64,000 nucleotides of DNA from an uncultured Alphaproteobacteria bacterium (GTDB lineage Bacteria > Pseudomonadota > Alphaproteobacteria > CAAHEQ01 > UBA3637), in NCBI GenBank assembly GCA_934203105.1, contig CAKPYQ010000001.1, positions 37,270 through 101,269 on the forward strand, written 5' to 3'. Positions 1 to 64,000 of the stretch are shown here, piece by piece; within the stretch, counting starts at the first letter, position 1, and each line of letters begins with the position of its first letter. The notes beneath the pieces are model-generated. The model made no database searches. It saw only the letters and a program-made list of their open reading frames with translations, and was not told the DNA's origin. A program made the position numbers and the translations under genes.

Positions 1-37
1 GCCTCTTTTATCAATATATCTGGCGGAGGTAACACCT

Positions 38-412
38 ATGAAACAAAGCATTTTTTTGATTTTAATTGTTTTTGCATTGGCGGGCTGTCAAGCAAAAGTT
101 TCCAATTATGAACGTTTTTTAAATTCGTGGCTGGGTAAATCAGAGGCGGATTTAGTTGCTACTTGGGGAGCGCCTGTCAATATGCAAACGATCGCCCCTA
201 ATCGGCAGATATTCACCTATATTCAAGAAAAACAAATTACAGTTCCGGCCGGCCAACCCGACGAACAAATTTTGGGACAAAACAGCCTGTACAATCAAAA
301 CAACGATATGTTAGGTTCGGTTTATGATTATTACTGTCAAACGACATTTACGACGCAAGACGATATCATTGTTGATTATGCTTGGTCCGGTGATGCGTGC
401 CTGATGCAATAA
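38..412 (+). CDS. putative lipoprotein (signal peptide ending in lipobox L-A-G-C)
   Basis: The N-terminus MKQSIFLILIVFALAGCQ is a typical SPase II signal with a lipobox. An RBS-like ggaggt lies upstream. No recognisable catalytic motif. Confidence 0.55.
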   Translation: MKQSIFLILIVFALAGCQAKVSNYERFLNSWLGKSEADLVATWGAPVNMQTIAPNRQIFTYIQEKQITVPAGQPDEQILGQNSLYNQNNDMLGSVYDYYCQTTFTTQDDIIVDYAWSGDACLMQ

Positions 413-1369
413 TTATTTTTGCTTTTGATATTTACCGCGACGCAAAAGCCCATAAATCCAATCGGACAACAAAAACAAACAACTGATCGCAAGCGGTAGA
501 AAATAATACAAAACCCGAAAGCTGATCAATACGGCAAGCAAAGGCAATTTTTCGGCGGGGGTGTGTTGAAACAGGTATAAAAAGCCGGCCTCAAACACGC
601 CCAACCCGCCGGGGACTTGCGTTGAAATCCCAATCATTTGCGCTAATAGGAAAATAACGGCTACATGAATATACGGCGCATCCAAATGCGCACAAAACAA
701 TGTATAAAACACCAAAGACGCCGAAAAAATATCAACGCCGCCCACAATCATTTGCTTTAATGTTAAGCTCAATGTCGGCGCCGTAATTTCAATATTCCCC
801 CATTTAAATCGACGTTTCGGGCACACGACAAACAAAACGTACGCAAGCAAAGCCAAAGAAACAAAGATTGCACCGGCGTCCAGCCAAAATTGATAGGCCG
901 CTAAATGCCCCAAATGCATAAAGTGAGACAAAATCAAACAAATATCCAAAACGATCCCCATCCCCATCAAAAATGTCAGGCTTTCAAAGGCGATCATTTT
1001 CAAAACTTGAAACTCAGTTAATCCGGCTTTGGAATAGAAGAAATATCGCACAGAGCCGCCGGCCATATAAGCGTGACCTGTTGTATTCGTTACTGAAAAG
1101 CCTACAAACGCCGTTTTTAAAACCAATTGTTTTTTCAAATGCGCGCCGATATAACGCAAAGCCAAAAAATCATACCCTGACAAAGCCACATAATCGCACG
1201 CGATAAAAAGCAATGTTAAACCCAAAATCCACAAAGGCAATTCGGTGACTTTATCGACGATTTGATCAAATCCCAAAGTGTGGATTTCTCGGTATACCAG
1301 CCATAAGGCAAGTCCGAAAAAAAACACGCCCATAAACTCAATACCGATTTTTAATATCTTCTTCAACAT
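413..1369 (-). CDS. polytopic membrane protein of the UPF0104 / lysyl-phosphatidylglycerol-synthase transmembrane-region (flippase-like) family
   Basis: The 318-aa product is highly hydrophobic with about 8 predicted TM helices. The N-terminal region resembles the LPG_synthase_TM / UPF0104 family from memory. The family assignment is tentative. Confidence 0.45.
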   Translation of the reverse strand: MLKKILKIGIEFMGVFFFGLALWLVYREIHTLGFDQIVDKVTELPLWILGLTLLFIACDYVALSGYDFLALRYIGAHLKKQLVLKTAFVGFSVTNTTGHAYMAGGSVRYFFYSKAGLTEFQVLKMIAFESLTFLMGMGIVLDICLILSHFMHLGHLAAYQFWLDAGAIFVSLALLAYVLFVVCPKRRFKWGNIEITAPTLSLTLKQMIVGGVDIFSASLVFYTLFCAHLDAPYIHVAVIFLLAQMIGISTQVPGGLGVFEAGFLYLFQHTPAEKLPLLAVLISFRVLYYFLPLAISCLFLLSDWIYGLLRRGKYQKQK

Positions 1370-1463
1370 AACTTAATAAATGGCGCAAATGACAAAAAAA
1401 ACAATTGATTTATAGCCGAAAAAAGAGTAAAACATATTTACTTATGTAAAAGGATATAACAAA

Positions 1464-1865
1464 ATGAAACATATTTTATTTGCGCTTTCAATCTGTCTGG
1501 TTTTATCCGGTTGTACGTCCGTCACCGAAACAATAACAGCCACCGACAAAACGAATGATGTCAACTTACAAACGGCGATAATCCGTAAAGATTATAAACC
1601 GATGGGACGTGTTCATGCAGAATATTCCAGAACGTGTTTTTTCTTAAACCTGTTTTGCACAGCACCCTATTATCCCCACAACGATTTAATTGCCCAGGCC
1701 GAAAAGTTGGGTGCAAATGAAGTAATAAATACAGTATTAGACATATCTCAAACGCCGGCGATTTGGTCTGTTTTCTTTTCTCATACAACGGTTAAAGCCA
1801 ATGGATTGGCGATATTATTAACGCCCGAAGATTTAACCCGATTAAAAACAATCAATAAAAAATAG
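1464..1865 (+). CDS. putative lipoprotein (lipobox L-S-G-C)
   Basis: The signal peptide MKHILFALSICLVLSGCTS is followed by a hairpin plus T-run terminator. Confidence 0.5.
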   Translation: MKHILFALSICLVLSGCTSVTETITATDKTNDVNLQTAIIRKDYKPMGRVHAEYSRTCFFLNLFCTAPYYPHNDLIAQAEKLGANEVINTVLDISQTPAIWSVFFSHTTVKANGLAILLTPEDLTRLKTINKK

Positions 1866-1867
1866 AT

Positions 1868-1907
1868 AAAAAAAGCGCCCCGATAAAAGGACGCTTTTTG
1901 TTTTTTA
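1868..1907. terminator. putative bidirectional rho-independent terminator between convergent genes
   Basis: The sequence aaaaagcgccccgataaaaggacgctttttgtttttt forms a short GC stem (aaagcg/cgcttt) flanked by an A-run and a T-run. Confidence 0.4.
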
Positions 1908-1921
1908 AAGGATCAAAGCTT

Positions 1922-2191
1922 TTAGTCTTCTTCGTCCAAACGTTTATTGATTTTTGCGATTTTCTTTTCGCAACCATCGGCCAATTCGTCTTGTCCGTTT
2001 TTATCCGCCCAAGCTTTTAATTCCTTTAAAACCGCCACTTTTTGCGTATCCAAACTGCGCAACATATCTTTGACGTTTTCCGGTAATTTGCTCCATACGG
2101 GGTGGATTAAATGATGCAAATGAACTTTGCCATCGGCCATACAGCCGCAATCTTTTTCGGTTGTGCAACCGCAGTTTTCTTTATTTTCCAT
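1922..2191 (-). CDS. hypothetical small cytosolic protein with paired CGC cysteine motifs (possible metal-binding)
   Basis: 89 aa beginning MENKENCGCTTEKDCGCMADGK. A Shine-Dalgarno ggaggt precedes the ATG. Confidence 0.4.
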   Translation of the reverse strand: MENKENCGCTTEKDCGCMADGKVHLHHLIHPVWSKLPENVKDMLRSLDTQKVAVLKELKAWADKNGQDELADGCEKKIAKINKRLDEED

Positions 2192-2288
2192 CTGAATACC
2201 TCCTTTTTTTCATATCAAGATGACACAAAAATATTTAAGGCGTTATTCAAATAACGTCAATCGCACTTTGGTCTATAAGACTTTTGAT

Positions 2289-2603
2289 TTAAGCGTCCAA
2301 CGCCGGCAAGCGTTCGACTTTTTTCAACGGAACCATATATTCACGAACAATCGATTCATCGTGTACTTCGATCATCAGCAACTTTGACACTTTTTGCAAA
2401 GCCTCGCGCACTACTTCCGGAACGTCCGCCAGATAAATCGTTTGATCTTGGTTGCGGTAAAGCAAAATCTTATCCGCACCATCATATAAAATTTGCGGTC
2501 TGTTGACACCACCCAAGCGCGCACGAATCGCAATCAAGACTTCGTCGTCTTCATTCAACAGAATGTCATATTCATCTACCGGTTCAATAATTACTTCTGA
2601 CAT
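2289..2603 (-). CDS. hypothetical protein (start chosen at internal Met with RBS)
   Basis: The ORF track begins at 2663, but the Met at 2603 (MSEVIIEP...) is preceded by aaaaaggacgatat. No family recognised. Confidence 0.4.
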   Translation of the reverse strand: MSEVIIEPVDEYDILLNEDDEVLIAIRARLGGVNRPQILYDGADKILLYRNQDQTIYLADVPEVVREALQKVSKLLMIEVHDESIVREYMVPLKKVERLPALDA

Positions 2604-2718
2604 ATATCGTCCTTTTTTATAAAATAAGACTGCTCCTTTTTCTATAATACTTGATTTTAGCAATAATTGAAAGAAAAAATTTATTTTTTTTATGACAAAA
2701 AGCTTGGCAAATAGCGCA

Positions 2719-3504
2719 TTAGCCTAAAATCAAAAAGCTAAGCAAGATCGCACCCAACAAAACACGATAAATCATAAAGGCAAAAAATGAATGTTTCTTA
2801 ACAAAGCCCATTAAAAACCATATAACGATCAAGCCGCCCGCAAAAGAAAACAGCACGCCTTGCAAAAACACTTCGTTCAACACCCGCATTTGATGATTAA
2901 GCACCAATTTTAACAACAGCCAACCGCCGGCCGCACCAATCGCCGGAATAGAAAGCAACATTGAAAACTTGGCCGCGTCCGAACGATTAAGCCGGCAACA
3001 GCGCGCGCTGGTCATCGTAATGCCGGATCGGCTGGTCCCCGGAATCAGCGCCAAACATTGGGCTATACCAATCAACAAAGCGTCTTTATATGTCATTTGA
3101 GAGATATTTTTATCTGCTTTATTGTATCGATCTGCCAACCACAGAATAACGCCAAAAACAATCAACATAACGGCAACGATATAGGGGCTGCGAAAAACTT
3201 GTTCGATACAATTTCCCGCAAACAATCCCAAAACCAAAATCGGCAACGTTGCCACAATCAACAACAACGCCGTTTTACGGGAATTTCCGCCCGTAAAAAG
3301 CCCGATAAACATCGTCCATAAATCACGAGCAAAATAAACACAAACCGCCAACAATGTGCCAATGTGCAAGGCGATATCCAATGCAACGCCTTGATCCTGC
3401 CAGCCCAAAATAAAGGGGAGTAAAATTAAATGACCGGAAGAGCTGACCGGCAAAAATTCGGTTATACTTTGCAACACGGATAAAACAAGCGTATGAATAA
3501 ACAT
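2719..3504 (-). CDS. uppP: undecaprenyl-diphosphatase (bacitracin-resistance protein BacA/UppP)
   Basis: The signature ITEFLPVSSSGHLIL and an about 8-TM profile match UppP. The length of 261 aa is typical. Confidence 0.9.
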   Translation of the reverse strand: MFIHTLVLSVLQSITEFLPVSSSGHLILLPFILGWQDQGVALDIALHIGTLLAVCVYFARDLWTMFIGLFTGGNSRKTALLLIVATLPILVLGLFAGNCIEQVFRSPYIVAVMLIVFGVILWLADRYNKADKNISQMTYKDALLIGIAQCLALIPGTSRSGITMTSARCCRLNRSDAAKFSMLLSIPAIGAAGGWLLLKLVLNHQMRVLNEVFLQGVLFSFAGGLIVIWFLMGFVKKHSFFAFMIYRVLLGAILLSFLILG

Positions 3505-3561
3505 TTTTTCCTTTTATTTTTTACTGGCTATTTAATGCGAAAAAGGATATCATCTTTTCAT

Positions 3562-5580
3562 ATGTTTGAAAAGAAAATAATGAAGAATTTAACAAATTTT
3601 ACACAAACCTTATTTGAATGCGAAAGCCAAAGACTGAACTTATGGCTGCCGGTGGCATTTGCTTTGGGAATCATTTGCTATTTTTCATTACCCTTTGAGC
3701 CAACACTTTTTATCCCCATCCTCGCTTTTATTTTATCCTTGACGGGATACATGGTTTTGCGCTTAAAAAGCAATGCCGCACTTTTGCTTTTGTTTATCGC
3801 ATTTTTCTTGGGCGGTTTTATACGCATTTTAATCCAAACGGATATAGCGGCCGCGCCCTTTATTCATAAAAGCTATTCTTTCGTATCCGTTGTCGGACGC
3901 GTCGAAAAAGTCGAATGGCGACAAGCCGGCATTCGGTTGACTTTATCCGAACTTACAATCAACAAAATCCCCGAAAAAGAAAAGCCCGTTCGGATTCGCG
4001 TCTCCGCAAATGGCCATAAAATCATACCAAAAGTCGGTGATTTTGTCGCATTAAAAGCCAAACTATCGCCGCCATCGCTTGCGTGGTACCCGAACGGATA
4101 TAATTTTGCAAGATTGGCTTTTTATCAACAAATCGGCGCAACCGGTTTTGCAACCAGTCGTTTAAAAGTCATTTCAACCAACAATAAAACCAGCCGTCTG
4201 GAAAATATCAGAATGGCCATCTTAAAACGCATTTTAAGCATTTTGCCCAAAGACACGGGAAACATAGCCGTTGCTTTGGTAACCGGAGAACAAGGCGGTG
4301 TTTCACCCGCCATTCGCGACAATTACACCGGCGCCGGCATTGTTCACGTTTTGTCCGTATCCGGATTTCATATGAGCTTAATTGCCGGATTTATCTTTGC
4401 CCTGCTCCGGTTTATATTCAGCCTTATTCCCACGATATCTTTACGCTATAACACCAAAAAGATTTGCGCTTTGTTGGCATTGATTTTAACATTCGGCTAT
4501 TTACTGATTTCCGGAATGGCCATACCGGCCGTCCGATCCTATTTAATGATTGCTTTCGTCTTAATTGCGGTCATATTGGACAGACAAGCATTATCAATGC
4601 GTTCGGTTATGTGGGCCGGATTTTTAATTTTACTGATCAGCCCGCAAGTCTTACTAACCGCCAGTTTTGCATTATCTTTCGGCGCAGTGATTGCTTTGAT
4701 TGCCGGCTATGAAAGCTTGGGCCAACAGTTCAAACACTTCTTTGCGGCAAAGCCCGCATGGGTTAAATGGACGTTGGGTGCTTTTTGTGTTTTCATCATT
4801 ATGAACTTAATCGCCCATTTTGCAACCGCACCGATTGCCGCTTACCATTTTCACCGATATAATAATTACGGCGTACTGGGCAACTTTTTAACCAGCACGA
4901 CATTCAGCTTTTTAATTATGCCACTGCTGTTTATCGCTACTATTTTAATGCCGATCGGATTGGATCGCCCGTTTATTTTCATCGTCGGATTTTTATTGGA
5001 GAAAATCAATTCAGTGACTGCGTGGATTAACTCGTTGCCTTATGCTACGATTTTTATTCCGTCCTTTCCCGATTGGGGATACGGGCTGATTTTATTCGGC
5101 GGATTATGGATTTGCATTTGGCAAAGCAAAATCCGTTATTTAGGCTTTGCGATTTTAATGATCGGAACGCTTTCGCTTTTCTGTCATCAAACGCCGGACT
5201 TGATTATCGGGCAAGGCGGCAAGTTAATCGCTGTGCGCCAAGACGACTCTTTTGCCTTTACGGATTTGCGCAAACAAAAAGCTTTTCGCAAAGCGTGGTT
5301 GGAAGCCAACGGCATAGATCCGACCGAACACCAATATAAAATAAACAACACCGACAACTTCACCGTCAAAGGATTAAAAATCAACCCGACCGGCAAAGGA
5401 TCGGGCGACATCATCATTAACACAAGCGGTAAAGCTTGCTTTGCCCGAAAGCTGTGTATCCCGCGCGGCAAATTATGGAAAGAAGGAACGCATACGTTAT
5501 TTATCAAGAACGGGGACATTAAAATTGAAACTTCGGCCGACGGCACTTTTAACCGCCCGTGGGGACAAGGAAAGTTTTAA
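3562..5580 (+). CDS. comEC: ComEC/Rec2-family DNA-internalisation competence membrane protein (start uncertain)
   Basis: The competence-domain motif GAGIVHVLSVSGFHMSLIAGF lies in a polytopic membrane protein of about 670 aa. The ORF-track start at 3493 would overlap the divergent uppP start. The start was therefore moved to the Met at 3562, with 3535 or 3580 as alternatives. Confidence 0.75.
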   Translation: MFEKKIMKNLTNFTQTLFECESQRLNLWLPVAFALGIICYFSLPFEPTLFIPILAFILSLTGYMVLRLKSNAALLLLFIAFFLGGFIRILIQTDIAAAPFIHKSYSFVSVVGRVEKVEWRQAGIRLTLSELTINKIPEKEKPVRIRVSANGHKIIPKVGDFVALKAKLSPPSLAWYPNGYNFARLAFYQQIGATGFATSRLKVISTNNKTSRLENIRMAILKRILSILPKDTGNIAVALVTGEQGGVSPAIRDNYTGAGIVHVLSVSGFHMSLIAGFIFALLRFIFSLIPTISLRYNTKKICALLALILTFGYLLISGMAIPAVRSYLMIAFVLIAVILDRQALSMRSVMWAGFLILLISPQVLLTASFALSFGAVIALIAGYESLGQQFKHFFAAKPAWVKWTLGAFCVFIIMNLIAHFATAPIAAYHFHRYNNYGVLGNFLTSTTFSFLIMPLLFIATILMPIGLDRPFIFIVGFLLEKINSVTAWINSLPYATIFIPSFPDWGYGLILFGGLWICIWQSKIRYLGFAILMIGTLSLFCHQTPDLIIGQGGKLIAVRQDDSFAFTDLRKQKAFRKAWLEANGIDPTEHQYKINNTDNFTVKGLKINPTGKGSGDIIINTSGKACFARKLCIPRGKLWKEGTHTLFIKNGDIKIETSADGTFNRPWGQGKF

Positions 5581-5583
5581 GCT

Positions 5584-7290
5584 TTATTCGGCGTTATCTT
5601 GTGTCACATACAAAGGCCAACGCCCTTCGATCAAGTTATCCAAAGAATCGACATTTTGGTTCATCAAAGTTTGATAGATCCAATAATTTGCCATAATTCG
5701 TTCGACAAAACCCCGCGTTTCACGGAAAGGAATGCTTTCGATAAACAACAAAGGATCGTCATTATACTTCATTCTGGTTTTCAACTTGTACAAATTACCG
5801 GGGCCGGAGTTATAAGCTACCGCCGTAAAAAGCAAATTGTTTTGAATTTGTCGATCCTTCATCAACCACAGCAAATAATTTTGCCCCAAAGCCAAATTGT
5901 ATTCGGGCTCGGTCAACTTTTTTTGATCCCATTCCAATTTTAAACGCCGCGCAATTTGGCGCGCATTTGATGGCATTAACTGCATCAACCCCAGCGCACC
6001 GACCGAACTTTTAGCCTTTTCATTAAAACACGATTCTTGTTTAACAAAAGCAAATACCAACGCTTTATCAACCGTCCAACCGTTTTGCGGTTCCCAATCA
6101 GGAGCCGGATAGCGTGGCGCTTTTTCATCATTATCCAAGTTGCCGGCAATACGCGTTAAATCCGCGGCTATGCCATTTTTTTCGGCCACCGCCACCAATA
6201 AAGAACGCGTATCCGAATCGGCCTTTAAGAACAAGGCGGCCAATTCTTCGCGTGCCATTTTTTCTTGCCCTATTTGCTTTAAAGCCAAAACACGGCGGAA
6301 AGTCGGGTGCGAAAATGTTTCGGTCACATCATCTTCCGGTAACACAGGCTTTGCCCAAGTATGGTTTAAATCTTGCCCCAGCGCACGCGTTGCCATAATA
6401 CCATAGAATGTACGCGACGATTCGGCTGCCTTTTCCAAATATGAATTCACCACAGCAAAATTGCCCATTTTTAAATTAGCACGACTGGCCCAAAAAGCCG
6501 CTGCGGATTTTAACAAAGGATACGCTTTAGGGCTGTTGACAATCTTATCAAAATGAAAGGCAGCCTGTTCAATTTTGCCCATACGCCAAGCGGACAGCCC
6601 AAGCGTCCAATGCCCCAATGGCAACTTGTCACCGGATCTGGCCACCGCTTTTTGCCCCATTTCAAAAACTTTATCGTCCATACCGTCCAAAAAGTACGAA
6701 AAAGCCAACGCTATCCGCGCCGCATCATGATCCCGAACATTAAATAATTGTTTGGCGTCACTGCCTTCAATTAACTGTTTAGCATTCAACGTACGGCCGG
6801 CTTTAATATAGCGCACAATTTGTTTCATTGTCTTTTGTGCTTTTTTGCGCTTGTCCCCCGAAAGATATGAAAATGACAAGTTTTCAATGCTGTTAATCGG
6901 CTCTGCCCGATACACAAAAGAGCATGTTCCGGCACGCCCGCCATATAAAGGCGTCGGTTGTTTTTTGGGCAATTTAGCTTTCTTTTTAACGCCCAAAGAA
7001 TACATGCGGGACGCTTCGGGGTGATCCGAATATTTTTTCATCCACGCTTCGATTTCCTTTGCTTTTGTGCGCCACGTTTTGGAAAAATATCGCCCCGCCA
7101 ACACATGCCCCATTAACAAAGGGTCCGATAATTTTGCAATTTTTTTATCCGCCGTCGTCCAATCTTCTTTTTTTTGCAACGCAAAGATTTTTTCATACAG
7201 TTCAGCGTCCGAAGATGATAAAACACCTTCGCCATACGCCGGACAAACAAGCACGGACAAAAATAAAATAAACGCAAAAATTCGTTTCAT
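5584..7290 (-). CDS. soluble lytic murein transglycosylase (Slt70 family), signal peptide
   Basis: The C-terminal lysozyme-like domain carries ESCFNEKAKSSVGALGLMQLMP ... AYNSGPGN. The N-terminal region is superhelical and alpha-rich. The signal peptide is MKRIFAFILFLSVLVCPAYG. Confidence 0.8.
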   Translation of the reverse strand: MKRIFAFILFLSVLVCPAYGEGVLSSSDAELYEKIFALQKKEDWTTADKKIAKLSDPLLMGHVLAGRYFSKTWRTKAKEIEAWMKKYSDHPEASRMYSLGVKKKAKLPKKQPTPLYGGRAGTCSFVYRAEPINSIENLSFSYLSGDKRKKAQKTMKQIVRYIKAGRTLNAKQLIEGSDAKQLFNVRDHDAARIALAFSYFLDGMDDKVFEMGQKAVARSGDKLPLGHWTLGLSAWRMGKIEQAAFHFDKIVNSPKAYPLLKSAAAFWASRANLKMGNFAVVNSYLEKAAESSRTFYGIMATRALGQDLNHTWAKPVLPEDDVTETFSHPTFRRVLALKQIGQEKMAREELAALFLKADSDTRSLLVAVAEKNGIAADLTRIAGNLDNDEKAPRYPAPDWEPQNGWTVDKALVFAFVKQESCFNEKAKSSVGALGLMQLMPSNARQIARRLKLEWDQKKLTEPEYNLALGQNYLLWLMKDRQIQNNLLFTAVAYNSGPGNLYKLKTRMKYNDDPLLFIESIPFRETRGFVERIMANYWIYQTLMNQNVDSLDNLIEGRWPLYVTQDNAE

Positions 7291-7295
7291 CAGCC

Positions 7296-7964
7296 CTACA
7301 TTTCAGCCAATCTTAAACGACATTGCTCGGCTGTCAAACCTTCCATAGAGCACGTTGTAACATTAAACTTTGCCCCCTTTGTCACGCGGTTGCATACATC
7401 GCCTGCCAAAGCGATGCCGACCGACGCATTGCCTCTGATGCCGACGTCGGTAAAGTCTGCAAAAGTTTTGGTGTCGCCCCAAGTATATTCAACATGTATT
7501 TGCTTTAACTGGCGCGGCGTGTAGTTAAAAACATTTAAACGCATTTGACAATATTGCATACCGGTCGATGTCGTCGTAATACGAAAATCGGTTGTCGATA
7601 AAAAGATTCTGTCCTGCATCATATAATCGGCATATTGTTGTTGTTGCTCAGGTGTCATTTTTTCCATCAAATCACCACGCAATCCGCGTCTGGTTGCTTC
7701 AATTTCTTCGTCTGATTTGGCAACCGGAACGGGCGCTTTGCTACCGTCGTCCATATCCATCATTTCCGGATTCGAGTTTTGCGGAATAACCAATTCGCCC
7801 GTTTTTTTATCAAAATAAACTGGTTCGTTTTCCTCCGACAATCCATCAGGCGCAATATCGCCCCTGCTTTTCAGCATTTCCAACTGCTGCGGGGTTTGAG
7901 CCAAAGCCGACATAGCGGTGAAAATCACTCCCAACCCAAGCGTTAAAACAAAAGAATGTTTCAT
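7296..7964 (-). CDS. hypothetical secreted protein
   Basis: The signal peptide is MKHSFVLTLGLGVIFTAMSALAQ. No recognised domain. Confidence 0.4.
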   Translation of the reverse strand: MKHSFVLTLGLGVIFTAMSALAQTPQQLEMLKSRGDIAPDGLSEENEPVYFDKKTGELVIPQNSNPEMMDMDDGSKAPVPVAKSDEEIEATRRGLRGDLMEKMTPEQQQQYADYMMQDRIFLSTTDFRITTTSTGMQYCQMRLNVFNYTPRQLKQIHVEYTWGDTKTFADFTDVGIRGNASVGIALAGDVCNRVTKGAKFNVTTCSMEGLTAEQCRLRLAEM

Positions 7965-8042
7965 TTTTATCTCCTTTATTTCTTTACATAAGCGAATTTA
8001 TTTTATAGTATACAGTAATAAGTTCAATTCGTAAAGGAAGAA

Positions 8043-9422
8043 ATGATGAAATATTATTTTTGTGGTATCGGCGGCATTGGTATGAGTTCCATTGCTCAGT
8101 ATTTTGCTTTAAAAGGTCATACAGTTTGCGGTTCGGATCGAGCGTTTGATTTGGGTGACAACAAACGCGGCAAAGACTTTTTGCAAAGTTTAGGCATTAC
8201 CATTTTCCCGCAAGACGGCAGCGGTGTCACAAAAGATATCGATTATTTTGTTACGTCTACGGCGGTGGAGGTACAAATTCCCGATGTGAAAAAAGCCGTT
8301 GATTTAGGCTTGACAATGCGTCGGCGCGCCGAAATGTTGGCCGAAATCCTACACTCTTATACAGGCATAGCCGTTGCCGGAACCAGCGGAAAGACAACGA
8401 TCACCGCGATGATCGGCCATATTTTAACGATGTGCGGCTTATCGCCGACAATCATTAACGGCGGGATTTTAATCAACACCTATCACGAAAATGCAACACC
8501 TTCTAACTTCATCATGGGAAGCGGTAATTTTTGCGTCATCGAATCGGATGAATCCGACGGCACTATCGAACTTTATCACCCCGCAATTTCGGTTGTTTCA
8601 AACATTTCTTTGGATCATAAGCCTTTGGACGAATTGCGCCCGTTATTTATCAACTTCATCGAGCGCACAGAACAAAGCGTTATTTTAAATTTGGATTGCG
8701 CGGAGACAGCGGCGTTGAAAAACATTCATAAAAACACCCTGACCTTTTCGTGCAACGCAGACAGCGGCGCAACTTTGATTGCTGCGGACATTACGCCCGC
8801 CGAACAAGGAATTGATTTTAAAGTCAACGGCATTGACGCACATTTGCAGGTAATGGGTCTGCACAATGTACAAAATGCTTTGGCTGCCGCAGGAGCGGCT
8901 ATGGCGGCCGGCGTTGAATTAAAAGATGCTTTATCGGCTTTATCTTCATTCAAAGGCACCAAAAGACGATTAGAAAAAATCGGCACAATAAATGGTGTGA
9001 CGGTTTTTGATGATTATGCTCATAACCCCGAAAAGATCGCAGCTTCGCTTCAAACACTGCATCAAGATGATCATACTTTGTGGGCAATTTTTCAACCCCA
9101 CGGTTTTACGCCGACAAAGCTGATGAAAAACGATTTAATCAAAGCTTTTATCGAAAAATCGGGAGTCAACGATGTTTTGCTTTTCCCTGAAATATTTTAT
9201 CAAGGAGGGACCGTTTCAAAGGATATTTCCTCAAAAGACTTGGTTGATGCGTTGATTAAAGCCGGCAAAAAAGCTTTCTTTTTTGAAAATCGTCCGGATA
9301 TTGCCGATTTCATCGCAAGCAAAGCCCAAAACGGCGACCGCGTTGTTGTTATGGGCGCAAGAGATAACAGCTTAACGGCTTTGGCAAAGGACATTTTAAA
9401 TAAAATCGGAGAAAAACAATGA
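8043..9422 (+). CDS. Mur ligase of the MurC/Mpl type (UDP-N-acetylmuramate:L-Ala or murein tripeptide ligase); genomic context favours the recycling enzyme Mpl
   Basis: The N-terminal YFCGIGGIGMSSIAQYF...GSD is the MurC/Mpl nucleotide-binding signature. The central GTSGKTT is a Mur-ligase P-loop. The gene is immediately followed by an LD-carboxypeptidase (peptidoglycan recycling pair) and lies outside any dcw cluster. Confidence 0.7.
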   Translation: MMKYYFCGIGGIGMSSIAQYFALKGHTVCGSDRAFDLGDNKRGKDFLQSLGITIFPQDGSGVTKDIDYFVTSTAVEVQIPDVKKAVDLGLTMRRRAEMLAEILHSYTGIAVAGTSGKTTITAMIGHILTMCGLSPTIINGGILINTYHENATPSNFIMGSGNFCVIESDESDGTIELYHPAISVVSNISLDHKPLDELRPLFINFIERTEQSVILNLDCAETAALKNIHKNTLTFSCNADSGATLIAADITPAEQGIDFKVNGIDAHLQVMGLHNVQNALAAAGAAMAAGVELKDALSALSSFKGTKRRLEKIGTINGVTVFDDYAHNPEKIAASLQTLHQDDHTLWAIFQPHGFTPTKLMKNDLIKAFIEKSGVNDVLLFPEIFYQGGTVSKDISSKDLVDALIKAGKKAFFFENRPDIADFIASKAQNGDRVVVMGARDNSLTALAKDILNKIGEKQ

Positions 9423-10303
9423 AAACAGTCGGTTTGTTTAACCCGTCCAGCCCGTCGTACAGCCCCATCAATATGGAGCGCATCACGGCGTGGTTTCAAA
9501 GCAAAGGATTGAACATTATTCAATCCGAACATTTGTTTTCATACGAGCGTTTTTTATCGGGAACAGACACTGAACGCGCCGCCGATGTAATGGCTTTGTT
9601 TCAAAACAAAAATGTCGATATGATGATCGCATTAAAAGGCGGATACGGTTCGGCACGCATTTTGGATTTATTGGATTTTGATAAAATTGCGCAACACAAA
9701 AAAACGTTAATCGGCTTTTCGGATACAACCGCTTTACAATTGGGATTGTTGGCAAAGGTTGGCCTAAAAAGTTGGACGGGATTATCTCCGCGGCGCGATA
9801 TTGCCGACGCTCAAACGATGGATCAGCTTCTTTCGAAAAGCTTTGATTTGTTTTTGTCCGGCGGCTCTGTTTCATTACAATTGCAACCCTTAACAAAAAC
9901 CGCATCAAAAGATATATCGACCCCGTTAATCGGCGGGACATTATCGCTTTTTTGCGAATTGCTTGGCACACCTTATTTGCCGGATTGTACAGGGGCTTTA
10001 TTATTTTTGGAAGACGTTAAAGAAGAACCGTATAAAATCGACAGAATGTTAACGCAACTGCGCTTATCGGGCATTTTAAGCAAAGCAGCCGGCGTTATTT
10101 TCGGCGATTTTTATAAGTGCATATCCAGCGATGAAAACGACGGCTTGATGATCGAAGTATTAACGGATTTAGCCGAACGATTACCCGAAGTTCCGATGTG
10201 GACGGGCCTGCCGTACGGGCACAGCGATACACGAATCATTATGCCGATCGGATATACGGGTCGCATTCAAAAAAATACTTTATTATTTGACTATCACACT
10301 TGA
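9419..10303 (+). CDS. LD-carboxypeptidase (peptidase S66, LdcA-like muramoyltetrapeptide carboxypeptidase)
   Basis: The S66 pattern is present: GFSDTTAL (Ser nucleophile region) and a C-terminal HSDTRIIMP-like His region. The gene overlaps the upstream Mur ligase by 4 bp. Confidence 0.7.
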   Translation: MKTVGLFNPSSPSYSPINMERITAWFQSKGLNIIQSEHLFSYERFLSGTDTERAADVMALFQNKNVDMMIALKGGYGSARILDLLDFDKIAQHKKTLIGFSDTTALQLGLLAKVGLKSWTGLSPRRDIADAQTMDQLLSKSFDLFLSGGSVSLQLQPLTKTASKDISTPLIGGTLSLFCELLGTPYLPDCTGALLFLEDVKEEPYKIDRMLTQLRLSGILSKAAGVIFGDFYKCISSDENDGLMIEVLTDLAERLPEVPMWTGLPYGHSDTRIIMPIGYTGRIQKNTLLFDYHT

Positions 10304-10324
10304 AAAAAAACGAAAGGATTACAA

Positions 10325-11143
10325 ATGACAAAATTAATGGAAAATAAACGCGGTTTAATTATGGGCGTTGCAAATGACCATTCGATTGCGTGGGGAATTG
10401 CAAAGGCTTTGGCCGACGCTGGCGCCGAACTGGCTTTCACATACCAAGGGGAAGCATTAAAACGCCGTGTACAGCCTTTGGCCGAATCCGTCGGCAGCCA
10501 CTTTGTTTTGCCGTGCGACGTCACCGATGAAGATTGTATGAATGTCATTTTTAATGAATTAAAACAAGAATGGGGCAAAATTGATTTTATCGTTCATGCA
10601 ATTGCTTTTGCCGACAAAAACGAATTAAAAGGACGCTATGTCGATACCAGCAAAGAAAACTTTACAAACGCTATGCGTATTTCGGTTTACTCTTTTACCG
10701 AAGTGTGCAGAAGAGCTGCCGAGTTAATGCCCGACGGCGGTGCGTGCTTAACGTTGTCCTATTTGGGAGCGGAAAAGTATATTCCGAACTATAACGTTAT
10801 GGGAATTGCAAAGGCTGCTTTGGAAGCATCTGTTCGCTTTTTGGCTTTTGATTTAGGAGTAAACAACATTCGAGTCAACGCCATTTCAGCCGGACCGATC
10901 AGAACTTTGGCCGCATCAGGAATCGGCGATTTTCGCAATATGTTGGAATGGAACAAAGCCAATTCGGCATTACGGCGGAATATGACCATTGAGGACATCG
11001 GCAAATCGGCCGTTTATTTATTGTCCGATTTAGCGTCCGGTGTCACAGGCGAAATCATTCACGTTGACGGTGGCGTTAATAAACAAGGTATGATCAATTT
11101 GGACGACACAAACGCTTTATCCGAATTGCTAAAATCTTTTTAA
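10325..11143 (+). CDS. fabI: enoyl-[acyl-carrier-protein] reductase (NADH), FabI
   Basis: Motifs MGVANDHSIAWGIAKAL and LSYLGAE...Y..MG.AKA. match the SDR-type FabI family. Length 272 aa. Confidence 0.9.
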   Translation: MTKLMENKRGLIMGVANDHSIAWGIAKALADAGAELAFTYQGEALKRRVQPLAESVGSHFVLPCDVTDEDCMNVIFNELKQEWGKIDFIVHAIAFADKNELKGRYVDTSKENFTNAMRISVYSFTEVCRRAAELMPDGGACLTLSYLGAEKYIPNYNVMGIAKAALEASVRFLAFDLGVNNIRVNAISAGPIRTLAASGIGDFRNMLEWNKANSALRRNMTIEDIGKSAVYLLSDLASGVTGEIIHVDGGVNKQGMINLDDTNALSELLKSF

Positions 11144-11166
11144 AGACGTTTAAAGGAAAAAAAAGA

Positions 11167-11197
11167 AACGCCCTTCATCACGAAGAGCGTTTTTTAT
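11167..11197 (+). terminator. rho-independent terminator downstream of fabI
   Basis: aacgcccttcatcacgaagagcgttttttatt forms a 9-10 bp stem with one mismatch, followed by a T-run. Confidence 0.55.
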
Positions 11198-11337
11198 TAT
11201 TTATCTTCCGCCGGCAAAAAATCCATCATCGGATAACTTTGCGTTGGAGCAAAAGGGCTTTCCTCGACATTCATTTTAATATTCACGGAACAGCCCGTTA
11301 AAAAAATGAACCCGATCAGGAACAACAGATTTTTCAT
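11197..11337 (-). CDS. tiny lipoprotein (46 aa), entericidin-like in size and organisation; not in the ORF track
   Basis: Hand-translated as MKNLLFLIGFIFLTGCSVNIKMNVEESPFAPTQSYPMMDFLPAEDK. It carries a lipobox L-T-G-C. The stop is at 11197-11199. Confidence 0.4.
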   Translation of the reverse strand: MKNLLFLIGFIFLTGCSVNIKMNVEESPFAPTQSYPMMDFLPAEDK

Positions 11338-11338
11338 C

Positions 11339-11455
11339 TTATCTTTGTGCCTCTGCTACTTTCTTGGGAGTCCCTTGCGCAACAGAAACTTCATAGTTAA
11401 AAGTACAAGCCGACAAAGCGACACAAGCCAACATCAATGCAAATAAAACTTTCAT
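11339..11455 (-). CDS. tiny lipoprotein (38 aa), second of a tandem pair; not in the ORF track
   Basis: Hand-translated as MKVLFALMLACVALSACTFNYEVSVAQGTPKKVAEAQR. It carries a lipobox L-S-A-C. Its stop is 1 bp before the start of the downstream tiny lipoprotein gene. Confidence 0.4.
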   Translation of the reverse strand: MKVLFALMLACVALSACTFNYEVSVAQGTPKKVAEAQR

Positions 11456-11552
11456 AATATAACCTCAAAATAAAAAAATAAAAACAAGGTTTGCAATTAT
11501 ACACGATTCAATAGAATTGTCAATATATTTTTTTACTTTTTGTTAACTTTTT

Positions 11553-11774
11553 TTATGATGGCCGATTCTCAATGTCTTTTATTTTAGTTTCTTCGCGCAC
11601 AATTTGTTCGTGATAATGTTCAACAATGTGACTTACTTTATGAAAAAGGCCACCCTCATAAGCTTTAAAAGTCCCCCACAGCGCCATAATGGAAACAATA
11701 ATCGTAAAAAAGGCTTCCAAAATATCCATTTTATCTTTAAACGTTAATTGTTTCCAATCGCTGCGTAAACTCAT
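11553..11774 (-). CDS. hypothetical small membrane protein
   Basis: 73 aa with one hydrophobic helix (FFTIIVSIMALWGTF). It overlaps the upstream BOF-family gene by 4 bp, suggesting co-transcription. Confidence 0.35.
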   Translation of the reverse strand: MSLRSDWKQLTFKDKMDILEAFFTIIVSIMALWGTFKAYEGGLFHKVSHIVEHYHEQIVREETKIKDIENRPS

Positions 11775-12115
11775 TTTTCTTTAACCAAATCAATGCGCTT
11801 TACGTCAATTTCCGTTGACATAAATTCTTTTTCTATTTCCCCGTCTATCGTTACGGTATCTTTCGGGCTGACATCTTGTCCACGCCAAACATATTCGTCT
11901 ATTTCAACAACAATCGTATCCGTACCGTCGGTAAAAACATACTTTTCATCACCCAAGCTTTGCGTAATACGACCGGTTAATTGAACACGCATATTGTCTT
12001 GTAAATCCTTTGCGTCCGCCACACTTAAATGATAGCTGTTATCCGGAACAAATCCGGCAGACGCCAAAGCGGGCAGCCCCAACAAGCAAAGCATCATCAA
12101 TAATATTTTTTTCAT
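11771..12115 (-). CDS. YgiW/YdeI-family periplasmic OB-fold (BOF) protein
   Basis: A signal peptide is followed by the family-typical layout: ...VADAKDL.DNMRVQLTGRI...LGDEKYVFTDGTDTIVVEIDE..W.G..VSPKDTVTIDGEIEKEF..TEIDVKRI. Confidence 0.65.
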   Translation of the reverse strand: MKKILLMMLCLLGLPALASAGFVPDNSYHLSVADAKDLQDNMRVQLTGRITQSLGDEKYVFTDGTDTIVVEIDEYVWRGQDVSPKDTVTIDGEIEKEFMSTEIDVKRIDLVKEK

Positions 12116-12245
12116 TTTAAATACTCCTTTTTAAAAACAGATATAACTTAAAAACAAAAGCCGCAAGAGCCTCTTTTTATTTTTACCATAAAAAAAGCCC
12201 CTTTGCAAATAAAGAGGCTTTCTTTTTTTTATCCGTTCATAGGGA

Positions 12246-13487
12246 CTAATACGCAGTTAAGAAATTGGAAATCTGACCAAGGGTACCCAGCGCTCTGTTT
12301 GCCGTACCAACTATTCTGTTATAGTTTCTTTCAGCACCGCTGAACTCGCCCATTGTATCGCCCATAGCCGAATGATAGGACAAATGACCGAATTCATAGG
12401 GGCGCAACATATACGAACGCAACATACCATAATCCATTGTCCACCAATGATATCCAAACATACTTAACAATTGGATTTCCGTATCCAATGCCATCATATG
12501 TCTTTGTACTCCGGTACGTTGAGCATTACCGCCCAAGCCCTGAGTTGTATCACCGACAGCCAAAACTCTTTTGGCATTCGTACCGACACCTTGCTTTGTA
12601 TCACCGACTTTCAGTCGAACAACCGGCTCTTTACCTTCGCCGAATGTCGCCGAACTGTTACCCACTTGACCTCTGGACGCAACAGCCCTGTCACCTTTAA
12701 TTAAATTGGCTCTTACTTGGTTAAAAATCGAATATGTACCAGTGTTCAGTCTGTCAATACTTGCCGTCAACTGATCATCATCATCGTTTGTATCACTATC
12801 TGGTGTAGCACCTCCGGCATTTGTATCGCTGTCCGGTGTTGTCCCGCCGGTGGTGGTGTCGCTATCCGGCGTTGCTGTTCCGGCGTTTGTGTTGCTATTC
12901 GGCGTCCCAGTCGAGTTGTTTTTCTCTACCGTTTTTGTTTCAGCTTCGCCGACCCGATTACCGTTTTTATCGTAATTAGTCGTCGTTTGTCTGTTTCCAC
13001 GCGTAATAACTTCCGTTTTTGTCCCGTCCGGACGAGTTGTCACTTTTTTTGAAAACGTTGATCCGTAAGCGGTAAAGCTGTCCTCTTGCACAACAGTACC
13101 GTCTTTATGCGTTGTTGTGGCAGTGCTGGTTCCCGCACTGGATCTTTTGTATTTAGTTACACTGCCATCTTCATTTGTTTTTTGCCCAGCGGTTACAAGC
13201 GTATTTCCGTACTGAACCGTTCGTTCTCCGTCTTTGGACTTATTTGCCGTTTGATTAGCCCCCGCAGCATTGCTATTTGTTGCGTTTTTATTATCCTTGG
13301 CAGAACCTTTATTATCTGTCGACTTATCCGCCGACTTATCCGTCGATTTATCTGTCGACTTATCGGCAGATGCGGCAGGAGCGGTTGCATTATCGTTTGA
13401 CTTTACGTCCAACGAAGCCAATGCATTTGAAAGCGGCATAATACATACACCCAATAAAGCAATCGCAATAAGCAAATTTTTCTTCAT
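12246..13487 (-). CDS. secreted low-complexity repeat protein (signal peptide; KSTD and TPDSDT repeats; YadA-head-like VGDT.QG repeats)
   Basis: Signal peptide MKKNLLIAIALLGVCIMPLSNALA. Repeats (ADKSTDKSTDKSADKSTD) and 3x ...ATPDSDT.... The C-terminus lacks an obvious beta-barrel terminal F/W. Confidence 0.45.
   Translation of the reverse strand: MKKNLLIAIALLGVCIMPLSNALASLDVKSNDNATAPAASADKSTDKSTDKSADKSTDNKGSAKDNKNATNSNAAGANQTANKSKDGERTVQYGNTLVTAGQKTNEDGSVTKYKRSSAGTSTATTTHKDGTVVQEDSFTAYGSTFSKKVTTRPDGTKTEVITRGNRQTTTNYDKNGNRVGEAETKTVEKNNSTGTPNSNTNAGTATPDSDTTTGGTTPDSDTNAGGATPDSDTNDDDDQLTASIDRLNTGTYSIFNQVRANLIKGDRAVASRGQVGNSSATFGEGKEPVVRLKVGDTKQGVGTNAKRVLAVGDTTQGLGGNAQRTGVQRHMMALDTEIQLLSMFGYHWWTMDYGMLRSYMLRPYEFGHLSYHSAMGDTMGEFSGAERNYNRIVGTANRALGTLGQISNFLTAY
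12786..12915. repeat. about 4 degenerate tandem copies of a 33-36 bp unit inside the secreted-repeat-protein gene (encodes G(T/A)TPDSDT)
   Basis: The unit tttgtatcRctRtcYggYgt... recurs in frame. Confidence 0.5.
13318..13365. repeat. 4 x 12-bp tandem repeat (gtcgacttatcc) encoding the KSTD/DKSA repeats
   Basis: gtcgacttatcc gccgacttatcc gtcgatttatct gtcgacttatcg. Confidence 0.6.
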
Positions 13488-13581
13488 TTTTTACCCCTCT
13501 TTATTATGAAACTGTATATAGTATATTATACCGCTTTTTTTGCATTTCGTCAAATAAATATCGCAACCGATAGGATTTTTT

Positions 13582-14139
13582 TTATTTAGCCGTAACAGGA
13601 ACAACCAACATTCCCATCATTTTGCCTTCCAGTTTCGGCTCTTGTTCGACTTTGCCAAGTTCGGCCAAGTCTTCCTTGATTTTCAACAAAACGTCCAAGC
13701 CTTGTTGTTGGTAAGACAGCTCACGGCCGCGGAATTTTAAAGTGAACTTCACCTTGTTGCCGGCAGTTAAAAATTTCTTTGCGCTTTTCAATTTCACTTC
13801 ATAATCATGCGTGTCGATCATCGGCGTCAACTTTAATTCTTTGACTTCCACGACCTTTTGTTTTTTCTTGGCCTCATTTTTGCGCTTTTGCAATTCGTAT
13901 TTATACTTGCCATAGTCCAAGATTTTGCATACAGGCGGTACGGCACCCGGTGATATTTCAACCAAGTCCAAACCGGCCGCTTTGGCTTTTGATAAAGCCT
14001 CTTTAATATGAACAACACCCACATTTTGCCCATCAGCCAAGATTAAACGCACCTCTTTAGCATTGATGGCTGCATTGGCTTTCGGACCGCCCGCATTATC
14101 CACAGCGTCAAAGCCAGCATTATTTTCGATAACTATTAT
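13582..14139 (-). CDS. infC: translation initiation factor IF-3, probably initiating at a non-AUG (AUA/AUU-type) codon
   Basis: Conserved EVRLI...GVV...EAL..A...GLDLVEISP.A.PPVC.I.DYGK..YE and the C-terminal KFRGRE motifs. The IF-3 homology begins (INAKEVRL) with no in-frame ATG upstream, except one 13 codons further up that has no SD. The minus-strand sequence ggaggtttATAATAgtt places ATA codons 5-8 nt after a perfect SD. Confidence 0.85.
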   Translation of the reverse strand: MIVIENNAGFDAVDNAGGPKANAAINAKEVRLILADGQNVGVVHIKEALSKAKAAGLDLVEISPGAVPPVCKILDYGKYKYELQKRKNEAKKKQKVVEVKELKLTPMIDTHDYEVKLKSAKKFLTAGNKVKFTLKFRGRELSYQQQGLDVLLKIKEDLAELGKVEQEPKLEGKMMGMLVVPVTAK

Positions 14140-14258
14140 AAACCTCCGTTTAAAAGTATTATTACGACATTCGGACACCTTTTATGGCGCCCTTTCAGCT
14201 AATAAGGATACAAATTTTTTTTGACAAAATCAACACTTTTTATATATACTTGTTATAA

Positions 14259-15692
14259 ATGAGGTACTTTTTTTGTTTATTTTTATGTTTTGTGTTCTTT
14301 ATTGGCGCTGCAAATTCGGCCGCCAACGCGACGCAAAGCGCTTTATTTAACAAAGGAAACCTGCTTGAACTGTTCAAAGGCAGCACCGATGGCAGCAGTG
14401 TCATATCGGGATCCGCCGGAGTCGGTGCTTGGCAACAAACGCCGTATGGTAAGATTCGCTTACTTGCCAGCGACTCGGCGACCGACGATTTAAAAGATAC
14501 TTTATTCGGTCTGCAAGTTGAAATCAATTCGGGTGTAACGTTGTCCGCGCCGAAACTGGATTTAAAAAGTCAAACAAATGTAGCGAAACATAAATTTTTT
14601 CTGCCTGTATCCTTGCCATTGCAACCGGACAAAGGATTAGTTTATACAAAAAACGTCACTTTTCCTTTTATTATATCGCTTCAAAAAAGCAACGAAGCTC
14701 TGCAAATAGCCGTCGATTTATCGATTGATTATTGCCAAAACGACGCTTGCACGCCGGATAATCAAACGATTTTATTGTCCATTCCCGCCGGCAAAAACTA
14801 TTTCACGCCGTTTGGCGGCTTTGTTCGCAGAGCCTTTGACTTTGTGCCGGCCGAATCTGATAAAGGGCAAATCAATGCCGGCCGACTTTCATACGATTCG
14901 ATTTGGCTGGCAATTGACTTACCCGACACAATCAAAGATCCCGTTTTTTTATTGTTAGACAGTGCCACAAACAAAGCTATTCCCTATATCATTATTCGAC
15001 AAGACATTCAAAACAATAAAGCGCTGTTTATCGTAAAATTAAAGCAAACAGATATCCAAAAAATAAGCATTTTTTTCAACGCCCGTATGCAAATGTATGC
15101 GCAAACGACACCTTTGATCCAAAAGCCGATCCCTTCTGATTTTTTCCAAAATAATACTAAATTCCCCTTTGGGCTGTGGTTTATTTTTCTGTTGATGTCG
15201 CCGACGCTGTGCCTGCTTTTCAAACAAGCGCCGCGCAACGAAATAATCGCAAAAACGCAAAGCCTTCAAAACATCGTTTGTATTATGGCGGGCGTTTTAT
15301 GTGGCGTTATGATCAATCTTTGTTGGCCGTATGCCGCTTTGTCACAAAGCCCGATTTGGTTAATTTTCGGTGCTTTATTATTTGCTTTTTTGTCCTTTGT
15401 TTCATACCCCGTCACATCGTTCGGATATGGATTTTTAACGGCTATTTTGCCTTTGTTCGCGTTCTTTGAAGCCCATAACGTCACCGTCCCAACATCGTTT
15501 TTAGAATTGCTCAACTTTTATTGTATCTTGGCGGTTGTCTGTGCATTACCGTTTACGGTCTTTTTATTTAAACCGTTTTGGGCGGTTCGTTTAGGCAAAG
15601 CCTTATTGCACAAGAATCATTATTCTATGCGTTTTGCTTTTATATTGGACACATTTTTATTTTTATATTTATTGCTTATCCGATTTTTTTAA
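14259..15692 (+). CDS. hypothetical membrane protein: signal peptide, about 300-aa periplasmic domain containing a C-x4-C motif, and a C-terminal polytopic membrane domain
   Basis: Signal [21 protein letters not shown]. The [10 protein letters not shown] motif is faintly reminiscent of DsbD-N-type domains; this is a weak inference. There are 5 or more C-terminal TM helices. Confidence 0.4.
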
Positions 15693-16124
15693 GTTCAGCG
15701 TTTCGATAAAGCCGCGCGCCAGTGCATCACATCGTTCATTTTCCGGATGTCCCGCATGACCTTTTACCCATTGCCAACGCACCGTATGAGGGCGCGTCAA
15801 ATCCGCCAACTGTTGCCACAATTCTTGGTTTGCCACCGGTTTTTTAGAGGCTGTCTTCCACCCCTTAGCAATCCAACCGGGCAGCCATTCCGTCATTCCT
15901 TTAACCACATATTGACTGTCAGTTGTTAACGTAATGTCGCACGGCTCTTTTAATATTTTCAACGCTTCGATCACGGCCGTCATTTCCATTTGATTATTGG
16001 TTGTCATTTCGGCACCGCCGGACAATTCACGCTCATTGCCCTTATAACGCAAAACAACGCCCCACCCGCCGACACCGGGGTTACCGCTGCACGCGCCGTC
16101 CGTAAAAATATCAACGTGCTTCAT
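15669..16124 (-). CDS. rnhA: ribonuclease HI
   Basis: [20 protein letters not shown] ... [13 protein letters not shown] ... TDSQYV ... W..KGHAGH.ENE.CD. These are the RNase H catalytic DEDD context. Confidence 0.9.
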
Positions 16125-16142
16125 TGCTTTTATTCCTTAAAA

Positions 16143-16190
16143 TAAAAAGCCCTGCCCCGTTTGTTTTTTTAAAAGCGGGACAGGGACTTT
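16143..16190 (-). terminator. rho-independent terminator downstream of leuS (minus strand)
   Basis: ccctgccccg / cgggacaggg is a 10-bp stem with 1 mismatch. On the minus strand it is followed by TTTTT. Confidence 0.55.
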
Positions 16191-16196
16191 ACACCT

Positions 16197-18725
16197 TTAT
16201 TTGACAACGATGTTTAATAACCGTTTTGGTACATAAATTACTTTAACAATCTGCTTGCCGTCCACAAAGCCTTTGACATGAGATTCAGACGTGGCAATTT
16301 GCAAAACTTCGTCTTGCGTCGCGTCAACTGGAACTTTCACCGTAGCACGCTTTTTGCCCATAACTTGAACCACGATATCAGCTTCGTTTTCAACCAACAC
16401 GTTTTCATCAAACGTCGGCCATTTTTCATAGGCCAAAGTATCATTATGCCCCAAACGTTGCCATAATTCTTCCATCATATGCGGTGCAATCGGCGACAAC
16501 ATCAAAACAAAGTTTTCCATAACGGTTTTGTTGACTTTATCCGCTTTGTAAATCGCGTTCGTCAATTCCATCAACTTGGCAATCGCCGTGTTATAGGACA
16601 TATTTTCCATATCTGCCGTAACACTTTTAACCGTCTTATGCATTAACTTATCCAATGCCTCATTGCCACCCGAAGCAACAATTTTTGCCGATATTTGGTC
16701 GTTGTCATCAATAAACATTCCCCAAACACGTTTCATAAAGCGATACGCACCGTTAATGCCTTCGTCCGTCCATGGCTTTTCGGCCGAAACAGGCCCCATA
16801 AACATTTCATACAAACGCAACGTATCCGCGCCAAATTCGCGGACAACATCATCAGGGTTGGCCACGTTATAACGTGACTTGGACATTTTTTCAACTTGCG
16901 TATTGACGCGAACATCGGATCCTTTAACATACCATTCTTGACCGCGGCGCTCAACTTCGGACGAATGGTAATATTTACCGTTGTCGTCACGATAAGAATA
17001 CGCCGTAATCATACCTTGGTTGAACAATTTTTGGAACGGTTCTTTTGTGGAAACCAATCCCGCATCAAACAAAACTTTGTGCCAAAAGCGCGCATATAAC
17101 AAATGCAAAACAGCGTGTTCCGCACCACCGATATAAGTATCTACCGGCATCCAATAATTTTCGGCTTCTTTGCTCCAAGCCTGTTCATCATTATGCGGAT
17201 CGCAGTAACGCAAAAAGTACCAACTGGATCCGGCCCATTGCGGCATTGTGTTTGTTTCGCGCTTTGCCGGCTTTCCCGTTTCGGGATCAACCGTATTGAC
17301 CCAATCGGTTGCTTTGGACAGAGGCGGCTCACCGTCTGGTGACGGATTAAAGTCACGCATATCAGGCAAAACAACAGGCAAATCCTTGACAGGAACGGAT
17401 TTAATTGTACCGTCTTCACAATGGATAATCGGGAACGGTTCGCCCCAATAACGTTGACGCGAAAACAACCAATCGCGCAGTTTATAATTGACCGTGCCTT
17501 TACCCAGGCCGCGTTCTTCCAACCATTCAGTCATTTTCTTTTTTGATTCGGCAACATGCAACCCGTTTAAAAATCCGGAATTCACCAAAGCGCCGTCACC
17601 TTCCCAAGCGGCTTTTGTCAAATCAAAATCTTTGGGGGCTTCGATCACCTCAATCACCGGCAAATCAAACTTTTTGGCAAAGTCCCAGTCGCGTTGATCG
17701 TGTGCCGGCACCGCCATAATTGCACCGTATCCGTAATCGCCCAAAACATAGTCCGCGATATAAACAGGAATCTTGCGCCCGTCAACCGGATTGATCGCAT
17801 AAGCACCAGTAAAAGCGCCTGTTTTTTCTTTGGCTTCCGCCAAGCGATCCTGCGTTGATTTTTTGGATGCTTCTTCAACATATTTTTCAACTTCGGCACG
17901 TTGTGCGTCCGTCGTAATTTCTTTAACCAAAGCGTGCTCCGGCGCCAATACGCAGTAAGTGGCACCAAACAATGTATCCGGCCGCGTCGTATAAACCGTA
18001 AATTCGGCATTTGTACCGTCGACTTTGAATTTAACATCAGCGCCGGTTGATTTACCGATCCATTCGCGTTGCATAATTTTAACGCCTTCCGGCCAATCCA
18101 AATCGTCCAAATCGTTTAACAAACGTTCTGCATAGGCTGTAATTTTCAACATCCATTGGCGCATCGGCTTTTTAATCACTTCGTCGCCCGTTTCGACATA
18201 CTTACCGTCTTTGACTTCTTCATTAGCCAACACCGTCCCCATTTTCGGACACCAGTTGACCGGCATTTGAACTTCATAAGCCAAACCTTTATCAAACAAC
18301 AGCTTAAAAATCCATTGTGTCCATTTATAATAAGACGCATCAGAGGTTTTAATCAGCCGATCCCAATCATAAGAGAAACCGACATTTTTCATTTGTTGCG
18401 TGAAATAGTCACAGTTTTTAACCGTCACTTCGTGCGGGTGAATGCCTTTACGCGCCGCATAGCGTTCTGCGGGCAAGCCAAAACTGTCATATCCCATCGG
18501 GTGCAAAACATTAAACCCGTTCATTCGTTTATAGCGCGCGATAATATCGGACGCGGTATAGCCTTCCACATGCCCGACGTGCAAACCGTCACCGGACGGA
18601 TACGGGAACATATCCAAAACATAATATTTGGGTTTTGTTTTATCAATTTGGGCTTTAAAAGTTTTGTTATCTTCCCAAAACTTTTGCCACTTTTTTTCGA
18701 TTTCCTGATGTTTATATTCAGCCAT
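16197..18725 (-). CDS. leuS: leucine--tRNA ligase
   Basis: HMGH-type motif [16 protein letters not shown] and KMSKS ([11 protein letters not shown]), with class I LeuS architecture. The start is placed at MAEYKH (ggag RBS) rather than the upstream in-frame ATG. Confidence 0.92.
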
Positions 18726-18829
18726 TTTATTAACTCCTAGACAATATAGAATATACAAGACGCTAACACAATTTTTACTAAATTGCAAGAGTAGTTTTTG
18801 TTATTTTAAAAAACAGCGAAATAAAACGC

Positions 18830-18858
18830 TTGCATTAACACTAAAAGGAGATTATAAT
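18830..18858 (+). promoter_or_regulatory. sigma-70-like promoter of the first Cys-rich pilin-like gene (TTGCAT-17-TATAAT)
   Basis: ttgcat at 18830-18835, a 17-nt spacer, tataat at 18853-18858. An RBS aggga lies before the ATG at 18896. Confidence 0.5.
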
Positions 18859-18895
18859 TGACTATGTTATTTTATATTTATAGGGATGTATCAAA

Positions 18896-20899
18896 ATGAA
18901 ACCATTTTTTCAAATCGGTCGAAGTATGATCGAAATGCTGGCGGTATTGGCAATTATCGGCGTGCTGTCAATTGCGGGGATTTTGGGCTATAAATTGGCT
19001 TTAAACAGCTTCATCGCAAACGACATTCTAAACGACGTCCGTTTGGCTGCGGCGACTGTACTGCACCAAGACCAACGAAAAATTGAAAATCAAAAATTGA
19101 TTGATATATCCGAATTTCATCAAACTATTAAATTTGATATGGAAGCATTTCAAGACGATTGGGAAATATTTTCCATTCGTGTTTACGATGTGCCAAAGGG
19201 CGTTTGTCGATCCGTTTTGCGCAAAATCACCGATGAATATAAAATCCGTGTCGGAGAAGAAGGCCCGATTTACATCGATGACATTTCAATATGTGATCAA
19301 GAATTAAATGAAATGTTGTTTTATTTCGGAGATGCGGGCTATATTTGCTCGACCCCTTGCGAAGACGGTGAAATCGGTTGTTGCAACGGCTGCAAATGTG
19401 ACGACGGTGCCGATTGCGTATCCGACGAAGTTTCCGGCGAACAAATGTGTTGCCCGTCCGAACAAATGGCGTGCAACGGACGTTGTTACACCGCTTGCGG
19501 ACAAGGAATGCAGTTTGATCCGACCACTTGCACATGCGTTTGCGGCACCGACAGCAGTGGCCGCCCGCTGTTCCAAGATGCCGACGGCAAATGCACACGT
19601 TGTCCCGACATCGGTGGCGCGATGCAACTGCTTTTGAAGAACGGAACTTGTGAATGCGAAAAACCCGGTTATGTTTATATTGAATCGGCTGGTGAATGCC
19701 AAAAGATCAGCTGTGACCCGCAAGAAGGTGCCGGCGGATACAAATGTACCATTAACGGCATTTTATGTGGCGTCGGCTGTGACGAAAACGCCAAAAGTTG
19801 CAACGGCATTTGTTGGCCAAACGGTTGTCCGGACAAAACTACGTTTAACAGAATGCCCAATGCACACAGGGGTTTCGGGCAAGAATTCCATTGTCAAAAA
19901 AACAAAAATGACAGTTGCTATTACGACTATGATATAGGCGAATGGTCCGTCAACAAATATTTGGGCAAAGAAAGAACCGATTTTCGTTGTTGTCAAGCCG
20001 ACAGCAATTGCAACTGCCAAAGCGGGCTTTGCGATCAAAGCTATTGCGCTGCAAGATGGCCGGGAAAAGCAAACTATGAAGTCATTTATTATAATGAAGG
20101 TCGCGGCGGTTGCTATTTTGCCCAAGAGCACGTTTTCTGCTACCCGACCGAAAGTAATTTAAATGGAAATTGGCATTGCTTTATCACCAGCGGATTAAAA
20201 ACAGGCGAACAAAAAACATGTGATACAACTTGTTCGGCGGCCGATATGCCGTCATGCAATGCAAAATGCGATCCGGATGCGCTTTGCAATGTTTATAACA
20301 TGGGTATGCACGCAGACAGCAATGGTTATTGTTGCACCACGATCAACGGACGAAACATCTGCGCCAAAGGAACGTATTTTTACGTCAAGACATCGGATTT
20401 AAAATACAATCGTTGTGGCGTGGATTGTTCGGCCGACGGCACATGTGAATTGGGCGATTGTTCCGGACAATGCCCAAGCGGCGAATATACCGAACTGAAC
20501 AATGTTTACGGTTGTGCTCATGGCAGAATCGGTTGTTACTATAACGGCAATTATATGGCCGGCAGAGAAGGCTTTTCATATGATTGCACTGTTGATAAAA
20601 CAACGCCTTGCGGTTCCAAATGCGACATCGATGGCAATTTGTGTGAAATCGTAAAAGATTTGGCTTGCGCACCGGACTTTATCGGCGCTTGCACAGACGC
20701 AAACGGCAATACGGTCGATTGCAAAAAGTGCCAAGACACCAAGGGCAACGAAGTTGTTTGCAAACAATGTGTAGCAGATCAACCGGTTACAAAAGAATGT
20801 ATTTGTCCGGCTCATACCGAAACGGCCGAAGGACAGCTTTGCTGTTTAAAAACGCACCAATTGGTCAATGGCGGATGTAATTTGTTAAGCGGATCTTAA
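18896..20899 (+). CDS. giant cysteine-rich secreted protein with type IV prepilin-like (class III signal) N-terminus
   Basis: The N-terminus MKPFFQIG|RSMIEMLAVLAIIGVLSIAGILGY has a short basic leader, then Gly, then a hydrophobic helix with Glu at +5. These are the hallmarks of the prepilin-peptidase substrate. About 500 residues follow with more than 70 Cys in CxC/CC/CxxC arrangements. Confidence 0.6.
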   Translation: MKPFFQIGRSMIEMLAVLAIIGVLSIAGILGYKLALNSFIANDILNDVRLAAATVLHQDQRKIENQKLIDISEFHQTIKFDMEAFQDDWEIFSIRVYDVPKGVCRSVLRKITDEYKIRVGEEGPIYIDDISICDQELNEMLFYFGDAGYICSTPCEDGEIGCCNGCKCDDGADCVSDEVSGEQMCCPSEQMACNGRCYTACGQGMQFDPTTCTCVCGTDSSGRPLFQDADGKCTRCPDIGGAMQLLLKNGTCECEKPGYVYIESAGECQKISCDPQEGAGGYKCTINGILCGVGCDENAKSCNGICWPNGCPDKTTFNRMPNAHRGFGQEFHCQKNKNDSCYYDYDIGEWSVNKYLGKERTDFRCCQADSNCNCQSGLCDQSYCAARWPGKANYEVIYYNEGRGGCYFAQEHVFCYPTESNLNGNWHCFITSGLKTGEQKTCDTTCSAADMPSCNAKCDPDALCNVYNMGMHADSNGYCCTTINGRNICAKGTYFYVKTSDLKYNRCGVDCSADGTCELGDCSGQCPSGEYTELNNVYGCAHGRIGCYYNGNYMAGREGFSYDCTVDKTTPCGSKCDIDGNLCEIVKDLACAPDFIGACTDANGNTVDCKKCQDTKGNEVVCKQCVADQPVTKECICPAHTETAEGQLCCLKTHQLVNGGCNLLSGS

Positions 20900-20992
20900 T
20901 TTATTGTATTGAACCGTCTTTATATTTACCTTTTATTAACAAAAGCCACGCTATATTAAAGACAAGCGTAAATTATTAAAAGGAGATTCGAT

Positions 20993-22063
20993 ATGAAACG
21001 GACGCGCAATATTGCTTTTGTTTTGTCCACCGTGGCGGCAGTCAGCTTGATTGCGGCATGCCAAAGCGCAAAAGAAGAACAACCGCTGCAAAATGCGGCT
21101 TGTCCGGAAGGCTTTGTTGAAACGACTAATATCGGCATGGGTGATGAAATTATTTGCTGTCCGTACGGAACAACCGGCCAAGACGGTTATTGCGTTGATA
21201 CACCGATGGATTATCAACCTGCCCCGTCCGAATATCCGCAAACAGATACGATCGTTGATACGGGCTTTGCCCCGCAACCCGATCAATCCGAAACGCAAGC
21301 TCCATCAGAAGAACAAACAAAACCAACTGAACCGGCTGAATTTGATGCTCGAACAACGCCTGCAGAGCCGGCCGAATCAGCTTCTGCACCGGCACAAGTT
21401 ACGCAAGTTGCCGGCGAATTCGTTTATTTAACCGCCCCGAACGGCAAAGGAAGCGCTTATTGCCAAAAAAGAGCCAATTCTTTGGCGTGGAACGGCATTC
21501 AATACAAATGTTGCGGATACGGATTAACGTCAACCGTCGTTCCGTCTCGTGATGATTCGATTTGCTGTCCGGTCGGTTCTACTTCGGCACGTTGGGTTGG
21601 AACAGCCGGCTTTGATTATCAATGTTGTCCGGTCGGAACGGTTGAAACCCAAAATGAAGGTTCGGGCGATAAATACATTTGTTGCCAAAAAGGTATGGTC
21701 GGCAAAGACGGCGTATGTCGCACCAAAACCGAATTGCAAAAAGAAGGCAAAGTTTTAATGACCGCAATCGGCAATAAAGGCCAAGCCTATTGTCCGCAAA
21801 ACGCAAACTCTTTAGCGTGGAATGCGGTTGAATTTCAATGTTGCGGCAAAGGAATGAAAGCGGCGTTGATTCCATCACGCGGCGATTCGATTTGCTGTCC
21901 GGAAAGCTCCGACGAAGCACGTTGGGTCGGACAAAAGTGGAATGATTTCGAATGCTGTCCGGCCGGTACAGTCGAAACAAAGAATGAAGGCGAAGGCGGC
22001 AAATATATTTGCTGTCCAAAGGCAAGCAGAGCTTTGAACGGGGAATGTTTAAGCGTTCAATAA
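20993..22063 (+). CDS. cysteine-rich lipoprotein with internal about 107-aa duplication (CC-P-x-G / CCG motifs)
   Basis: Lipobox L-I-A-A-C. Two repeats contain YCQKRANSLAWN..CCGYG...SR.DSICCP..S..ARWVG....CCP.GTVET.NEG.G.KYICC. A Pro/Glu-rich linker is present. Confidence 0.55.
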   Translation: MKRTRNIAFVLSTVAAVSLIAACQSAKEEQPLQNAACPEGFVETTNIGMGDEIICCPYGTTGQDGYCVDTPMDYQPAPSEYPQTDTIVDTGFAPQPDQSETQAPSEEQTKPTEPAEFDARTTPAEPAESASAPAQVTQVAGEFVYLTAPNGKGSAYCQKRANSLAWNGIQYKCCGYGLTSTVVPSRDDSICCPVGSTSARWVGTAGFDYQCCPVGTVETQNEGSGDKYICCQKGMVGKDGVCRTKTELQKEGKVLMTAIGNKGQAYCPQNANSLAWNAVEFQCCGKGMKAALIPSRGDSICCPESSDEARWVGQKWNDFECCPAGTVETKNEGEGGKYICCPKASRALNGECLSVQ

Positions 22064-22100
22064 ACGGCTCTTGCGCCTGAAAAGCCCACAAGTTGGGGGA

Positions 22101-22136
22101 GGAAAGCACCGATGACTGATCATCATTGGTGCTTTT
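22101..22136 (+). terminator. rho-independent terminator after the Cys-rich lipoprotein gene
   Basis: gaaagcaccgatgactgatcatcattggtgcttttc forms a 13-bp stem with 1 mismatch, followed by a T-run. Confidence 0.55.
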
Positions 22137-22261
22137 CATAATATAGATTAACCGCAAGCTTGAGGTTTTATTTACGCTATGAATGCAAGGCAATATGCGG
22201 CAAAAAACAAACCTTGTTTTAATAATAAAGTACCGATCAGGGAAAAATTTTAAAAAAGCAC

Positions 22262-22290
22262 TTGACACGTTAAATTTAATGATATATAAT
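22262..22290 (+). promoter_or_regulatory. consensus sigma-70 promoter of the tRNA gene (TTGACA-17-TATAAT)
   Basis: ttgaca at 22262-22267, spacer cgttaaatttaatgata (17 nt), tataat at 22285-22290. The tRNA 5' end lies about 29 nt downstream. Confidence 0.65.
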
Positions 22291-22318
22291 TCTGCTATCT
22301 TTCACGGAAAGATCCCAT

Positions 22319-22396
<78 letters not shown>

Positions 22397-22405
22397 ATAA
22401 AGATA

Positions 22406-22432
22406 AGAGGAAGTTTTGCTTCCTCTTTTTTT
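22406..22432 (+). terminator. rho-independent terminator after the tRNA
   Basis: aagaggaag tttg cttcctctt is a perfect 9-bp stem followed by a T-run. Confidence 0.65.
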
Positions 22433-22644
22433 AACATTTAAATACATGGAATGCGATTATATTTAGATGAACTAAATCCAACAGCAGGAAAACACAAAGA
22501 TTTATTACTTCCAGAGTGCGGAGTATTTTGTGAATTGGAAAAAGTATATTTTTAGTACCAGGCTTGAAGACATAATTCTAATATATACTGATCTCTATGA
22601 GGTTATTTTTTCCTACAATATGTTAATAACGGTTATTAAAATCA

Positions 22645-25600
22645 TTACACGTCCATCACGTTGTCTGTCCAAAGTTCGCATTGTGTCATAACTGTTTGAA
22701 CGGCATCATCAACACCTTCTGGGGGATATTTATGCTTTTTTAACAATTTTTTTATCATCATACGCATTTTGGCGCGCGCTGTTTCTTTTTTCTGCCAATC
22801 TATTGTTTTATTTTTGCGCAAAGTTTCGGTGAGTTCTTTTGTAATAGCAATTAATTCATCATTTTCATAAAAATCTTTAACTGCTTGTGGACGAGCCAAT
22901 GCATCATAAAAAGCTGCTTCTTCAGCATTAAGCCCTAAATCATCACCTTCCTTTTGTGCTGTGGCAATTTGTTTTGCCAAATTAAGCAGCTCCTCAATAA
23001 CTTGTTCATTAGTCAACATACCGTTCAAATAGCGGTTCATAGATTCTTGTATCATTTCACTGAACTTTTCCGAACGCACAACATTGGTATGGCGATAAAT
23101 AGAAATCTGCTCAGCTATTAATTTTTTCAACAATTCGACCGCCAAATTTTTTTCTTTCATCTTGGACACTTCATCCAAAAATTTCGGGTCAAACAGCGAA
23201 AATTCTTCTTTTATATCTGAAAACAGATTAATTACACCATCGCTTTTTATACTCTGCCCCAACAGCTCGTTGATACGCTTATTCATTTCCGGCAAAGATA
23301 TTTTCTTTTGCCCACCGCCTTCGGTAAAACGCAAAATCATAATACGAACAGCTTCCATAAATGCTGCCTCAATACGCAATATTTCTTCAACAATAGATGC
23401 GCAAAGAGACAAAGCCTGATGTAACATAAGGGCTTGCTTAATAAATGCGTCTTTTTCTTTATTTTTCTCTCTGGCAATAATAAAGTTTGCGGCACCGCTT
23501 ATCAATCTTGCTCGGACTAAATTTGAACCGGTAGCAAATTCGCTATAATCAAAACCGTGCAATAAATCGCGACAAACCTGCAATTTTTCTTTGAATTTAT
23601 TATATGCTGTGGTAGCAATATCCATATTACCATAGTTCTTTCTGTCGCGGAGAGTATAATCATTCATCGCCTTTTTCAAAGCACTGGCAATACCGATATA
23701 ATCAACCACCAAACCGCCTTCTTTATCTTCAAATACGCGATTAACACGAGCAATCGCCTGCATCAGGTTATAACCTTCCATCGGTTTATAAATATACATT
23801 GTCGCAAGCGATGGTACATCAAAACCGGTTAGCCACATATCAACAACAATCGCAATCTTCAAAGGATCATTATTATCTTTAAATTTACGTGCTAAATCTT
23901 CCTTATGAGATTTATTACCAATAATAGCTCGCCAATCTTCTGGATCATCATTACCGGATGTCATAACCACAGCAACTTTATCTTTCCACGCGGGGCGTAA
24001 CTCCAAAATTCGATGATAAATTTTCAATGCAATCGGACGAGAATAAGCTACAATCATAGCCTTACCGGTTAATAAATTTTCGCGGTAATTTTCGTAGTGA
24101 TCCAAAATATCGCAGACAAGCGAATTGATAGTATCATCGTCGCTTAATATTGTTTCCATTTGCCCGAGTTGTTTTTTACTTTTTTCAATGACCTCTGGAT
24201 CGGCATTTTGTGCCATTAAATCATATTCAGCATCAATCAGTTGTAAAATTTCCGGTTTTAAATGAAGTTTTATCACGCGGCTTTCATAATAAACCGGACG
24301 CGTTGCACCATCTTCTACTGCTTGTGTCATATCGTAAACATCGATATAATCGCCAAATACCTCTCGCGTGTTGCGGTCATCAAGAGAAAGCGGTGTCCCC
24401 GTAAAGCCAATATATGTCGCATTTGGCAGAGAATTACGAATAATTCGTGCCGTTCCGACTTTGATATTTCCTTTTTTATCTATCTTTTCAGACAAGCCAT
24501 ATTGACCGCGGTGCGCCTCATCAGCCATAACGATAATATTCCGTCGCTCTGACAGTGGCTCAACTGCTTCCTCAAACTTTTGCATCGTGGTAAAGAAAAT
24601 ACCATTGGCTTTGATACCATTCAAAAGCTGTTTCAAATGTTCTCGGCTTGTTGCTTGCACCGGTTCTTGGCGCAAAAAATCTTTGCATTTAGCAAATTGC
24701 GTATAAAGTTGGTCATCTAAATCGTTACGATCTGTAATAACTACTATTGTCGGGCTGTTTAATGCGCTTTGCAGTAAATGAGCATAAAATACCATAGAAA
24801 GAGATTTGCCACTACCTTGCGTGTGCCAAAAGACACCGCCTTTACCATCAGTTTGCGTGGCGCGTTTGGTCGATTCGATCGCTTTTTTTACCGCAAAGTA
24901 TTGATGATAACCAGCCAAAATTTTTGACCTCCCCTTATTTTCGGCAGAAAAGCAAATAAAATTTTTCAAAATATCCAGCAGGCGCGATTTTTCAAAAATC
25001 CCATTAAAAAATGTATCAAATTGCGCATATTTGGTGTTTTCGTAGGAACCATCAACCGTTTTCCATTCCATAAAACGAGTCTCATCAGAAGTAATCGTTC
25101 CGGCTTTAGATACCGCCAAATCACTCATGACACAGATTGCATTATATATAAACATAGACGGGATTTCGTGCTTATAGTTTTGAATTTGCCGATATGCTTC
25201 CGAAGCATCTGTTTCTTCTCGCGACGGAGATTTCAATTCCATCAGCACAAGTGGCAACCCGTTGATAAACAGCAACACATCCGGACGTTTTTCGCTGTTT
25301 TCAATGAAGGTCCATTGGTTGGCAACAATGAAGGAGTTATTATCCGGATTTTCATAATCAATCAGATAAACAATCGTATCGCGTGGCTCGCCTTTTTCAG
25401 TATAGCGGACGGTAATGCCATTTTGCAAATAATCCATAAAAATGGCATTTTTTTGCGTCAATTCGGCATTTTCAAAATTTTTGAGCTTAAAAAGAGCCTC
25501 GTTTATTGCCTCATCCGGCAAATCTGGATTGATTTGATGTAGAGAATTTGTCAGTATCGGTTCATACAATGGCGAAGTAAAATCCCGCGTTTCCACATCC

Positions 25601-25698
25601 GGCCCATAAACATGTGTATAGCCAATTTCTTCAAACAACTCAATAATCGACTTTTCATACGCTTCTTCATTTACTGGATTGATGAAAGTATTTGTCAT
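22645..25698 (-). CDS. hsdR: type I restriction enzyme R subunit (HsdR)
   Basis: 1017 aa. The SF2 helicase motif I is HTQGSGKSLSM and the DEAH motif II is VMADEAHRGQ. The N-terminal nuclease region and the size are typical of HsdR. The start overlaps the upstream gene by 4 bp. Confidence 0.88.
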   Translation of the reverse strand: MTNTFINPVNEEAYEKSIIELFEEIGYTHVYGPDVETRDFTSPLYEPILTNSLHQINPDLPDEAINEALFKLKNFENAELTQKNAIFMDYLQNGITVRYTEKGEPRDTIVYLIDYENPDNNSFIVANQWTFIENSEKRPDVLLFINGLPLVLMELKSPSREETDASEAYRQIQNYKHEIPSMFIYNAICVMSDLAVSKAGTITSDETRFMEWKTVDGSYENTKYAQFDTFFNGIFEKSRLLDILKNFICFSAENKGRSKILAGYHQYFAVKKAIESTKRATQTDGKGGVFWHTQGSGKSLSMVFYAHLLQSALNSPTIVVITDRNDLDDQLYTQFAKCKDFLRQEPVQATSREHLKQLLNGIKANGIFFTTMQKFEEAVEPLSERRNIIVMADEAHRGQYGLSEKIDKKGNIKVGTARIIRNSLPNATYIGFTGTPLSLDDRNTREVFGDYIDVYDMTQAVEDGATRPVYYESRVIKLHLKPEILQLIDAEYDLMAQNADPEVIEKSKKQLGQMETILSDDDTINSLVCDILDHYENYRENLLTGKAMIVAYSRPIALKIYHRILELRPAWKDKVAVVMTSGNDDPEDWRAIIGNKSHKEDLARKFKDNNDPLKIAIVVDMWLTGFDVPSLATMYIYKPMEGYNLMQAIARVNRVFEDKEGGLVVDYIGIASALKKAMNDYTLRDRKNYGNMDIATTAYNKFKEKLQVCRDLLHGFDYSEFATGSNLVRARLISGAANFIIAREKNKEKDAFIKQALMLHQALSLCASIVEEILRIEAAFMEAVRIMILRFTEGGGQKKISLPEMNKRINELLGQSIKSDGVINLFSDIKEEFSLFDPKFLDEVSKMKEKNLAVELLKKLIAEQISIYRHTNVVRSEKFSEMIQESMNRYLNGMLTNEQVIEELLNLAKQIATAQKEGDDLGLNAEEAAFYDALARPQAVKDFYENDELIAITKELTETLRKNKTIDWQKKETARAKMRMMIKKLLKKHKYPPEGVDDAVQTVMTQCELWTDNVMDV

Positions 25699-26546
25699 TT
25701 TTTCTCCTTTAATCCTTTAAGAAATTCAGCCATTTTGTTTTTCCGTTCTTTATTATCTTTAGCTAAAACACAGAATAAAAGTAATTGATAAATTTCGTCA
25801 TATAGGTTTTCCAATTCGTTATCACTCATCTTAGCAATAATTTCTTTTTTATCTGCACCCTCTTTGTTATTATGACGTATATGAGCATTGTTAATCATTC
25901 CGCGAACGGTGGTAAAATAGGAATTGAAATCTGGTATACCGTCATCCAGCAATGGTTCATATTCTGTCGCAATGGTTAGTAATAATTTTCTTTTTTCCTC
26001 TAATTGTCCTTTTAACGATGCATGATGATATTTCAAAATAGCCATTGCTGTATCTTTTGATGAAATCTCTGCCACTGCAAACGCGGCAGGATCTTTAGGA
26101 ATAAGTAAAATTTTCTCTTCATCTTCAATACAATATTCTTTGTAATTCAAACGCTCTAAAATTAGATTCAAATTTTGCAATAGCATAATATATTCTTTGG
26201 AGCTTTGAAAATTCATATTTTGTCCCAGTCCAACTTTATTTTGAGCAAGTCGTATTAGATTAATAAAATATTCCAAAGTTAAAATTAAATCATCTTGTTC
26301 GTTCGGAAGTTTACCAATTTTCAGTTTTTTCCGAATTTCTGCACAATTTAAACATCCATTTCTTTGTTTCCATCCATGCAGTAAAAATGTATCAACAATC
26401 CCCTCAATATTTAATTGTCCTTGATGAAAATTCATTGGGTTTACATATGTGAACATAGGCAATGCAAAAAGTTTGATAATCTTTTTCATTTCTGCATTTA
26501 TATCATATTCACTGGCTAAAATTTCAAAGATATTTTTACGAGTCAT
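25695..26546 (-). CDS. hypothetical protein embedded between hsdS and hsdR (possible HEPN-like R-x6-H motif; function unknown)
   Basis: 283 aa, AT-rich, no P-loop, so it is not a PrrC-type ATPase. Its only motif-like feature is RGMINNAH near the C-terminus. The gene overlaps both neighbours by 4 bp. Confidence 0.3.
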   Translation of the reverse strand: MTRKNIFEILASEYDINAEMKKIIKLFALPMFTYVNPMNFHQGQLNIEGIVDTFLLHGWKQRNGCLNCAEIRKKLKIGKLPNEQDDLILTLEYFINLIRLAQNKVGLGQNMNFQSSKEYIMLLQNLNLILERLNYKEYCIEDEEKILLIPKDPAAFAVAEISSKDTAMAILKYHHASLKGQLEEKRKLLLTIATEYEPLLDDGIPDFNSYFTTVRGMINNAHIRHNNKEGADKKEIIAKMSDNELENLYDEIYQLLLFCVLAKDNKERKNKMAEFLKGLKEKK

Positions 26547-27754
26547 GGAGTATCCTTTTGTTCTGAAATATCCACATTATCGACATTGATTTCACCAGAC
26601 ATGAGTTTGGGTAATAATGTGTCACGAATAGAGGCTAATTTAATATTTTCTAAGGCATTAGCTGCTATTTTATGCATTAGAGGAGATACAATATTTGTAA
26701 ACTTTTTAACTGTATCTGGCAATGGAATAAATATTGGTAATCCTAGTAATTCACTTTGATTTAGACCTGGTTGAGCAGCTTTACTACACGCTAGCGTGTG
26801 CAGATAATTTTTATTTGTTTCATAACTTAAACAAAAGTAAATAAAAAATTGTGATGATATGTTTGATTTTCCACGTATAATAAACACATGCTCATTAACC
26901 GCACAAACTTTATGAGGAAATCCATCTAATGCAAGAGATACTTTTCCTGTGTATGCACCATCTTTATATAATAAAACATCCTCCGATAAGACCTTTCCTC
27001 GTTTCATTTGCTTGTAAAATTCTTCACTAATAAATTTTTCTTTACTGTAATCATATACACCAAATTTTTCAATATTTTCAGCTCCGATACTAGGTATTCC
27101 TTGACTTAGAGCTCCTCCTTTTGGTCGGCTACCACTTTCTGCAATATTAACAATATCTGCTAAAATGCCATTATTTTCAGAGCCATAAATAGATTTAAAC
27201 AGAGCCTGAGCCTGTTGTTCTAAATTATTATTTATCCTATTATTCAGCTCGATTTTATCATCCAGCACCCCCAACACCCTTGCAATCTTCTTCTGAATAT
27301 CAAGCGGAGGAACTGTGAATTCTAAATTTTTAACTTGTGTACCAGATATTTCTGCAAAAGTTGATCCTGATCCCATTCCTACAATATATTCAATGTTATT
27401 TTTTAGTAAATAATAGAAAAATTCAGAACAATATCCTTTTTTTAACACAAGACTTTTAAATCCTTGATTAGTACAAACATCATTTTTTGCAATCGCTACA
27501 TATCCAATAGGAGCTCGACTTGTTAATAAAACACTACCTTTAGGTAACATATGAGCACTACTATTTTGAAGGCCTTCTTGAGCTATATTTCGTTCACCTT
27601 TAGAAATGTATCGACTATTATAACCTGATAAATCTTTAGGAGTTAGCCATGGGATATCTCCATTCCAAAAATCATAATTTTTAGTACTAGGAGTGCCTCC
27701 ACCTATGACTTCACAAACATCACTTAATTTAATCTTCTGCCAATTACTATTCAT
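26543..27754 (-). CDS. hsdS: type I restriction-modification specificity subunit (HsdS), two target-recognition domains
   Basis: 403 aa with a duplicated TRD architecture and conserved central and C-terminal coiled regions. It is very AT-rich, as is typical of hsdS. Confidence 0.7.
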   Translation of the reverse strand: MNSNWQKIKLSDVCEVIGGGTPSTKNYDFWNGDIPWLTPKDLSGYNSRYISKGERNIAQEGLQNSSAHMLPKGSVLLTSRAPIGYVAIAKNDVCTNQGFKSLVLKKGYCSEFFYYLLKNNIEYIVGMGSGSTFAEISGTQVKNLEFTVPPLDIQKKIARVLGVLDDKIELNNRINNNLEQQAQALFKSIYGSENNGILADIVNIAESGSRPKGGALSQGIPSIGAENIEKFGVYDYSKEKFISEEFYKQMKRGKVLSEDVLLYKDGAYTGKVSLALDGFPHKVCAVNEHVFIIRGKSNISSQFFIYFCLSYETNKNYLHTLACSKAAQPGLNQSELLGLPIFIPLPDTVKKFTNIVSPLMHKIAANALENIKLASIRDTLLPKLMSGEINVDNVDISEQKDTP

Positions 27755-28784
27755 CGGCTACCTCCAAATTTTCATCATCTATGCGAATTTCTTCTATTGA
27801 AAAAGAATAATCATCACAACTATTAATCCATAGTGTCATATCAAGTTCATCTGTAAAGGATAAAGCAGAATTCGTATCAACGGTTATTTCTGCTCGTATC
27901 ATAACCTCATATTCTAAAAATATTTCATCTTCATGGTGTTGTTCTATATTGTATATATTTTTTACAATAAATTTGCTTAAAGACAAATATTTTGTATCTC
28001 CGATAATTTCATTAGAAAATGATCTTAAATCATTAAGAATATTATCTGAATTTAGATATTCTTTTATCTCGGAGTATTCTTCAGGATATTGAGGTGGAAT
28101 AGGATATGTGTCATCTTTATCTTTTGCTATTTGATCTAATTTTGAGTTTAAAATGTCTTCATTTTTTGAATTAATAAAAATAATTTCTTGATTTGGAAAT
28201 AACTTTTTATACTCTTCTTTTAACTCTTCATTGAACATTTTATCATTTGTATATAGGATGATATTTGTATCCGGATGTTCTTTTTTGTATTCTAAAATTG
28301 TTTCCCAAAGTAATGCATCTTTAAAACCCTTATCTGAGTTATTTTCTTTTCCCTCAAAAGGTGGTCTTTTATCAAATGCTCTATTTATAAGATTAAAATA
28401 ACATTTATCAGATGGAAAATTTAATTCTACAATGTTAATAGGCTTATTTTTTAATGCATTTTTATAGGCATTAATGTTTTCATCAAGATAAGTATCATAA
28501 TTTTTTGTTGTATCAACTTTATACGAATGGAAAGGAAATTTATGTTTTTTAAGCATATCTTCAAATTCTTTAACTTTTTTATGGTATGCTATAATATTTT
28601 GTTTTTTAGTTTCAGACCATACAATTTGAGGAATAGCAATTGATACAATATCATAAATATCTAACTCTTCAATGCGTGTCATGAAATTGTCAAGAGTACC
28701 ATTAAAAGAAAAATCTGTAAAATCACAGCATCGAGTATAGTCCTTATATAAAGCATTTGTATCAAAAATAAGTAGATAGTCCAT
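27747..28784 (-). CDS. hypothetical protein embedded in the R-M operon; N-terminal region with PIN-like acidic-residue pattern (tentative)
   Basis: 345 aa. The N-terminus LLIFDTNAL resembles the first PIN strand with its conserved Asp. Later acidic or threonine positions (VWSETKK, ILYTNDKMF with T-x-D) are compatible with a PIN-like fold carrying insertions. There is no database support. Confidence 0.3.
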   Translation of the reverse strand: MDYLLIFDTNALYKDYTRCCDFTDFSFNGTLDNFMTRIEELDIYDIVSIAIPQIVWSETKKQNIIAYHKKVKEFEDMLKKHKFPFHSYKVDTTKNYDTYLDENINAYKNALKNKPINIVELNFPSDKCYFNLINRAFDKRPPFEGKENNSDKGFKDALLWETILEYKKEHPDTNIILYTNDKMFNEELKEEYKKLFPNQEIIFINSKNEDILNSKLDQIAKDKDDTYPIPPQYPEEYSEIKEYLNSDNILNDLRSFSNEIIGDTKYLSLSKFIVKNIYNIEQHHEDEIFLEYEVMIRAEITVDTNSALSFTDELDMTLWINSCDDYSFSIEEIRIDDENLEVADE

Positions 28785-28792
28785 TTTAACCT

Positions 28793-29203
28793 CTATTCAT
28801 AAATTACTCTTTTTGCAATCGATATAAGTTTCTGTAATAAATGCTTTAATTTTTCTCTATATTCATTATGTTCTCTACCAGTATAATACCCGCTTATTGC
28901 AGAATGAGGCAGTGGAATATAGTTTTGATTAAATGGACTTATATAATTCTTTGTCGGATTAAAATAATCACTTATCCAATTATTACGTGGCATACAATAT
29001 CCAAAATTTTCAGATAAATATGAAGTATAATTTTGTAAATACGCTTCATCCATAAGTTTAATTGTTGATGAGGCATATTTTTCAAATGCTTCATATAAAT
29101 CTTTATCTAAATGTTCATTGGCTAATAAATCTATTCCTTTACCTAGGGCTTCAAGCAATTCATTTAGAGCCTTTTGTTTATTAGGATCCAACATAATCAT
29201 CAC
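28793..29203 (-). CDS. hypothetical protein embedded in the R-M operon
   Basis: 136 aa with no recognised motif. It is translationally coupled (ATGA overlap) to the upstream small membrane protein gene. Confidence 0.3.
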   Translation of the reverse strand: MMIMLDPNKQKALNELLEALGKGIDLLANEHLDKDLYEAFEKYASSTIKLMDEAYLQNYTSYLSENFGYCMPRNNWISDYFNPTKNYISPFNQNYIPLPHSAISGYYTGREHNEYREKLKHLLQKLISIAKRVIYE

Positions 29204-29469
29204 TTTCCCTCCGTTGATTTCATTATAATTTCTTCTTCCTTATTATTTTTTTCTTCAGCTTTTTTTATAAGTAATTCATCAAATGTTGTTTTATTTTCCT
29301 TTTGTTCTTCTACAGTTTCAGGATTAAGCTCAGCCCCACCAGGGAGTTTAGTTAAACGAGAAAGAATTTTGCGAATATCATTTTTAAAAATAAAAATACA
29401 TCCACCAACTAAAATAGGCCACGCTAGATGTTCACATAATCCTAATATGAAAGTTTGCCAAGGATACAT
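29200..29469 (-). CDS. small single-TM membrane protein embedded in the R-M operon
   Basis: 89 aa. The hydrophobic helix WPILVGGCIFIF is followed by a charged KE-rich tail. The start is 2 bp after the hsdM stop. Confidence 0.35.
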   Translation of the reverse strand: MYPWQTFILGLCEHLAWPILVGGCIFIFKNDIRKILSRLTKLPGGAELNPETVEEQKENKTTFDELLIKKAEEKNNKEEEIIMKSTEGK

Positions 29470-29471
29470 TT

Positions 29472-30980
29472 TTACATCTCCCAGCCGATGGCTTTCAGTT
29501 TGTTTTTAATCTCTTCTTGCAAAGCATCAGACTGCCTAAACATCTCTGCAAGCTCTCCGGTCAGGCGTTTCATTTTATCTTCAAAAGGTTCACCGTCATC
29601 TTTCTGTTCCTCAATGCCAACATAGCGTCCAGGCGTCAAAATGTAATCCTGTGTCGCAATTTCTGCCGTTGTTGCTACCGCACAAAACCCTTTAACATTT
29701 TCCAACTTTCCTTTTTGAAATGCAGTAAATGTGTCTGCAATCTTTTTAATATCTGCATCCGTAAAATCGCGGTGTTTGCGGTCAACCATGTAGCCCATTT
29801 TCCGCGCATCAATAAAGACTGTTTTACCTTTTTGAGCTTTGTTTTTACTGATAAACCATAACGTTACCGGAATTGTTACACTATAAAACAGTTGTGGTGG
29901 TAGAGCGATAATACCCTCTATCAAATCGGCCTCAATAATATTTTTGCGAATTTCACCTTCACCGCTTGTTTGGGTAGAAAGCGCACCATTTGCAAGGACT
30001 AAACCGATTTTCCCATTAGGTGCTAAGTGATGTATCATATGTTGAATCCACGCATAGTTTGCGTTTCCTGCCGGTGGAATTCCATATTTCCAACGCACAT
30101 CATCTTGTAACTTATCCTGTCCCCAATTAGAAAGGTTAAACGGAGGATTAGCCATAATAAAATCAAACTTTTCATGCGGGTGCAGGTCATTAAAAAATGT
30201 ATCTGCCTGATATGGCCCGAAATCAGCATCAATGCCGCGAATAGCCATATTCATCTTGGCCATTTTCCATGTATCAGCATTGGATTCTTGTCCATAAACC
30301 GATATGTGGTCGCGGTTTCCGCCATGTGCTTGTAAAAATTTAACCGACTGAACAAACATACCACCGGAACCACAACAAGGATCATAAACGCGGCAATTAT
30401 CAAATGGTTTCAAAACCTCGACAATGGTTTTAACAATGCTTTGTGGCGTATAAAACTCACCGCCTTTGGTGCCTTCATATGCCGCAAATTGTGCAATACA
30501 GTATTCATAAGTTCTACCGAGTAAATCTCTATCTCCGTTGGTATCAGACATATCAATATTGTTTGTAAAAAGGTCAACAACATTGCCTAAAACACGTTTA
30601 TCAAGATCTTGATTGGCATAATTTTTAGGTAATACATTTTTAAGCGATTTATTTTCTGCTTCAATCGCTCGCATAGCATCATCAATAATAATGCCGATTT
30701 CCGGAGTGTGTGCCGCTTCAGCAATTTTACTCCAACGTGCGGCCTCAGGAACATAGAAAATACCTTCTTCAATATATGCATCTTTGTCGTTTTCAAAACC
30801 ATCACCTTCGGCGACAAGCTGATTATAGCGCTTTTCAAAGGCCGCAGAAATATAACGCAAAAAGATAAGTCCAATAATTACTTTTCGGTAATCTGCCGCA
30901 GGAATATGTCCCCAAAGTTCACAAGCTGCACCCCAGATTTGCTTTTCAAAACCTAAATTTGCATTATTTTTACCAGCCAT
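29472..30980 (-). CDS. hsdM: type I restriction-modification methyltransferase subunit (HsdM), N6-adenine
   Basis: The N-terminal HsdM domain (WGAACELWGHIPAADY) is present. The SAM motif is DPCCGSGGMF. The catalytic NPPF lies in IMANPPFNLSNW. Confidence 0.88.
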   Translation of the reverse strand: MAGKNNANLGFEKQIWGAACELWGHIPAADYRKVIIGLIFLRYISAAFEKRYNQLVAEGDGFENDKDAYIEEGIFYVPEAARWSKIAEAAHTPEIGIIIDDAMRAIEAENKSLKNVLPKNYANQDLDKRVLGNVVDLFTNNIDMSDTNGDRDLLGRTYEYCIAQFAAYEGTKGGEFYTPQSIVKTIVEVLKPFDNCRVYDPCCGSGGMFVQSVKFLQAHGGNRDHISVYGQESNADTWKMAKMNMAIRGIDADFGPYQADTFFNDLHPHEKFDFIMANPPFNLSNWGQDKLQDDVRWKYGIPPAGNANYAWIQHMIHHLAPNGKIGLVLANGALSTQTSGEGEIRKNIIEADLIEGIIALPPQLFYSVTIPVTLWFISKNKAQKGKTVFIDARKMGYMVDRKHRDFTDADIKKIADTFTAFQKGKLENVKGFCAVATTAEIATQDYILTPGRYVGIEEQKDDGEPFEDKMKRLTGELAEMFRQSDALQEEIKNKLKAIGWEM

Positions 30981-31233
30981 TTTATCTCTCTTCGCATTGA
31001 AACTATTAATAGATTGATATTCAAAAGTACTTTTTGTAGTATATTAATTTTCAATAAAAAAGTCAAAGAAAATGTAAAGACTTACGCTAAAATCTTTATA
31101 CTTTTGAGATAAATATCGTTAAACCACTGAGAGTCGACAAAATAAAAAATACAATTATTAATGAAGTTATGTTTAAAATGCAAATTTAGGATGCCTTTAA
31201 AATCAAAACTCATCCAATTTAACGTCTTGCCTT

Positions 31234-31701
31234 TTAGTCATTGTAACAATCCGTATTTTTCAGCACTTCTTTGGAATAAGAATTCTTATAAAGATTCATA
31301 TACATATCTGCAAAATCAAGGGTATAGTTTAATTGAAAAATTATAATAAATAATGCAACATGCAACGATGATATATATAGGAAATTATTATAGCTATAAT
31401 TAAAAGACAACACATTTAAAAAGAATAAAATAAGTAAAGAAAATAGAGACATCTTTAAGAATTTTTTATTATCACTAATAAAAATCTTAAACATATTACG
31501 CTTTTTCATATAGAGATTAATGTTTTGATTAGCATAGGCAGCCAAAAGAAATGACAGTGAAAAGGCAAAAATAATAGAAACACATGTAATTGCATCAGAA
31601 AGCAGGTTATCTTTTAAAGGAAATCCCAAACTTATTATTAACAAGAATAGCAATATCCATGTTCTTATTCTACATTTTAGCAAAAATTTCTTCGATTTCA
31701 T
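31234..31701 (-). CDS. small polytopic membrane protein (about 4 TM), unknown function, overlapping the upstream gene
   Basis: The start is placed at MKSKKF, preceded by the strong RBS aaaaggaagaaggatatt. There are four hydrophobic helices. The gene is very AT-rich and overlaps the upstream 251-aa gene by 32 bp in a different frame. Confidence 0.4.
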   Translation of the reverse strand: MKSKKFLLKCRIRTWILLFLLIISLGFPLKDNLLSDAITCVSIIFAFSLSFLLAAYANQNINLYMKKRNMFKIFISDNKKFLKMSLFSLLILFFLNVLSFNYSYNNFLYISSLHVALFIIIFQLNYTLDFADMYMNLYKNSYSKEVLKNTDCYND

Positions 31702-32425
31702 AATATCCTTCTTCCTTTTCAAATTCAAAAATTTCCTTTGCCACAACGCTTTGTTCATTAATAGAAATAAAACCATCAGAGCTTTCCCCTTTTATATTGA
31801 AACTTTTTATGTATGAAGGAGACATTAATTTCTCGTATAATTTTTTTATATACTTAACATTAAGCGCTCTTTTAAAATCCATTTTTACAACGGTTGTCTC
31901 GGGTTTTTCTTTTTCTTCTAAATCATCACCCCAATGAGGATTCAAAAATTCATTTATAAATAAGTTGTTTGTTGCGGTAATAGAAATTGTTTCTATTGAT
32001 TTCACCTGTTTGATAAAATCATCAATAGAAGTAGAAACGGCCAACAAATCACAAGAAAAATTCTTGTCCGTTTCATGCAATAAATTCAAAATTATATTTC
32101 TTTTATTATGATCTGAACTCAATACCTTATTTTGATAAATCACAAATATAAACTGATGCGTCATATGAACAATTTCATCTGACAAGACGCTGTCGTCATA
32201 AATCCTTTGATTCCTATTATAGCATCTATTGGGTTTTGATTTTCCATATGACACTAAAAAAACGATTTTATCTTGATCCATCATATGACGTATCGTATAT
32301 GTGGTTTCACGCAATGGGTAATCTATGATTTCTTTGTTTTGCAGTTTTTCTTTTAAAATTCGTGTTCCTGCTCCTAAAAGGTCAACACATTCCGGAATAT
32401 AACTAAACATACGCACAGAGCTCAT
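31670..32425 (-). CDS. hypothetical cytosolic protein (251 aa), AT-rich, unknown function
   Basis: No recognisable catalytic motif by eye. A glutamate-rich C-terminus (EFEFEKEEGYYEIEEIF) overlaps the downstream membrane-protein gene. Confidence 0.4.
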   Translation of the reverse strand: MSSVRMFSYIPECVDLLGAGTRILKEKLQNKEIIDYPLRETTYTIRHMMDQDKIVFLVSYGKSKPNRCYNRNQRIYDDSVLSDEIVHMTHQFIFVIYQNKVLSSDHNKRNIILNLLHETDKNFSCDLLAVSTSIDDFIKQVKSIETISITATNNLFINEFLNPHWGDDLEEKEKPETTVVKMDFKRALNVKYIKKLYEKLMSPSYIKSFNIKGESSDGFISINEQSVVAKEIFEFEKEEGYYEIEEIFAKM

Positions 32426-32587
32426 CGTTCTAATCCTTTCAATATTTTTGGTTTCTTATCTATCTCCACTAATGTTTGATATTTTAACAATTTATTCTAT
32501 CGTATCAACATTTGATAAAAAGGTCAAGTAAATATCGAAATTTGATAAAATTTTTATGTTTTTTTGAAAACACATCAATATCAATTG

Positions 32588-33487
32588 TTACAAACAAATA
32601 TTGATTAAAAGATTTTTCTTTTCCTGATAACTTTTTACTAAACTCAAAACAAAATCGTTAATGACTTCCGCCAAGGGTAATTTCCCTTTGTCAGTATAAA
32701 TAACCTGCGCAGTAAGACCGGCAAGCACTCTTTTTATTTCTGGTGTTAATTGCCCCATAAATGACCCCATTTTTAAAATATCCAAAACAGCCTGATCTGC
32801 AAAGGGGCGAAATGGTTCAATCAAATCATCAACAAGTGGCATTGTATTTGCCGATTGGCAATGCTTTAATCCCAAATAAGGTAATAACCCGTTAGCACAG
32901 ACGCTGCGCGCAACCATTGCCCGTAAAATTGTATAAGCATAATTTAAAAGCATATTTATATCTGCCGCATTGCGATTGCGAATAAAATCAGAACCAAATA
33001 ATTCATTAAAATAAAGATGCGCCGCCTGCCCTTCATTATTTTGCAGGTCATCGTTTTTAACCGTTTTTGACAACATTTGTAAACGCACTTTTATCGTCGA
33101 GTTCGGATGAACAAAAGCTAATAACTTAGCTTGATTGCTGATCTTCATTTGCACAATTTTCTTCCACAAATTTTTACGCAAGGACTCCGGCAAGGCCGTT
33201 TGCGCTTTAATTCTGGCCGACGTTAACCAATGCCCGACAATCGGTAAAGTTATTGCGGCAGGCATATATTTATCATTGCAAAAAATAAGGCATGCTTGAT
33301 TTTCACATAAAGCATTAACGATATTTTTTGAAATCAAAACATTATGTGCGGAAATAATTAAACATAAAATGCTATCCAACGGGATCTGATTAACTTGATT
33401 GGTCCGTACATCTGTAACAATTAAAAAACCTTTCGATAAAGAAAGTTTGAAATGATCAGACGATATTTCTATTACCCGTTTTAACAT
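32588..33487 (-). CDS. cas1: CRISPR-associated endonuclease Cas1, type II-family-like, apparently solo (no cas9/cas2/array in the window)
   Basis: 299 aa. Long collinear similarity to type II Cas1 as I recall it from Neisseria: NEGQAAHLYFNELFG..F.RNRN...INMLLNYAYTILRAMVAR......LLPYLGLKH......PLVDDLIEPFRPFADQ. The putative metal-binding E, H and D positions are present. GC content is lower than in the adjacent core genes. Confidence 0.8.
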   Translation of the reverse strand: MLKRVIEISSDHFKLSLSKGFLIVTDVRTNQVNQIPLDSILCLIISAHNVLISKNIVNALCENQACLIFCNDKYMPAAITLPIVGHWLTSARIKAQTALPESLRKNLWKKIVQMKISNQAKLLAFVHPNSTIKVRLQMLSKTVKNDDLQNNEGQAAHLYFNELFGSDFIRNRNAADINMLLNYAYTILRAMVARSVCANGLLPYLGLKHCQSANTMPLVDDLIEPFRPFADQAVLDILKMGSFMGQLTPEIKRVLAGLTAQVIYTDKGKLPLAEVINDFVLSLVKSYQEKKNLLINICL

Positions 33488-33490
33488 TAA

Positions 33491-34756
33491 CTACTTTAAT
33501 CCTAAATTGTCGGCGGTCAGCAAACCGGCGCCGGATAAAACCGAAAAATAAGCCGATATTTGCGCATGCTTTGCCCGCGTCAACGATACCTTCGAATCTA
33601 ATAATTCCTGCTCGGCATTCAATACATCTAATACCGTACGACGCCCGCGTTCCTGAGCGTCTCTGACGCCTTCCAACGCTAAACGATTTGCATTGATGCG
33701 CATTTGCGCTGTTTCTATCGCTGCACCTTGCGCTTGGTAAATATTCCACGCTTGACGCAACTTTTCTAAAACAATCCGCTGGGTGTGAGTGATATTTTCT
33801 TTTAAAGCAGATGCTTCATACTCGGCCTTATCCGTCCGTGCAAAAGCCGTTCCTTTATCATACAACGGCACCGTCAAATAAATGCCGATCCGGCCGTCGG
33901 AAACTTCGTCAATCACAGGAACATCTTTTAATTTCACGGCAGACGCTTTGATATCAATCGACGGCATATAGCTTTCACGCGACACCGTAACGTTGGATTT
34001 TGCCGCTTCGTATCCCGCGGCGGCAGCCAAAATAGCCGGATGCGATTTTAGAGCTGTCTTTTCGGCGTCATTAATTGACTTTGGGAAAAATTGCCGTGTA
34101 CCGTTTAATTCAATATCTGTATAATTTTCTTGCAACGATCCGTAAATTCGGCGGAACGTTTCCAAAGCATTTTCATATCCGGCATTGGCATCAATAACCG
34201 CATACTTTGCCAATTCTAAACGCGCTTTTGCTTGGGCTAAATCTGTTTTAGTCAGCACGCCGACTTTTTCTTTTTGCTCACACAAACTGAAATACTCTTC
34301 CAATACCTTTTGGTTATTTTTATCCAAATTCAATACTTCGCGTGCATTCAAAACATTGATGTAAGCATTAACGGCTTGCAAAAACACATCTTGTTCGGTC
34401 GCATATAAATTCGCCTTTTCCAAAACCGCCATACTTTTGGCTGCGTCAATTTGCGCCGTTGTTGAAAAGCCGTGAAAAATATTTTCCGATAACGTTATGC
34501 CAACCTGTTTTTGCGTATAGTCAAAATCCGTGTTATTCAATTTTGTTTTTGCACGTGCTATGCCGGCCGTTGCCCCGACGGACGGTTGCCAACCTGTACG
34601 CGCTAAATCAACTCCGGCCGATGCGCTTTTGACTTTCTGCCGCGCGGATAAAATCTGCGGGTTGGTTTGATAAACTTGCTGCAAAGCCGAATACATATCC
34701 GCATTTGCCGGCACACAAAATAAAAAGCAAATTAAAAACAGTAAATACTTTTTCAT
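33491..34756 (-). CDS. TolC-family outer-membrane efflux protein
   Basis: A signal peptide is followed by the two-repeat alpha-helical and beta-barrel OEP architecture (YQTNPQILSARQKVKSA...; repeated coiled segments). It is the last gene of the ABC-2 efflux operon. Confidence 0.8.
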   Translation of the reverse strand: MKKYLLFLICFLFCVPANADMYSALQQVYQTNPQILSARQKVKSASAGVDLARTGWQPSVGATAGIARAKTKLNNTDFDYTQKQVGITLSENIFHGFSTTAQIDAAKSMAVLEKANLYATEQDVFLQAVNAYINVLNAREVLNLDKNNQKVLEEYFSLCEQKEKVGVLTKTDLAQAKARLELAKYAVIDANAGYENALETFRRIYGSLQENYTDIELNGTRQFFPKSINDAEKTALKSHPAILAAAAGYEAAKSNVTVSRESYMPSIDIKASAVKLKDVPVIDEVSDGRIGIYLTVPLYDKGTAFARTDKAEYEASALKENITHTQRIVLEKLRQAWNIYQAQGAAIETAQMRINANRLALEGVRDAQERGRRTVLDVLNAEQELLDSKVSLTRAKHAQISAYFSVLSGAGLLTADNLGLK

Positions 34757-34765
34757 TTTTTTCTC

Positions 34766-35857
34766 CTATAAAGTCGTTTTAAAGCGCTTCACCGCCCAAA
34801 GGGCTATCAAAAATCCCGAAACAATCATCACCCAAGCATGCGCGAAAAAATAGTTCCAATCCGCTCCTTTCAAGATAATGTTGCGCACCAAATAAGTATA
34901 GTGCGTCAACGGATTAACATACGCAATCCATTGCAAAACAAGCGGCATATTTTCGCGCGGAAACAACGCTCCCGATAACATCAACGCCATAAAAGCAACA
35001 ATCATCAAGCCCAACATCGCTTGTTGTTGTGTTTTGGTATAATTGGCCAACCAAACAGCAATCGCACACGCCGGAAAGCAAAACACCAAAAACGACGCCA
35101 TAAACATAAAAAACGATCCCGTGAAAGGCAATGAAAAGAAAATCACACCCACCAGCTGAATCAAAAACATATTGATTAACGCCACCAAAATATACGGCAA
35201 TGTTTTACCCAAAATAATATCATACTTTGAAATCGGCGCCGAAATTAAAGTTTCAATCGTGCCGTTTTCTTTTTCTTTGGTAATCGAAATACTGATTAAA
35301 GTCAACAAAGACATAAACACCAAAACCGCCATAATCGCCGGCACCAAAAACCATTGCGTATCCAATTCCGGATTAAACAAAACACGCACGTTAAAACCAA
35401 TCGGCCGAACGCCTTGCGTGTGCGTTGCATCAGATAATACATTTACAATAATGCCTTGTAAATACGCTTCAATGCTTTGCGCTTTGAGCACATTCGTCGA
35501 ATCGATCAATATTTGTAATTGCCCTTCCCCGCGCATCAAAGATTTTGTCAGTCCATCTTTGGGCGCAATCAATGCCACATCAGCTTCGCCGGCTTGCACA
35601 GCCTCTACTGCGCTTTTTTCCAACGGATCAATACGCACAAACCAACCGGAACCGATTGCGTGATTATAAACGCGCTCCATAATCACATCGTTTGGAATGG
35701 TGTCAACAGCCAAACGCAAATTGCGGGCTTCCATTGTAATGGCTTGGCTTAAAACAATCACCTGAACCACCGGCATCAGCAAAATCGCCACCAGCATAAC
35801 CGGATCACGCAGCAATGCAATTAACTCTTTTTTGATAAAGCCCCACAAAGTGTTCAT
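34766..35857 (-). CDS. ABC-2 family transporter permease (YbhR/YbhS-like)
   Basis: An N-terminal TM is followed by a large periplasmic loop and then 5 C-terminal TM helices. The gene is adjacent to a second paralogous permease. Confidence 0.75.
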   Translation of the reverse strand: MNTLWGFIKKELIALLRDPVMLVAILLMPVVQVIVLSQAITMEARNLRLAVDTIPNDVIMERVYNHAIGSGWFVRIDPLEKSAVEAVQAGEADVALIAPKDGLTKSLMRGEGQLQILIDSTNVLKAQSIEAYLQGIIVNVLSDATHTQGVRPIGFNVRVLFNPELDTQWFLVPAIMAVLVFMSLLTLISISITKEKENGTIETLISAPISKYDIILGKTLPYILVALINMFLIQLVGVIFFSLPFTGSFFMFMASFLVFCFPACAIAVWLANYTKTQQQAMLGLMIVAFMALMLSGALFPRENMPLVLQWIAYVNPLTHYTYLVRNIILKGADWNYFFAHAWVMIVSGFLIALWAVKRFKTTL

Positions 35858-36975
35858 TCTATTGTCCTTTTAAACCTGAAAACACACGCAAGCATCAGCA
35901 CAATCGCCTGCACAGACAAAGCCGCAAACGGGATCCATAAATCCGCTATTGTACTGGCTTTTAAAAACTGGTCGCGCGATATTTCAACATAAAAACGCGC
36001 CGGAAACAAAGCCGATACCCATTGATAAATCCGTGGCATATACTCGATCGGGAAAATAAAGCCGGACAATAAAGCGGTCGGCAACAACCCGATAATAGCG
36101 GCATATTGAACCGCAACTTGTTGTTCGTGACTGACAACCGAAATATAAAGCCCCAAAGCCAAATACCCCAAAATAAATAAAATCGTCGCAATCGTTAAGG
36201 TGATATAGCTGCCGACAAACGGAACACCAAAAACCAATCGCGCCGCCAAGAAAACAATAATAAATCCGCAAAAGCTTAAAAACGCATAAGGAAACAACTT
36301 ACCAAACATAATTTCAAGCGATGTCACCGGCGTTGACAATAACATTTCCATTGAGCCTTGTTCCCATTCTTTGCATACCGTCAGAGCGGTCAACATAATC
36401 GCAACCAATGCAATAATCACCGCAGAGATGCCGGGGATTGCAAACCATTTTGTATTCAACTCCGGATTAAATAAATAACGCGGTTTGAAAACCAACAAAG
36501 CATCTTTGGATATCGGAATATCTTTGATTTTATAAATCGCGTTGACGTTAATTGTGTTTAAATAATTCATAATAGCCGATATGGACGAATTATCCGCGCC
36601 GTCCAATAAGATTTGAACTTGTCCCGTACGCCCCGCCATAATTTCTTTTTCAAAGTTGGGCGGAATGACCAACATCATTTTGGCTTTTTCGGCAACTAAA
36701 TCGTCTTGACCTTTCGTCGGCGTTTGAACAACATAAGGCTTAAAATATCCCGAACTGCCGAACGTTTCAACCAATTTTCGTGAACTTTGCGTTCTGTCGT
36801 GATCCATATAAGCCAAATCAATCGATTTGACATTAAACTCGATCGAATTGCCCAAAATCAGCACGATCATCAACGGCAACAACAACGCCATCATTAACGT
36901 AAACGGATCGCGAAAGATATGTTTAAATTCTTTGCTGAACACAGCGTGCGCACGGCGATAAGAAAAATATTTCAT
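35854..36975 (-). CDS. ABC-2 family transporter permease (YbhS/YbhR-like)
   Basis: Same architecture as the downstream ABC-2 permease, with 4-bp overlaps on both sides. Confidence 0.75.
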   Translation of the reverse strand: MKYFSYRRAHAVFSKEFKHIFRDPFTLMMALLLPLMIVLILGNSIEFNVKSIDLAYMDHDRTQSSRKLVETFGSSGYFKPYVVQTPTKGQDDLVAEKAKMMLVIPPNFEKEIMAGRTGQVQILLDGADNSSISAIMNYLNTINVNAIYKIKDIPISKDALLVFKPRYLFNPELNTKWFAIPGISAVIIALVAIMLTALTVCKEWEQGSMEMLLSTPVTSLEIMFGKLFPYAFLSFCGFIIVFLAARLVFGVPFVGSYITLTIATILFILGYLALGLYISVVSHEQQVAVQYAAIIGLLPTALLSGFIFPIEYMPRIYQWVSALFPARFYVEISRDQFLKASTIADLWIPFAALSVQAIVLMLACVFRFKRTIE

Positions 36976-37877
36976 CTGTTTTTTCCTTCCACCTGACGGA
37001 TAAAGACGTCCTCTAACGACGGGTTAATTTTTTCAACTTCAAAATCGGATTGAAGACGCTTTAAATCAGCATTATCTTTTAAAATAATATGAAAGTGTTG
37101 ACCGTACGGTTCCCACATTTCAAACAAAGCTTTATCCGGCAAAACAACCTTGTCCGTCTTGGGCGTCAAGTTATATAACTGTTTTGTAAAAGTTTTTGCT
37201 TTTAAGTTTTCGGGTGAATCCAACGCAATTAACTGACCGGCACGCATCAGCGCTATTCGGCCGCAGTTTTCGGCTTCGTCCATATAATGAGTTGTTACAA
37301 AAACGGTCTTGCCCGTTTTGGCCAACGCTTTAATCAATTGCCAAAAACGATAGCGTGCCGTCGGAGCAACACCGGCTGTCGGCTCGTCCAAAAAGACAAC
37401 CTGCGGATTATGCAACAACGACACACACAAAGCTATTTCCTGTTTAATGCCGGTCGGCAATGCTTTGACTACCGTTGATAACTTTTCCTTAAAACCGATA
37501 AAGTCCAATAATTTTTGCCGTTGCAGCTCGTACGCTTTTTTGTTTAAATGATGCAATGCGGCCGCAAAATCCATATTTTCTTTGATCGACAAATCATCGT
37601 ATAAAGTAAAGTGCTGCGACATATATCCGACTTTTGATTTAATCAGGTTTTCTTTGCCCGCTACAAACTCTTCATTATCGATTTTAACTTGGCCTTCACT
37701 GGCTAAAAGCAAGCCGCACAAAACGCGAATTGTCGTTGTTTTACCGGCGCCGTTTGCGCCCAAAAATCCGAATATTTCACCACGCGCAACCGAAAAAGAA
37801 ACATCTTTTACCGCATAAAAATCACCAAAGCGGACAGATAAATGATGCACATCAACAACATAAGGATTGCTTGTCAT
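36972..37877 (-). CDS. ABC transporter ATP-binding protein (efflux, YbhF-like half)
   Basis: Walker A GANGAGKTT, signature LSTVVKALPTGIKQE-like, Walker B VVFLDEPT. Confidence 0.85.
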   Translation of the reverse strand: MTSNPYVVDVHHLSVRFGDFYAVKDVSFSVARGEIFGFLGANGAGKTTTIRVLCGLLLASEGQVKIDNEEFVAGKENLIKSKVGYMSQHFTLYDDLSIKENMDFAAALHHLNKKAYELQRQKLLDFIGFKEKLSTVVKALPTGIKQEIALCVSLLHNPQVVFLDEPTAGVAPTARYRFWQLIKALAKTGKTVFVTTHYMDEAENCGRIALMRAGQLIALDSPENLKAKTFTKQLYNLTPKTDKVVLPDKALFEMWEPYGQHFHIILKDNADLKRLQSDFEVEKINPSLEDVFIRQVEGKNR

Positions 37878-38602
37878 TTCGCCCCTCCGCGTGATAGGAA
37901 AAATTCATCAAAGTTTTTGACTTTTTCTTGCAAAAGCAATGCCTTTGGCTCACCTAAACCCAGTACTTTACCTTGCTCCATCAAAACGACTTGCCCGCAT
38001 CTTTCGGCTTCGTCCATATAGGCGGTTGTCATAATCACTAAAATTCCCTGATTCACCGACGTGTGCAACATATCCCAAAACTCACGACGCGAAATCGGAT
38101 CAACACCGTTGGTCGGCTCGTCCAACAACATCACCTTGGGCGATCGCAACAAAGCACACATCAACCCTAATTTTTTATACATACCGCCCGACAATTTACC
38201 CGCCGGACGATCCAAAAATTTGTCCAATCGGGTCAATTGCAACAACTCTTTTTTCTTTTTGGCATATTCTTCGGGATCGATGCCGTATAAATCTTGGAAA
38301 AAATTCAAATGCTCCTCGATCGATAAATCGGCGTACAAGCTTTGCGTTTGAGGCATATAAGCAATGTTTTGACGAAAATCATCAAAACGCGTTTTCACCC
38401 CGTTCATAAAATAGGATATTTCGCCTGCCGTCGGCTTTAACAGTTGCAAAATCAAGCGAAATAACGTTGTCTTACCAGCGCCGGCAGGACCGATAATCCC
38501 GTAAAGTTTACCCGTTTCAAAGTGCATAGACACATCGTTCAGCGCTTTTGTTTCGCCGAAATCTTTTTTAATATGCGATATGTCCAAAGCAACGTTAATC
38601 AT
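37874..38602 (-). CDS. ABC transporter ATP-binding protein (efflux, YbhF-like half)
   Basis: Walker A GPAGAGKTT, signature LSGGMYKKL, Walker B VMLLDEPT. Confidence 0.85.
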   Translation of the reverse strand: MINVALDISHIKKDFGETKALNDVSMHFETGKLYGIIGPAGAGKTTLFRLILQLLKPTAGEISYFMNGVKTRFDDFRQNIAYMPQTQSLYADLSIEEHLNFFQDLYGIDPEEYAKKKKELLQLTRLDKFLDRPAGKLSGGMYKKLGLMCALLRSPKVMLLDEPTNGVDPISRREFWDMLHTSVNQGILVIMTTAYMDEAERCGQVVLMEQGKVLGLGEPKALLLQEKVKNFDEFFLSRGGAK

Positions 38603-39338
38603 TAAACAGCGCGCTTTCGATTGTCATTCCTGACTTTAACACCAAATCTGGATTTTCAAATTGAACTTTAACCCCGTAAACCAAGCGCGTCCGCTCTTGC
38701 CTTGTTTGTACATTTTTGGGTGTGAATTCGGCTTCTTCGTTGATTTTGATAATCCGTCCGGTAAAGGTCTTATCTCCGGCTTCCGGCAAAATGCCCACGA
38801 CTTTTTGCCCCACTTTTAAACGATACAGCTCGTCATGCGGCACATAAAAATACGCCCATATATCATAGGGATTGGCAATCGACAACAACGTTGTTCCCGC
38901 ACCGACAACTTCGCCTTTTTCACGGAACTTTGTAATGACAACACCATCAATCGGCGATTGCACCTGACACCAAGCAAGCTTTAAATCATTATCGCTTTTG
39001 TTGCGTTGCAACACATCGAATTCGGCCTTTGACATATGCCCTTTTTTCACCAAAGCTTCTGCACGAGCGTAATCATTATCGATTTGTTTGGCAAGCACTT
39101 TATAAACGTCACAGCTCATTTGCAAAACGACCTGCCCTTTTTTCACAAAATCCCCTTCGGATACCGGCAAATCCGTAATATCAGAAGCCACTTTTGATGA
39201 CAAAATAACTTTTGTCGTCTCCAACGTCCCCGCATAGCGGAACGGTTCAGCAAACAGCCAATATTTTGCAAGCCAAGCGCCCGTTGCGACAAGCGTTAAA
39301 GCCACCGCCCCGATAATTAAATTTTTCTTTGTAATCAT
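38595..39338 (-). CDS. HlyD-family periplasmic adaptor (membrane fusion protein, YbhG-like)
   Basis: An N-terminal TM anchor is followed by biotinyl/lipoyl-like hairpin segments (VVLQMS...SPIDGVV) and a coiled-coil. The start is chosen at MITKKN. Confidence 0.7.
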   Translation of the reverse strand: MITKKNLIIGAVALTLVATGAWLAKYWLFAEPFRYAGTLETTKVILSSKVASDITDLPVSEGDFVKKGQVVLQMSCDVYKVLAKQIDNDYARAEALVKKGHMSKAEFDVLQRNKSDNDLKLAWCQVQSPIDGVVITKFREKGEVVGAGTTLLSIANPYDIWAYFYVPHDELYRLKVGQKVVGILPEAGDKTFTGRIIKINEEAEFTPKNVQTRQERTRLVYGVKVQFENPDLVLKSGMTIESALFND

Positions 39339-39436
39339 AGTTTTTCTCCTTATCTTTTGGATATTATAAACAAGCAAAAGCAAAGAGTAAAGACTTTATC
39401 TTTAAAAAAAGCCACTTTTCATAAAAATGTAAAGCA

Positions 39437-40006
39437 CTAACGGATCAAAGCAATCCTTTTTGCAATCTGCGTGGAAAGCTGGCCCATTATCTCACTTTGC
39501 TTTAAAACCAAGTCGCTATAATCCGTCGTAATGTCTTTGGATATGACCGTTTGTGTTTGATAAATTGTATTGCCGTTTTGATCAAACAAGCTCCATCTGG
39601 CGCCAAAAGTCAAACGCTGCCCCAACACGGCGTCAAATTGATTGACGTCAACAAAGACAATGACTTTTGCATCCGTGCGTGAAAAAGTTTTCGGCACGAT
39701 CACCGATTGCGGCATTACCACCGTCAAATCGTTAATCAAAGTTCTTTGCAATAAATCGGATAACGATTCTGCCCAACGGCTCGTTTCGGAAAAGTTCAAA
39801 GAAATGTTATTTTCCTTTAAAGTCACAATCTGCGGCCGATCCAAAAAAGCGGGAATCTTAACCGGTTCAACAGCCACTTGCATTGACACTTGCGTTACGG
39901 GTTTTGCCTGCACAGTTTGCAAAGTGTAAAAATCGGCTTTCGGGCTGACACCGATGCACCCGCTCAAAAATAAAACCGCGATACCCAAAACAAATAATTT
40001 TTTCAT
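39437..40006 (-). CDS. ABC-type transport auxiliary lipoprotein (YmbA/PqiC-like, DUF330) of the MCE system
   Basis: Lipobox L-S-G-C, about 190 aa, and positioned downstream of an MCE-domain gene. Confidence 0.55.
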   Translation of the reverse strand: MKKLFVLGIAVLFLSGCIGVSPKADFYTLQTVQAKPVTQVSMQVAVEPVKIPAFLDRPQIVTLKENNISLNFSETSRWAESLSDLLQRTLINDLTVVMPQSVIVPKTFSRTDAKVIVFVDVNQFDAVLGQRLTFGARWSLFDQNGNTIYQTQTVISKDITTDYSDLVLKQSEIMGQLSTQIAKRIALIR

Positions 40007-40789
40007 TTAATATTTATCCTTTCCTTTTAATAAAGCCTCCGGATGGCGTTCCATATAATCCGCAAAATTGCGTATAGACTTTGCTGCATCGGAAATACTT
40101 TGCAATGTTTGGTTAAAGTTATTTAAAGTCATATCGGTTTGCGGTACATTTTTTTCAACCGACACCCGAACAACAGACGTAATTTTTTGCATATCCGGTA
40201 AAATCGTATCCAACCCTTTATCCAACTTATCCAACACTTCATTTAACCGAACCAACGTCGTGCGCAAAGGCAAAGTTTGAATGTCTTGCGACAACTGTTC
40301 GATCGGAGATAAAACCGTCGGAATTTCCAAAACTTCCGGATCGGGGCTTTTCAAAACGATCGGCGTTTTGGGCAACACTTCTAATTCAATCATCAACTGT
40401 CCGGTCAACAAGCTTTGATTTATCAACCGCGCGCGTAACCCTTTTTCAATAAAAGCATTCAATAACGCTTTGCGATATCTGTAATGACGTGCTACTTCAA
40501 CGATATTTTGCGACTTTGCAAAGCGAACATATACCGGAATATTAAAGGTTAAAGTTTCCGGATTTCCAAACAAATCAATGCGCGTCACCTTGCCGATTTC
40601 AACACCTTTGAAAACAACCGGAGACCCGACGCTTAATCCTTTAACGGACTCATCAAAGTACATCACGATCAAATTATCATTGTTGGGGAAAAGTTTGTCC
40701 CAAACAAAGTTCAATACAATACCAAAAAAAGCAATCAAGCCTATCAGTACAAATAATCCTACTTTCTTTTTATTTGGTTCTTTGTGCAT
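40007..40789 (-). CDS. MCE/MlaD-family substrate-binding protein (N-terminal TM anchor + MCE domain)
   Basis: A TM helix is followed by the MCE core (VMYFDESVKGLSVGSPVVFKGVEIGKVT.I). It is encoded with MlaE-like and MlaF-like genes. Confidence 0.7.
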   Translation of the reverse strand: MHKEPNKKKVGLFVLIGLIAFFGIVLNFVWDKLFPNNDNLIVMYFDESVKGLSVGSPVVFKGVEIGKVTRIDLFGNPETLTFNIPVYVRFAKSQNIVEVARHYRYRKALLNAFIEKGLRARLINQSLLTGQLMIELEVLPKTPIVLKSPDPEVLEIPTVLSPIEQLSQDIQTLPLRTTLVRLNEVLDKLDKGLDTILPDMQKITSVVRVSVEKNVPQTDMTLNNFNQTLQSISDAAKSIRNFADYMERHPEALLKGKDKY

Positions 40790-41540
40790 TTGTTTTTCCT
40801 CTTGTTAAAAATGAATAGACTTTTTCGTTGGGCGGATCTTTTAACAATTGTCTTGGATTGCCGTAAGCTTGAATACTTTTCGTTTCGCCGTCCAAGAAAA
40901 TTGAGTTTGTTCCAATGTCAAAAATAGAACTTAATTCGTGCGTGACAACAACAATTGTCGTCCCGAACGAATGGTTAATATCCAAAATTAAATCGTCCAA
41001 TAATTTAGAGCTGATCGGATCCAATCCGGCGGACGGTTCATCAAAATAAACGATTTTCGGATCCAAAGCCAATGCTCTTGCCAATCCGGCGCGTTTTTTC
41101 ATTCCGCCGCTGATTTCGGCAGGATAAAATTCTTCAAAGCCCGCTAAACCGACCAAAGCTAATTTCAATGAAACTAACTCATCTATTGTCTTTTTGCTGT
41201 ATGATGTATATTGTTGCAAAGGCAGTGCGATATTCTGCGCCAAAGTCATTGAACTGAACAAAGCGCCGCTTTGATACAAAATACCGGATTGCATTGCGAT
41301 TTTCTTTTTGGTATTTTCATCGGCATCGGTAAAGTTTTCACCATCGATAAAAACGCAACCCGATAACGGTTCCGACAATCCGGTTAATACGCGCAGCAAA
41401 CTGCTTTTACCGCAACCGCTGCCGCCCATAATGATAAAAATGTCGTGCTGTTTGATTTCAAAATTGATATCCTTTAACAACACAAAGTCGTCATAACCGA
41501 TCGATAAGTTTTTTGCCGCAATTTGAATGTTGTCTGTCAT
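40770..41540 (-). CDS. ABC transporter ATP-binding protein (MlaF-like)
   Basis: Walker A GGSGCGKSS, signature ISGGMKKRAGLARAL, Walker B IVYFDEPSAGLD. Confidence 0.85.
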   Translation of the reverse strand: MTDNIQIAAKNLSIGYDDFVLLKDINFEIKQHDIFIIMGGSGCGKSSLLRVLTGLSEPLSGCVFIDGENFTDADENTKKKIAMQSGILYQSGALFSSMTLAQNIALPLQQYTSYSKKTIDELVSLKLALVGLAGFEEFYPAEISGGMKKRAGLARALALDPKIVYFDEPSAGLDPISSKLLDDLILDINHSFGTTIVVVTHELSSIFDIGTNSIFLDGETKSIQAYGNPRQLLKDPPNEKVYSFLTRGKTNAQRTK

Positions 41541-42652
41541 ATTCCGATCACCTCAAAAATCGCCGTTATGATACCGGTCATTACAATCATCCAAACAATC
41601 GCGGATACAACCGCTTTGGTGGTTGCTTTACCGACGCTGTCCGCATTACGTCCGCAATGAATGCCGTAATAGCACCCGCACAAAGCAATCACAACCCCAA
41701 AAATAAGCCCGTGAAAAACGCCGACCAAAAAGTTGGTCAAACCAAAAGCTTCAATCGAAAAGCGCCAATATTCCTGAGCCGGTATTCCCAACAACAGAAC
41801 GCCGACGAAACCGCCGCCCAACATCCCCATAAAGTCCGCCAGTATCGTCAACAAAGGCATTGCTATGATTAACGCCATTAAACGCGGCAAGACCAAAAAA
41901 TCAATCGGCGATATGCCCATCGTTTTCAGTGCATCGATTTCTTCATTGACTTGCATTGTTCCGATTGTGGCTGCATAAGATGCTCCGGTTCGACCCGCCA
42001 TAATAATAGCCGCCATAATCGCCCCCATAATACGGATCATTGCGATTGTTACCAAGCTGGCGACATAAACTTGCGCGCCGAATGTTTTTAATTGCAACGC
42101 ACCGACAAAAGCCAATATCAGACCGACCATAAAGCTGATTAACGACACAATGCCAATCGCTTTGGGTCCGCAATCGTCCAAAGCAAAGAAAAAATCTACC
42201 GGCTGCATAATGGCTTTTTTATGCAAAAGACGGCTAAACGATTGTTTGGCCTGCCCCATAAAGGAAAGCCCCTTTTGCACCGCGCTCCAACAAATAAGAG
42301 CTTTATTTCCCAAAGCGGATAAAAATCCCAAATGCCGAACGCGTTCTTGCGGCGGTTTGCGATCCACCGAAAAAGCCAATTCCAACAGTTGCCGCAACCC
42401 GGCCGGCAAGCCCGCTTGATCAACCTTTATATTCTTTTGGTTCGCATATTTTGTTAATTCAAACAAAACCAACAATAAAGACGAATCCCACGCGCCTAAT
42501 TCTTTGCAATCAAAGGCTATTCGCTGCGGGTCTTGCTTTTTTAACGCAGCGAACAAAAGCGATTTTTCGTGCCCGTTATCATAAGCAATATAATCACCGC
42601 TGAATGATACCGTCAGAGTTTGATTTTTTGATGAATACAAAGCCTGCATCAT
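41537..42652 (-). CDS. MlaE-family ABC permease with N-terminal STAS (anti-sigma-antagonist-like) domain fusion
   Basis: The C-terminal 250 aa show the MlaE/YrbE pattern (GAIMAAIIMAGRTGASYAATIGTMQVNEEIDAL). The N-terminal 110 aa (TLTVSFSGDYIAYDN...AFDCKELGAWDSSLL) are STAS-like. Confidence 0.7.
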   Translation of the reverse strand: MMQALYSSKNQTLTVSFSGDYIAYDNGHEKSLLFAALKKQDPQRIAFDCKELGAWDSSLLLVLFELTKYANQKNIKVDQAGLPAGLRQLLELAFSVDRKPPQERVRHLGFLSALGNKALICWSAVQKGLSFMGQAKQSFSRLLHKKAIMQPVDFFFALDDCGPKAIGIVSLISFMVGLILAFVGALQLKTFGAQVYVASLVTIAMIRIMGAIMAAIIMAGRTGASYAATIGTMQVNEEIDALKTMGISPIDFLVLPRLMALIIAMPLLTILADFMGMLGGGFVGVLLLGIPAQEYWRFSIEAFGLTNFLVGVFHGLIFGVVIALCGCYYGIHCGRNADSVGKATTKAVVSAIVWMIVMTGIITAIFEVIGI

Positions 42653-42659
42653 ACACCGA

Positions 42660-43382
42660 TTATTTTAAGTAATATTCAACGGTAGACACAACACGGACGG
42701 TTTTGTTAATTTGATCACGCTCCATTTGATCGGGGACAGCTTCTCGGGCCGTAATAGAAAAAACACCTTGGTTTGCATTTTTGATTTTACCGACCTTTGA
42801 ATTCGAATTAGCCGCAAATTCGTCCGCAGCGCGCTTTGCATTTTGCGTTGCTTCTTTTAACATTTCCGGTTTGATCGCATTCAACCCCGTAAAGATGTAA
42901 GCTACGCCGTTACCATAGGAATTAAATGTAACACCTTTGGAAACCAAATTGCCGATATTGGGCGCTGTTTTTTGGACTAAATCAACATTCAACGAACGCA
43001 CGATAATATTTTCCCCCAACGTATAACGCGCCGAAATCGTGGACTTATCGCGATAAGAGTCCGCATAAGCATCTTGCGTTGTCAATCCTTGCACCATAAT
43101 TTCATCGTCCGTAAAGCCGGCGGCTTTTAAAAACTCAATGACGGTTTTGGCATGTTGTTCGATATTTTTCTTTTCCTGTATAATGTCGTTGCCGGCCGTT
43201 TGGAAACGGATATTCCACAAAGCCAAATCCGCTTTAACGTCTTTTTCCGCCAAACCCTTTACAGTCACCGTACGAAAATCCATCTTCGTTCGATAATAAT
43301 AGTATCCGGGGAAAAATCCGCCGACTGCCAATCCCAAAGCCACGCAAAGCGCCGGTATAAAATATGTTTTATTCATTGTCAA
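42660..43382 (-). CDS. SIMPL-domain (DUF541) periplasmic/outer-membrane protein
   Basis: Size and sequence (TVTVKGLAE.DVK.DLALWNIRFQTAG ... QNAKRAADEFA) match the SIMPL/26-kDa periplasmic immunogenic protein family. Confidence 0.6.
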   Translation of the reverse strand: MTMNKTYFIPALCVALGLAVGGFFPGYYYYRTKMDFRTVTVKGLAEKDVKADLALWNIRFQTAGNDIIQEKKNIEQHAKTVIEFLKAAGFTDDEIMVQGLTTQDAYADSYRDKSTISARYTLGENIIVRSLNVDLVQKTAPNIGNLVSKGVTFNSYGNGVAYIFTGLNAIKPEMLKEATQNAKRAADEFAANSNSKVGKIKNANQGVFSITAREAVPDQMERDQINKTVRVVSTVEYYLK

Positions 43383-43479
43383 TCTCCTTTATTTTCTTGA
43401 TTTAATAACAGTTTATACTATTTTCAACAAAAAAGAAAAGTTTTTTTTATTTTTTTCTTGCAATCTTTAGAAAAAGAAA

Positions 43480-43494
43480 TTAACCTATTATTAA
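43480..43494 (+). promoter_or_regulatory. CtrA-box-like motif TTAA-N7-TTAA in the ctrA upstream region (possible autoregulation)
   Basis: ttaacctattattaa matches the Caulobacter-type CtrA recognition pattern. It lies 36 bp upstream of the ctrA ATG in an AT-rich region. Confidence 0.35.
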
Positions 43495-43529
43495 TAATGA
43501 TTAATAACTTTATATGAATAGAGGGCAAA

Positions 43530-44216
43530 ATGCGGGTACTGTTAATCGAAGATGATAAGTCAATGGCTCAAAACATCAATATGATTTTGACCAAAGAAGG
43601 TATGGTTGTTGATGTTGCAAACTGTGGCGAAGACGGCGCGGAATATGGCAAGCTTTATGATTACGACATCATCATTTTGGATTTGATGTTGCCTGATGTC
43701 GATGGCTTTGAAGTTTTGAAAAAATTCCGTTTGGAAAAAATTTCAACACCGGTTTTGATTTTGTCCGGATTAACTGCTCCTGACAAAAAAGTGCAAGGAT
43801 TTATGGACGGCGCTGACGATTATTTAACCAAACCGTTTGATAAATCTGAATTAATTGCCCGTATCAAAGCGATTGTTCGCCGCTCGCAAGGACATTCCAA
43901 ATCCGTTTTAAATGTGGGAAAATTAGAAATCAACCTTGATTCGAAAACGGTTTCCGTCGGCGGAGAAGTCGTTCATTTAACCGGCAAAGAATTTGCTATT
44001 TTGGAATTATTAGCATTGCGACAAGGGACGACCTTAAATAAAGAACAATTTTTAAATCATTTATACGGCGGAATGGACGAGCCGGAATTAAAAATTATTG
44101 ACGTATTTATTTGCAAACTGCGTAAAAAATTACAAAAAGCAACCGGTGGAGAAGATTATATCGGTACGATTTGGGGACGCGGATATTTGTTGCAAGCTCC
44201 GGAAGCAAAAAAGTAA
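43530..44216 (+). CDS. ctrA: cell-cycle response regulator CtrA (OmpR-family DNA-binding response regulator)
   Basis: The protein aligns along its whole length with the Caulobacter CtrA I recall. Shared segments include [46 protein letters not shown], and especially the C-terminal [28 protein letters not shown] and TIWGRGY.L. Confidence 0.9.
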
Positions 44217-44416
44217 AAGTTTCACAAAGAATATTTAAAATCAGCATCGTCTTAATTTTTTGAAGATGTTTATTGTTGTGAATATTTTGCCCCCCTTGTG
44301 CTGTTATTCTGAACGAAGCAAAGAAGCTGTTTAAATCACTGTCATGGCCAAATGTGCGCTGCGCCAAAATTCGCGCGCCCGCGCCGCACATTTCACCATG
44401 AGTGAATGAGGTATCC

Positions 44417-44459
44417 CAATCGTCCCCGCGGATTGATCCGCGCGGCGCGGGGACGATTG
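44417..44459. repeat. palindromic element Q1 (14-bp perfect inverted repeat caatcgtccccgcg / cgcggggacgattg, 15-nt loop)
   Basis: Read directly from the sequence. Confidence 0.8.
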
Positions 44460-44519
44460 ATTCTTGGTGTCATTCTGAGCGAAGCGAAGAATCTCTTAAT
44501 ATGTGGCCTTGGGCGCAAA

Positions 44520-44558
44520 GTGGGGGACGCGAAATTTTCGCGCCGCGCGTCCCCCCAC
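44520..44558. repeat. palindromic element Q2 (gtgggggacgcg ... cgcgtccccccac with nested cgcgaaattttcgcg palindrome)
   Basis: Read directly from the sequence. Confidence 0.8.
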
Positions 44559-44626
44559 TTGATAAGCTGTTTTTTTCCACTCGTCATTCTGAACGAAGTG
44601 AAGAATCTTTTGAAGTATGGCACCCT

Positions 44627-44671
44627 AAAATGTGCGGCGCGCAAATCTCCGCGCGTCCGCGCCGCACATTT
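44627..44671. repeat. palindromic element P2 (aaaatgtgcggcgc ... gcgccgcacatttt, 14-bp perfect arms)
   Basis: Read directly from the sequence. P1 at 44350-44393 is a diverged copy. Confidence 0.8.
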
Positions 44672-44932
44672 TGCTATATTCGATGACGCACATCAACTCA
44701 ATAAAAAATCCTCCACAACTCATTCAAAAAAACTTCTTTCCTATATGAACAAAAACGATCGTTTAAAGTCAATAGATTTTTTTGCGGCGCGACCCTCTAT
44801 AACTTATTGAAAATAAACAAAAGCCAATTTTTATATTTTGCTTGAAATACGACGAACACAAACGATCGTTTATGTAATATATGAAAGAAGCGGTTTTTTG
44901 ATTTAGTTTAACAGAGAAAAAAGGAGATAAAA

Positions 44933-47140
44933 ATGAATAAAAATCAGCTATTAAACATCAAAAAAATGATTTTTGAGTTGGGGCGTGGGGGCAGCAAAAA
45001 TCATTTTTTTGATCGGGTGAATAACGTGCGGGAAGTTGAGAGATTCTTCGCTATCGCTCAGAATGACGATTGCGAAAACGCCAGCAAGAGGGGACGCGCC
45101 GTGCGAAAATTTTCGCGTCCCCTCTTGGATTGTTTTATTCGCCGTTATTCGGGAAAAAGCGCCCAAACACAAACCGGCCGGTCAATGCTTGAAATGCTGG
45201 GTGTGCTGGCGATCATCGGCGTGCTGTCGGTCGGCGCAATCATGGGCTTTCGGTACGCCATCAACCGCCACAAAGCAAACGAAACGATTTACGACGTTAT
45301 GCTGCGCGCGACCAACGTCCCGATGGCTTGGGACAATTACGCCGAGCTGCACGACTTTAAATATCTGTTCCCCGAGCTTCGTCCAAACGATGTCAATCCG
45401 GTCGGCTTTGCGGTTGAAACTTGGGCCGAACCTGCGACCAGCAAATACGCTTACCGAGTCGAAGTCGCGGACGTTCCAAGCGCTGTGTGCCGGCAAATTA
45501 TTGCTTTAAATCCGCCGGATATCTCGCTGTACAAAGCAGGCTCCGCAATCGATCGAACGGGCATTCATGCGACACAAAACGATTGCGGATCGGACAAAAC
45601 GAACATGTACTTTTTGTTCGAAGAAGGTTGGTTTGATCCTACGCCTGGTCCTGATCCAACGCCGGGTCCGGGACCGGAGCCGGGACCAGAGCCTGGACCT
45701 GAACCGGAATGCGCGACGAACAATGATTGTGCAGCGGGCCAAGTTTGCAAAAACGGCATTTGCGAAGAGTGTACTTTGAACTGTACAGGCGCTTGCGAGC
45801 GATTGAATGCAACGACTTGTTCGTGCGAGGTTTTAGCGGGATGCACGCCGTGCGCTGATGCCTCTGATTGCCCCTCCGGCAACTATTGCGATGAAGGCGA
45901 ATGTCAGACTTGTGATAAAACTTGCGCCGGCGCGTGTGAAGAATTGGATACCGCGACGTGTTCGTGCGTTGCTAAATCAGATTGCACGCCTTGTTCCGAT
46001 AGCTCCGAATGTGGCGACGGGCAATACTGCAACGGAGACAAGTGCGATAACTGCGATCTGACTTGCGACGGGGCTTGTGAAGAATTGAACACCGCGACAT
46101 GTTCGTGCGTTGCCAAGTCAAACTGTACGCCGTGTTCCGATAGCTCCGAGTGTGATGACGGACAATACTGTAACGGCGGCAAGTGCGACGGTTGCGATCT
46201 GACTTGTTCGGGCGCTTGCGAAGAATTGAATACCGCGACGTGTTCATGTGTCGCCAAATCCAACTGTACGCCGTGCTCCGATAGCTCCGAATGTGGTGAA
46301 GGACAATACTGTAACGGAGGCAAATGCGATACTTGCGATCTGACTTGTTCGGGCGCTTGTGAAGAATTGGACGCTGCGACGTGTTCGTGCGTTGCTAAGT
46401 CAAACTGCACGCCGTGCACCAGCAACGCAGATTGCGAAACGGGCAGCTATTGCGACGGCGTCGTTTGCACGCCGTGCCCCAGCGCTCAAAGCGGGTATGT
46501 GTGTTGTTCGGTCAAGCCGATCGACGGCGACAATCCGTTCGATCATGTATGGGTCGGCGATCCTTTGGGCGAGGGTTACTGCTGCACCAGCAAAGACGAA
46601 AGCGAGGAGTGTTGCACAGCCTATAACGCGGACTACGTTTACAAAGACGGTAAGTGTCAAGAATTTAAGTGTGACGACGGTTATCAAGCGGTAACGAATT
46701 ATGCTTCCGACGGCACAAAATCCGGCAAAGCCTGTTGCGAGGTGAAGGAGGATGAAACCTCTACAAACTCATACGGATGGACAAGACAATCAACAGGATG
46801 GACAATAGCAGGAGCCATTAACGGTAGTTGTTGTTCAGGATGGAGTTTTATAGGAGAAACTGAAGGAACTGTTGATTCATATCACACTGCTACTACATAT
46901 AACAATTCTTATGATTTAAAAACAAATGGTGGAGTAATGTATTGCGCTAAGCCGTTTAATTATGAAAAGAAAGTCTGGTATCCTGGACAAACAGATCCCG
47001 TGCAAGGCCCTAAGCGCGAAGATTATTATCCGAGCGCTTCGAAATATTGCTGTAAGACCAATTCTAGTTACGATAGTAGTACTACAACTTGTACATGTTC
47101 CGATTCCGGTGATCCGAAAAATGGATCGAGATGTGATTAA
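44933..47140 (+). CDS. giant cysteine-rich secreted protein, paralog of the 18896 gene, with prepilin-like segment (QTG|RSMLEMLGVLAIIGVLS) and 4 tandem 47-aa Cys modules; true start ambiguous
   Basis: A strong RBS (aaaaaggagataaaaATG) precedes 44933, but that start gives an 84-aa leader that runs through a palindromic repeat. Alternatives are TTG at 45125 or degeneration of the 5' end. Downstream there is a Pro-rich linker (PTPGPDPTPGPGPEPGPEPGPEPE). The repeat unit is CTPCSDSSECGDGQYCNGGKCD.CDLTC.GACEELNTATCSCVAKSN, and the C-terminal region is Cys-rich. Confidence 0.55.
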   Translation: MNKNQLLNIKKMIFELGRGGSKNHFFDRVNNVREVERFFAIAQNDDCENASKRGRAVRKFSRPLLDCFIRRYSGKSAQTQTGRSMLEMLGVLAIIGVLSVGAIMGFRYAINRHKANETIYDVMLRATNVPMAWDNYAELHDFKYLFPELRPNDVNPVGFAVETWAEPATSKYAYRVEVADVPSAVCRQIIALNPPDISLYKAGSAIDRTGIHATQNDCGSDKTNMYFLFEEGWFDPTPGPDPTPGPGPEPGPEPGPEPECATNNDCAAGQVCKNGICEECTLNCTGACERLNATTCSCEVLAGCTPCADASDCPSGNYCDEGECQTCDKTCAGACEELDTATCSCVAKSDCTPCSDSSECGDGQYCNGDKCDNCDLTCDGACEELNTATCSCVAKSNCTPCSDSSECDDGQYCNGGKCDGCDLTCSGACEELNTATCSCVAKSNCTPCSDSSECGEGQYCNGGKCDTCDLTCSGACEELDAATCSCVAKSNCTPCTSNADCETGSYCDGVVCTPCPSAQSGYVCCSVKPIDGDNPFDHVWVGDPLGEGYCCTSKDESEECCTAYNADYVYKDGKCQEFKCDDGYQAVTNYASDGTKSGKACCEVKEDETSTNSYGWTRQSTGWTIAGAINGSCCSGWSFIGETEGTVDSYHTATTYNNSYDLKTNGGVMYCAKPFNYEKKVWYPGQTDPVQGPKREDYYPSASKYCCKTNSSYDSSTTTCTCSDSGDPKNGSRCD
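45087..45126. repeat. palindromic element Q3 (aagaggggacgcg ... cgcgtcccctctt, 13-bp perfect arms, same loop core gcgaaaattttcgc as Q2), located inside the 5' extension of the second pilin-like ORF
   Basis: Read directly from the sequence. It is in frame with the 44933 ORF and translates as KRGRAVRKFSRPL. Confidence 0.8.
45843..46440. repeat. about 4.3 tandem copies of a 141-bp coding repeat (47-aa Cys module), very high nucleotide identity between copies
   Basis: Protein-level repeats read from the translation. The nucleotide copies, for example ...acgtgttcgtgcgttgctaagtcaaactg..., recur at a 141-bp spacing. Confidence 0.75.
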
Positions 47141-47151
47141 ACAAAGCGAAG

Positions 47152-47188
47152 GCAGGCGCTGTTGACAGATGGCGCCTGCATCCTTTTT
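47152..47188 (+). terminator. rho-independent terminator after the second pilin-like gene
   Basis: gcaggcgc tgttgacagatg gcgcctgc is a perfect 8-bp GC stem, followed by atcctttttac. Confidence 0.6.
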
Positions 47189-47224
47189 ACAAATACATAC
47201 TTTCAAACATATTCTTTGTTTTGC

Positions 47225-47253
47225 TTGACAAAAATCAAAAATTGATATATTAT
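47225..47253 (+). promoter_or_regulatory. sigma-70-like promoter TTGACA-17-TATTAT whose -10 box overlaps the first ATG of the downstream lipoprotein ORF (suggests leaderless or short-leader mRNA starting near the second ATG)
   Basis: ttgaca at 47225-47230, a 17-nt spacer, tattat at 47248-47253. The ORF-track ATG is at 47252 and the next in-frame ATG at 47261. Confidence 0.4.
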
Positions 47254-47260
47254 GTTTGCC

Positions 47261-47596
47261 ATGAAAAAAATAATTACAGCTTTATTTATGTTGGCTTTGT
47301 CCGGATGTATGGCGAATTCGCAAGATAAACAAGTCAATACCATTTTATCTATGGCTCGCCCCAAATCAATTGGCGTTTTGGAGGGCAAAACCCCCGACCA
47401 AATCCGCGATTTAATGGGAGAGCCGACTTTTGTCCGCAAAGAAGATCCCAACGAATCTTGGGTCTTTAAAGCGCCCGATTGCGCGGTGTTCGTCTTTTTT
47501 AATGAAACCGGTATCGCAACCTTTACCGAAAGCAAAGGATCTTGCGATAAAAAAGTCGCGCGCCGGATTTTGTCCGAACGCGCAAATATGTTGTAA
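47261..47596 (+). CDS. putative lipoprotein (lipobox L-S-G-C), start set at second ATG
   Basis: MKKIITALFMLALSGCMANS is a better signal peptide from the second Met. See the promoter note at 47225..47253. Confidence 0.5.
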   Translation: MKKIITALFMLALSGCMANSQDKQVNTILSMARPKSIGVLEGKTPDQIRDLMGEPTFVRKEDPNESWVFKAPDCAVFVFFNETGIATFTESKGSCDKKVARRILSERANML

Positions 47597-47637
47597 TCAT
47601 AAAACGCTTCTTTTACACGCACAACGCTTATAAAAAA

Positions 47638-48354
47638 CTATGCCGTTTTGACTTTACCAAAGCGCCGATCACGCGTATTATAAGCCTCTATGGCTTCGTC
47701 CAAATCCGCCTCTGAAAACTCCGGCCAATGAACGCGCGGAAAGTAAAATTCGGCATAAGATGCTTGCCACAATAAAAAGCCGCTTAAACGTTGTTCACCG
47801 CTGGTGCGTACAATCAAATCCGGATCGGGCAATCCCGCCGTATCCAAATAAGATGAAACCACATCTTCCGTCACATCGTCCGGATTTAAGCGCCCCGCCA
47901 ATGCATCACGGATCATTTTTTGCGTAGCGCGCTTGATTTCGTCGCGGCCGGAATAGCTTAAACACACCGTCAGGTGATAGCTTTCGCGCCCGCTGCACAA
48001 CCCTTCCAACGTCGCCATACGTTGCTGAATATCGTCCGTAAAGCGGCTGCGATCGCCGATAAAGCGAAACTGCACATCATTTTCGGGTTTAAATTCTTTA
48101 ATCGCTTCGGCCAAGTATTGGCGAAACAAAGTCATCAGCAAATGAACTTCCGGTTGCGGTCTGTTCCAATTTTCGGTCGAAAAAGCATAAAGCGTCATAT
48201 AGTGAATGCCGCGTTTTTTACACGCTTCCAGCACGCGCTTTAAGTTTTTTGCGCCCTCTTTATGGCCGTCGGAACGGGTCAGCCCGCGCTTTTGCGCCCA
48301 ACGCCCGTTGCCGTCCATAATAAAACCGATATGATTTAAGGGCTTATCCGTCAT
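47638..48354 (-). CDS. uppS: ditrans,polycis-undecaprenyl-diphosphate synthase
   Basis: HIGFIMDGNGRWA..RGL.R..GH and the later ...FSTENW.RP..EV and ...IVRTSGE.R.S.FLLWQ motifs. The gene is part of the pyrH-frr-uppS cluster. Confidence 0.9.
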   Translation of the reverse strand: MTDKPLNHIGFIMDGNGRWAQKRGLTRSDGHKEGAKNLKRVLEACKKRGIHYMTLYAFSTENWNRPQPEVHLLMTLFRQYLAEAIKEFKPENDVQFRFIGDRSRFTDDIQQRMATLEGLCSGRESYHLTVCLSYSGRDEIKRATQKMIRDALAGRLNPDDVTEDVVSSYLDTAGLPDPDLIVRTSGEQRLSGFLLWQASYAEFYFPRVHWPEFSEADLDEAIEAYNTRDRRFGKVKTA

Positions 48355-48915
48355 TTAAACCTGCCGAATTTCAGCCTCTTTGGCTTTTAACAATTCGTCC
48401 ATTTCATGAGTTGCAGCGTCCGTTATTTTTTGGACTTCTTCTTCGTAACGCTTTTGGTCGTCTTCGGAAATATCGCCGTCATTTTTCATCTTTTTGACTT
48501 TGTCCAAAATGTCGCGGCGAATGTTGCGAACAGCAACTTTGGACTCTTCGGTATAACGGCCCGCGATTTTACCCAACTCAACGCGGCGTTCTTCCGACAA
48601 AGGCGGCAAAGGAATCCTTAACCCCGCACCGTCATTCATCGGATTCAAACCCAAAGACGATTCCCGAATCGCTTTTTCAACGTGTTTTAACAAATTTTTA
48701 TCCCATACGTTCACGGACAACATACGCGCTTCGGGAACATTGACCGTCGCCACTTGGTTAATCGGCACAATCGACCCGTACGCGTCCACCATAATACTGT
48801 CCAGCAAACCGGCAGAAGCACGACCTGTGCGTAATCCTTGGAATTCTTTTTTCAACGCGTCAATCGTTTTTTGAACGCGCGTTTGCATATCTGATTTTAA
48901 TTCATTAAAGCTCAT
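48355..48915 (-). CDS. frr: ribosome recycling factor
   Basis: 186 aa. The motifs ...L..E....RTGRAS..LLD.I.V..YG and the C-terminal DDQK.YEEEVQK.TD are typical of Frr. Confidence 0.88.
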   Translation of the reverse strand: MSFNELKSDMQTRVQKTIDALKKEFQGLRTGRASAGLLDSIMVDAYGSIVPINQVATVNVPEARMLSVNVWDKNLLKHVEKAIRESSLGLNPMNDGAGLRIPLPPLSEERRVELGKIAGRYTEESKVAVRNIRRDILDKVKKMKNDGDISEDDQKRYEEEVQKITDAATHEMDELLKAKEAEIRQV

Positions 48916-48934
48916 ACTTTTTCCTTTCTTTTTG

Positions 48935-49642
48935 TTACTTTAAAACAGAATAAACGCCTTTGCCGCAAACAATATCGGCCAATTTGTCCGATTGATTAAA
49001 TACAACAACCGGCAAAGCGGCGTCAGAAGCCATTGCTATGGCCGTTAAATCCATAACCCCCAATTTGTTATCCAAAGCGGTTTTGTAATCAACCACATCA
49101 TAACGCTTGGCATTGGGATTTTTATGCGGATCAGAATCGTAAATGCCGTCCACCTGAGTCGATTTAAAACACGCATCACAATGCATTTGAATGGCGCGCA
49201 AAACCGCGCAAGTGTCCGTCGTAAAGAACGGATTGCCCGTCCCACCGGCAAATAAAACAACAAAATGCTGATCCAAATATCGCAAAGCTTGCTTTTGATT
49301 AAAAACTTCACCAATCCCGCCGATCGGCATGGACGTCATCACACGAGCGGGAACGCCGCATTTTTCCAGCACGTCCGCAAAAGCCAACGCATTCATCACG
49401 GTTGCCAACATACCGATATAATCGCCGGTAATGCGATCAACACCTTTTGAAGCGCCTTTTGCCCCGCGCCAAAAATTGCCCCCGCCCAACACCAAAGCAA
49501 TTTGAACGCCCTTATCATAAGCCGCTTTGATTTCATGGGCTAAGCGCGTCATAATTTCACTATCCAACGCACCGTTTACCGATCCCAATCCTTCACCGGA
49601 TAATTTCAGCAAAATACGTTTATAAGCAGTTTGGTTTGTCAT
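48935..49642 (-). CDS. pyrH: UMP kinase
   Basis: YKRILLKLSGE.L, GGGN..RG and VDGIYD.DP motifs. Confidence 0.9.
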   Translation of the reverse strand: MTNQTAYKRILLKLSGEGLGSVNGALDSEIMTRLAHEIKAAYDKGVQIALVLGGGNFWRGAKGASKGVDRITGDYIGMLATVMNALAFADVLEKCGVPARVMTSMPIGGIGEVFNQKQALRYLDQHFVVLFAGGTGNPFFTTDTCAVLRAIQMHCDACFKSTQVDGIYDSDPHKNPNAKRYDVVDYKTALDNKLGVMDLTAIAMASDAALPVVVFNQSDKLADIVCGKGVYSVLK

Positions 49643-49798
49643 AACATTTCCTTGATTTAGGGTTGTTTTGCAGTAATTTTAATCGCTTCTCCCCCATTTT
49701 GTCAATAGAAATATGATTTTTATACGCATAAAAAAAAGCACCACAGGCGAACCTGTGGCACTCTTTTTTTTGGAAAGACTTACAAGCTAACAGAATTA

Positions 49799-50173
49799 CT
49801 AATTTTTCTTCATCGTATCGGGGTAATCACCAGTTGATCCACCGCGATTTCCTACGTCAACAGCACCTGAAGTTGAATCAACAGTTACGTAGTCGATGAT
49901 CAAACCGGCGATCGCAACAATACCCAAACCAACGCACAATGCCGCGAACCATTTCCAGTTCAATTTACCGAAAATTGCAAAGAATGCCAAAACAATCAAA
50001 CCAAAACCGCCAACGATGAAAATCATCTTACGGGAATATTGGAACGCTTCGGAAACTTTAGTAAATGCGATACCCCAAGCAGTTTCAGATGAGCTAGTAG
50101 CAAAAGCATCGCCCGCCCACAACATAACGCCGGCCACCAAGGCCATTGCCATAATAGAGAATAATTTGTTCAT
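49799..50173 (-). CDS. putative TrbC/VirB2-family T4SS pilin-like protein (orphan)
   Basis: 124 aa. A long signal peptide ends in AFA. Two hydrophobic helices (MIFIVGGFGLIVLAFFAIFG and WFAALCVGLGIVAIAGLII) are separated by a short basic loop, which is the VirB2/TrbC topology. The segment GLGIVAIAG resembles VirB2 LGIVAIGI. No other T4SS genes are in the window. Confidence 0.4.
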   Translation of the reverse strand: MNKLFSIMAMALVAGVMLWAGDAFATSSSETAWGIAFTKVSEAFQYSRKMIFIVGGFGLIVLAFFAIFGKLNWKWFAALCVGLGIVAIAGLIIDYVTVDSTSGAVDVGNRGGSTGDYPDTMKKN

Positions 50174-50382
50174 AATAACCTCCTTGTTATAAAGTTGTTT
50201 TTCCCTATACTCTTTTTTTATTATACTAAAAAAATTACTTATTGTCTAGCATTTTTTTATGCACTTGTCCAGCACTTTTTTATGAGAAAATCCATATTAC
50301 TACTTTTGCACGTATAAAATAGGAATTATACAACCATTTTAGGAAAACATTCCAAAACCACATTAAATAATTGAATAAAATC

Positions 50383-50994
50383 CTATCTTAACGCATTAAC
50401 TTTTTCAAATACGGAATCCAGCATTGCCTGCGTCAATCGGCCGGTGTTCATGTTATAACGCGAACAATGATAACTGTCAATCAAACGCACGCCGTTTGGC
50501 AATTCGTGAACCGCTCCGTGAGCAAAAGGATATTTGGATTTGGGTTGATTTAAAACACTTAAAACCGCATCATGCGAAATGCGCCCCAAGCAAAAAAGAA
50601 TGTGCAAGTTTTTCATACTGTCAATTGTTTGTTTTAACCGACCGCTACAATTTTTAATTTCAGCCGGGGTGGGCTTATTTTCGGGCGGAACACACCCCAC
50701 CGCATTGGTAATCAAAACATTTTTTAATTCGAATCCGTCCTTTGGATCGGCTTTGTATTCGCCCTTTGTCCAACCGAATCGCTTCATTGTTTCATAAAGC
50801 GAGACACCGGCATAATCCCCCGTAAACGGACGCCCCGTACGATTAGCGCCTTTCAACCCCGGCGCCAAGCCCACAATCAACATAATCCCCGCCGAGTCGC
50901 CAAAATTTGGCACCGGAGCGTTGAAAAAATCCGGATACTGTTGCTTGTTTTTTTCGATAAAAGCGCATAAGCGCGGACATTTATTGCATACCAT
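50383..50994 (-). CDS. uracil-DNA glycosylase, family 4 (UdgA-type)
   Basis: Cys-rich N-terminal MVCNKCPRLC..., GLAPG..GAN.TGRPFTG and the C-terminal HPS-like region. The size is typical at 203 aa. Confidence 0.7.
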   Translation of the reverse strand: MVCNKCPRLCAFIEKNKQQYPDFFNAPVPNFGDSAGIMLIVGLAPGLKGANRTGRPFTGDYAGVSLYETMKRFGWTKGEYKADPKDGFELKNVLITNAVGCVPPENKPTPAEIKNCSGRLKQTIDSMKNLHILFCLGRISHDAVLSVLNQPKSKYPFAHGAVHELPNGVRLIDSYHCSRYNMNTGRLTQAMLDSVFEKVNALR

Positions 50995-51068
50995 AAAAAA
51001 ATCCTTGTCATTTGGTTTGTTTTTTTGATATGATAAAGCAAATCAGTTGGTTTGACAAGGAGAAATTG

Positions 51069-51434
51069 ATGTCTAAAATTTTAATTGTAGAAGATAATGA
51101 AATGAATATGCGCTTGTTTTCGGACTTGCTGAAATCAAAAGGGTACGACGTACTGCAATGCTTGGACGGCAAAAAAGCGTTGGGAATTGTCAAAGATCAA
51201 CACCCCGATTTGGTGTTGATGGATATTCAAATGCCCGGTATTTCCGGTTTGGAAGTCACGGCTTTGATTCGCAAAACGCCCGAGGTGGCCGACACAAAAA
51301 TCGTTGCTGTGACGGCCTTTGCGATGAAAGGCGACGAACAAAAAATCATCGACGGCGGGTGCAACGGGTATATTGCAAAGCCTATTGCCGTGGCGGATTT
51401 TTTGCAAACCGTCGACAATTTTTTAAAAAATTAA
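51069..51434 (+). CDS. divK: single-domain CheY-like response regulator, DivK orthologue
   Basis: KILIVEDNE.NM.LF.DLL...GY..LQ...G..AL.I......DLILMDIQ.P.ISGLEVT......PEVA...VVAVTAFAMKGDE..I..GGC..YI.KPI.V..FL.T. This is near-collinear with the Caulobacter DivK I recall. The RBS aaggag lies 9 nt upstream. Confidence 0.8.
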   Translation: MSKILIVEDNEMNMRLFSDLLKSKGYDVLQCLDGKKALGIVKDQHPDLVLMDIQMPGISGLEVTALIRKTPEVADTKIVAVTAFAMKGDEQKIIDGGCNGYIAKPIAVADFLQTVDNFLKN

Positions 51435-51466
51435 ACGCAGCGGATTTTTATTTAAGCAAACAACAT

Positions 51467-51607
51467 TAGCACCGCCGCTATTACCGGCGGTGCTCAGCAT
51501 TTGCGGCGGCGCTATTACCGGCAGCGTTCAACACTAGCAGCGGGGCTCAACAATCCGGGCGGCGTTTAGCATTACCGGTGGTGCTCAACACTAGTGGCGG
51601 CGTTTTG
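51467..51607. repeat. 4-5 degenerate tandem copies of an about 33-bp GC-rich unit containing a 9-bp hairpin (gcaccgccg ctattac cggcggtgc) between divK and ppiD
   Basis: The unit attaccggYRGYGYTCARCAYTAGYRGCGGSG recurs at 51480, 51514 and 51571, with partial copies at 51534 and 51591. Confidence 0.6.
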
Positions 51608-51671
51608 TAAAATGCACCGATGCTTTTTTTAAGGATAGCGCCCCTCATAAGGAGAACGCCCATATAACACA

Positions 51672-51714
51672 AAAAAGCGCACCGCTGTTTTATCAGGCCG
51701 GCGCGCTTTCTTTG
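51672..51714 (-). terminator. rho-independent terminator downstream of ppiD (minus strand)
   Basis: aaagcgcgccgg ... cggtgcgctttttt on the minus strand: a GC stem followed by a T-run. Confidence 0.5.
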
Positions 51715-51733
51715 CATCACGACAAGTTATTTA

Positions 51734-53629
51734 TTATTTGTCCGCATTGTCGCCCTTCATATATGGCGCAAACGTTTCTTCAATGACGGCTTGATTTACT
51801 TGAACCTTTTCCTTATCCGCATAAAAAGCCATCATCTCGTCCACCACAGAAGCAACCATTTGACGTTGTAAAGCCAAATTTAAAGTTGCTTTGGATACAG
51901 CGTCCGTTGCGTCCGCCGGCGTAATCTTTTTAATTTGTGCGACAACATAATTGCCGTCCGCCAACGGGATCAATTCAATATCGCCTTGCTTCGCATTAAA
52001 CAATCGCCCCACAACGTCCGCCGGCAAATCCGTTACATCAGCCCGTTTCACACCGTCCAAAGTTTTTTCATCCAAGTGATAGAACAACGCCACCGTCTTT
52101 AAGGCTTTGTCTTTTTGCGCCGCATTTAGCACAGTATCCGCAAAAGCCGGAGCTTGTTTCTTTTGCTCGTCTTTTAACCATTCAGCCTTTAATTCTTTTT
52201 GAACGGCGTCAAAGGGTTTTAAATAAACCGGCTCGATTTCTTGGACTTCGGCCACAATGAAACCGTTTTGATAATCCAACAAAGACGTTGCGTCGCCTGC
52301 TTTGGACAAGAAAACTTCCTGCACCAAATCGGTCGGCAAGGAAGCCGATTTCCCGTCTTTATCCATACCGCCGGCATCAATGGGAACAGCCTTTTCAGTC
52401 GTCATACCGATACGCGCGGCCGCGTCACTTAAAGCCAAACCTTCACCCAAAGTTTCATCCAATTGCTTGGATTTTGCATACAAAATATCATACGCTTTTT
52501 CGGCCTGAACTGCTTTTTTCAAATCGTCCTTGACCGCAGCAAAAGGCGTTTTTTCGGCCGCTTGCACATCGCGGACAATCAAAATGTGATAGCCGAACAT
52601 CGATTGAACCGGCTTTAAAACTTGATTGACCGGCGCACTAAAGACGGCATCGCCCACTTCCTCAACAACGCCATTTTTTTCCAACCAACCCAAATCGACC
52701 GTCTCCTGACCGGCTTTGTCTTTCGCAATTTGGGCAAAGTTTTTATCCGTCAATAACGCAAACAATTCATTTGCTTTTTCTTCGCTGTCAACCAAAATTT
52801 GCTCAACGCGACGGCGTTCCGGCTTTGAATACAAAGCTTGTTTTTCTTCATACATTTGCTTTAAAAAAGCATCATCAACCTGAATGTCGGCGGCCACTTT
52901 ATCCGGCGTCAACTTCAACACCGAAACCGTCCGATATTCCGGCGCATAAAGTTGATCTTCCATACTTTCATAGTACGCTTGCAACGTATCTTTGTCCGGT
53001 GTCGAGTTTACCTTGACAGCTGTGGAGGGCACCAAAATCACATCAATGTCGCGCGCCTCATTCACATAGCCATACATTTTATCGCTCAACACTTCCGGAA
53101 CAGCAATAACCGCTTCGATTGCGTCCGTTAAATGCTTGCGGGATAGTTCTTCTTGCAAAGCCGATGTGAACATTTGTTCGCTCATTTGCATTTGTTGCAA
53201 ATAGGCCATTAACAAAGCACGATCAAAAGTTCCCGTGATCGTTTGAAAGTTTTGATTATTGACGATGTAATTACCAACGGCGGCATCAGAGGCAATCAAG
53301 CCCATATCATCAGCAATTTGTTGATATAGCAAGCTGTTAATATCATTTTGGATCACTTTATCCAAAACGCCCATTTTGACCGCATCACCAATGCTTATAT
53401 AGGTGCGATTTCCCGTCATTGCGGCAATTTTCTTTGTTTCCGTATCAACGCTGCGGAGCAACTCTTGCCCCTTTACGGTCGCATTGCCGACACGAATAGC
53501 GGTTTGCTCTTTGCCCCACATACTGGTCATAGAACCCAAACCGAACAACCCCATCATACTGACCGTAATCAAAGCCAGTAAAGCTTTTACGAACCAAGAT
53601 TCGCTGATATTTCGAAAGAAAGTAATCAT
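51734..53629 (-). CDS. ppiD: periplasmic chaperone / peptidyl-prolyl cis-trans isomerase D (PpiD/SurA-like, N-terminal TM anchor)
   Basis: 631 aa. The N-terminus SWFVKALLALITVSMMGLFGL is the PpiD anchor pattern. The parvulin-like segment is FGYHILIVRD. Size and architecture are typical of alphaproteobacterial PpiD. Confidence 0.65.
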   Translation of the reverse strand: MITFFRNISESWFVKALLALITVSMMGLFGLGSMTSMWGKEQTAIRVGNATVKGQELLRSVDTETKKIAAMTGNRTYISIGDAVKMGVLDKVIQNDINSLLYQQIADDMGLIASDAAVGNYIVNNQNFQTITGTFDRALLMAYLQQMQMSEQMFTSALQEELSRKHLTDAIEAVIAVPEVLSDKMYGYVNEARDIDVILVPSTAVKVNSTPDKDTLQAYYESMEDQLYAPEYRTVSVLKLTPDKVAADIQVDDAFLKQMYEEKQALYSKPERRRVEQILVDSEEKANELFALLTDKNFAQIAKDKAGQETVDLGWLEKNGVVEEVGDAVFSAPVNQVLKPVQSMFGYHILIVRDVQAAEKTPFAAVKDDLKKAVQAEKAYDILYAKSKQLDETLGEGLALSDAAARIGMTTEKAVPIDAGGMDKDGKSASLPTDLVQEVFLSKAGDATSLLDYQNGFIVAEVQEIEPVYLKPFDAVQKELKAEWLKDEQKKQAPAFADTVLNAAQKDKALKTVALFYHLDEKTLDGVKRADVTDLPADVVGRLFNAKQGDIELIPLADGNYVVAQIKKITPADATDAVSKATLNLALQRQMVASVVDEMMAFYADKEKVQVNQAVIEETFAPYMKGDNADK

Positions 53630-53719
53630 ATTTCACACCTTCAAGTTAATTGATACCCAATGAATAAAAGACAGCATACGCGATTTTTTTTATTTTTTCA
53701 ACCGAAAAATACACGCTTT

Positions 53720-54148
53720 TTACAGTTTCTTTTTCAAAACCAGCGCATCCGACTTTTCCGCCCCCGAAACATAGTAATTCGGACGACAACCGACTTGGAC
53801 AAATCCCGCCTTTTCATACAAAGCTCGCGCCGGCGTATTTTTCACATCAACGTCCAAAAATAAATCCTGCACACCCAAGCGTTTTAAATAAGCCATCGTA
53901 TGCGCAAGCAAAGCCGTACCGAGCCCTTTTTGTCGTGCGTTCGGCAACACACCCAAAGTCAAAATTTCGGCTTCCGTTCCGCAAACCGAACACAAAATAA
54001 AGCAATCCGAATTGATAAAGCCGCGCGTCGTCGGCAACATCAGCAAAGATAAAAATGTGCTTTTATCCCACGCCTTATCGAAGCAAGCCGTATGCATTGC
54101 GGCAAAAGCGTCTGCATACATAATACCGGCTTCATCAAAGTGTGACAT
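53720..54148 (-). CDS. rimI: ribosomal-protein-alanine N-acetyltransferase (GNAT), RimI
   Basis: GNAT motif A (QKGLGTALL) and a conserved C-terminal ..ARALYEK.GF. The gene overlaps tsaB as in the classic tsaB-rimI pair. Confidence 0.7.
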   Translation of the reverse strand: MSHFDEAGIMYADAFAAMHTACFDKAWDKSTFLSLLMLPTTRGFINSDCFILCSVCGTEAEILTLGVLPNARQKGLGTALLAHTMAYLKRLGVQDLFLDVDVKNTPARALYEKAGFVQVGCRPNYYVSGAEKSDALVLKKKL

Positions 54149-54743
54149 CTGCGTCCCTCATGTAAAACGGTTCCGGCGGCAACGGCTTATTCAAACGCGA
54201 CAAAGCAATTCGCCCCGCTGCCAATGCAATCGGGGAAAGTTTAAATATTGTTTTACAGCCGATCTCATCGGATAAAGTTTCCGCCCCTGTCCCGATGGCT
54301 TCAAACGGCATTTCGGTTTTTAATTGAGCGGATGATTTAATCGCCGGTAAATTTAACGGCTTATCTTCTCCGTCAAAGCTTTGTACAAAGTAATCATCAC
54401 GCTTTGAATCCAAAACAACCGTGCACGGACGCCCCAAATGATAAGCCCATGCTTCAAAACACGTCACGCCGTAAACCGGAATATGCAAAGCCAATCCGAA
54501 CGCACGCGCCGCCGCAAGTCCGATCCGAACACCGGTAAAGGATCCGGGTCCAACCGTCACAGCAATACCTTGTACATCTTGCATTGTTTTATGTGCCTGC
54601 TGCATTACATTTTGTATCATTGGCATCAAAGCTTCCGCCTGACCACGTTCCATTTCTTCTTCCGCAATCGCCAATACTCTGCTTTCATCAAGCAACGCTA
54701 TTGAAACAAAATTCGCCGATGTATCCAACGCTAATATTAACAT
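54135..54743 (-). CDS. tsaB: tRNA threonylcarbamoyladenosine biosynthesis protein TsaB (YeaZ)
   Basis: MLILALDTSANFVSIALL is the TsaB/YeaZ N-terminal ASKHA fold. The start is set at this Met rather than the upstream ATG at 54821. Confidence 0.75.
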   Translation of the reverse strand: MLILALDTSANFVSIALLDESRVLAIAEEEMERGQAEALMPMIQNVMQQAHKTMQDVQGIAVTVGPGSFTGVRIGLAAARAFGLALHIPVYGVTCFEAWAYHLGRPCTVVLDSKRDDYFVQSFDGEDKPLNLPAIKSSAQLKTEMPFEAIGTGAETLSDEIGCKTIFKLSPIALAAGRIALSRLNKPLPPEPFYMRDADVTL

Positions 54744-54807
54744 TTTAACCTCTTTTCTTTTTATTGACTTTATACCACAATTAAAGCGTTTTGAAAAGAA
54801 GAAAATA

Positions 54808-55734
54808 TTAAAGGTTTGCAAAAATACTTAAAAAAAACAAACTGATAATCATCACCAATCCTGCTCTGGGCGATGTATAGTCTTTGTGATTGATGACGTG
54901 ATCATACAGCATAATCCACAACGGCGCCGTCAACGAAAGCGCATTGACATAGCCCGTGTTGGGGGTATAATCCAACGCAATCCCTTTGCTGATGATCAGC
55001 AAAACACTGAACAAAACAATCAACAAGCCAATATACATCACTTTTTGATTAAAGATTTCCTGAACGGCTCTTTTCATTGTCGGACGCTCGGTTTTAATGT
55101 AAAAATACAGATTGTAAAATCCGCTGACCAACGTCACATAAAATAAGTAATACACAATGCCTTCAAACAACAAATGGCGTTGCATAATCATTTGCGTCAA
55201 AGAGCTCATCAAAGACCACACGACCACGACCGGTAACATATAGCGCAACAATTCGCGCGTCAAAGGCGTTTTCAACATTTGAACATAAGAAGCAATTGCA
55301 CAGGCAACCGATACCAAAATAGCCAGCAAAATAAATTGCCTGTGCCATAAAGACAAAAAAACTTCGGGGTGCATCGTCCACCACAAAACCATAGACAATA
55401 AAATCGACAGCACCAAGACCCGTGATGTACCGGCGGCCCCGAAACGCGCGGAAGCAAAAAAGATGCGAGAATCATAAAAACCCGTCATCATACCTTGTAC
55501 AATCAACATAAAAACAAAAACAATGTCCCATTCAAACGGTGTAATCAGCACCAACGGAAAACAGGCAAAGGCGACACCAAAGCCACGCCAAAGCCCCAAA
55601 ACATAACCATTGACTTTATTGTTTTGGTTAATGTAGGTGTAAAAGCTCATAAACAGTCCGTAAAACAGACCCGTAATGACCCATAACATAAACGGCACCC
55701 CTTTCCTATCCAAAGGAAAAGATAGGCCGCGCAT
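54808..55734 (-). CDS. hypothetical polytopic membrane protein (about 9 TM)
   Basis: Hydrophobicity only. No motif recognised. Confidence 0.4.
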   Translation of the reverse strand: MRGLSFPLDRKGVPFMLWVITGLFYGLFMSFYTYINQNNKVNGYVLGLWRGFGVAFACFPLVLITPFEWDIVFVFMLIVQGMMTGFYDSRIFFASARFGAAGTSRVLVLSILLSMVLWWTMHPEVFLSLWHRQFILLAILVSVACAIASYVQMLKTPLTRELLRYMLPVVVVWSLMSSLTQMIMQRHLLFEGIVYYLFYVTLVSGFYNLYFYIKTERPTMKRAVQEIFNQKVMYIGLLIVLFSVLLIISKGIALDYTPNTGYVNALSLTAPLWIMLYDHVINHKDYTSPRAGLVMIISLFFLSIFANL

Positions 55735-56444
55735 TAAAACTTATCAAGCAGGTAAGCGGCGCACGCGATCAAAACGATATGCAACGGGTAGTAAACATAA
55801 AATATCCACCAACGGCGCAACAACCTTGGCTCTGATACGGGATAAACAAACAACAACAATCCGATCGTCGTTATAAGTGACACCACGCCGCCCCAAGATT
55901 CGTTGATCATTGCGGAAAATATCAAACAAAAGACAATCCAATCGGGCGTTTGACGGCGAAAATAAAAGTAAAAGCAAAGAATAAAACAAAATCCCGCAAA
56001 GCCGTAATCCGATAAAACCGACGTTCCGCCGGCAATAGCAATGACACCCCACAATAAAACGTACTTGATAAAGGTATTCAGCGGACTGTTTTCAATCATA
56101 TAAATCAGGTAAAGCGCCGCCACGGCGATCCAAAAGCTGATCAAAATATTAAACGGAAAAGCCAATGAAACGCCAAACAATCCGTGTATCGGCGCAAAGA
56201 TGAAAAATGAAAGCACGCCGAAATACCCCAATCGCATCAGATACTTTTTATATCCGGACAAATCCATTTGCGCCAAATGCAACATCATCAAATAAGCAAA
56301 TATCGGAAAAGCCGTCCGCCCGATTAAATACATCGCCGCATTAACTGCTTGCGGAACATCGATAAAGTGCCTTAAATGGTCGCAAGTCATCGTCACCAAA
56401 GCGATTATTTTTAAAATATCTTGATTGATTGCAAGCCGTTTCAT
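55734..56444 (-). CDS. TraX-family membrane protein (F-pilin N-acetylase-like family)
   Basis: The N-terminal LKIIALVTMTCDHLRHF matches the TraX family signature (LK.IA...M..DH). A polytopic membrane profile follows. Confidence 0.5.
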   Translation of the reverse strand: MKRLAINQDILKIIALVTMTCDHLRHFIDVPQAVNAAMYLIGRTAFPIFAYLMMLHLAQMDLSGYKKYLMRLGYFGVLSFFIFAPIHGLFGVSLAFPFNILISFWIAVAALYLIYMIENSPLNTFIKYVLLWGVIAIAGGTSVLSDYGFAGFCFILCFYFYFRRQTPDWIVFCLIFSAMINESWGGVVSLITTIGLLLFVYPVSEPRLLRRWWIFYVYYPLHIVLIACAAYLLDKF

Positions 56445-56558
56445 CTTTTGTCCTTAATTTTTTTAGCTTTACTTTAAAATAAATCTGTAAAAAAGTATAG
56501 CTTTTTTATTTTTTTTGTTTTATTTTTAAAATAGGGACAATAAAAAAAGGTGGATAGA

Positions 56559-57536
56559 ATGCATACATTAGTCATAGGCGGAGCCGGTTATATCGGATCT
56601 CATGTCGTTAAAGAGTTATTGAAAAACAATGTCAAAGTGACTGTTTTTGACGATTTATCGACCGGACACGAAATCAATTTATTTCCAAATGCGCACTTTA
56701 TAAAGGGCAGCATTTTGGATACGGACGCGTTGGGACGCGCGATGTGCCAAAACGTTGACGGTGTTATCTTTCTGGCCGGCAAAAAAGCGGTCGGCGAATC
56801 GATGCAAAATCCGGCAAAATACGCTAACACAAACTTAATCGGCGCGGTTAATGTGTTAAATACGATGTTGGAATGCAACGTTAAAAAGTTTATATTTTCG
56901 TCTTCGGCTTCTGTTTACGGAAAGCCGCAATACTTGCCGATTGATGAAAATCACCCGATCAATCCGATGAGTTTTTACGGTTACACCAAACAAGCAACGG
57001 AACAGCTGTTGCATTGGTACAGCAAATTAAAAGGCATTCGCTTTGTTGCGTTGCGTTATTTTAATGCCGTCGGATATGATGCAAACGGCGACATTAAAGG
57101 ATTAGAAAAAAATCCGCAAAACTTGCTGCCCATTATTATGGAAGTTGCTTGTGGCGTGCGCCCGCAGTTGAGCATTTACGGAAACGATTATGAAACATCG
57201 GACGGCACATGTATTCGCGATTATATTCACGTTACGGATTTGGCCATCGCACATTATGACGCATTAGAATATTTAAATAACAACGGGAAAAGCGATATCT
57301 TTAACTTGGGAACAGGCAAAGGCTTTTCCGTATTGGAAATGCTGCAAAAAACAGAAGAAGTCATCGGGCATAAAATCCCGTGTTCCTTTACGTCGCGCAG
57401 AGCCGGAGATCCGGCGGTCGTTGCTGCCTGTGCCGACAAAGCCAAAAAAGTTTTAAATTGGCAAGCACAAAACAGCGATTTAGAAAATATCATCAAAACA
57501 ACGTGGGCAGTATATAAAACCAGTCAAATTAAATAA
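56559..57536 (+). CDS. galE: UDP-glucose 4-epimerase
   Basis: The Rossmann motif is VIGGAGYIGSH. The catalytic YGYTK region (YxxxK) and the overall SDR-extended pattern match. The RBS aggtgg is 6 nt upstream. Confidence 0.85.
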   Translation: MHTLVIGGAGYIGSHVVKELLKNNVKVTVFDDLSTGHEINLFPNAHFIKGSILDTDALGRAMCQNVDGVIFLAGKKAVGESMQNPAKYANTNLIGAVNVLNTMLECNVKKFIFSSSASVYGKPQYLPIDENHPINPMSFYGYTKQATEQLLHWYSKLKGIRFVALRYFNAVGYDANGDIKGLEKNPQNLLPIIMEVACGVRPQLSIYGNDYETSDGTCIRDYIHVTDLAIAHYDALEYLNNNGKSDIFNLGTGKGFSVLEMLQKTEEVIGHKIPCSFTSRRAGDPAVVAACADKAKKVLNWQAQNSDLENIIKTTWAVYKTSQIK

Positions 57537-57611
57537 CAATCCAAACCCATAAAAAAAAGCGGAAAAGTTTATTGCTTTTCCGCTTTTGTTTTTGTCGCAA
57601 ATCTTTACGGC

Positions 57612-58517
57612 CTAATAGCCTTTTAATTGCTCTTCCAAACTTCCCGGAATAAAGTCAACCAAAGGTCGTTCAATCATCGTATAAGCACCGAATTGTTCCG
57701 ATTGTTTTGCACGATATGCCGCACGGACTGCACCAACCAAAACATTGGCCGTCATCAACGGATTTATCCCTTCGATCGAATACTTTTGTGCAACATCAGG
57801 AGCAACACGCTCTAACAGGCCACCGTGATTGAGCGTATCGTATTCGGAAACATCTTTAACGGCCACAACATCCGTCGGATCATTTTTAAAATAATCATCT
57901 GTACGAATAGCCTCTGCAACCGCGTTAAAATCCGCATTGTCTTGCAATTCGACATAAACCAAACGTTTTTGAAGGCCTGCACCGTTCGGAAGCGTTAAAG
58001 AAACCGCATCTTTTACTCCGCTGATTGCTTTTACGGCCGCCGTATGGCCCATGCTGCGACCGCCTTTTTCACCGCCGAAAGTCGTTGTCGTCACCGAATG
58101 CGGACAAACAATTTGCATCAAACAACGCACAACGGAATCGCTGCCCGGATCCCAACCGGCACCGAAAATAGAAACGGCTTTATTTTCCTTTGCAATCGCA
58201 TCCAAACGCTTTTTGCTTTCGATGATTTTGTCGTGAATGTCAAAGCTGTCCACTGTCGAAATACCCAACTTTAAAGTTTCGGCAACACGATCACCCGCCA
58301 ATCTGGACGGCACGCATACCAAAGCCACATCAATATCTTTTAATGCCGTAATATCAGATACCACGGTCACATCGGCCAATTCTTCGTCAACATTATTCAA
58401 AGACGAAGAACGACGCACAACGCCAACCAATTCCATATCGGCTGTTTCATCCAAAACATATTTACAATAACGTCCTACATTTCCCCAACCTATAATAGCT
58501 ACTCGAATATTTTCCAT
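57612..58517 (-). CDS. ddh: meso-diaminopimelate D-dehydrogenase (Ddh)
   Basis: The N-terminal IRVAIIGWGNVGR and the GAGWDPG motif match Corynebacterium-type Ddh as I recall it. Length 301 aa. Confidence 0.65.
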   Translation of the reverse strand: MENIRVAIIGWGNVGRYCKYVLDETADMELVGVVRRSSSLNNVDEELADVTVVSDITALKDIDVALVCVPSRLAGDRVAETLKLGISTVDSFDIHDKIIESKKRLDAIAKENKAVSIFGAGWDPGSDSVVRCLMQIVCPHSVTTTTFGGEKGGRSMGHTAAVKAISGVKDAVSLTLPNGAGLQKRLVYVELQDNADFNAVAEAIRTDDYFKNDPTDVVAVKDVSEYDTLNHGGLLERVAPDVAQKYSIEGINPLMTANVLVGAVRAAYRAKQSEQFGAYTMIERPLVDFIPGSLEEQLKGY

Positions 58518-58519
58518 AC

Positions 58520-59977
58520 TTATCCTTTCAGTTGTTGGTACAACGAATAATATTTTTTAGCTGAACGTCCCCAAGAAAAATCTTGTCCCATAGCGGTCTT
58601 GATCATATTATCCATATGCACCGGCCGGTCATAATACGTCGAATTTGCCCAACCGATTGTGTTGTATAAAGCGCCGGCAGATATATCGTAAAACTTAAAT
58701 CCGGATCCTGTTCCGTTACTTTCATCATAATTTTGAACAGTATCGGCCAAACCGCCCGTCGAACGGACAATCGGTAATGTTCCGTACAGTTGGCTGTACA
58801 TTTGCTTTAATCCGCACGGTTCATAAATCGACGGAATTAACGTAAAGTCACTGCCTGCATCAACCAAGTGCTCCAAAGGCCCGTTGAAACGATTAACGCT
58901 GATGCGGCCCGGATAATAATTTTGCAAATTTCCCAAATAAGCTTGCGCCCATACTTCGCCGTCGCCCATAATCAAAAATTGAGCCTGCATATTACGCAAA
59001 ACACCTTCGATACATTCGGTAACCATACGAATGCCTTTTTGCTCGCTTAAACGCACGCACATCGAAAAAATCGGCATATCATTATGTTCCAAACCAAAAT
59101 GATCTCGCAAAACTTTTTTATTTTTGGCTTTACCTTCCTTAAACGATTTGACATCGTACGGATAAGCAATATTCGGATCTTTCATCGGATTCCACAAATC
59201 CAAATCGATGCCGTTTAAAATACCCGAAACATCTTTTGCCCGCTCTTGAAGCAACCAATGCAAGCCGGCGCCGCCCAAAGGCGTCATAATTTCTTCGGCA
59301 TAGTGCGGGCTGACCGTCGTGATTTTATCCGCAAAGCGAATCCCGCCCTTTAACAAATTAACGCGACCGTAATTTTCAAACGCATACATATTAAAATCGT
59401 TCCAATCGATTTTGGCGTAATTTAAAACGTCCGCATTATAAATGCCTTGATACGGCAAGTTGTGGATCGTCAAAACGCTTTTGGTATCAGCAAAGAACGG
59501 ATTGCCGTCTTTTTTCAAATAATACGGAATAAGCGCCGTTTGCCAATCGTGCACGTGCACTACATCCGGCTGATAGCCCATATCTTGCGTCAACTGCAAA
59601 GCGGCACGACAAAAGAAAGCATAACGATAAGCATTGTCTTGATATTCTTCGTGAGTGTTTTTATCGTTATACACGCCATAACGATCAAAATATTTATTAA
59701 ATTCAATAAAATAAGCATCATAATGGCACGGCGTTTCGGCATGATAAACGCTGTACCATTCTTCGCAATTTCCCATTTTGACACAGCAACCGTCATACAT
59801 TTTGTGCAGTTGATATTTTTCACGGTCAATTAAAGAATAAAGCGGTAAAATTAACTTAACATCAGCACCCTGTCTTTTCAAATACTTCGGCAAAGCAGCC
59901 GCAACATCGGCCAAACCTCCGGTTTTAATGAACGGAGCCGCCTCACTGGCGACGAACAGGATTTTCATTTTTGACAT
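58520..59977 (-). CDS. glgA: glycogen synthase (ADP-glucose transglucosylase)
   Basis: MKILFVASEAAPFIKTGGLADV carries the K-T-G-G-L signature. Length 485 aa. Confidence 0.9.
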   Translation of the reverse strand: MSKMKILFVASEAAPFIKTGGLADVAAALPKYLKRQGADVKLILPLYSLIDREKYQLHKMYDGCCVKMGNCEEWYSVYHAETPCHYDAYFIEFNKYFDRYGVYNDKNTHEEYQDNAYRYAFFCRAALQLTQDMGYQPDVVHVHDWQTALIPYYLKKDGNPFFADTKSVLTIHNLPYQGIYNADVLNYAKIDWNDFNMYAFENYGRVNLLKGGIRFADKITTVSPHYAEEIMTPLGGAGLHWLLQERAKDVSGILNGIDLDLWNPMKDPNIAYPYDVKSFKEGKAKNKKVLRDHFGLEHNDMPIFSMCVRLSEQKGIRMVTECIEGVLRNMQAQFLIMGDGEVWAQAYLGNLQNYYPGRISVNRFNGPLEHLVDAGSDFTLIPSIYEPCGLKQMYSQLYGTLPIVRSTGGLADTVQNYDESNGTGSGFKFYDISAGALYNTIGWANSTYYDRPVHMDNMIKTAMGQDFSWGRSAKKYYSLYQQLKG

Positions 59978-60124
59978 TTTTCTCTCCCTTTATCTGTCTG
60001 AACTTTATATAACTTAATCGATTTTTTAATAAATAGCAAGGGAAATTTTTAACTTTTTTTTAACTTTTAATAATTGTATGCAAAACACCTGATGAACACA
60101 GATAAAACAAGCATTTACAACACG

Positions 60125-61198
60125 TTAAGCGTTACTTTCGGCTTCGGTTTCGGTTAAAGTTGTCGTCGCCGGGGTTAAAGCCGGAGTTTGAGTTGGTGCT
60201 TTTGCCTTCAATAAATCTTCCAATACGGGCAAATCGTCGCCTTTTGCCTCATCATCAAGCAAAGCCACAACACCTTTTTTAGCCTGCCACACCGGCGCCA
60301 TAGCCGATGCATTCAATAACGTCCCGCGTGCCAAAACAACCGTCGGGATAACTTCCGAATCCGGCTCTTTTTCCCGCAGCAATGCACTGGCTTTTTCCAT
60401 TAAATAAAACGGAGAGGTAATCAAACCTTGCGCCGAAAACCAAGTCGGCTCTAAATCGTCATCGGCGGCATCTTCATCGGCAATCCATTCGCGGTCTGCC
60501 GTTAAAAAAGACATCATAAAAGCAACACTGTCCGTAGCCAAAACCAACGCAACATTTAAATCGTCCAAACGCACATTTTCAAATAATTCGTATCCGTATT
60601 TAGCCCCCAAAGCTTTAATTTGTTCGGCTAATTCAGGGGTCAGCGCATCAACGGCATCTGCATCAACAGCGCTCGCCATTTTAGAAATTTCATCTGACAA
60701 GTCGTCGTTTTCATTTTCGGCCGATTGATTTTGTGCTTTTTGTTGTTCGGCTTGCTTTTGTTGTTCGGCCAACGCCAACGCGGCGCCGCCAAATCCGCGC
60801 ATTTTAGGCATTGCCGCCGGCCGAGCAGTCATACTTTGCGCCACAACCGGTGTTTTTGGCAAAGGCGCAGCATGATGATGCCGCATATTTAAGAAAGGTT
60901 TGAAAATCAAGTGCAGCCAATGGACTTTACGCACCCAAAGCCACAGGCCGAACCAAACGGGAAAATAAAATAAAAAAACAAAAAAGATCAACAGATTTTT
61001 TGGCGAATTCACAGCCCAATTATCATATTGAAAACGCATATAGAGCGTATACCAGTCAGAAAAAGGATTCAAAAAAACTTCTTTTGTCGAATACGAAAAA
61101 CAAGCAAACGGAGAATAGCCCAAATAAAGGCCGATTAAACTGCCTCCGACGCATAAATATAAAAAGCTGTACAACAAAAACAAAAAGAAATTGCGCAT
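60125..61198 (-). CDS. hypothetical membrane-anchored protein with acidic/Ala-rich cytoplasmic or periplasmic domain
   Basis: Two or three N-terminal TM helices, a Gln/Ala-rich linker (EQQKQAEQQKAQNQ) and an acidic C-terminal domain. No family recognised. Confidence 0.4.
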   Translation of the reverse strand: MRNFFLFLLYSFLYLCVGGSLIGLYLGYSPFACFSYSTKEVFLNPFSDWYTLYMRFQYDNWAVNSPKNLLIFFVFLFYFPVWFGLWLWVRKVHWLHLIFKPFLNMRHHHAAPLPKTPVVAQSMTARPAAMPKMRGFGGAALALAEQQKQAEQQKAQNQSAENENDDLSDEISKMASAVDADAVDALTPELAEQIKALGAKYGYELFENVRLDDLNVALVLATDSVAFMMSFLTADREWIADEDAADDDLEPTWFSAQGLITSPFYLMEKASALLREKEPDSEVIPTVVLARGTLLNASAMAPVWQAKKGVVALLDDEAKGDDLPVLEDLLKAKAPTQTPALTPATTTLTETEAESNA

Positions 61199-61307
61199 AT
61201 TAATCCTTTCTTATTTTTTAAATCATAACAATATTTAAAATAAAAAACAAGAAAAAATTAAAAAAGCCCCGCAACATAAGTACGGGGACTTTTTTTAATC
61301 GGCAAAC

Positions 61308-63599
61308 TTAGCGTTCTGCGCCGGTATTTTCGATCGAAATCGAACGATTGACATCTGCCCGCGGCATACGCGCCAACTTTAAAGCTTCACGGTTGGCAGA
61401 TACTTCGGCTTGTTGGCTTCTGACCCCGGCCGCCGCAGTTGAGAAATGACCTATTTCATTTTTCAAAGCCGCCGGCGTCGTTACGGAAATCGAAAAATCA
61501 TGCGCTTGCGACAGATTCATTTTCGGACGTTCAGACAAAGGCTTTGTATCAATCGCAATCATTTGATCACGTCCGCTTTGCGTGGTACGCAACATTGTCG
61601 GATCAACTTGCAAGTCCTCCGCTTTTATCGGTTGTTCCGGCGTCGGTTGTTCCGGTGTCGGCTGCTGTGGCGTTGGTTGTTCCGGTGTTGGTTGCTGTGG
61701 CGTTGGTTGTTCCGGCGTCGGTTGCTGTGGCGTCGGTTGTTCCGGTGTCGGCTGCTGTGGCGTCGGCTGTTCCGGTGTCGGCTGCTCCGGCGTCGGTTGT
61801 TCCGGCGTTGGTTGCTCCGGTGTCGGCTGCTGCGGCGTCGGTTGTTCCGGTGTCGGTTGTTCCGGTGTCGGTTGCTCCGGTGTCGGCTGTTCCGGTGTCG
61901 GTTGTTCCGGCGTCGGCTGTTCCGGTGTCGGTTGCTGTGGCGTTGGTTGCTCCGGCATCGGCTGCTCTCGTCTTTGCTTTTGCCGACCCAATCGTTCGTA
62001 TTCCCCGCCTTTCATCATCGATTTAGACGTATCCGCTAACTTTTTCAACGTTGCATTTGTCGGCGGATGGCCGTACGTTTGGAAATATCCGTAATCTAAC
62101 ATACGATTACGCAATTCTTCCATTTGACCTTTGCTTAAATCGCCAATCATACGCCCGTCTTTATCAAACTTTAATTTCAAACCGTCCAATAACTCGGGAT
62201 GTTCTTTGCGCAATTTTGCGGCCGCTTCCGGCATATTTCCGCAGCTTTCAATAAAAAGCTGGTGCACCGATTCAAATCGATCGTGCGCGCTCATTCCGCG
62301 AGCATCAGCCACGGTTTGATCATATTGTTCTACTTTGTCTTGAATATACTTTGTTTTTTCCTTAACCTTTTCGGCGGCCAAATCCAAGCCCCATGCGACT
62401 TGGTTAGGCAAGTAAAGCAACGCGCGGATAAACAAATTTTGGAAAGCTTGTTCCGGCGATTTTGCTTTTGAAAACTCTTCGACTATTCCCCAAAACGAAT
62501 TTGCATGATTACGTTCGGCAATTTTTTCCCGTGCTTCTTCACTTAATTTAAAACCTTCGGAAAAGTCCATGCCTTCACGGACGGGAGGTTGATTTTCGGG
62601 TTTTGACGCCGGCCCCGGCACATACGGTTCGGCCGGCGTATCGTTATTGTTGCCGTCCGGAGCATAATAGTATGGTCCGTTATTGGGCACATTGCCTTGA
62701 ATAGTAATCGGGGCAGCCTCCGCCATTTTTTGCGGATCATACGTAAAGTTATCATTTTCCAAACTGCCATCCACTGTAACGCCCGGTGTTGTCGGTGTTT
62801 CGCCCGTCGTTGCCATTGATGGTGTTTGTGGAATAGCTCCGTTTATCGTCGCGCCATTTTCCATTAAGCGATCAGCTTTCGGCTTATCAGCAATACTGAC
62901 TTTGTCGGGATCGTAAGTGTATGGACTTTGCTCGTTACCGGTAACAGAGATATTGTCCTTGCTGTTTGAAAACAACGGCGCGCGATACGTCGCATCTTGC
63001 GCATTGTTTTGTTCAAACGGATTGCCCCCCAACAATTGCACGGCTTTTTGATGAGCAACCGGTTCCAATTCGCTCCAAATCGTATTCAAATTATCCATAC
63101 GATTTTTATCGTAATCAATAACAGCTTGGCGTTCATCAAAAGCTTTTTGCGCTTCTTTTAAATACATCGAATCTGTACTGATGTTTCCCGTATTCAACGC
63201 TTTAATTTCATCGGTATTCATCAAAAAATCAGCCTGTTCTTTGGTCAGGTTTTCAATATTATCAACACCATAGTGTGAAGCCGCCAAACTTTTAAACACT
63301 TCCTTTGCTTTGGAGGAAGAAAGCGTTTCCAACTTTGAAAAAGCGTCCGGATCTCGGATCGGCCGAATTTGTGCGTTCAAATCCAATAAAGCTTGCTGCA
63401 CATTCGGCGATAATTCACGCTCCGGATTGATTGTCAACGAACTCATAAATCCGATCGGCGCTTTGATAAAATCGGCATAATTTTCCGCCGAGCTTTTCGA
63501 TAAAAACTCTTTTGCTTCCGATGTACCGATTTCCTCATCGACGTGCGCCGTACTGATGTTTTTGTAATCGTCCAGCTGTTGATTGTATCCGTCTGCCAT
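61308..63599 (-). CDS. large hypothetical protein with about 22 tandem PTPEQ pentapeptide repeats near the C-terminus
   Basis: 763 aa with no signal peptide. The C-terminal stretch ...QPTPEQPTPEQPTPQQ... runs for about 110 residues and is encoded by 15-bp tandem repeats. Confidence 0.5.
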   Translation of the reverse strand: MADGYNQQLDDYKNISTAHVDEEIGTSEAKEFLSKSSAENYADFIKAPIGFMSSLTINPERELSPNVQQALLDLNAQIRPIRDPDAFSKLETLSSSKAKEVFKSLAASHYGVDNIENLTKEQADFLMNTDEIKALNTGNISTDSMYLKEAQKAFDERQAVIDYDKNRMDNLNTIWSELEPVAHQKAVQLLGGNPFEQNNAQDATYRAPLFSNSKDNISVTGNEQSPYTYDPDKVSIADKPKADRLMENGATINGAIPQTPSMATTGETPTTPGVTVDGSLENDNFTYDPQKMAEAAPITIQGNVPNNGPYYYAPDGNNNDTPAEPYVPGPASKPENQPPVREGMDFSEGFKLSEEAREKIAERNHANSFWGIVEEFSKAKSPEQAFQNLFIRALLYLPNQVAWGLDLAAEKVKEKTKYIQDKVEQYDQTVADARGMSAHDRFESVHQLFIESCGNMPEAAAKLRKEHPELLDGLKLKFDKDGRMIGDLSKGQMEELRNRMLDYGYFQTYGHPPTNATLKKLADTSKSMMKGGEYERLGRQKQRREQPMPEQPTPQQPTPEQPTPEQPTPEQPTPEQPTPEQPTPEQPTPQQPTPEQPTPEQPTPEQPTPEQPTPQQPTPEQPTPQQPTPEQPTPQQPTPEQPTPQQPTPEQPTPEQPIKAEDLQVDPTMLRTTQSGRDQMIAIDTKPLSERPKMNLSQAHDFSISVTTPAALKNEIGHFSTAAAGVRSQQAEVSANREALKLARMPRADVNRSISIENTGAER
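61630..61965. repeat. about 22 x 15-bp tandem repeat (YGGYTGYTSYGGYGT on the plus strand) encoding PTPEQ/PTPQQ
   Basis: Read directly from the sequence. The unit is nearly perfect with wobble variation. Confidence 0.85.
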
Positions 63600-63678
63600 T
63601 GCCTTATCTCCTTAATAATGATCTTTGATTGGTTTAATTATAGCATGCATTTTGTGTTCTGTCTACTTTTTTTAACAT

Positions 63679-63969
63679 TTAAGCTTTTATTTTTTTAACA
63701 AAAGCACCTATTTTTTTGTTAATGTCTTTTGCGTCAGCAATGGACAAGATCCGTTTGCCGTTTTCGTCTTCGACGATAATCGGAGAAAAGAACGCCGGAT
63801 TTTCAATCAAAACGTCCCATGCTTTTTGAGCATCTAAATCCGCCATATTCAAATAATTTCTAAACAACCGTTCGGCATTAACCGGAAAGTTTTCCGGCGC
63901 CATTTTAGAGGCAAAACTGTCAATAATTTCTTTGCGGCGACGTTGGAAATTACGCAATTTTTCGTACAA
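63679..63969 (-). CDS. hypothetical small protein
   Basis: 96-aa ORF. No motif recognised. Confidence 0.3.
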   Translation of the reverse strand: MYEKLRNFQRRRKEIIDSFASKMAPENFPVNAERLFRNYLNMADLDAQKAWDVLIENPAFFSPIIVEDENGKRILSIADAKDINKKIGAFVKKIKA

Positions 63970-64000
63970 AGATAAGCCCTGCGATTGAATTTGTTGTTGT

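Follow-up and report, generated by a model that had tools for sequence, protein, structure and literature searches.

Probable modular type IV pilin-like proteins with cysteine-rich extensions in an uncultured gut alphaproteobacterium

Modular pilins, in which a pilin module is followed by a linker and by a bulky module that is not pilus-specific, include PilB and PilC of S. sanguinis, carrying a vWA module and a lectin module, respectively, and a survey counted more than 1,200 such proteins in 264 architectures and noted many more with modules not covered by any database signature (Raynaud et al. 2021, PMC8179133). In the 64,000-nucleotide stretch of alphaproteobacterial DNA analysed here (the window), two genes, A and B, appear to encode proteins of this type: in both an extra non-pilin module follows the pilin module, and they have in common with modular pilins the succession of class III signal, small pilin module, linker and bulky module, as well as the prediction of ligand binding at the tip. 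They differ from the described modular pilins in that their extra modules are unannotated and contain ~10% Cys (up to ~80 Cys), that their pilin module belongs to an unrecognised subfamily with Arg(+1), and that their family is massively expanded in one lineage of gut Alphaproteobacteria. The initial annotation had presented them as unusually large for pilins; they are not unprecedented in kind, since modular pilins are widespread (PMC8179133) and sizes within the same family run continuously down to 113 aa.

Type IVb pilins (CofA/CofB of ETEC, TcpA/TcpB of V. cholerae and PilS of S. Typhi) resemble the pilin module of A and B in fold only. The leader has 8-13 aa in most family members, including A, against 15-30 aa in type IVb pilins, the module measures ~140 aa against ~190 aa (mature type IVb pilins having ~180-200 aa), residue +1 is Arg instead of Met, Leu or Val, there is no tcp- or cof-like operon, and sequence identity is only 15-16%; by leader length, size and +1 residue, A falls outside the type IVb subclass.

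A further parallel is offered by the TIGR02532/PF07963 families of Planctomycetes, Verrucomicrobia, Lentisphaerae and CPR, which comprise dozens of paralogues per genome with a near-identical N-terminus and diverse C-termini, encoded outside pil operons. The A/B family likewise combines a near-identical N-terminal segment with a location outside pil operons, but it belongs to another phylum, has the consensus G/RSMIEML instead of G/FTLIEL (the slash marks the predicted cleavage site), retains the complete pilin globular domain and has many disulfide-rich members.

The features of the locus, in window coordinates, are the following.

18830..18858, + strand: promoter-like TTGCAT-17 nt-TATAAT 5' of A, read from the sequence, with a perfect -10 box and a -35 box matching at 3/6 positions
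18896..20899, + strand: gene A, intact ORF of 667 aa
18896..18919, + strand: predicted leader peptide of A, MKPFFQIG (8 aa), ending in the invariant Gly(-1), with an RBS-like AGGGA upstream
18920..19339, + strand: predicted pilin module of A (aa 9-148), with R-S-M-I-E(+5), hydrophobic alpha1N, 4-stranded sheet and the conserved Cys104/Cys133 pair
19340..20899, + strand: Cys-rich C-terminal region of A (aa 149-667, 68 Cys), modelled as a low-confidence knot-like part (147-199) and then small beta-hairpin modules
20993..22063, + strand: gene C, intact ORF of 356 aa, predicted Cys-rich lipoprotein
21422..22048, + strand: two ~100-aa CC-motif repeats of C (aa 144-242 and 253-352), with a local self-alignment score of 332 and ~50% identity
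44469..44554, no strand assigned: intergenic repeat element, found by blastn-short of the window against itself, with an inverted copy at 45039-45122 inside the 5' extension of ORF B
44933..47140, + strand: gene B, intact ORF of 735 aa if the longest ORF is taken
44933..45178, + strand: 5' extension or leader of B, starting at ATG 44933 or GTG 45101, with Gly(-1) at 45176-45178
45179..45634, + strand: predicted pilin module of B, RSMLEML... to ~aa 234, from its similarity to the A module and from alignment A1
45635..45709, + strand: Pro-rich linker of B, DPTPGPDPTPGPGPEPGPEPGPEPE, from the translation, with short tandem repeats at 45634-45707
45710..46414, + strand: five 47-aa repeats of B with 10 Cys each and a degenerate sixth unit, in protein register, from a 141-bp tandem repeat at 45929-46417 (84% matches)
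46415..47140, + strand: C-terminal CC-motif region of B (aa 495-735), from the translation and Cys count
47152..47179, + strand: terminator-like hairpin 3' of B, with 12 pairs (7 G-C) and a T-rich tail

Pilin-type signal and fold of A and B

A prepilin-like motif occurs only twice in the window, at the N-terminus of A (MKPFFQIG/RSMIEMLAVLAIIGVLS) and at that of B (...AQTQTG/RSMLEMLGVLAIIGVLS), with Glu at +5 in both. The class III (prepilin-type) signal proposed in the initial annotation was borne out, with a complete ~140-residue pilin-fold module behind it, and the first ~145 residues of A and B are, on the grounds of sequence and modelling, a genuine type IV pilin module. Similarity between the two proteins (35% identity, E 4e-18) is confined to the N-terminal ~112 aa, so that their description as paralogues applies to this part and fails for the Cys-rich regions, which are unrelated.

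Among 109 distinct 5' ends of family members, Gly(-1) was present in all and encoded by all four Gly codons, residue +1 was Arg in 107 and Lys in two, and Ser(+2) was invariant (109/109), again with varied synonymous codons. Because the codons for Gly, Arg and Ser differ synonymously although the residues themselves hardly ever change, we conclude that the residues upstream of Met(+3) are translated and under selection, and the alternative chosen by several gene callers, in which Met at +3 is the true start and these residues are untranslated, was rejected. Alignment A1 also shows an invariant Glu(+5) (its E6) and conservation of M-L-x-V-L-A-I-I-G-V-L-S.

Of 24 small family members, 22 have a leader of 8-13 aa complete with ATG and RBS, Lys or Arg in the leader being usual. 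Among 19 giant members, a clean ATG with RBS lies close by in only seven, which counts against the pilin reading, as do the scores of A and B below the cut-offs of both TIGR02532 (13.4 and 12.1 bits, cut-off 16.3 bits) and PF07963 (11.3 and 11.5, cut-off 21.2) and the presence of Arg instead of a hydrophobic residue at +1 (Phe, or Met/Leu/Val in type IVb pilins). Three relatives (P0002, P0020 and P0028) pass TIGR02532 with 16.5-19.8 bits. The AF2 model of the pilin module (pLDDT 85) has a helix at 2-50 and a 4-strand sheet, and its top seven Foldseek matches are type IVb pilins. With the profile of alignment A1, in which the Cys pair at the module end is conserved, 12 of 12 PDB matches were pilins, and in the best-scoring longer alignments (FimA, TcpA, PAO1 and PAK pilins) M(+3) falls on mature residue 3. 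No paper containing the motif was found in the literature.

N-methylation of residue +1, also suggested initially, is doubtful, given that the peptidase of this lineage shows the A24 domain (PF01478) only, with no DiS_P_DiS match. T2SS substrates use Sec or Tat signals, not class III ones, and are already folded in the periplasm as an intermediate stage; since A and B have a class III-type N-terminus, the term T2SS-substrate-like is unfit for them.

The start of B is uncertain: ATG 44933 has a strong RBS (AAGGAG) but would give an 81-aa leader crossing two intergenic-type repeat elements, and from GTG 45101 the leader would be 26 aa; the repeat-filled long leader or the GTG start also weighs against B as a pilin. 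None of the versions of B with six alternative starts was present in the protein collection in which they were looked up. The clean sigma-70 promoter attributed to A is clean in its perfect -10 box and not in its -35 box, which matches at only 3/6 positions; a consensus scan demanding at least 4/6 matches in each hexamer missed this site and reported no promoter upstream of A or B.

Distribution of the family and candidate assembly genes

Clustered at 50% identity, the pilin-module family falls into at least 6,169 clusters, almost all from uncultured gut Alphaproteobacteria. Species-representative genomes, nearly all of them MAGs of gut Alphaproteobacteria, contain at least 557 of its loci, and the host-associated source expected for the window agrees with its origin from a gut alphaproteobacterium. 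At least 10 copies occur in one MAG. Mature lengths range from 113 to 886 aa, 113-160 aa being ordinary pilin size; pilin-sized members form tandem clusters in related MAGs, and one MAG also has members of 240-422 aa. Family members are scattered in housekeeping contexts and not in pil operons, and paralogues that are nearly identical in a 5' segment have nothing in common in the sequence after it. Pili are not mentioned for the Rs-D84 gut Alphaproteobacteria in a paper on these bacteria, which have reduced genomes.

Genes for a prepilin peptidase, assembly ATPase, platform protein or secretin were absent from the window and from 10 kb on either side, and 1.3 Mb of related loci yielded no homologue of the GspF/PilC/HofC platform, the secretin GspD or GspL/M, both of which count against the pilin reading. 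A Walker-A regex search for machinery returned nothing, and phmmer with E. coli Hof/Gsp proteins on the related loci recovered peptidases and one ATPase only. A Peptidase_A24 gene is present in related MAGs (E 1.6e-14) in a conserved context (dnaG-yqeY next to A24-rodZ-prfA-prmC), and its homologues form 165 clusters, one being named 'prepilin peptidase' by NCBI; no link was found between the contig of this peptidase and the samples of the window. A T2SSE ATPase (PF00437, E 2.7e-28) is encoded ~5 kb from a family member in another related locus (L053:16425-18308). This ATPase is divergent, closest to PilT and ComGA, lies under every NCBIfam equivalog cut-off and has a Pro-rich extension, and a metagenome scan returned only three close relatives. 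DsbA-like genes are located within ~1 kb of family members in two loci (L067 and L039), a third, in L086, not being near one. Of the prepilin peptidase, T4P/T2SS and dsb genes for which the initial annotation suggested a check, the A24 peptidase and DsbA-like genes were seen in the lineage and one ATPase in one related species, and no platform or secretin in the 1.3 Mb of related loci.

With moderate confidence, we propose a modular type IV pilin-like nature for A and B, which would be tip or low-abundance subunits presenting binding modules. They are probably adhesive subunits of pilus-like filaments, the assembly genes of which are seen in relatives only in part, and an adhesin role is plausible. 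A and B would be synthesized with a cytoplasmic leader, which the A24 prepilin peptidase of the lineage would cut after the invariant Gly, leaving a mature N-terminus R-S-M-[IL]-E(+5) followed by the hydrophobic alpha1N helix, presumably an inner-membrane anchor first and a polymerisation interface later. The ~140-residue pilin module, closed by the conserved disulfide, would bear a family-variable, disulfide-rich extracytoplasmic module, which in A is predicted to be an array of beta-hairpins and in B would consist of a Pro-rich stalk, the five 10-Cys repeats and a CC-rich tail. The shaft of such a type IV filament may be built from the pilin-sized members of the A/B family known from related MAGs, on which A and B, as low-abundance or tip subunits, could display binding modules, hardened by oxidation, that in the gut would meet surfaces of the host or of partners.

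A possible, if somewhat unlikely, alternative is that the pilin-type signal, its leader cut or not, is only a membrane anchor or export tag, that the Cys-rich domain is periplasmic or reaches the surface by another route, and that no polymerisation takes place. Such use is suspected in Planctomycetes, Verrucomicrobia and Lentisphaerae for their expanded N-methyl-motif families, and would agree with the very large size of the A/B family and its housekeeping contexts instead of pil operons, with the unusual Arg(+1) and with a peptidase that has no recognisable methyltransferase-associated domain. It would also explain why platform, secretin and alignment-complex genes were not detected in the 1.3 Mb of related loci and the surroundings of the window, although this lack is weak evidence, because flanking sequence was sampled over only ~1.3 Mb. 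A mere anchor does not account for the conservation of the whole pilin fold, with its sheet and closing disulfide, beyond a transmembrane helix, nor for the invariance of Gly(-1) and Glu(+5), which in pilins matter for processing and filament assembly and not for anchoring. Tandem clusters of ordinary-size pilins in the same family, the conserved A24 peptidase and the PilT/ComGA-like ATPase in at least one related species also speak for filament subunits.

Returning to A and B as modular pilin-like proteins, a bolder form of this proposal, which we consider quite unlikely, is that the G/RSMIEML family provides the subunits of type IV filaments that form a branch of their own, undescribed so far and specific to this lineage, with Arg(+1) probably unmethylated, minimal or non-canonical machinery and at least 10 interchangeable disulfide-hardened modules per small genome. 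Of such machinery there would be just an A24 peptidase, encoded on its own among housekeeping genes, and a single PilT/ComGA-like ATPase, platform and secretin not being recognisable. In this bolder form, the near-identical 5' segment of the paralogues could allow recombination to reshuffle them into a variable set of surface adhesins that attach to host or partner cells.

The gut Alphaproteobacteria that carry the A/B family are common and uncultured in the human and animal gut and their cell biology is almost unknown, and the size of this family without a database name (at least 6,000 clusters, at least 10 copies in a single genome) leads to a concrete hypothesis for their attachment to host or partner. 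With this family, the modular pilin idea is extended to extremely disulfide-rich cargo, to Arg(+1), a test of the tolerance of prepilin peptidases and filament cores, and to a lineage in which canonical assembly genes have not been seen so far. As a profile HMM, the N-terminal module could annotate thousands of hypothetical proteins.

Cysteine-rich regions of A and B

As first described, A and B are two giant Cys-rich ORFs, uninterrupted and accompanied by the Cys-rich gene C. A has 70 Cys (10.5%) and C 25 (7.0%), and of the 77 in the longest ORF of B, 75 follow the pilin motif. Their Cys share of 7-11% compares with a median of 1.2% among 57 window ORFs, the next-ranking ORF having 3.5%, and is far beyond chance.

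The full-length AF2 model of A has a pLDDT of 68 overall, with 70-88 for aa 260-660 and low confidence for aa 147-199, after which ~460 aa of beta-hairpin modules are predicted. Foldseek of this model against the PDB found nothing at E<1e-3 (best E 0.029, probability 0.08), phmmer with A against the PDB found nothing, and A has no match to TIGR04201. Pfam gave no match on A or B at E<=1, and hence no EGF, granulin or TNFR domain. The EGF-, TNFR- or granulin-like Cys modules of the initial annotation were not recovered by either Pfam (A and B) or Foldseek (full-length model), and at the level of these models the Cys-rich parts match no known fold.

The repeats of B match TIGR04201 (Myxo_Cys_RPT) in four stretches with 29.1 bits, above the cut-off of 25, the pattern C-x-x-x-x-[DE]-C-x-x-G-x-x-C-x-x-G-x-C being common to the repeats and the model. 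They differ from TIGR04201 proteins in that the unit of 47 aa and 10 Cys is covered only in part by the 22-residue model, and in being grafted onto a pilin module in an alphaproteobacterium. The C-terminal region of B has 35% identity over 150 aa with one relative in L055.

That A and B are secreted, eukaryote-derived EGF- or granulin-like proteins, whose N-terminus is a Sec signal-anchor that only happens to look like a pilin signal, is disfavoured and very improbable. It would suit their very high Cys content, the weakest Foldseek leads (EGF-containing LDLR and teneurin chains), a sub-threshold Teneurin-EGF Pfam match in the relative P0020, and a GC of A, B and C slightly above the window mean. 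However, all Foldseek leads for the full-length model have E of at least 0.029 and a probability of at most 0.11, A and B have none of these Pfam domains, their N-terminal similarity spans ~140 residues with a pilin fold, and the B repeat fits a bacterial model. Horizontal transfer from eukaryotes was rejected, since in GC3 none of A, B and C departs by more than one SD from the remaining genes of the window.

Decay or silence of the genes, as pseudogenes or unexpressed cassettes, would fit the repeat elements that invade the 5' region of B, the clean start missing in many giant members, the consensus promoter unreported 5' of A and B and the cassette-like paralogues, but is hardly credible for uninterrupted ORFs of 667 and 735 codons with strong RBSs for A, for C and at the ATG of B, and we count A and B as functional genes because of the 13 strain variants of A, all of 667 aa (22 variable positions, Cys changed in just one), the many Cys columns invariant among A homologues at 24-35% identity, and the terminator-like hairpin after B.

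The lipoprotein encoded by C

The view of C as a Cys-rich lipoprotein with two repeats was confirmed. Its N-terminus (MKRTRNIAFVLSTVAAVSLIAA/C23) has a signal peptide and the lipobox LIAA-C23, both read from the sequence, and its repeats are accompanied by a partial third unit at aa 37-67. The 28 homologues of C, all unnamed or hypothetical, keep the lipobox Cys (LTAC, LSAC), and an Lgt gene (PF01790) is present in the related contig L086. Homology of C to the Cys-rich parts of A and B was rejected: BLASTP gave only marginal short matches (E 0.057), and with an HMM of the 31-aa unit of C (CP.G..E..N.G.G...CC.......[DN]G.C) 176 family proteins scored no better than shuffled versions. C represents a separate, unrelated family of predicted Cys-rich outer-leaflet lipoproteins. 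It is preceded by a strong RBS (AAAGGAGA), no terminator separates it from A, and the two genes may be co-transcribed.

Cysteine-rich ORFs with a pilin module

The three cysteine-rich ORFs proposed in the initial annotation were confirmed, two of them encoding proteins with a pilin-like N-terminus (A and B) and one, 3' of A, encoding a lipoprotein (C):

18896..20899, + strand: gene A, 667 aa, 70 Cys (10.5%)
20993..22063, + strand: gene C, 356 aa, 25 Cys (7.0%)
44933..47140, + strand: gene B as its longest ORF, 735 aa, 77 Cys (10.5%)

Across the 57 ORFs of the window the median Cys share is 1.2%, and the richest ORF after these three reaches 3.5%. Protein A begins MKPFFQIG|RSMIEMLAVLAIIGVLS (the bar marks the predicted prepilin cleavage site, Gly being -1) and B contains ...AQTQTG|RSMLEMLGVLAIIGVLS; in a six-frame search of the window they were the sole two carriers of the G|RSM-type motif. 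Their description as paralogues holds at the N-terminus, where ~112 residues align at 35% identity (E 4e-18), but not for the Cys-rich parts, which are mutually unrelated.

Homologues of A have in common a leader, the G|RSM[IV]EML motif and ~140 aa of conserved domain; their C-termini vary. Among 109 distinct 5' ends of this family, Gly(-1) and Ser(+2) occur in all 109, Arg(+1) in 107 and Glu or Gln at position -3 in 104, and Glu(+5) is invariant in the family. Because Gly, Arg and Ser are conserved while their synonymous codons vary (all four Gly codons, six Arg codons, and both TCN and AGY codons for Ser), these residues are translated and under protein-level selection, and a start at Met(+3), the choice of several gene callers, was therefore rejected. 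The AlphaFold2 model of the A module (pLDDT 85, pTM 0.77) places a helix of residues 2-50 on a four-stranded sheet, and its best seven Foldseek matches were all type IVb pilins. A sequence profile of the module matched twelve PDB chains at E<1, every one of them a type IV pilin, and in the best-scoring longer alignments (FimA, TcpA, PAO1 and PAK pilins) M(+3) falls on mature residue 3, which makes Arg +1 and Glu +5. The module closes with a conserved Cys pair, residues 104 and 133 in A, comparable to the disulfide of classical pilins. With 13.4 bits for A and 12.1 for B, both proteins fall narrowly short of the TIGR02532 cut-off of 16.3 bits, which three relatives pass. Taken together, the signal residues, the modelled fold and the profile matches indicate that the prepilin-like N-termini first noticed in A and B belong to a real pilin module.

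The start of B is ambiguous. ATG 44933 has an excellent RBS, and the next 81 codons cross repeat elements, reading through a hairpin and an inverted element copy; GTG 45101, with the RBS-like AGAGGGGA, would give B a 26-aa leader. No start variant of B was found in the protein collection. In relatives, too, gene callers predict N-terminal extensions of 80-150 aa through similar elements (e.g. '...IGGAPTRALSPRRYQFGRSMIEML'). The elements near B are:

44469-44554 (within 44380-45175): intergenic repeat element, box 'gtcattctgagcgaagcgaagaatc' plus GC hairpin
44583-44608: direct partial copy of the element
44957-45013: second hairpin, in frame within the 5' extension of ORF B
45039-45122: inverted copy of the element, in frame within the 5' extension of ORF B

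A strong terminator-like hairpin lies 3' of B. As for the sigma-70 promoter described upstream of A, its -10 box is perfect, but the -35 box matches at 3/6 positions and went unreported by a consensus scan.

Cysteine-rich regions and expansion of the family

The EGF-, granulin- or TNFR-like nature initially suggested for the Cys modules found no support, given that a Pfam search of the Cys-rich parts of A and B and a phmmer search of A against PDB returned nothing, Foldseek with the full-length A model gave no PDB match under E 0.029, and the repeats of B pass the cut-off of TIGR04201, a bacterial Cys-rich repeat model. The full-length A model (pLDDT 68) comprises the pilin module, a poorly predicted segment (147-199) and ~460 residues of small beta-hairpin units (pLDDT 70-88). 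In B a Pro-rich linker is followed by five 47-aa repeats of ten Cys each, corresponding to a 141-bp tandem repeat at 45929-46417, and by a CC-motif tail. Thirteen strain variants of A share the length of 667 aa; they vary at 22 positions, with a Cys altered in only one. Many of the Cys columns stay invariant where identity is 24-35%, and the genes look functional.

Homologues, for which the initial annotation had proposed a search, proved abundant: among 1.84 billion cluster representatives a profile recovered 6,169 clusters at E<=1e-3 (4,926 at E<=1e-10), and in GTDB, sampled at one genome per species, at least 557 family loci were found, nearly all of them in gut MAGs (human, rabbit and ruminant) of uncultured Alphaproteobacteria. 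None of the family proteins looked up carried a source name, and a literature search found no paper with a G|RSMIEML-type motif. The 80 loci examined contain 108 members, 96 of them complete, whose mature lengths form a continuum between 113 and 886 aa (median 358). Members of ordinary pilin size (113-160 aa) have 2-4 Cys, often form tandem clusters (L051, L058, L069, L024) and nearly all have an ATG with RBS 8-13 codons upstream; a clean short leader was present in 22 of 24 small members versus 7 of 19 giants (>=600 aa). One MAG (SIG53, SUUT01) carries at least ten copies and a second at least nine, of which four are small and others measure 240-422 aa. The species of the window occurs in samples ERZ28614815 and ERZ27287456.

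Paralogues of the same genome are 75-100% identical in nucleotide sequence over the first ~120 nt (leader and alpha1N) and unrelated beyond, as seen in one-genome comparisons at L005, L015, L024, L051 and L058, and in some pairs the identity reaches into the 60 nt upstream. Strong selection could account for this pattern, but so could 5'-anchored duplication or gene conversion. Other C-terminal modules occur in some relatives, such as DUF7107 repeats, with one sub-threshold teneurin-EGF match. Clusters of small family pilins in related MAGs also have eukaryote-like neighbours, among them several large ankyrin-repeat proteins and one with a serum-amyloid-A domain (PF00277, E 5.9e-17), and in L058 a phage terminase gene lies between pilin genes. 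The eukaryote-like proteins adjoining small-pilin clusters are at:

L058:171-830
L058:4755-7184
L024:5761-8823

A and B are best interpreted as modular type IV pilins, in which a pilin "carrier" module bears a grafted, disulfide-hardened module; their nearest structural relatives are type IVb pilins and the large minor pilins of these, CofB and TcpB. Such proteins would be processed, polymerise, locate to the tip and mediate adhesion. Such an architecture is already known, modular pilins having been described as widespread (PMC8179133). What is new is the subfamily itself, hitherto unannotated, the Arg at +1 of a pilin N-terminus, the extreme Cys content, how far the family has expanded in gut Alphaproteobacteria, and the fact that the related loci searched have to date yielded no recognisable platform protein or secretin.

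Assembly machinery, prepilin peptidase and Dsb proteins

As the main rival explanation, the pilin-type N-terminus may serve only to anchor or export the protein, and no filament would form. In the window and 10 kb beyond either end no pilus machinery was detected, bar ComEC (PF03772), and phmmer searches of all ORFs in 1.3 Mb of related loci (queries E. coli HofB, HofC, PpdD, GspC-G, GspL, GspM and GspO) found no GspF/PilC, secretin or GspL/M homologue. Because this sample is small and biased to the flanks of family genes, the missing machinery is weak evidence. The same searches recovered A24 peptidases and one T2SSE-family ATPase. The genes concerned, with DsbA-like genes of related loci, are:

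3493-5580, + strand: ComEC-like gene, DUF4131 and Competence domains only (PF03772)
L053:16425-18308: T2SSE-family ATPase (PF00437, E 2.7e-28)
L095:9380-10918: T2SSE-family ATPase, second site
L067:4535-5422, L039:2240-3088 and L086:3005-3934: membrane-anchored DsbA-like oxidoreductases

The ComEC-like gene, in which no metallo-beta-lactamase domain was matched, hints at DNA uptake, with the pilus machinery of the organism not found nearby. A prepilin peptidase, which the initial annotation had proposed to look for, was absent from the window and from 10 kb on either side, but related MAGs encode a Peptidase_A24 protein of 226-236 aa (PF01478, E 1.6e-14) in the conserved context rpoD-dnaG-yqeY | A24-rodZ-prfA-prmC. 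Its homologues form 165 clusters, one named "prepilin peptidase [Alphaproteobacteria bacterium]" by NCBI; every member has PF01478 only and lacks the N-terminal DiS_P_DiS domain, which makes N-methylation doubtful. The L053 ATPase is nearest to the PilT family and ComGA, under their cut-offs, and lies ~5 kb from a family member. At both sites the ATPase has the Walker A motif GPTGMGKTT and an N-terminal extension of ~330 aa with Pro-rich repeats of ~40 aa, and it is always a singleton beside rimP-nusA-infB. Dsb genes, which the initial annotation likewise proposed to check, are represented by the three DsbA-like genes, of which those of L067 and L039 have a family pilin gene within ~1 kb.

Lipoprotein C and other genes of the window

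The assignment of C as a lipoprotein with two repeats was borne out: a basic n-region and hydrophobic core precede the lipobox LIAA-C23, and two repeats of ~100 aa (aa 144-242 and 253-352, ~50% identical) are accompanied by a partial unit (aa 37-67). No terminator-like site was found between A and C, and C has a strong RBS of its own. Homology of C to A or B was rejected, as BLASTP gave short marginal matches and a C-unit HMM scored the family no higher than shuffled controls. The 28 homologues of C (42-61% identity, all unnamed or hypothetical) comprise one-repeat and two-repeat forms that keep the lipobox. In L088-L090 a C-like gene adjoins, convergently, an A-like gene (P0014), but in L086 it stands beside VirB4, so that the genomic linkage of C with A is suggestive only. 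There, the C homologue is immediately preceded by two type IV secretion genes, VirB4 and one for a small VirB3-like membrane protein (L086:7084-9820), and the contig also carries the flagellar genes FliF, FliG, FliN and MotA.

Just past the window end (L085:1-9921) eight more genes of 215-756 aa were called, seven without a Pfam match and one with an HTH domain only. Other features of the window are:

61308-63599, - strand: protein of 763 aa containing a long (PEQPT)n repeat, no Pfam match
22645-30980, - strand: type I restriction-modification locus (HsdR, HsdS, HsdM)
32588-33487, - strand: stand-alone Cas1 gene (PF01867, E 2.7e-27)

Embedded in the restriction-modification locus are a 283-aa ORF (25695-26546), blank in the Pfam search, and a PIN_12 protein gene (27747-28784). 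The interval 30500-34000 showed no CRISPR-like array, and the 251-aa ORF neighbouring Cas1 (31670-32425) had no Pfam match; the Cas1 gene itself is located between the type I restriction-modification locus and a TolC/ABC-2 efflux cluster.

Follow-up and report, generated by a model that had tools for sequence, protein, structure and literature searches.

Accessory genes embedded in a gut alphaproteobacterial type I restriction-modification operon are candidate back-up anti-phage modules

We describe a type I restriction-modification (R-M) operon from an uncultured alphaproteobacterium in which four further genes are embedded between hsdM, hsdS and hsdR. These cargo genes form three separable modules: a conserved pair encoding small proteins, a gene for a predicted RNA-cutting PIN nuclease, and a member of a large unannotated family. 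The embedded genes most likely serve as back-up anti-phage modules, which would provide back-up immunity or abortive infection linked to the R-M complex. We put at about one half the probability that the operon has slots collecting accessory immunity genes, with the cargo acting as second-line immunity that is co-expressed with, and guarded by, the restriction complex.

An intact operon of seven coupled genes

The operon lies on the minus strand of a 64,000-nt stretch of DNA, which we analysed as a whole and refer to as the window. As a previous sequence-only reading had proposed, it consists of a type I R-M system with four tightly coupled embedded genes: the open reading frame listing gives seven intact genes, all on the same strand, with gaps or overlaps of 1-8 nt at the junctions. 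The first gene, hsdM (29472-30980), encodes a methyltransferase subunit of 502 aa (Pfam N6_Mtase, E 3.3e-110, and HsdM_N; PADLOC MTase_I, E 4.4e-194). It is followed after 2 nt by the gene for a small hydrophobic protein of 89 aa, protein A (29200-29469), and then by that for protein B, which overlaps protein A by 1 nt if it begins at the ATG at position 29200 that is used in metagenome assemblies (28793-29200; 135 aa), or by 4 nt if it begins at a GTG (28793-29203; 136 aa). After a gap of 8 nt comes the gene for the predicted PIN_12 (DUF4935) nuclease (27747-28784; 345 aa), which overlaps hsdS by 8 nt. The hsdS gene (26543-27754) encodes a 403-aa specificity subunit with two target-recognition domains (Pfam Methylase_S in two stretches, E 1.7e-44; PADLOC Specificity_I). 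The gene for a 283-aa protein (25695-26546) overlaps both hsdS and hsdR by 4 nt. Last in the operon, hsdR (22645-25698) encodes the restriction and translocase subunit of 1017 aa (Pfam HSDR_N, SWI2_SNF2, T1R_D3-like and T1RH-like_C; TIGR00348, E 1e-181), for which the best match among solved structures, EcoR124I HsdR (E 4.7e-31), is limited to residues 107-465. HsdM, HsdS and HsdR each match their own Pfam and PADLOC models over their full length. The R-M operon is intact and probably functional. A consensus scan found a promoter-like -35/-10 pair, TTGACT-17-TATACT (31038-31066, minus strand), 58 nt upstream of the hsdM start, which is a candidate only, since the region has no more of these sites than expected from shuffling. 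Downstream of hsdR, at a distance of about 220 nt, an inverted repeat (22405-22427) is a candidate terminator by consensus match only.

The cargo genes are compositionally foreign. As had been suggested, they and hsdS are AT-rich (GC fractions of 0.257 for the PIN gene, 0.275 for protein B, 0.299 for the 283-aa protein, 0.307 for protein A and 0.322 for hsdS), compared with 0.383 for hsdR, 0.400 for hsdM and 0.415 for the window. This composition, together with the lack of a firm match in any family library for three of the four cargo proteins, is what might be expected if the cargo were functionless insertion debris or mis-called open reading frames. However, identical proteins in the same seven-gene order recur in independent human-gut metagenome assemblies, so the arrangement is neither an assembly artefact nor pseudogene debris. 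Moreover, all four reading frames are intact, full-length homologs of every cargo protein number from tens to hundreds and share invariant residues, and the structure models are confident. We regard the debris explanation as effectively refuted by these conservation data, with a residual likelihood close to nil.

A PIN_12 nuclease nearly confined to type I operons

The sequence-only reading had noted, tentatively, a PIN-like N-terminus in the 345-aa protein. The protein matches PF16289 (PIN_12) with an E value of 3.9e-20 (73.4 bits; cut-off 32). Residues D8, E58, D151, D156 and D181 are invariant across 42 homologs, and the acidic active site is intact. The N-terminal PIN domain, which carries helical inserts, is followed by a C-terminal alpha+beta domain that looks NTF2/cystatin-like. 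The PIN fold is RNase-type, with most of the top structural matches being RNA-acting PIN domains (Nmd4, Dis3, VapC and EST1A); we infer RNA as the substrate and predict that the protein is an RNA-cutting PIN nuclease.

Among 66 genome loci found with a family profile, the PIN gene lies on the same strand within the hsd cluster in 60, a figure that is not descriptive of all PF16289 proteins because the genome-scan pattern, DKGFKD[AV]L, selects one PIN_12 subfamily. The order is hsdM-PIN-hsdS-hsdR in 27 loci and hsdM-hsdS-PIN-hsdR in 16, with smaller classes accounting for the others. The hosts include Clostridia, Bacilli, Negativicutes, Bacteroidota, Alpha- and Gammaproteobacteria, Desulfobacterales, Elusimicrobia, one Coriobacteriia actinobacterium and one methanogenic archaeon. 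In the gene tables of three distant homologs, the PIN gene has stop/start overlaps with hsdS, and it also overlaps hsdM in the two loci where hsdM is called alongside. Pairwise identities of PIN and hsdM are correlated (Spearman 0.61; Mantel p about 0.001). Nonetheless, the closest R-M backbones hold very different PIN alleles: in locus L065, hsdM is 89% identical and PIN only 20%. Such divergence is consistent with the swapping of cassettes, and simple hitch-hiking could account for it as well. By these genome comparisons, the subfamily is embedded near-exclusively in type I R-M operons, resembling the pattern of PrrC, which has been reported almost exclusively within type I R-M loci (bioRxiv 10.1101/2024.01.29.577857); in an earlier survey, most DUF4935 genes were reported to be monocistronic (PMC5499597).

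Strict embedding and translational coupling of the PIN gene could instead indicate a pro-restriction accessory subunit that binds the type I enzyme and boosts or completes DNA destruction, or aids assembly, for which there is a precedent in PcrIIC1, a PIN-like protein that forms complexes with Cas9 and raises its activity (PMC13153721). We consider this unlikely: the top structural matches are mostly to RNA-acting PIN domains rather than DNA flap nucleases, most type I systems function without such a subunit, and PIN alleles diverge far faster than HsdM and HsdR, which is unusual for a core subunit. Somewhat less likely again is that the cargo serves the R-M element rather than host immunity, through an addiction (toxin-antitoxin-like) function stabilising the operon, or as a regulator by which restriction is delayed or relieved once the operon has entered a new host. 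PIN is a classic toxin domain of toxin-antitoxin systems, and links between PIN and R-M have been discussed in these terms (PMC5499597); in addition, hsdM and hsdR share 76-83% identity with copies in Firmicutes metagenome-assembled genomes, indicating that the operon moves across phyla, and the 283-aa protein has no clear catalytic signature. Against such a role, family-library searches detected no antitoxin-like DNA-binding protein (HTH, RHH or AbrB) beside the PIN gene, most loci have PIN directly after hsdM or hsdS without a small partner gene, and the family of the 283-aa protein is also found next to prophage lysis genes, close to other defence-type genes.

Three separable modules rather than one

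The cargo had been read as a single composite module of a membrane protein and a nuclease. Our analysis does not uphold this: in Firmicutes, Bacteroidota, other phyla and one archaeon, type I R-M operons have relatives of the PIN_12 protein without the A-B pair, the genes for proteins A and B join many other third genes, also outside type I operons, and the 283-aa gene varies between strains, moving with the second half of hsdS. Thus, the four cargo genes are three separable modules: the A-B pair, the PIN gene and the 283-aa gene.

The N-terminal segment of protein A, MYPWQxFILGLCEHLAWP, is invariant, and the tail of the protein is charged and rich in Lys/Glu. The single hydrophobic segment, at about residues 7-27, is borderline for a membrane helix (19-residue Kyte-Doolittle maximum of 1.69), and protein A is probably a membrane protein. 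In protein B, a linker of variable sequence, rich in N/S/Y/P, separates a conserved N-terminal region of ~55 aa from a C-terminal segment that is likewise conserved, both ends appearing helical as read from the sequence, which is not a structure prediction; a search yielded 62 homologs of 118-138 aa. A and B form a conserved pair that is found both inside and outside R-M operons. B always follows A, and elsewhere a variable third gene always lies downstream of the pair, encoding PIN_12, SLFN_AlbA_2, DUF3644, a 609-aa, a 220-aa or membrane proteins; in the present operon, the PIN gene takes this third place. In an alignment covering nine other loci, protein A shows 61-74% identity in eight, which differ in their third genes, and 37% in the last.

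The 283-aa protein belongs to an unannotated, mostly helical family of 1,127 clusters at 50% identity, with the invariant motifs KYHHASLKG, NNxx[IL]RHNN and YQLLLFC. Consistent with the view that it is not PrrC-like despite its position, family-library searches gave no match to an ATPase or P-loop family. About 26 of 80 metagenome loci place the family in or beside a type I cluster, and about 20 have the order hsdS-283-hsdR, or whatever portion of that order the contig contains. A further 27 loci of the family are SNF2 helicase-DUF4391-[283]-Mod-Res operons (type III-like R-M), and one adjoins prophage lysis genes. Three clusters have the domain fused to a membrane anchor and a LytR_cpsA_psr cell-wall ligase domain, with a degenerate RHNN motif, a fusion that runs counter to predicting a nuclease effector. 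Some strains of the host species have the 283-aa gene and others lack it, and it moves with the second half of hsdS. Comparison by blastn with two other strains (L001 and L004) shows flanks that are 98-99% identical, with similarity stopping at 27192 and 25708; the gene tables indicate that the strain-variable segment (25708-27192, minus strand) is replaced there by a different hsdS half without the 283-aa gene. Other cargo, in sister loci of this R-M lineage, matches known defence models, namely PD-Lambda-3_A (E 2e-9) and an ABC/SMC-like ATPase.

Searches of Pfam and PADLOC v2.0.0 placed only part of the cargo. The 345-aa protein has its PIN_12 match, and the other three proteins have no firm match; protein A has none at all in any family library searched. 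No cargo protein has a firm PADLOC match, and the PIN, 283-aa and 89-aa proteins have none of any kind. The sole family signal for protein B is a weak match to PADLOC PDC-M42B (E 0.0074), a match present in 3 of 26 members of its family (best E 4.7e-4). With no firm match to a characterised defence family, the proposal of a defence role from context is reasonable. None of the proteins matches a well-characterised family unrelated to defence, and homologous R-M operons do contain these cargo genes.

A possible but less favoured explanation is that the cargo genes are independent hitch-hikers, i.e. autonomous defence or selfish elements of one or a few genes, for which the R-M operon is a permissive landing site offering expression and co-transfer, with Hsd neither sensed nor needed. 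Slots in sister loci carry very different cargo (PD-Lambda-3_A-like, ATPase, SLFN_AlbA_2 and RhuM/Fic), near-identical R-M backbones have swapped PIN alleles, and the cargo is of foreign composition. Thousands of gene families have been reported as embedded in R-M, BREX and DISARM systems (Payne et al.), and a single gene suffices for the Cosus defence. Since both the A-B pair and members of the 283-aa family are also encoded elsewhere than in type I operons, strict Hsd dependence is unlikely for them. However, the PIN_12 subfamily hardly ever occurs apart from type I genes, it occupies three operon positions across distant phyla, and its start/stop overlaps with hsd genes are conserved. Near-exclusive embedding at three positions across phyla is the pattern expected of functional dependence, as reported for PrrC.

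Proposed mechanism and relation to known systems

We favour a model of guarded second-line immunity, in which the two inter-subunit junctions, hsdM-hsdS and hsdS-hsdR, would serve as slots that gather accessory immunity genes, and the cargo would be expressed together with the restriction complex, which would probably guard it physically. The PIN nuclease may be silenced by binding the Hsd complex, or via the A-B pair; a phage that blocks or evades restriction would release it, leading to RNA cleavage and cell arrest. This logic has precedents: EcoprrI restrains the PrrC anticodon nuclease, and in Ronin HsdMS restrains RonA, a small membrane toxin.

Like PrrC/RloC (EcoprrI-PrrC), the PIN protein is encoded between hsd genes with which it is co-transcribed, belongs to a family nearly confined to type I R-M operons, and, in the proposed logic, would be a latent RNase guarded by the restriction enzyme. 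In contrast to PrrC/RloC, no ABC-ATPase or P-loop domain is found in any of the four cargo proteins, the nuclease combines PIN with an NTF2/cystatin-like domain rather than having the PrrC nuclease domain, and PIN_12 varies in position, lying after hsdM, hsdS or hsdR. Ronin, a decoy/abortive system from E. coli ECOR55, has a membrane toxin of 61 aa with linkage to hsdS and hsdM; HsdMS neutralises this toxin, and the anti-restriction proteins Ocr or ArdA release it (bioRxiv 10.1101/2023.04.06.535777). Protein A resembles RonA by description, as a very small protein with a predicted hydrophobic/membrane helix and tight linkage to hsdM and hsdS, its gene starting 2 nt past hsdM. Unlike in Ronin, where hsdR is usually absent, hsdR is present here; moreover, protein A always has a 118-138-aa partner and a variable third gene, and the pair is also found away from hsd genes.

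At the domain level, the PIN protein can be likened to Cosus (Brc24), which also has a PIN_12-type domain and protects E. coli from T7, protection that is strongly weakened, not abolished, by mutating predicted PIN-domain residues (bioRxiv 10.1101/2024.07.02.601719); Cosus, however, is a stand-alone single-gene integron cassette in Gammaproteobacteria, outside R-M operons. With VapBC, the PIN protein shares a fold in the VapC group and conserved acidic residues, but it has 345 aa, long helical inserts and an extra C-terminal domain, no DNA-binding antitoxin adjoins it, and its genomic partner is an R-M system. Lastly, the cargo resembles the PDC candidates put forward by Payne et al., for which a defence function is predicted through 'guilt by embedding' from their nesting in type I R-M operons. 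PDC-M42B, which protein B weakly resembles, is the middle gene of a three-gene candidate cassette, PDC-M42, whose A and C components have no match here. The nesting of uncharacterised genes in a type I R-M operon is common to both.

Operon anatomy and the restriction backbone

The sequence-only reading described a single minus-strand operon of seven genes, with four cargo genes lodged among hsdM, hsdS and hsdR, and the ORF coordinates agree with this description. hsdM (29472-30980) is followed, after a 2-nt gap, by the gene for an 89-aa protein, A (29200-29469), which overlaps by 1 nt the gene for B, a protein of 135 aa if translated from the ATG at 29200 (28793-29200) or of 136 aa if translated from a GTG (28793-29203, making the overlap 4 nt). 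An 8-nt gap separates B from the 345-aa ORF (27747-28784), which overlaps hsdS (26543-27754) by 8 nt; 4-nt overlaps then join hsdS to the 283-aa ORF (25695-26546) and the 283-aa ORF to hsdR (22645-25698). Identical proteins in the same order are found in independent human-gut metagenome assemblies. A candidate promoter-like site 58 nt upstream of hsdM and a candidate hairpin ~220 nt after hsdR were placed by consensus match only.

HsdM matches the N6-adenine methyltransferase family PF02384 over the full profile (E 3.3e-110) and the HsdM N-terminal domain PF12161 (E 2.5e-24). HsdS matches PF01420 in two stretches, corresponding to two target-recognition domains, as well as the PADLOC Specificity_I models. 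HsdR, with its N-terminal nuclease and SF2 translocase, matches HSDR_N, SWI2_SNF2, ResIII, T1R_D3-like, T1RH-like_C and NCBIfam TIGR00348 (E 1e-181), and its alignment with the only solved HsdR, that of EcoR124I, covers residues 107-465 only. Since all three subunits match their models in Pfam, NCBIfam and PADLOC over the whole length, the type I R-M system looks intact. The cargo genes and hsdS are indeed AT-rich, with a GC content of 0.26-0.32 versus 0.38-0.40 in hsdR and hsdM (window mean 0.415).

HsdM and HsdR share 76-83% identity with their counterparts in metagenome-assembled genomes (MAGs; loci L020, L022, L024, L027 and L033) of Ruminococcus, Clostridium and Acutalibacter. Sequence identity at this level indicates that the R-M backbone crossed from one phylum to another in the gut, and recently. 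Contigs encoding identical proteins all come from human gut metagenomes, Hadza samples included, and where relatives of the cargo proteins carry a name, in a few cases, they belong to MAGs labelled Alphaproteobacteria or Rickettsiales; the host is thus probably an alphaproteobacterium of the gut, as yet uncultured.

Several nearby genes are also of interest. A type II-like Cas1, apparently solo, is encoded at 32588-33487 on the minus strand (PADLOC Cas1_II, E 1e-90), at the end of an ABC exporter operon, and starts 3 nt after the gene for a TolC-like outer-membrane factor (33491-34756). No ORF in the window is of cas9 size, and a search around cas1 revealed no CRISPR array. Between cas1 and hsdM, on the minus strand, lie AT-rich genes (GC 0.25-0.30) for a 251-aa protein (31670-32425) and a 180-aa multi-helix membrane protein (31234-31776), neither of which is matched in Pfam, PADLOC, NCBIfam or PHROGs. 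Other strains of the species have a NUDIX gene in place of cas1 and the gene after it (window 31774-33472); the 251-aa gene accompanies cas1, and the 180-aa membrane protein is present in all strain variants. Just downstream of hsdR, on the plus strand, are genes for large cysteine-rich proteins of 667 aa (18896-20899), with a type IV pilin-like N-terminal segment (GRSMIEMLAVLAIIGVLS), and 356 aa (20993-22063). Further away, ~30 copies of a 15-nt tandem unit (61568-62017) fall inside a 763-aa ORF (61308-63599), which would therefore encode a protein with a 5-residue repeat.

The PIN_12 protein and its genomic setting

The PIN-like N-terminus tentatively proposed for the 345-aa protein proved well founded. 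The protein matches PF16289 (PIN_12/DUF4935) with an E value of 3.9e-20 and 73.4 bits, against a cut-off of 32, over the full model (profile positions 1-172 of 172), and it has the PIN fold. A word-index search returned 349 homologs, nearly all of 340-360 aa. An alignment of 42 of these shows no variation at D8, E58, D151, D156 and D181, and the motif DKGFKDxLLWE is likewise invariant. We conclude from the five invariant acidic residues that the acidic active site is intact, and four of them probably serve as metal ligands. Beside such conservation, an origin of the cargo as debris is exceedingly improbable. No match to the PIN profile was found among PDB sequences, nor to the protein in a plasmid collection searched with tblastn. 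DUF4935 was first recognised as PIN-like in a 2017 classification, when its function was unknown; that study noted that DUF4935 genes are usually monocistronic, and links between PIN genes and R-M were mentioned in passing (PMC5499597).

We surveyed the genomic setting of this subfamily with a profile-guided scan that took one genome for each species, and compared the 66 loci found with the Hsd proteins of the window by tblastn. At 60 of the 66 the PIN gene is part of a type I gene cluster and has the same orientation, a proportion that applies to the PIN_12 subfamily picked by the scan pattern and not to PF16289 proteins as a whole. The order is hsdM-PIN-hsdS-hsdR at 27 loci, hsdM-hsdS-PIN-hsdR at 16 and hsdM-PIN-hsdS on truncated contigs at seven, and at a few loci the PIN gene follows hsdR. 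Hosts include Clostridia, Bacilli, Negativicutes, Bacteroidota, Alpha- and Gammaproteobacteria, Desulfobacterales, one Coriobacteriia actinobacterium, Elusimicrobia and the archaeon Methanimicrococcus. Gene tables for three distant homologs show overlaps between the PIN_12 gene and the flanking hsd genes.

Across 38 complete loci, pairwise identities of PIN and HsdM are correlated (Spearman 0.61, Mantel p ~0.001), although less strongly than those of HsdM and HsdR (0.90). The locus with the closest backbone, L065, has an HsdM 89% identical to that of the window, yet its PIN protein is only 20% identical. Thus, to judge from these comparisons, the association of the PIN_12 subfamily with type I R-M is old and general, with exchange of alleles. 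That the PIN protein is instead a pro-restriction accessory subunit, like PcrIIC1, is improbable.

The junctions that hold the cargo hold other genes elsewhere. Sister loci, with HsdM and HsdR 88-94% identical to those of the window, carry different genes in the same two slots, between hsdM and hsdS and between hsdS and hsdR. Among the products are a protein resembling PD-Lambda-3_A (E 2e-9), RhuM/Fic, a protein that has an RNxxxH motif and, in the position of PrrC, ABC/SMC-like ATPases. This variety agrees with the "embedded defence" concept put forward by Payne et al. (bioRxiv 10.1101/2024.01.29.577857).

The A-B pair and the 283-aa family

Neither A nor B has a reliable family match in Pfam, PADLOC, NCBIfam or PHROGs. 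B belongs to a family of 62 members of 118-138 aa, with a conserved N-terminal region of ~55 aa, a variable linker rich in N, S, Y and P, and a conserved C-terminal segment. A is strikingly conserved, with 61-74% identity at eight loci whose neighbouring genes differ and 37% at a ninth. Its invariant residues (W4, Q5, G10, L11, E13, H14, L15, A16, W17, P18 and C24) fall within its sole hydrophobic segment, which is borderline for a membrane helix (Kyte-Doolittle 1.69); its tail is charged.

A and B always occur together and in that order, directly followed by a third gene that differs between loci. This position is taken by PIN_12 in the window, and in relatives' loci by SLFN_AlbA_2 (L168), DUF3644 (L172), genes for 73-aa and 290-aa proteins (L175), a 609-aa protein (L164), a 220-aa protein (L178), membrane proteins of 287-309 aa (L088, L100 and L089), a 278-aa zinc-ribbon-like protein (L095), or a 221-aa membrane protein and then PIN (L065). 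At L065 and L089 the first small protein is a different one, a 110-aa two-helix membrane protein, and the homolog of the 135-aa protein is retained. The 89/135/345-aa trio is thus kept together within the species but not across taxa, where the third gene varies.

The pair also occurs without hsd genes. That of L164 is next to a type IIG enzyme, within an element flanked by recombinases, and that of L178 in an island with GmrSD and HipA, both outside type I operons. These settings bear on the alternative that the cargo consists of autonomous defence genes that hitch-hike in the operon uncoupled from R-M; weighed with the embedding of the PIN gene at 60 loci, we regard this alternative as possible but doubtful.

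The 283-aa protein lacks a P-loop, as first noted: no ATPase family in Pfam, NCBIfam or PADLOC matches it or any other cargo protein. It has no match of any kind in Pfam, NCBIfam, PADLOC or PHROGs, and no consistent match emerged when 39 aligned family members were scanned one by one. PDB sequences contain no relative (a profile search gave coiled-coil noise only), and neither Foldseek comparison of its structure model with a viral structure library nor tblastn against a phage collection gave a match. The family is nevertheless large, with 311 homologs by search and 1,127 clusters at 50% identity by exhaustive profile search, nearly all of 270-300 aa. Its C-terminal half is highly conserved, with the motifs PKNPAATAVAE, KYHHASLKG, NNxx[IL]RHNN and WYDELYQLLLFC. 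The catalytic motif of HEPN ribonucleases, Rx4-6H, is absent: a conserved His is missing at a distance of 4-6 residues downstream of the Arg in the invariant NNxx[IL]RHNN. At the sister locus L100 a 332-aa protein with a HEPN-like RNCIEH motif (6996-7994 of that locus), without a Pfam or PADLOC match, is encoded between hsdS and the 283-aa homolog.

The 283-aa family lies in or beside a type I cluster at ~26 of 80 metagenome loci, with the order hsdS-283-hsdR, or the contig's part of it, at ~20 of these. Homologs of ~30% identity occur in 27 loci with a different order (SNF2 helicase, DUF4391, the 283-like gene, type III Mod, sometimes DUF2971 and RhuM, then Res; L119, L125, L136, L153 and ~23 more), many of them from closely related lineages; DUF2971 and RhuM genes are embedded in many of these loci too. 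At one locus the 283-like gene has prophage lysis genes as neighbours, and an MrcB_N/NOV_C gene comes after it. In three clusters a 283-like domain is fused, through a long acidic linker and a membrane helix, to an extracellular LytR_cpsA_psr domain (a cell-wall glycopolymer ligase), and in a fourth to a C-terminal membrane anchor (fusion proteins P0403, P0418, P0448 and P0421). The RHNN motif is degenerate in the fusion proteins, and together these features suggest that the 283-like domain, rather than being an enzyme, may serve for binding or sensing in the cytoplasm.

Within the species the 283-aa gene is polymorphic. In other strains the segment at 25708-27192, comprising the second half of hsdS and the 283-aa gene, is exchanged for another hsdS half without a 283-aa gene, between flanks that are 98-99% identical. 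Addiction or restriction-alleviation functions of the cargo are very improbable.

Proposed mechanism and known systems

The single composite module of membrane protein and nuclease that was first envisaged did not hold up, since the cargo falls into three modules that are separable from one another. The best-supported mechanism for them, by analogy with the PrrC and Ronin precedents, is a back-up immunity that is coupled to restriction, and we give it a probability of about one half. The Hsd complex, or else the A-B pair, would keep the PIN nuclease, and perhaps A also, inactive; a block of restriction would release PIN, and perhaps A; and the released effector would cleave RNA and arrest growth. 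The anatomy of the operon, the family assignment, the conserved active site, the fold and the frequency of embedding are observed, whereas a role in defence, RNA as substrate and the guarding are inferred. A wider joint reading goes beyond this. A-B would be a portable adaptor or sensor that ties interchangeable effectors (PIN_12, Schlafen/AlbA_2, DUF3644 and membrane proteins) to the state of the restriction system, the pair being a new modular defence family; PIN_12 and the 283-aa family would be two more uncharacterised classes of R-M-guarded effector, and the operon a three-layer "guarded" immune unit. We consider this wider reading unlikely as a whole.

To our knowledge, R-M guarding of a latent suicide or back-up effector is understood mechanistically only for PrrC/RloC, Ronin and EcoR22I. 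The embedding of cargo in type I operons is already known; our literature search found no paper on the near-exclusive embedding of this PIN_12 subfamily, on the A-B-X cassette (X being the variable third gene) or on the 283-aa family. The locus presents three widespread, uncharacterised candidates for layered immunity, among them a PIN_12 subfamily whose type I operons are spread over several phyla of bacteria and reach at least one archaeon, and a conserved two-protein unit with swappable third genes. If the cargo works as proposed, the repertoire of anti-anti-restriction mechanisms would be larger, and the role of hsd junctions as cargo hot spots would be explained. Because strains that have the 283-aa gene and strains that lack it exist in nature, the question can be put to a direct test.

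The four cargo proteins are without a match in PHROGs or NCBIfam and without a firm one in PADLOC v2.0.0. The nearest signal is a weak one between B and PDC-M42B (window copy at E 0.0074; matches in 3 of 26 members, best E 4.7e-4), with no match to the A and C component models of PDC-M42. PDC-M42B is the middle gene of a predicted three-gene candidate, the cassette FAM_00403>>FAM_03189>>FAM_00360 (Payne et al., bioRxiv 10.1101/2024.01.29.577857); the signal fits a three-gene cassette and is too weak for membership. The locus differs from a VapBC type II toxin-antitoxin: A and B have no HTH, RHH or AbrB match, and most homologous loci have no small gene beside PIN.

Cosus, a PIN_12-domain protein, shields E. 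coli from T7, and mutation of its predicted PIN-domain residues strongly weakens this protection (bioRxiv 10.1101/2024.07.02.601719). In Ronin, the 61-aa membrane toxin RonA is neutralised by HsdMS and released by anti-restriction proteins (bioRxiv 10.1101/2023.04.06.535777); A, a tiny hydrophobic protein encoded immediately after hsdM, recalls RonA in concept, although hsdR is usually absent from Ronin, whereas the operon in the window has it at full length. PrrC and RloC have an N-terminal ABC-ATPase domain with a P-loop, which all four cargo proteins lack, but the PIN gene is, like theirs, lodged between the hsd genes of a type I operon. PrrC was singled out by Payne et al. (bioRxiv 10.1101/2024.01.29.577857) as nearly exclusively embedded in type I R-M systems, and this PIN_12 subfamily behaves in the same way.

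Follow-up and report, generated by a model that had tools for sequence, protein, structure and literature searches.

The window, which is the whole 64,000-nucleotide stretch of DNA analysed here, carries two overlapping minus-strand genes, designated A and B, that lie between a cas1 gene and a type I restriction-modification (R-M) operon. The features of the locus are:

22645..30980, minus: adjacent type I R-M operon, recognised by Pfam and PADLOC matches and containing the next seven genes
22645..25698, minus: hsdR
25695..26546, minus: gene for a 283-aa protein
26543..27754, minus: hsdS
27747..28784, minus: PIN_12 gene
28793..29203, minus: gene for a 136-aa protein
29200..29469, minus: gene for an 89-aa protein
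29472..30980, minus: hsdM
31203..31241, minus: hsdS stub of 12 codons (MTKRQDVKLDEF, then stop), its ATG overlapping the B stop by 8 bp
31234..31701, minus: gene B, 155 aa, basic (pI 9.5), four transmembrane (TM) segments; putative RexB-like effector
31702..31720, minus: ribosome-binding (Shine-Dalgarno-like) stretch GAAAAGGAAGAAGGATATT, 5' of the B start
31670..32425, minus: gene A, 251 aa, 29 kDa, pI 5.6, ATG start, soluble; putative DNA-binding sensor with a predicted RexA/RdgC-type two-domain fold
32481..32508, minus: promoter-like site (TTGATA, 16-nt spacer, TG-TAAAAT) about 56 nt 5' of the A start, from a consensus scan (10/12 matches)
32588..33487: type II Cas1 gene, neighbour of A

Inspection of the reading frames together with hydropathy analysis bore out the layout given in the original prediction, a 251-aa protein whose gene overlaps that of a four-TM protein by 32 bp. 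Four hydrophobic segments were detected in B (residues 12–28, 37–53, 84–100, and 108–124) and zero TM segments in A. The ATG at 31701 was taken as the start of B, the mechanical ORF list running the frame to 31776; this ATG is preceded by GAAAAGGAAGAAGGATATT, the ribosome-binding site that had been claimed for B. The stretch lies inside the coding sequence of A and doubles as codons for the A motif EKEEGYY, which is conserved in the A-family alignment. The claim that the pair is among the most AT-rich sequence of the window also held, with a GC content of 27.9% versus 41.5% for the window (2.5th percentile of equal-sized windows). The lowest-GC single stretch in the window (25%) lies in the neighbouring PIN gene. 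The number of promoter-like sites between 30800 and 32800 did not exceed shuffle expectation, and the assignment of the site at 32481..32508 to A-B is therefore tentative. Nucleotide homology with other loci begins only about 39 bp 5' of A, placing this site outside the shared cassette. No terminators were found in 30800–32800.

Neither A nor B matched any family in Pfam, NCBIfam, PADLOC, or PHROGs, in agreement with the description of A as a protein with no recognisable domain. No component HMM of PADLOC-DB v2, Kiwa included, matched A, B, or the partner proteins of two distant loci (L026 and L028), and a PADLOC search with 40 A-family members returned scattered non-significant matches only (best 0.0023, 2 members). 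Pfam searches with about 40 distant relatives of A disclosed no family, and profile searches of PDB sequences with three A-family alignments gave no meaningful match.

The gene pair itself is well conserved. The original prediction had asked for conservation of the pair across genomes, and each of the 14 distinct loci examined had A and B side by side; identity of A to the window copy spanned 85% to 19% among them. In each of these loci B was the downstream neighbour of A, had four TM segments, and measured 144 to 167 aa; A was never seen without B. The 32-bp overlap of the window copy recurs in 9 other close-family loci, and the remaining loci overlap by 23, 11, 8, or 4 bp. Pairwise identities of A and B are correlated (Spearman 0.97). 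A and B are thus obligately linked and coupled in translation, they co-evolve, and the pair moves as a discrete cassette of approximately 1.2 kb. Its distribution is patchy and horizontally mobile, the close family being present in only 5 of 185,579 species-representative genomes and distant relatives reaching Firmicutes such as Weissella viridescens (CP199914). Searches for the family in viral and plasmid sequences were negative. They comprised tblastn with A and B as queries against 50,697 phage genomes, tblastn with A, B, and two distant relatives of A against collections of phages and plasmids, and a scan of IMG/VR for homologues.

Both genes are under purifying selection, with dN/dS of 0.06–0.17 for A and 0.11–0.27 for B (Nei-Gojobori, against the 7 relatives with unsaturated dS), and such low ratios argue that neither is a chance ORF. 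Long chance ORFs do arise in AT-rich DNA, and the window cassette has relics on its flanks (the solo Cas1 and the hsdS stub), so that the two frames could have been read as non-functional remnants or annotation artefacts. The conservation data already refute that reading: neither ORF is disrupted in any of the 14 loci, dN/dS is far below 1 with dS near saturation, and protein conservation with preserved lengths reaches down to 19–26% identity.

Comparison of the genomic surroundings revealed where the pair usually resides. In 11 of 15 contexts it is flanked by hsdM and hsdS of a type I R-M operon (L001, L002, L005, L011, L012, L013, L015/16, L018, L019, and L028). The embedded copies are on the same strand as their neighbours, with a gap of 2–4 bp from hsdM to A and an overlap of 8–23 bp between B and hsdS. 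The slot is identical even though its flanking hsdM genes are of different lineages (29–77% identity), and a relative with only 22–26% identity, L028, occupies it as well. Within these operons the pair is next to known passengers of the toxin or abortive-infection type, namely Fic, RhuM, AAA_14-DUF4143, NTase, and PIN genes. Mu-like tail genes border the R-M operon of L005. Copies without type I R-M genes nearby were found in L014 and L021 and their relatives (serine-recombinase elements), in L023, and in L026, a Weissella defence island in which McrB_N-NOV_C, an Nhi/AbiO-like gene, and DRT2 stand alongside the pair. The settings of the pair are thus almost exclusively R-M operons, mobile elements that bear a recombinase, and defence islands, and it sits in AT-rich islands beside a tRNA gene. 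Location within type I R-M operons has been documented as a hallmark of defence genes (PMC11411939; Payne et al. preprint).

The window copy departs from this arrangement, as the pair lies upstream of hsdM with 253 bp between them. The operon of L013 is of the same type as that of the window (hsdM 77% and hsdR 70% identical) and carries A-B between hsdM and hsdS. The 12 codons that follow B in the window were recognised as an hsdS stub by the likeness of their translation to the N-terminus of the L013 HsdS (MTKWQEVKLGD...), and the 8-bp overlap between B and hsdS is also found in L002, L005, and L013. The stub is a relic of the canonical order hsdM-A-B-hsdS, and the position upstream of hsdM is thus derived. 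The neighbours named in the original prediction, a solo Cas1 and a type I R-M operon, are indeed present: the window lacks a CRISPR repeat array, Rfam gave no CRISPR or tracrRNA match there, and neither cas9 nor cas2 was among the ORFs checked. The location between Cas1 and the R-M operon, although true of the window, is incidental, because Cas1 adjoins the pair in this species only and the usual home of the pair is the hsdM-hsdS slot of type I R-M operons. A CRISPR-associated role for A (Csn2- or Cas2-like) was considered and rejected, given the many A-B loci without cas genes and the restriction of the Cas1 neighbour to this species.

To compare A with known structures, the model of A was searched with Foldseek against 350,542 PDB chains. 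The top match was lambda RexA (8twq_B; E 1.7e-5, probability 1.00, 260 columns), followed by RdgC (PDB: 2OWL), which points to the fold class RexA/RdgC/IML3/CHL4; these structural neighbours are the set published for RexA itself (PMC11077077). The model consists of an N-terminal beta-rich domain, a domain of a sheet plus four helices (approximately residues 134–235), and a C-terminal helix. This order matches the published layout of RexA, in which residues 1–139 plus 248–279 form a globular domain and residues 143–234 a dimerisation domain. A is accordingly predicted from its model to adopt the RexA/RdgC two-domain fold and to belong to that structural superfamily. The resemblance is confined to the fold. 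The Pfam RexA model (PF15969), which scores lambda RexA at 1e-97 as a positive control, matched neither A nor 39 distant relatives at E<=0.1; alignment of the A-family profiles with a 23-member RexA alignment by hhalign in local, global, and low-mact modes gave non-significant probabilities of 1.4–3.2%, though the alignment was roughly collinear; and cross hmmsearch between A family and RexA stayed below 9 bits. A is also acidic whereas RexA is basic (pI 5.6 versus 8.6), and it lacks most of the long C-terminal helix of RexA.

The partner protein B, a small inner-membrane protein, was modelled by AF2 as a helical bundle (pLDDT 74.9) and resembles RexB in its gross features. Their lengths (155 versus 144 aa), pI values (9.5 versus 9.3), and TM segments (those of RexB at 9–25, 50–66, 84–100, and 117–133) are comparable, and both have a basic central loop, a predicted N-in/C-in topology, and a gene directly downstream of A or RexA. 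The Rex-type architecture, with a four-TM partner encoded directly 3' of the RexA-like gene, was seen in 14/14 loci. Small four-TM proteins are common, and the shared topology is for this reason weak evidence of kinship. The Pfam RexB model (PF15968; 8.5e-92 for lambda RexB as a positive control) matched neither B nor six B homologues at E<=1, hhalign of B with RexB aligned only 9 columns at 0.3% probability, and RexB was absent among the 50 matches listed for the B model in a Foldseek search of BFVD, the best viral match being an uncharacterised Siphoviridae protein (E 0.075).

Given the lambda RexA fold predicted for A, we favour reading the pair as a sequence-divergent, two-gene member of the RexAB-type phage-exclusion (abortive-infection) modules, a reading to which we assign a probability of roughly 0.55, and the best reading of its setting is that A-B is carried as a passenger in R-M operons. 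By analogy with the RexAB systems of lambda and Pseudomonas putida, A would dimerise and bind DNA or an intermediate of phage replication or recombination, and the activated A would then engage B. B would in turn permeabilise or depolarise the membrane, so that the infected cell is arrested and phage growth is blocked. The location in a type I R-M operon would lead to co-expression with the R-M genes, so that phages escaping restriction would meet a second line of defence. A rearrangement has moved the window cassette upstream of hsdM, where it appears to use its own promoter.

This outcome alters the original prediction in part. The idea of a sensor paired with a membrane effector in an abortive-infection-type module is favoured by the strict pairing and by the R-M, mobile, and defence contexts, but the architecture is not wholly undescribed, in view of the lambda RexA fold predicted for A. 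A match to a known prophage family had been named as grounds for abandoning the defence idea; such a match was obtained at the level of the fold only (RexA), with no match to a sequence family, and it refines the idea rather than refuting it, because the Rex family is itself a defence family.

The regularity of the hsdM-hsdS slot could alternatively mean that the pair serves the restriction enzymes directly. A-B would then be an accessory or guard dedicated to the type I R-M complex and not an autonomous Rex-like system, with A contacting HsdM/HsdS or DNA undergoing translocation or cleavage and triggering B once anti-restriction proteins block restriction or it is overwhelmed; the PrrC anticodon nuclease, which is kept latent by EcoprrI and is almost exclusively embedded in type I R-M loci, offers a precedent. 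We regard this as unlikely, and we hold similarly little confidence in the version in which a RexAB-type sensor and effector are wired to the type I restriction enzymes as a Rex-like guard analogous to PrrC. In that version, A would respond to the condition of the Hsd complex (an HsdMSR that is stalled or inhibited) or to DNA generated by restriction (linear fragments) and open B, shutting down the cell when restriction fails; if true, it would explain why the slot is kept across lineages diverged to about 22% identity. The 11 of 15 contexts between hsdM and hsdS, L028 among them, the very tight junctions on both sides, and the constancy of the slot despite differing hsdM lineages all speak for an accessory role. 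Against it, the pair also occurs where type I R-M genes are not nearby, the window copy stands 253 bp from hsdM with a promoter-like site of its own, and the same slot houses many unrelated passengers.

The roles of the two proteins could also be reversed, as in mycobacteriophage Butters, where the cytosolic RexA-like gp30 is the effector and is restrained by the membrane protein gp31 (PMC12894663). A would then be a toxic or antiviral effector sequestered at the membrane by B, or the two would form a toxin-antitoxin (addiction) pair of toxin B and neutraliser A, in either case mainly stabilising the R-M island or mobile element. Some neighbouring passengers in its operons (Fic, PIN, NTase/HEPN-like) are typical components of toxin-antitoxin systems, and the pair rides recombinase-bearing elements; yet neither A nor B is similar to known toxin or antitoxin families, and the soluble-then-membrane gene order and tight translational coupling are equally consistent with a lambda-type Rex system, which leaves this arrangement doubtful in our estimation. 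A could instead bind DNA in the manner of RdgC and have a housekeeping or regulatory task (recombination, restriction alleviation, or operon expression), next to an unrelated membrane anchor B and with no direct anti-phage role. This is quite improbable. A always accompanies B in the loci examined, and a housekeeping role does not fit a distribution that is patchy, mobile, and bound to AT-rich islands beside a tRNA gene. RdgC itself, the second-best structural match to A, is a stand-alone housekeeping gene product of approximately 300 aa with no membrane partner and is not island-borne.

If the RexAB-type reading is correct, Rex-type modules extend beyond phage immunity regions, and the catalogue of R-M-embedded defences gains a new cassette, in gut Alphaproteobacteria. 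The pair would also provide a small system, free of a repressor, in which to study the gating of a four-TM effector by a RexA-fold protein and whether that protein cooperates with restriction. Current defence-finder HMMs miss the predicted Rex-fold A-B family, and structure-based annotation can recover systems of this kind.

Lambda Rex was the first abortive-infection system to be discovered. Neither sequence nor profile comparison detected any similarity of A and B to lambda RexA and RexB (PF15969, PF15968; PDB: 8TWQ), and the two genes overlap by 32 bp where lambda rexA and rexB are separated by a 15-bp gap. Lambda Rex is encoded in the prophage immunity region and the known Rex-type systems are prophage-borne, typically beside an immunity repressor, whereas A-B has no cI/cro neighbours and its loci are type I R-M operons, elements that carry a recombinase, or defence islands on the chromosome. 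Kiwa likewise combines a four-TM protein (KwaA) with a soluble DNA-binding protein (KwaB); its gene order is opposite to that of A-B, and with no PADLOC Kiwa match and no Kiwa structure among the PDB matches it was rejected as an identification.

Only five Rex-like systems have been described, all of them prophage-borne (PMC12894663). PP_5643/PP_5644 of P. putida prophage P1 is an experimentally validated RexAB-type system in which PP_5643 gives a 98% HHpred match to RexA (PMC12894663); compared with A-B by description, it differs in that A gives no such match and in that A-B is not prophage-encoded. The actinobacteriophage pairs Sbash gp30/31, CarolAnn gp44/43, and Butters gp30/31, which exclude heterologous phages, share with A-B the combination of a cytosolic and a four-TM membrane protein. 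Their RexA-like components dimerise and bind DNA non-specifically, but they are larger (337–372 aa, versus 251 aa for A) and prophage-borne, while A was absent from the phage genomes searched. The PrrC anticodon nuclease (EcoprrI), the GmrSD-like type IV restriction system TgvAB (V. cholerae VPI-2), and the Campylobacter rlo genes are unrelated to A-B in protein and mechanism and are not soluble-plus-four-TM pairs; they resemble A-B in lying inside a type I R-M operon and being co-expressed with hsd genes, a case of "guilt by embedding".

Genes A and B lie on the minus strand, and a window-specific spacer upstream of A holds a promoter-like site:

31670..32425, minus strand: gene A, ORF of 251 aa
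31701 (ATG) to 31234, minus strand: gene B, 155 aa from this start
32508 to 32481, minus strand: promoter-like site (TTGATA, 16-nt spacer, TG-TAAAAT)

Mechanical calling extends the ORF of B back to 31776; biologically, the sensible start is the ATG at 31701, with GAAAAGGAAGAAGGATATT ahead of it. With B beginning there, the 3' end of A overlaps it by exactly 32 bp, in agreement with the original prediction. The four-TM assignment likewise stood, with hydrophobic segments of B at residues 12-28, 37-53, 84-100, and 108-124 and a basic N-terminus and central loop; a hydropathy scan revealed no such segment in A. The pair had been described as among the most AT-rich sequence of the window, and its GC content is indeed 27.9% versus 41.5% for the window, the 2.5th percentile among equal-sized windows. 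Neither protein matched Pfam, PADLOC, NCBIfam, or PHROGs, in agreement with the claim that the 251-aa protein has no recognisable domain, and the PADLOC v2 models fail to detect the pair. Promoter-like sites around A-B showed no enrichment over shuffled sequence. Two 18-bp direct repeats, 30 bp apart and each containing a palindrome (TATCAAcatTTGATA and TATCGAaatTTGATA, 32503..32550), overlap the -35 element of the site upstream of A and could be a candidate operator; no regulator gene is evident close to them.

Homology searches disclosed 27 close homologues of A (53-100% identity), every one about 251 aa, while 1.84 billion cluster representatives, searched exhaustively with a profile, yielded 46 clusters, mostly of 250-280 aa, with identity to A down to about 16-24%. 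Neighbourhoods were obtained for 15 distinct contexts, and 14 distinct loci (handles L001 to L035 denote loci bearing A-B relatives) were analysed gene by gene. Directly downstream of A in 14/14 loci is a gene of 144-167 aa with a four-TM product homologous to B (47-71% identity in the close family, 24-29% in three distant loci), so the pair is conserved as such. Where TM2 begins, B and its homologues have in common the motif SD-x-IT-x2-SI-x2-(A/G)F. The start/stop overlap of A and B is 32 bp in 10 of the 14 loci and 23, 11, 8, or 4 bp in the remaining four; gene callers shortened B in L005 and L011, yet both loci keep the complete reading frame that begins at the conserved ATG. In pairwise comparisons of loci, the identity of A correlates with that of B (Spearman 0.97). 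Relative to the window copy, A has a dN/dS of 0.06-0.17 and B one of 0.11-0.27, at a dS close to saturation; A and B are therefore functional genes evolving as a unit. This is an obligate two-gene architecture. Nucleotide homology between the window and the other loci is restricted to about 32464..31256, beginning about 39 bp ahead of A and stopping shortly before the end of B; what moves is therefore the 1.2-kb cassette itself. Among 185,579 species-representative genomes, only 5 carry the close family, each of them from an uncultured alphaproteobacterium of gut or rumen, and searches of phage, plasmid, and IMG/VR collections did not find it.

A type I R-M operon encloses A-B, with hsdM on one side and hsdS on the other, in 11 of the 15 contexts (L001/L022, L002-4/L020, L005/6, L011, L012, L013, L015/16, L018/L030, L019, L028/29, and L031, the last counted from a partial contig on which only B followed by hsdS is visible). 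The slot is also occupied in the L028 lineage, whose A is about 22-26% identical to that of the window, and the hosting hsdM genes come from different lineages (29-77% identity to the window hsdM). Junctions are tight, with an hsdM-to-A gap of 2-4 bp and a B/hsdS overlap of 8-23 bp. The co-passengers in these operons, Fic, RhuM, AAA_14-DUF4143, and NTase/NTase_sub_bind, and PIN_12 in the window, are known toxin or abortive-infection-type passengers. In L005 (1..5200), the operon carrying A-B lies directly downstream of Mu-like baseplate/tail genes and a Dam methylase; because it abuts these genes, the operon may be prophage-adjacent cargo in at least this one lineage.

The window itself departs from this arrangement, and the following features surround the pair:

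22319-22393, plus strand: tRNA gene, bounding the AT-rich island at its hsdR end
25695..26546, minus strand: uncharacterised 283-aa passenger between hsdS and hsdR
27747..29469, minus strand: three passengers between hsdM and hsdS (89-aa, 136-aa, and 345-aa PIN_12-domain proteins)
31241 to 31203, minus strand: hsdS stub of 12 codons (MTKRQDVKLDEF, then stop), directly after B
32588..33487, minus strand: full-length type II Cas1, 299 aa (TIGR03639, 7.9e-75), upstream neighbour of A

The R-M operon downstream reads hsdM, 89-aa, 136-aa, PIN_12, hsdS, 283-aa, hsdR. The 89-aa passenger has a hydrophobic N-terminus, the 136-aa passenger gave no significant match, neither it nor the PIN_12 protein matched PADLOC, and the 283-aa protein has no family match in Pfam or PADLOC. 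The latter keeps its slot in L002 (57% identity) and L013 (43%), accompanying A-B in three loci. The stub overlaps the B stop codon by 8 bp, the same as the B/hsdS overlap in L002, L005, and L013, and aligns with the HsdS N-terminus of L013 (MTKWQEVKLGD...). It is a relic of a time when the cassette lay between hsdM and hsdS. The closest R-M operon, that of L013 (hsdM 77%, hsdR 70% identical), runs hsdM-A-B-hsdS-282aa-hsdR, as compared with A-B-(hsdS stub)-hsdM-passengers-hsdS-283aa-hsdR here; the stub and the L013 order thus identify the window order as the product of rearrangement.

A-B lies within an AT-rich island at about 22.4 to 33.5 kb (22400..33500, about 11 kb, 25-39% GC versus about 42% in the flanks). 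The tRNA gene at the hsdR end of this stretch suggests a tRNA-associated genomic island carrying the R-M operon, A-B, and Cas1. The Cas1 start lies 3 bp beyond a TolC-like OEP gene. Neither a CRISPR array nor an Rfam match to CRISPR or tracrRNA exists in the window, and the ORFs checked include no cas9 or cas2; Cas1 is therefore solo, as had been stated. In a strain variant (L008), Cas1 is truncated to 225 aa and follows fragments of NUDIX and epimerase genes. The solo Cas1 is probably all that is left of a type II CRISPR locus that has decayed. It stands next to A-B in this species only; the adjacency is incidental and has no bearing on the reading of the pair. Elsewhere in the window, a tandem array of about 30 units with a 15-bp period (61568..62017) lies inside a 763-aa ORF (61308..63599, minus strand), so that the encoded protein would contain a region of pentapeptide repeats.

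In the other contexts, type I R-M genes are absent. There is evidence that integrative elements carry the cassette too: A-B adjoins a large serine recombinase in L014, in L021, which has a tyrosine integrase in addition, and in the L021 relatives L032, L034, and L035. This sub-lineage (about 70% identity) spans several human-gut metagenome contigs. Other R-M genes accompany A-B here: L014 has a C5 methyltransferase and L021 an MmeI-like enzyme. At L023, A-B adjoins maf, followed by a 326-aa gene. A distant pair occupies a chromosomal island of Weissella viridescens (L026; CP199914, 977989-994810), where A' of 273 aa and B', a 144-aa four-TM protein, overlap by 8 bp; the island also carries McrB_N-NOV_C, an S41 peptidase, an Nhi/AbiO-like helicase, and DRT2. 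This cultivable host suits experiments.

To evaluate the fold of A, an AlphaFold2 model was built from 19 homologues (mean pLDDT 74.7, pTM 0.60). Foldseek against the PDB placed lambda RexA (8TWQ) chain B first (E 1.7e-5, probability 1.00, 260 columns) and chain A second, and beyond these chains nothing had an E below 1e-3. The list of structural neighbours is the same as that published for RexA by Adams et al. 2024 (PMC11077077), where RexA comprises a globular domain (1-139 plus 248-279) and a dimerisation domain (143-234). In the model, residues 1 to about 125 form an N-terminal part in which a multi-stranded sheet is combined with helices; four helices and another sheet follow at about 134-235, and a helix closes the C-terminus, an element order that fits the RexA layout. 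The global TM-score is low (0.31) and the rmsd high, consistent with a different inter-domain orientation in the model, whose limits also contribute. This orientation is variable in RexA. No link shows at the level of sequence: when the A family was compared by hhalign with an alignment of 23 RexA family members, the probability was only 1-3%, with a weak, collinear alignment, and the Pfam RexA model was silent for A and 39 distant relatives. The predicted fold of A is of the RexA/RdgC type.

B was modelled as a helical bundle (pLDDT 74.9). It resembles lambda RexB in TM number and spacing, its basic central loop, its place downstream of a soluble partner, length (155 versus 144 aa), and pI (9.5 versus 9.3). 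Homology to RexB was not detected by the Pfam RexB model, hhalign, or Foldseek against BFVD (50 matches listed), where the best match was A0A8S5S8H0, an uncharacterised 172-aa protein of gut Siphoviridae sp. ctylc9 (E 0.075, TM 0.55, Foldseek probability 0.99). The topology of B is RexB-like and the genomic neighbourhoods are of defence type.

With the obligate pairing, the predicted fold of A, and the topology of B with these neighbourhoods, the explanation best supported is that A-B forms a sequence-divergent RexAB-type module with a putative Rex-type mechanism, to which we assign a probability of roughly 0.55; this reading depends on a predicted structure of moderate confidence. Context makes a broader reading clearly more probable, and indeed likely: some sort of defence or toxin-type passenger. 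Defence genes tend to nest in type I R-M operons, for example TgvAB (PMC11411939), and the R-M-embedded PrrC belongs to the nesting that underlies "guilt by embedding" (Payne et al.); the placement of A-B fits this tendency. Embedded in this way, a Rex-type module would act as a second-line abortive system co-expressed with restriction.

A PrrC-like guard dependent on the Hsd complex is favoured by the persistence of A-B in the hsdM-hsdS slot and by its tight coupling there, but the stand-alone copies speak against it, and we regard this explanation as improbable. Equally doubtful is a reversed logic of the kind in Butters, a mycobacteriophage with a Rex-like pair, or a role in addiction or as a toxin-antitoxin pair; an RdgC-like function of A in DNA binding, outside defence, seems more improbable still. 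The possibility that A and B are spurious ORFs was rejected.

Of the proposed undescribed defence system, the defence-like module survives, while its architecture is not unknown given the RexA-type predicted fold of A. We found no report in the open-access literature of a Rex-fold module embedded in R-M operons, and only five Rex-like systems have been described so far, all prophage-encoded (PMC12894663). A-B is a solid, testable candidate that would take Rex-type systems beyond prophages and into R-M operons. The pair appears to resemble Rex systems in looks and presumed working, but falls outside the RexA and RexB sequence families and the "prophage immunity region"; the label of RexAB orthologue is therefore inappropriate, and A-B is better regarded as a new Rex-type variant, related by structure.
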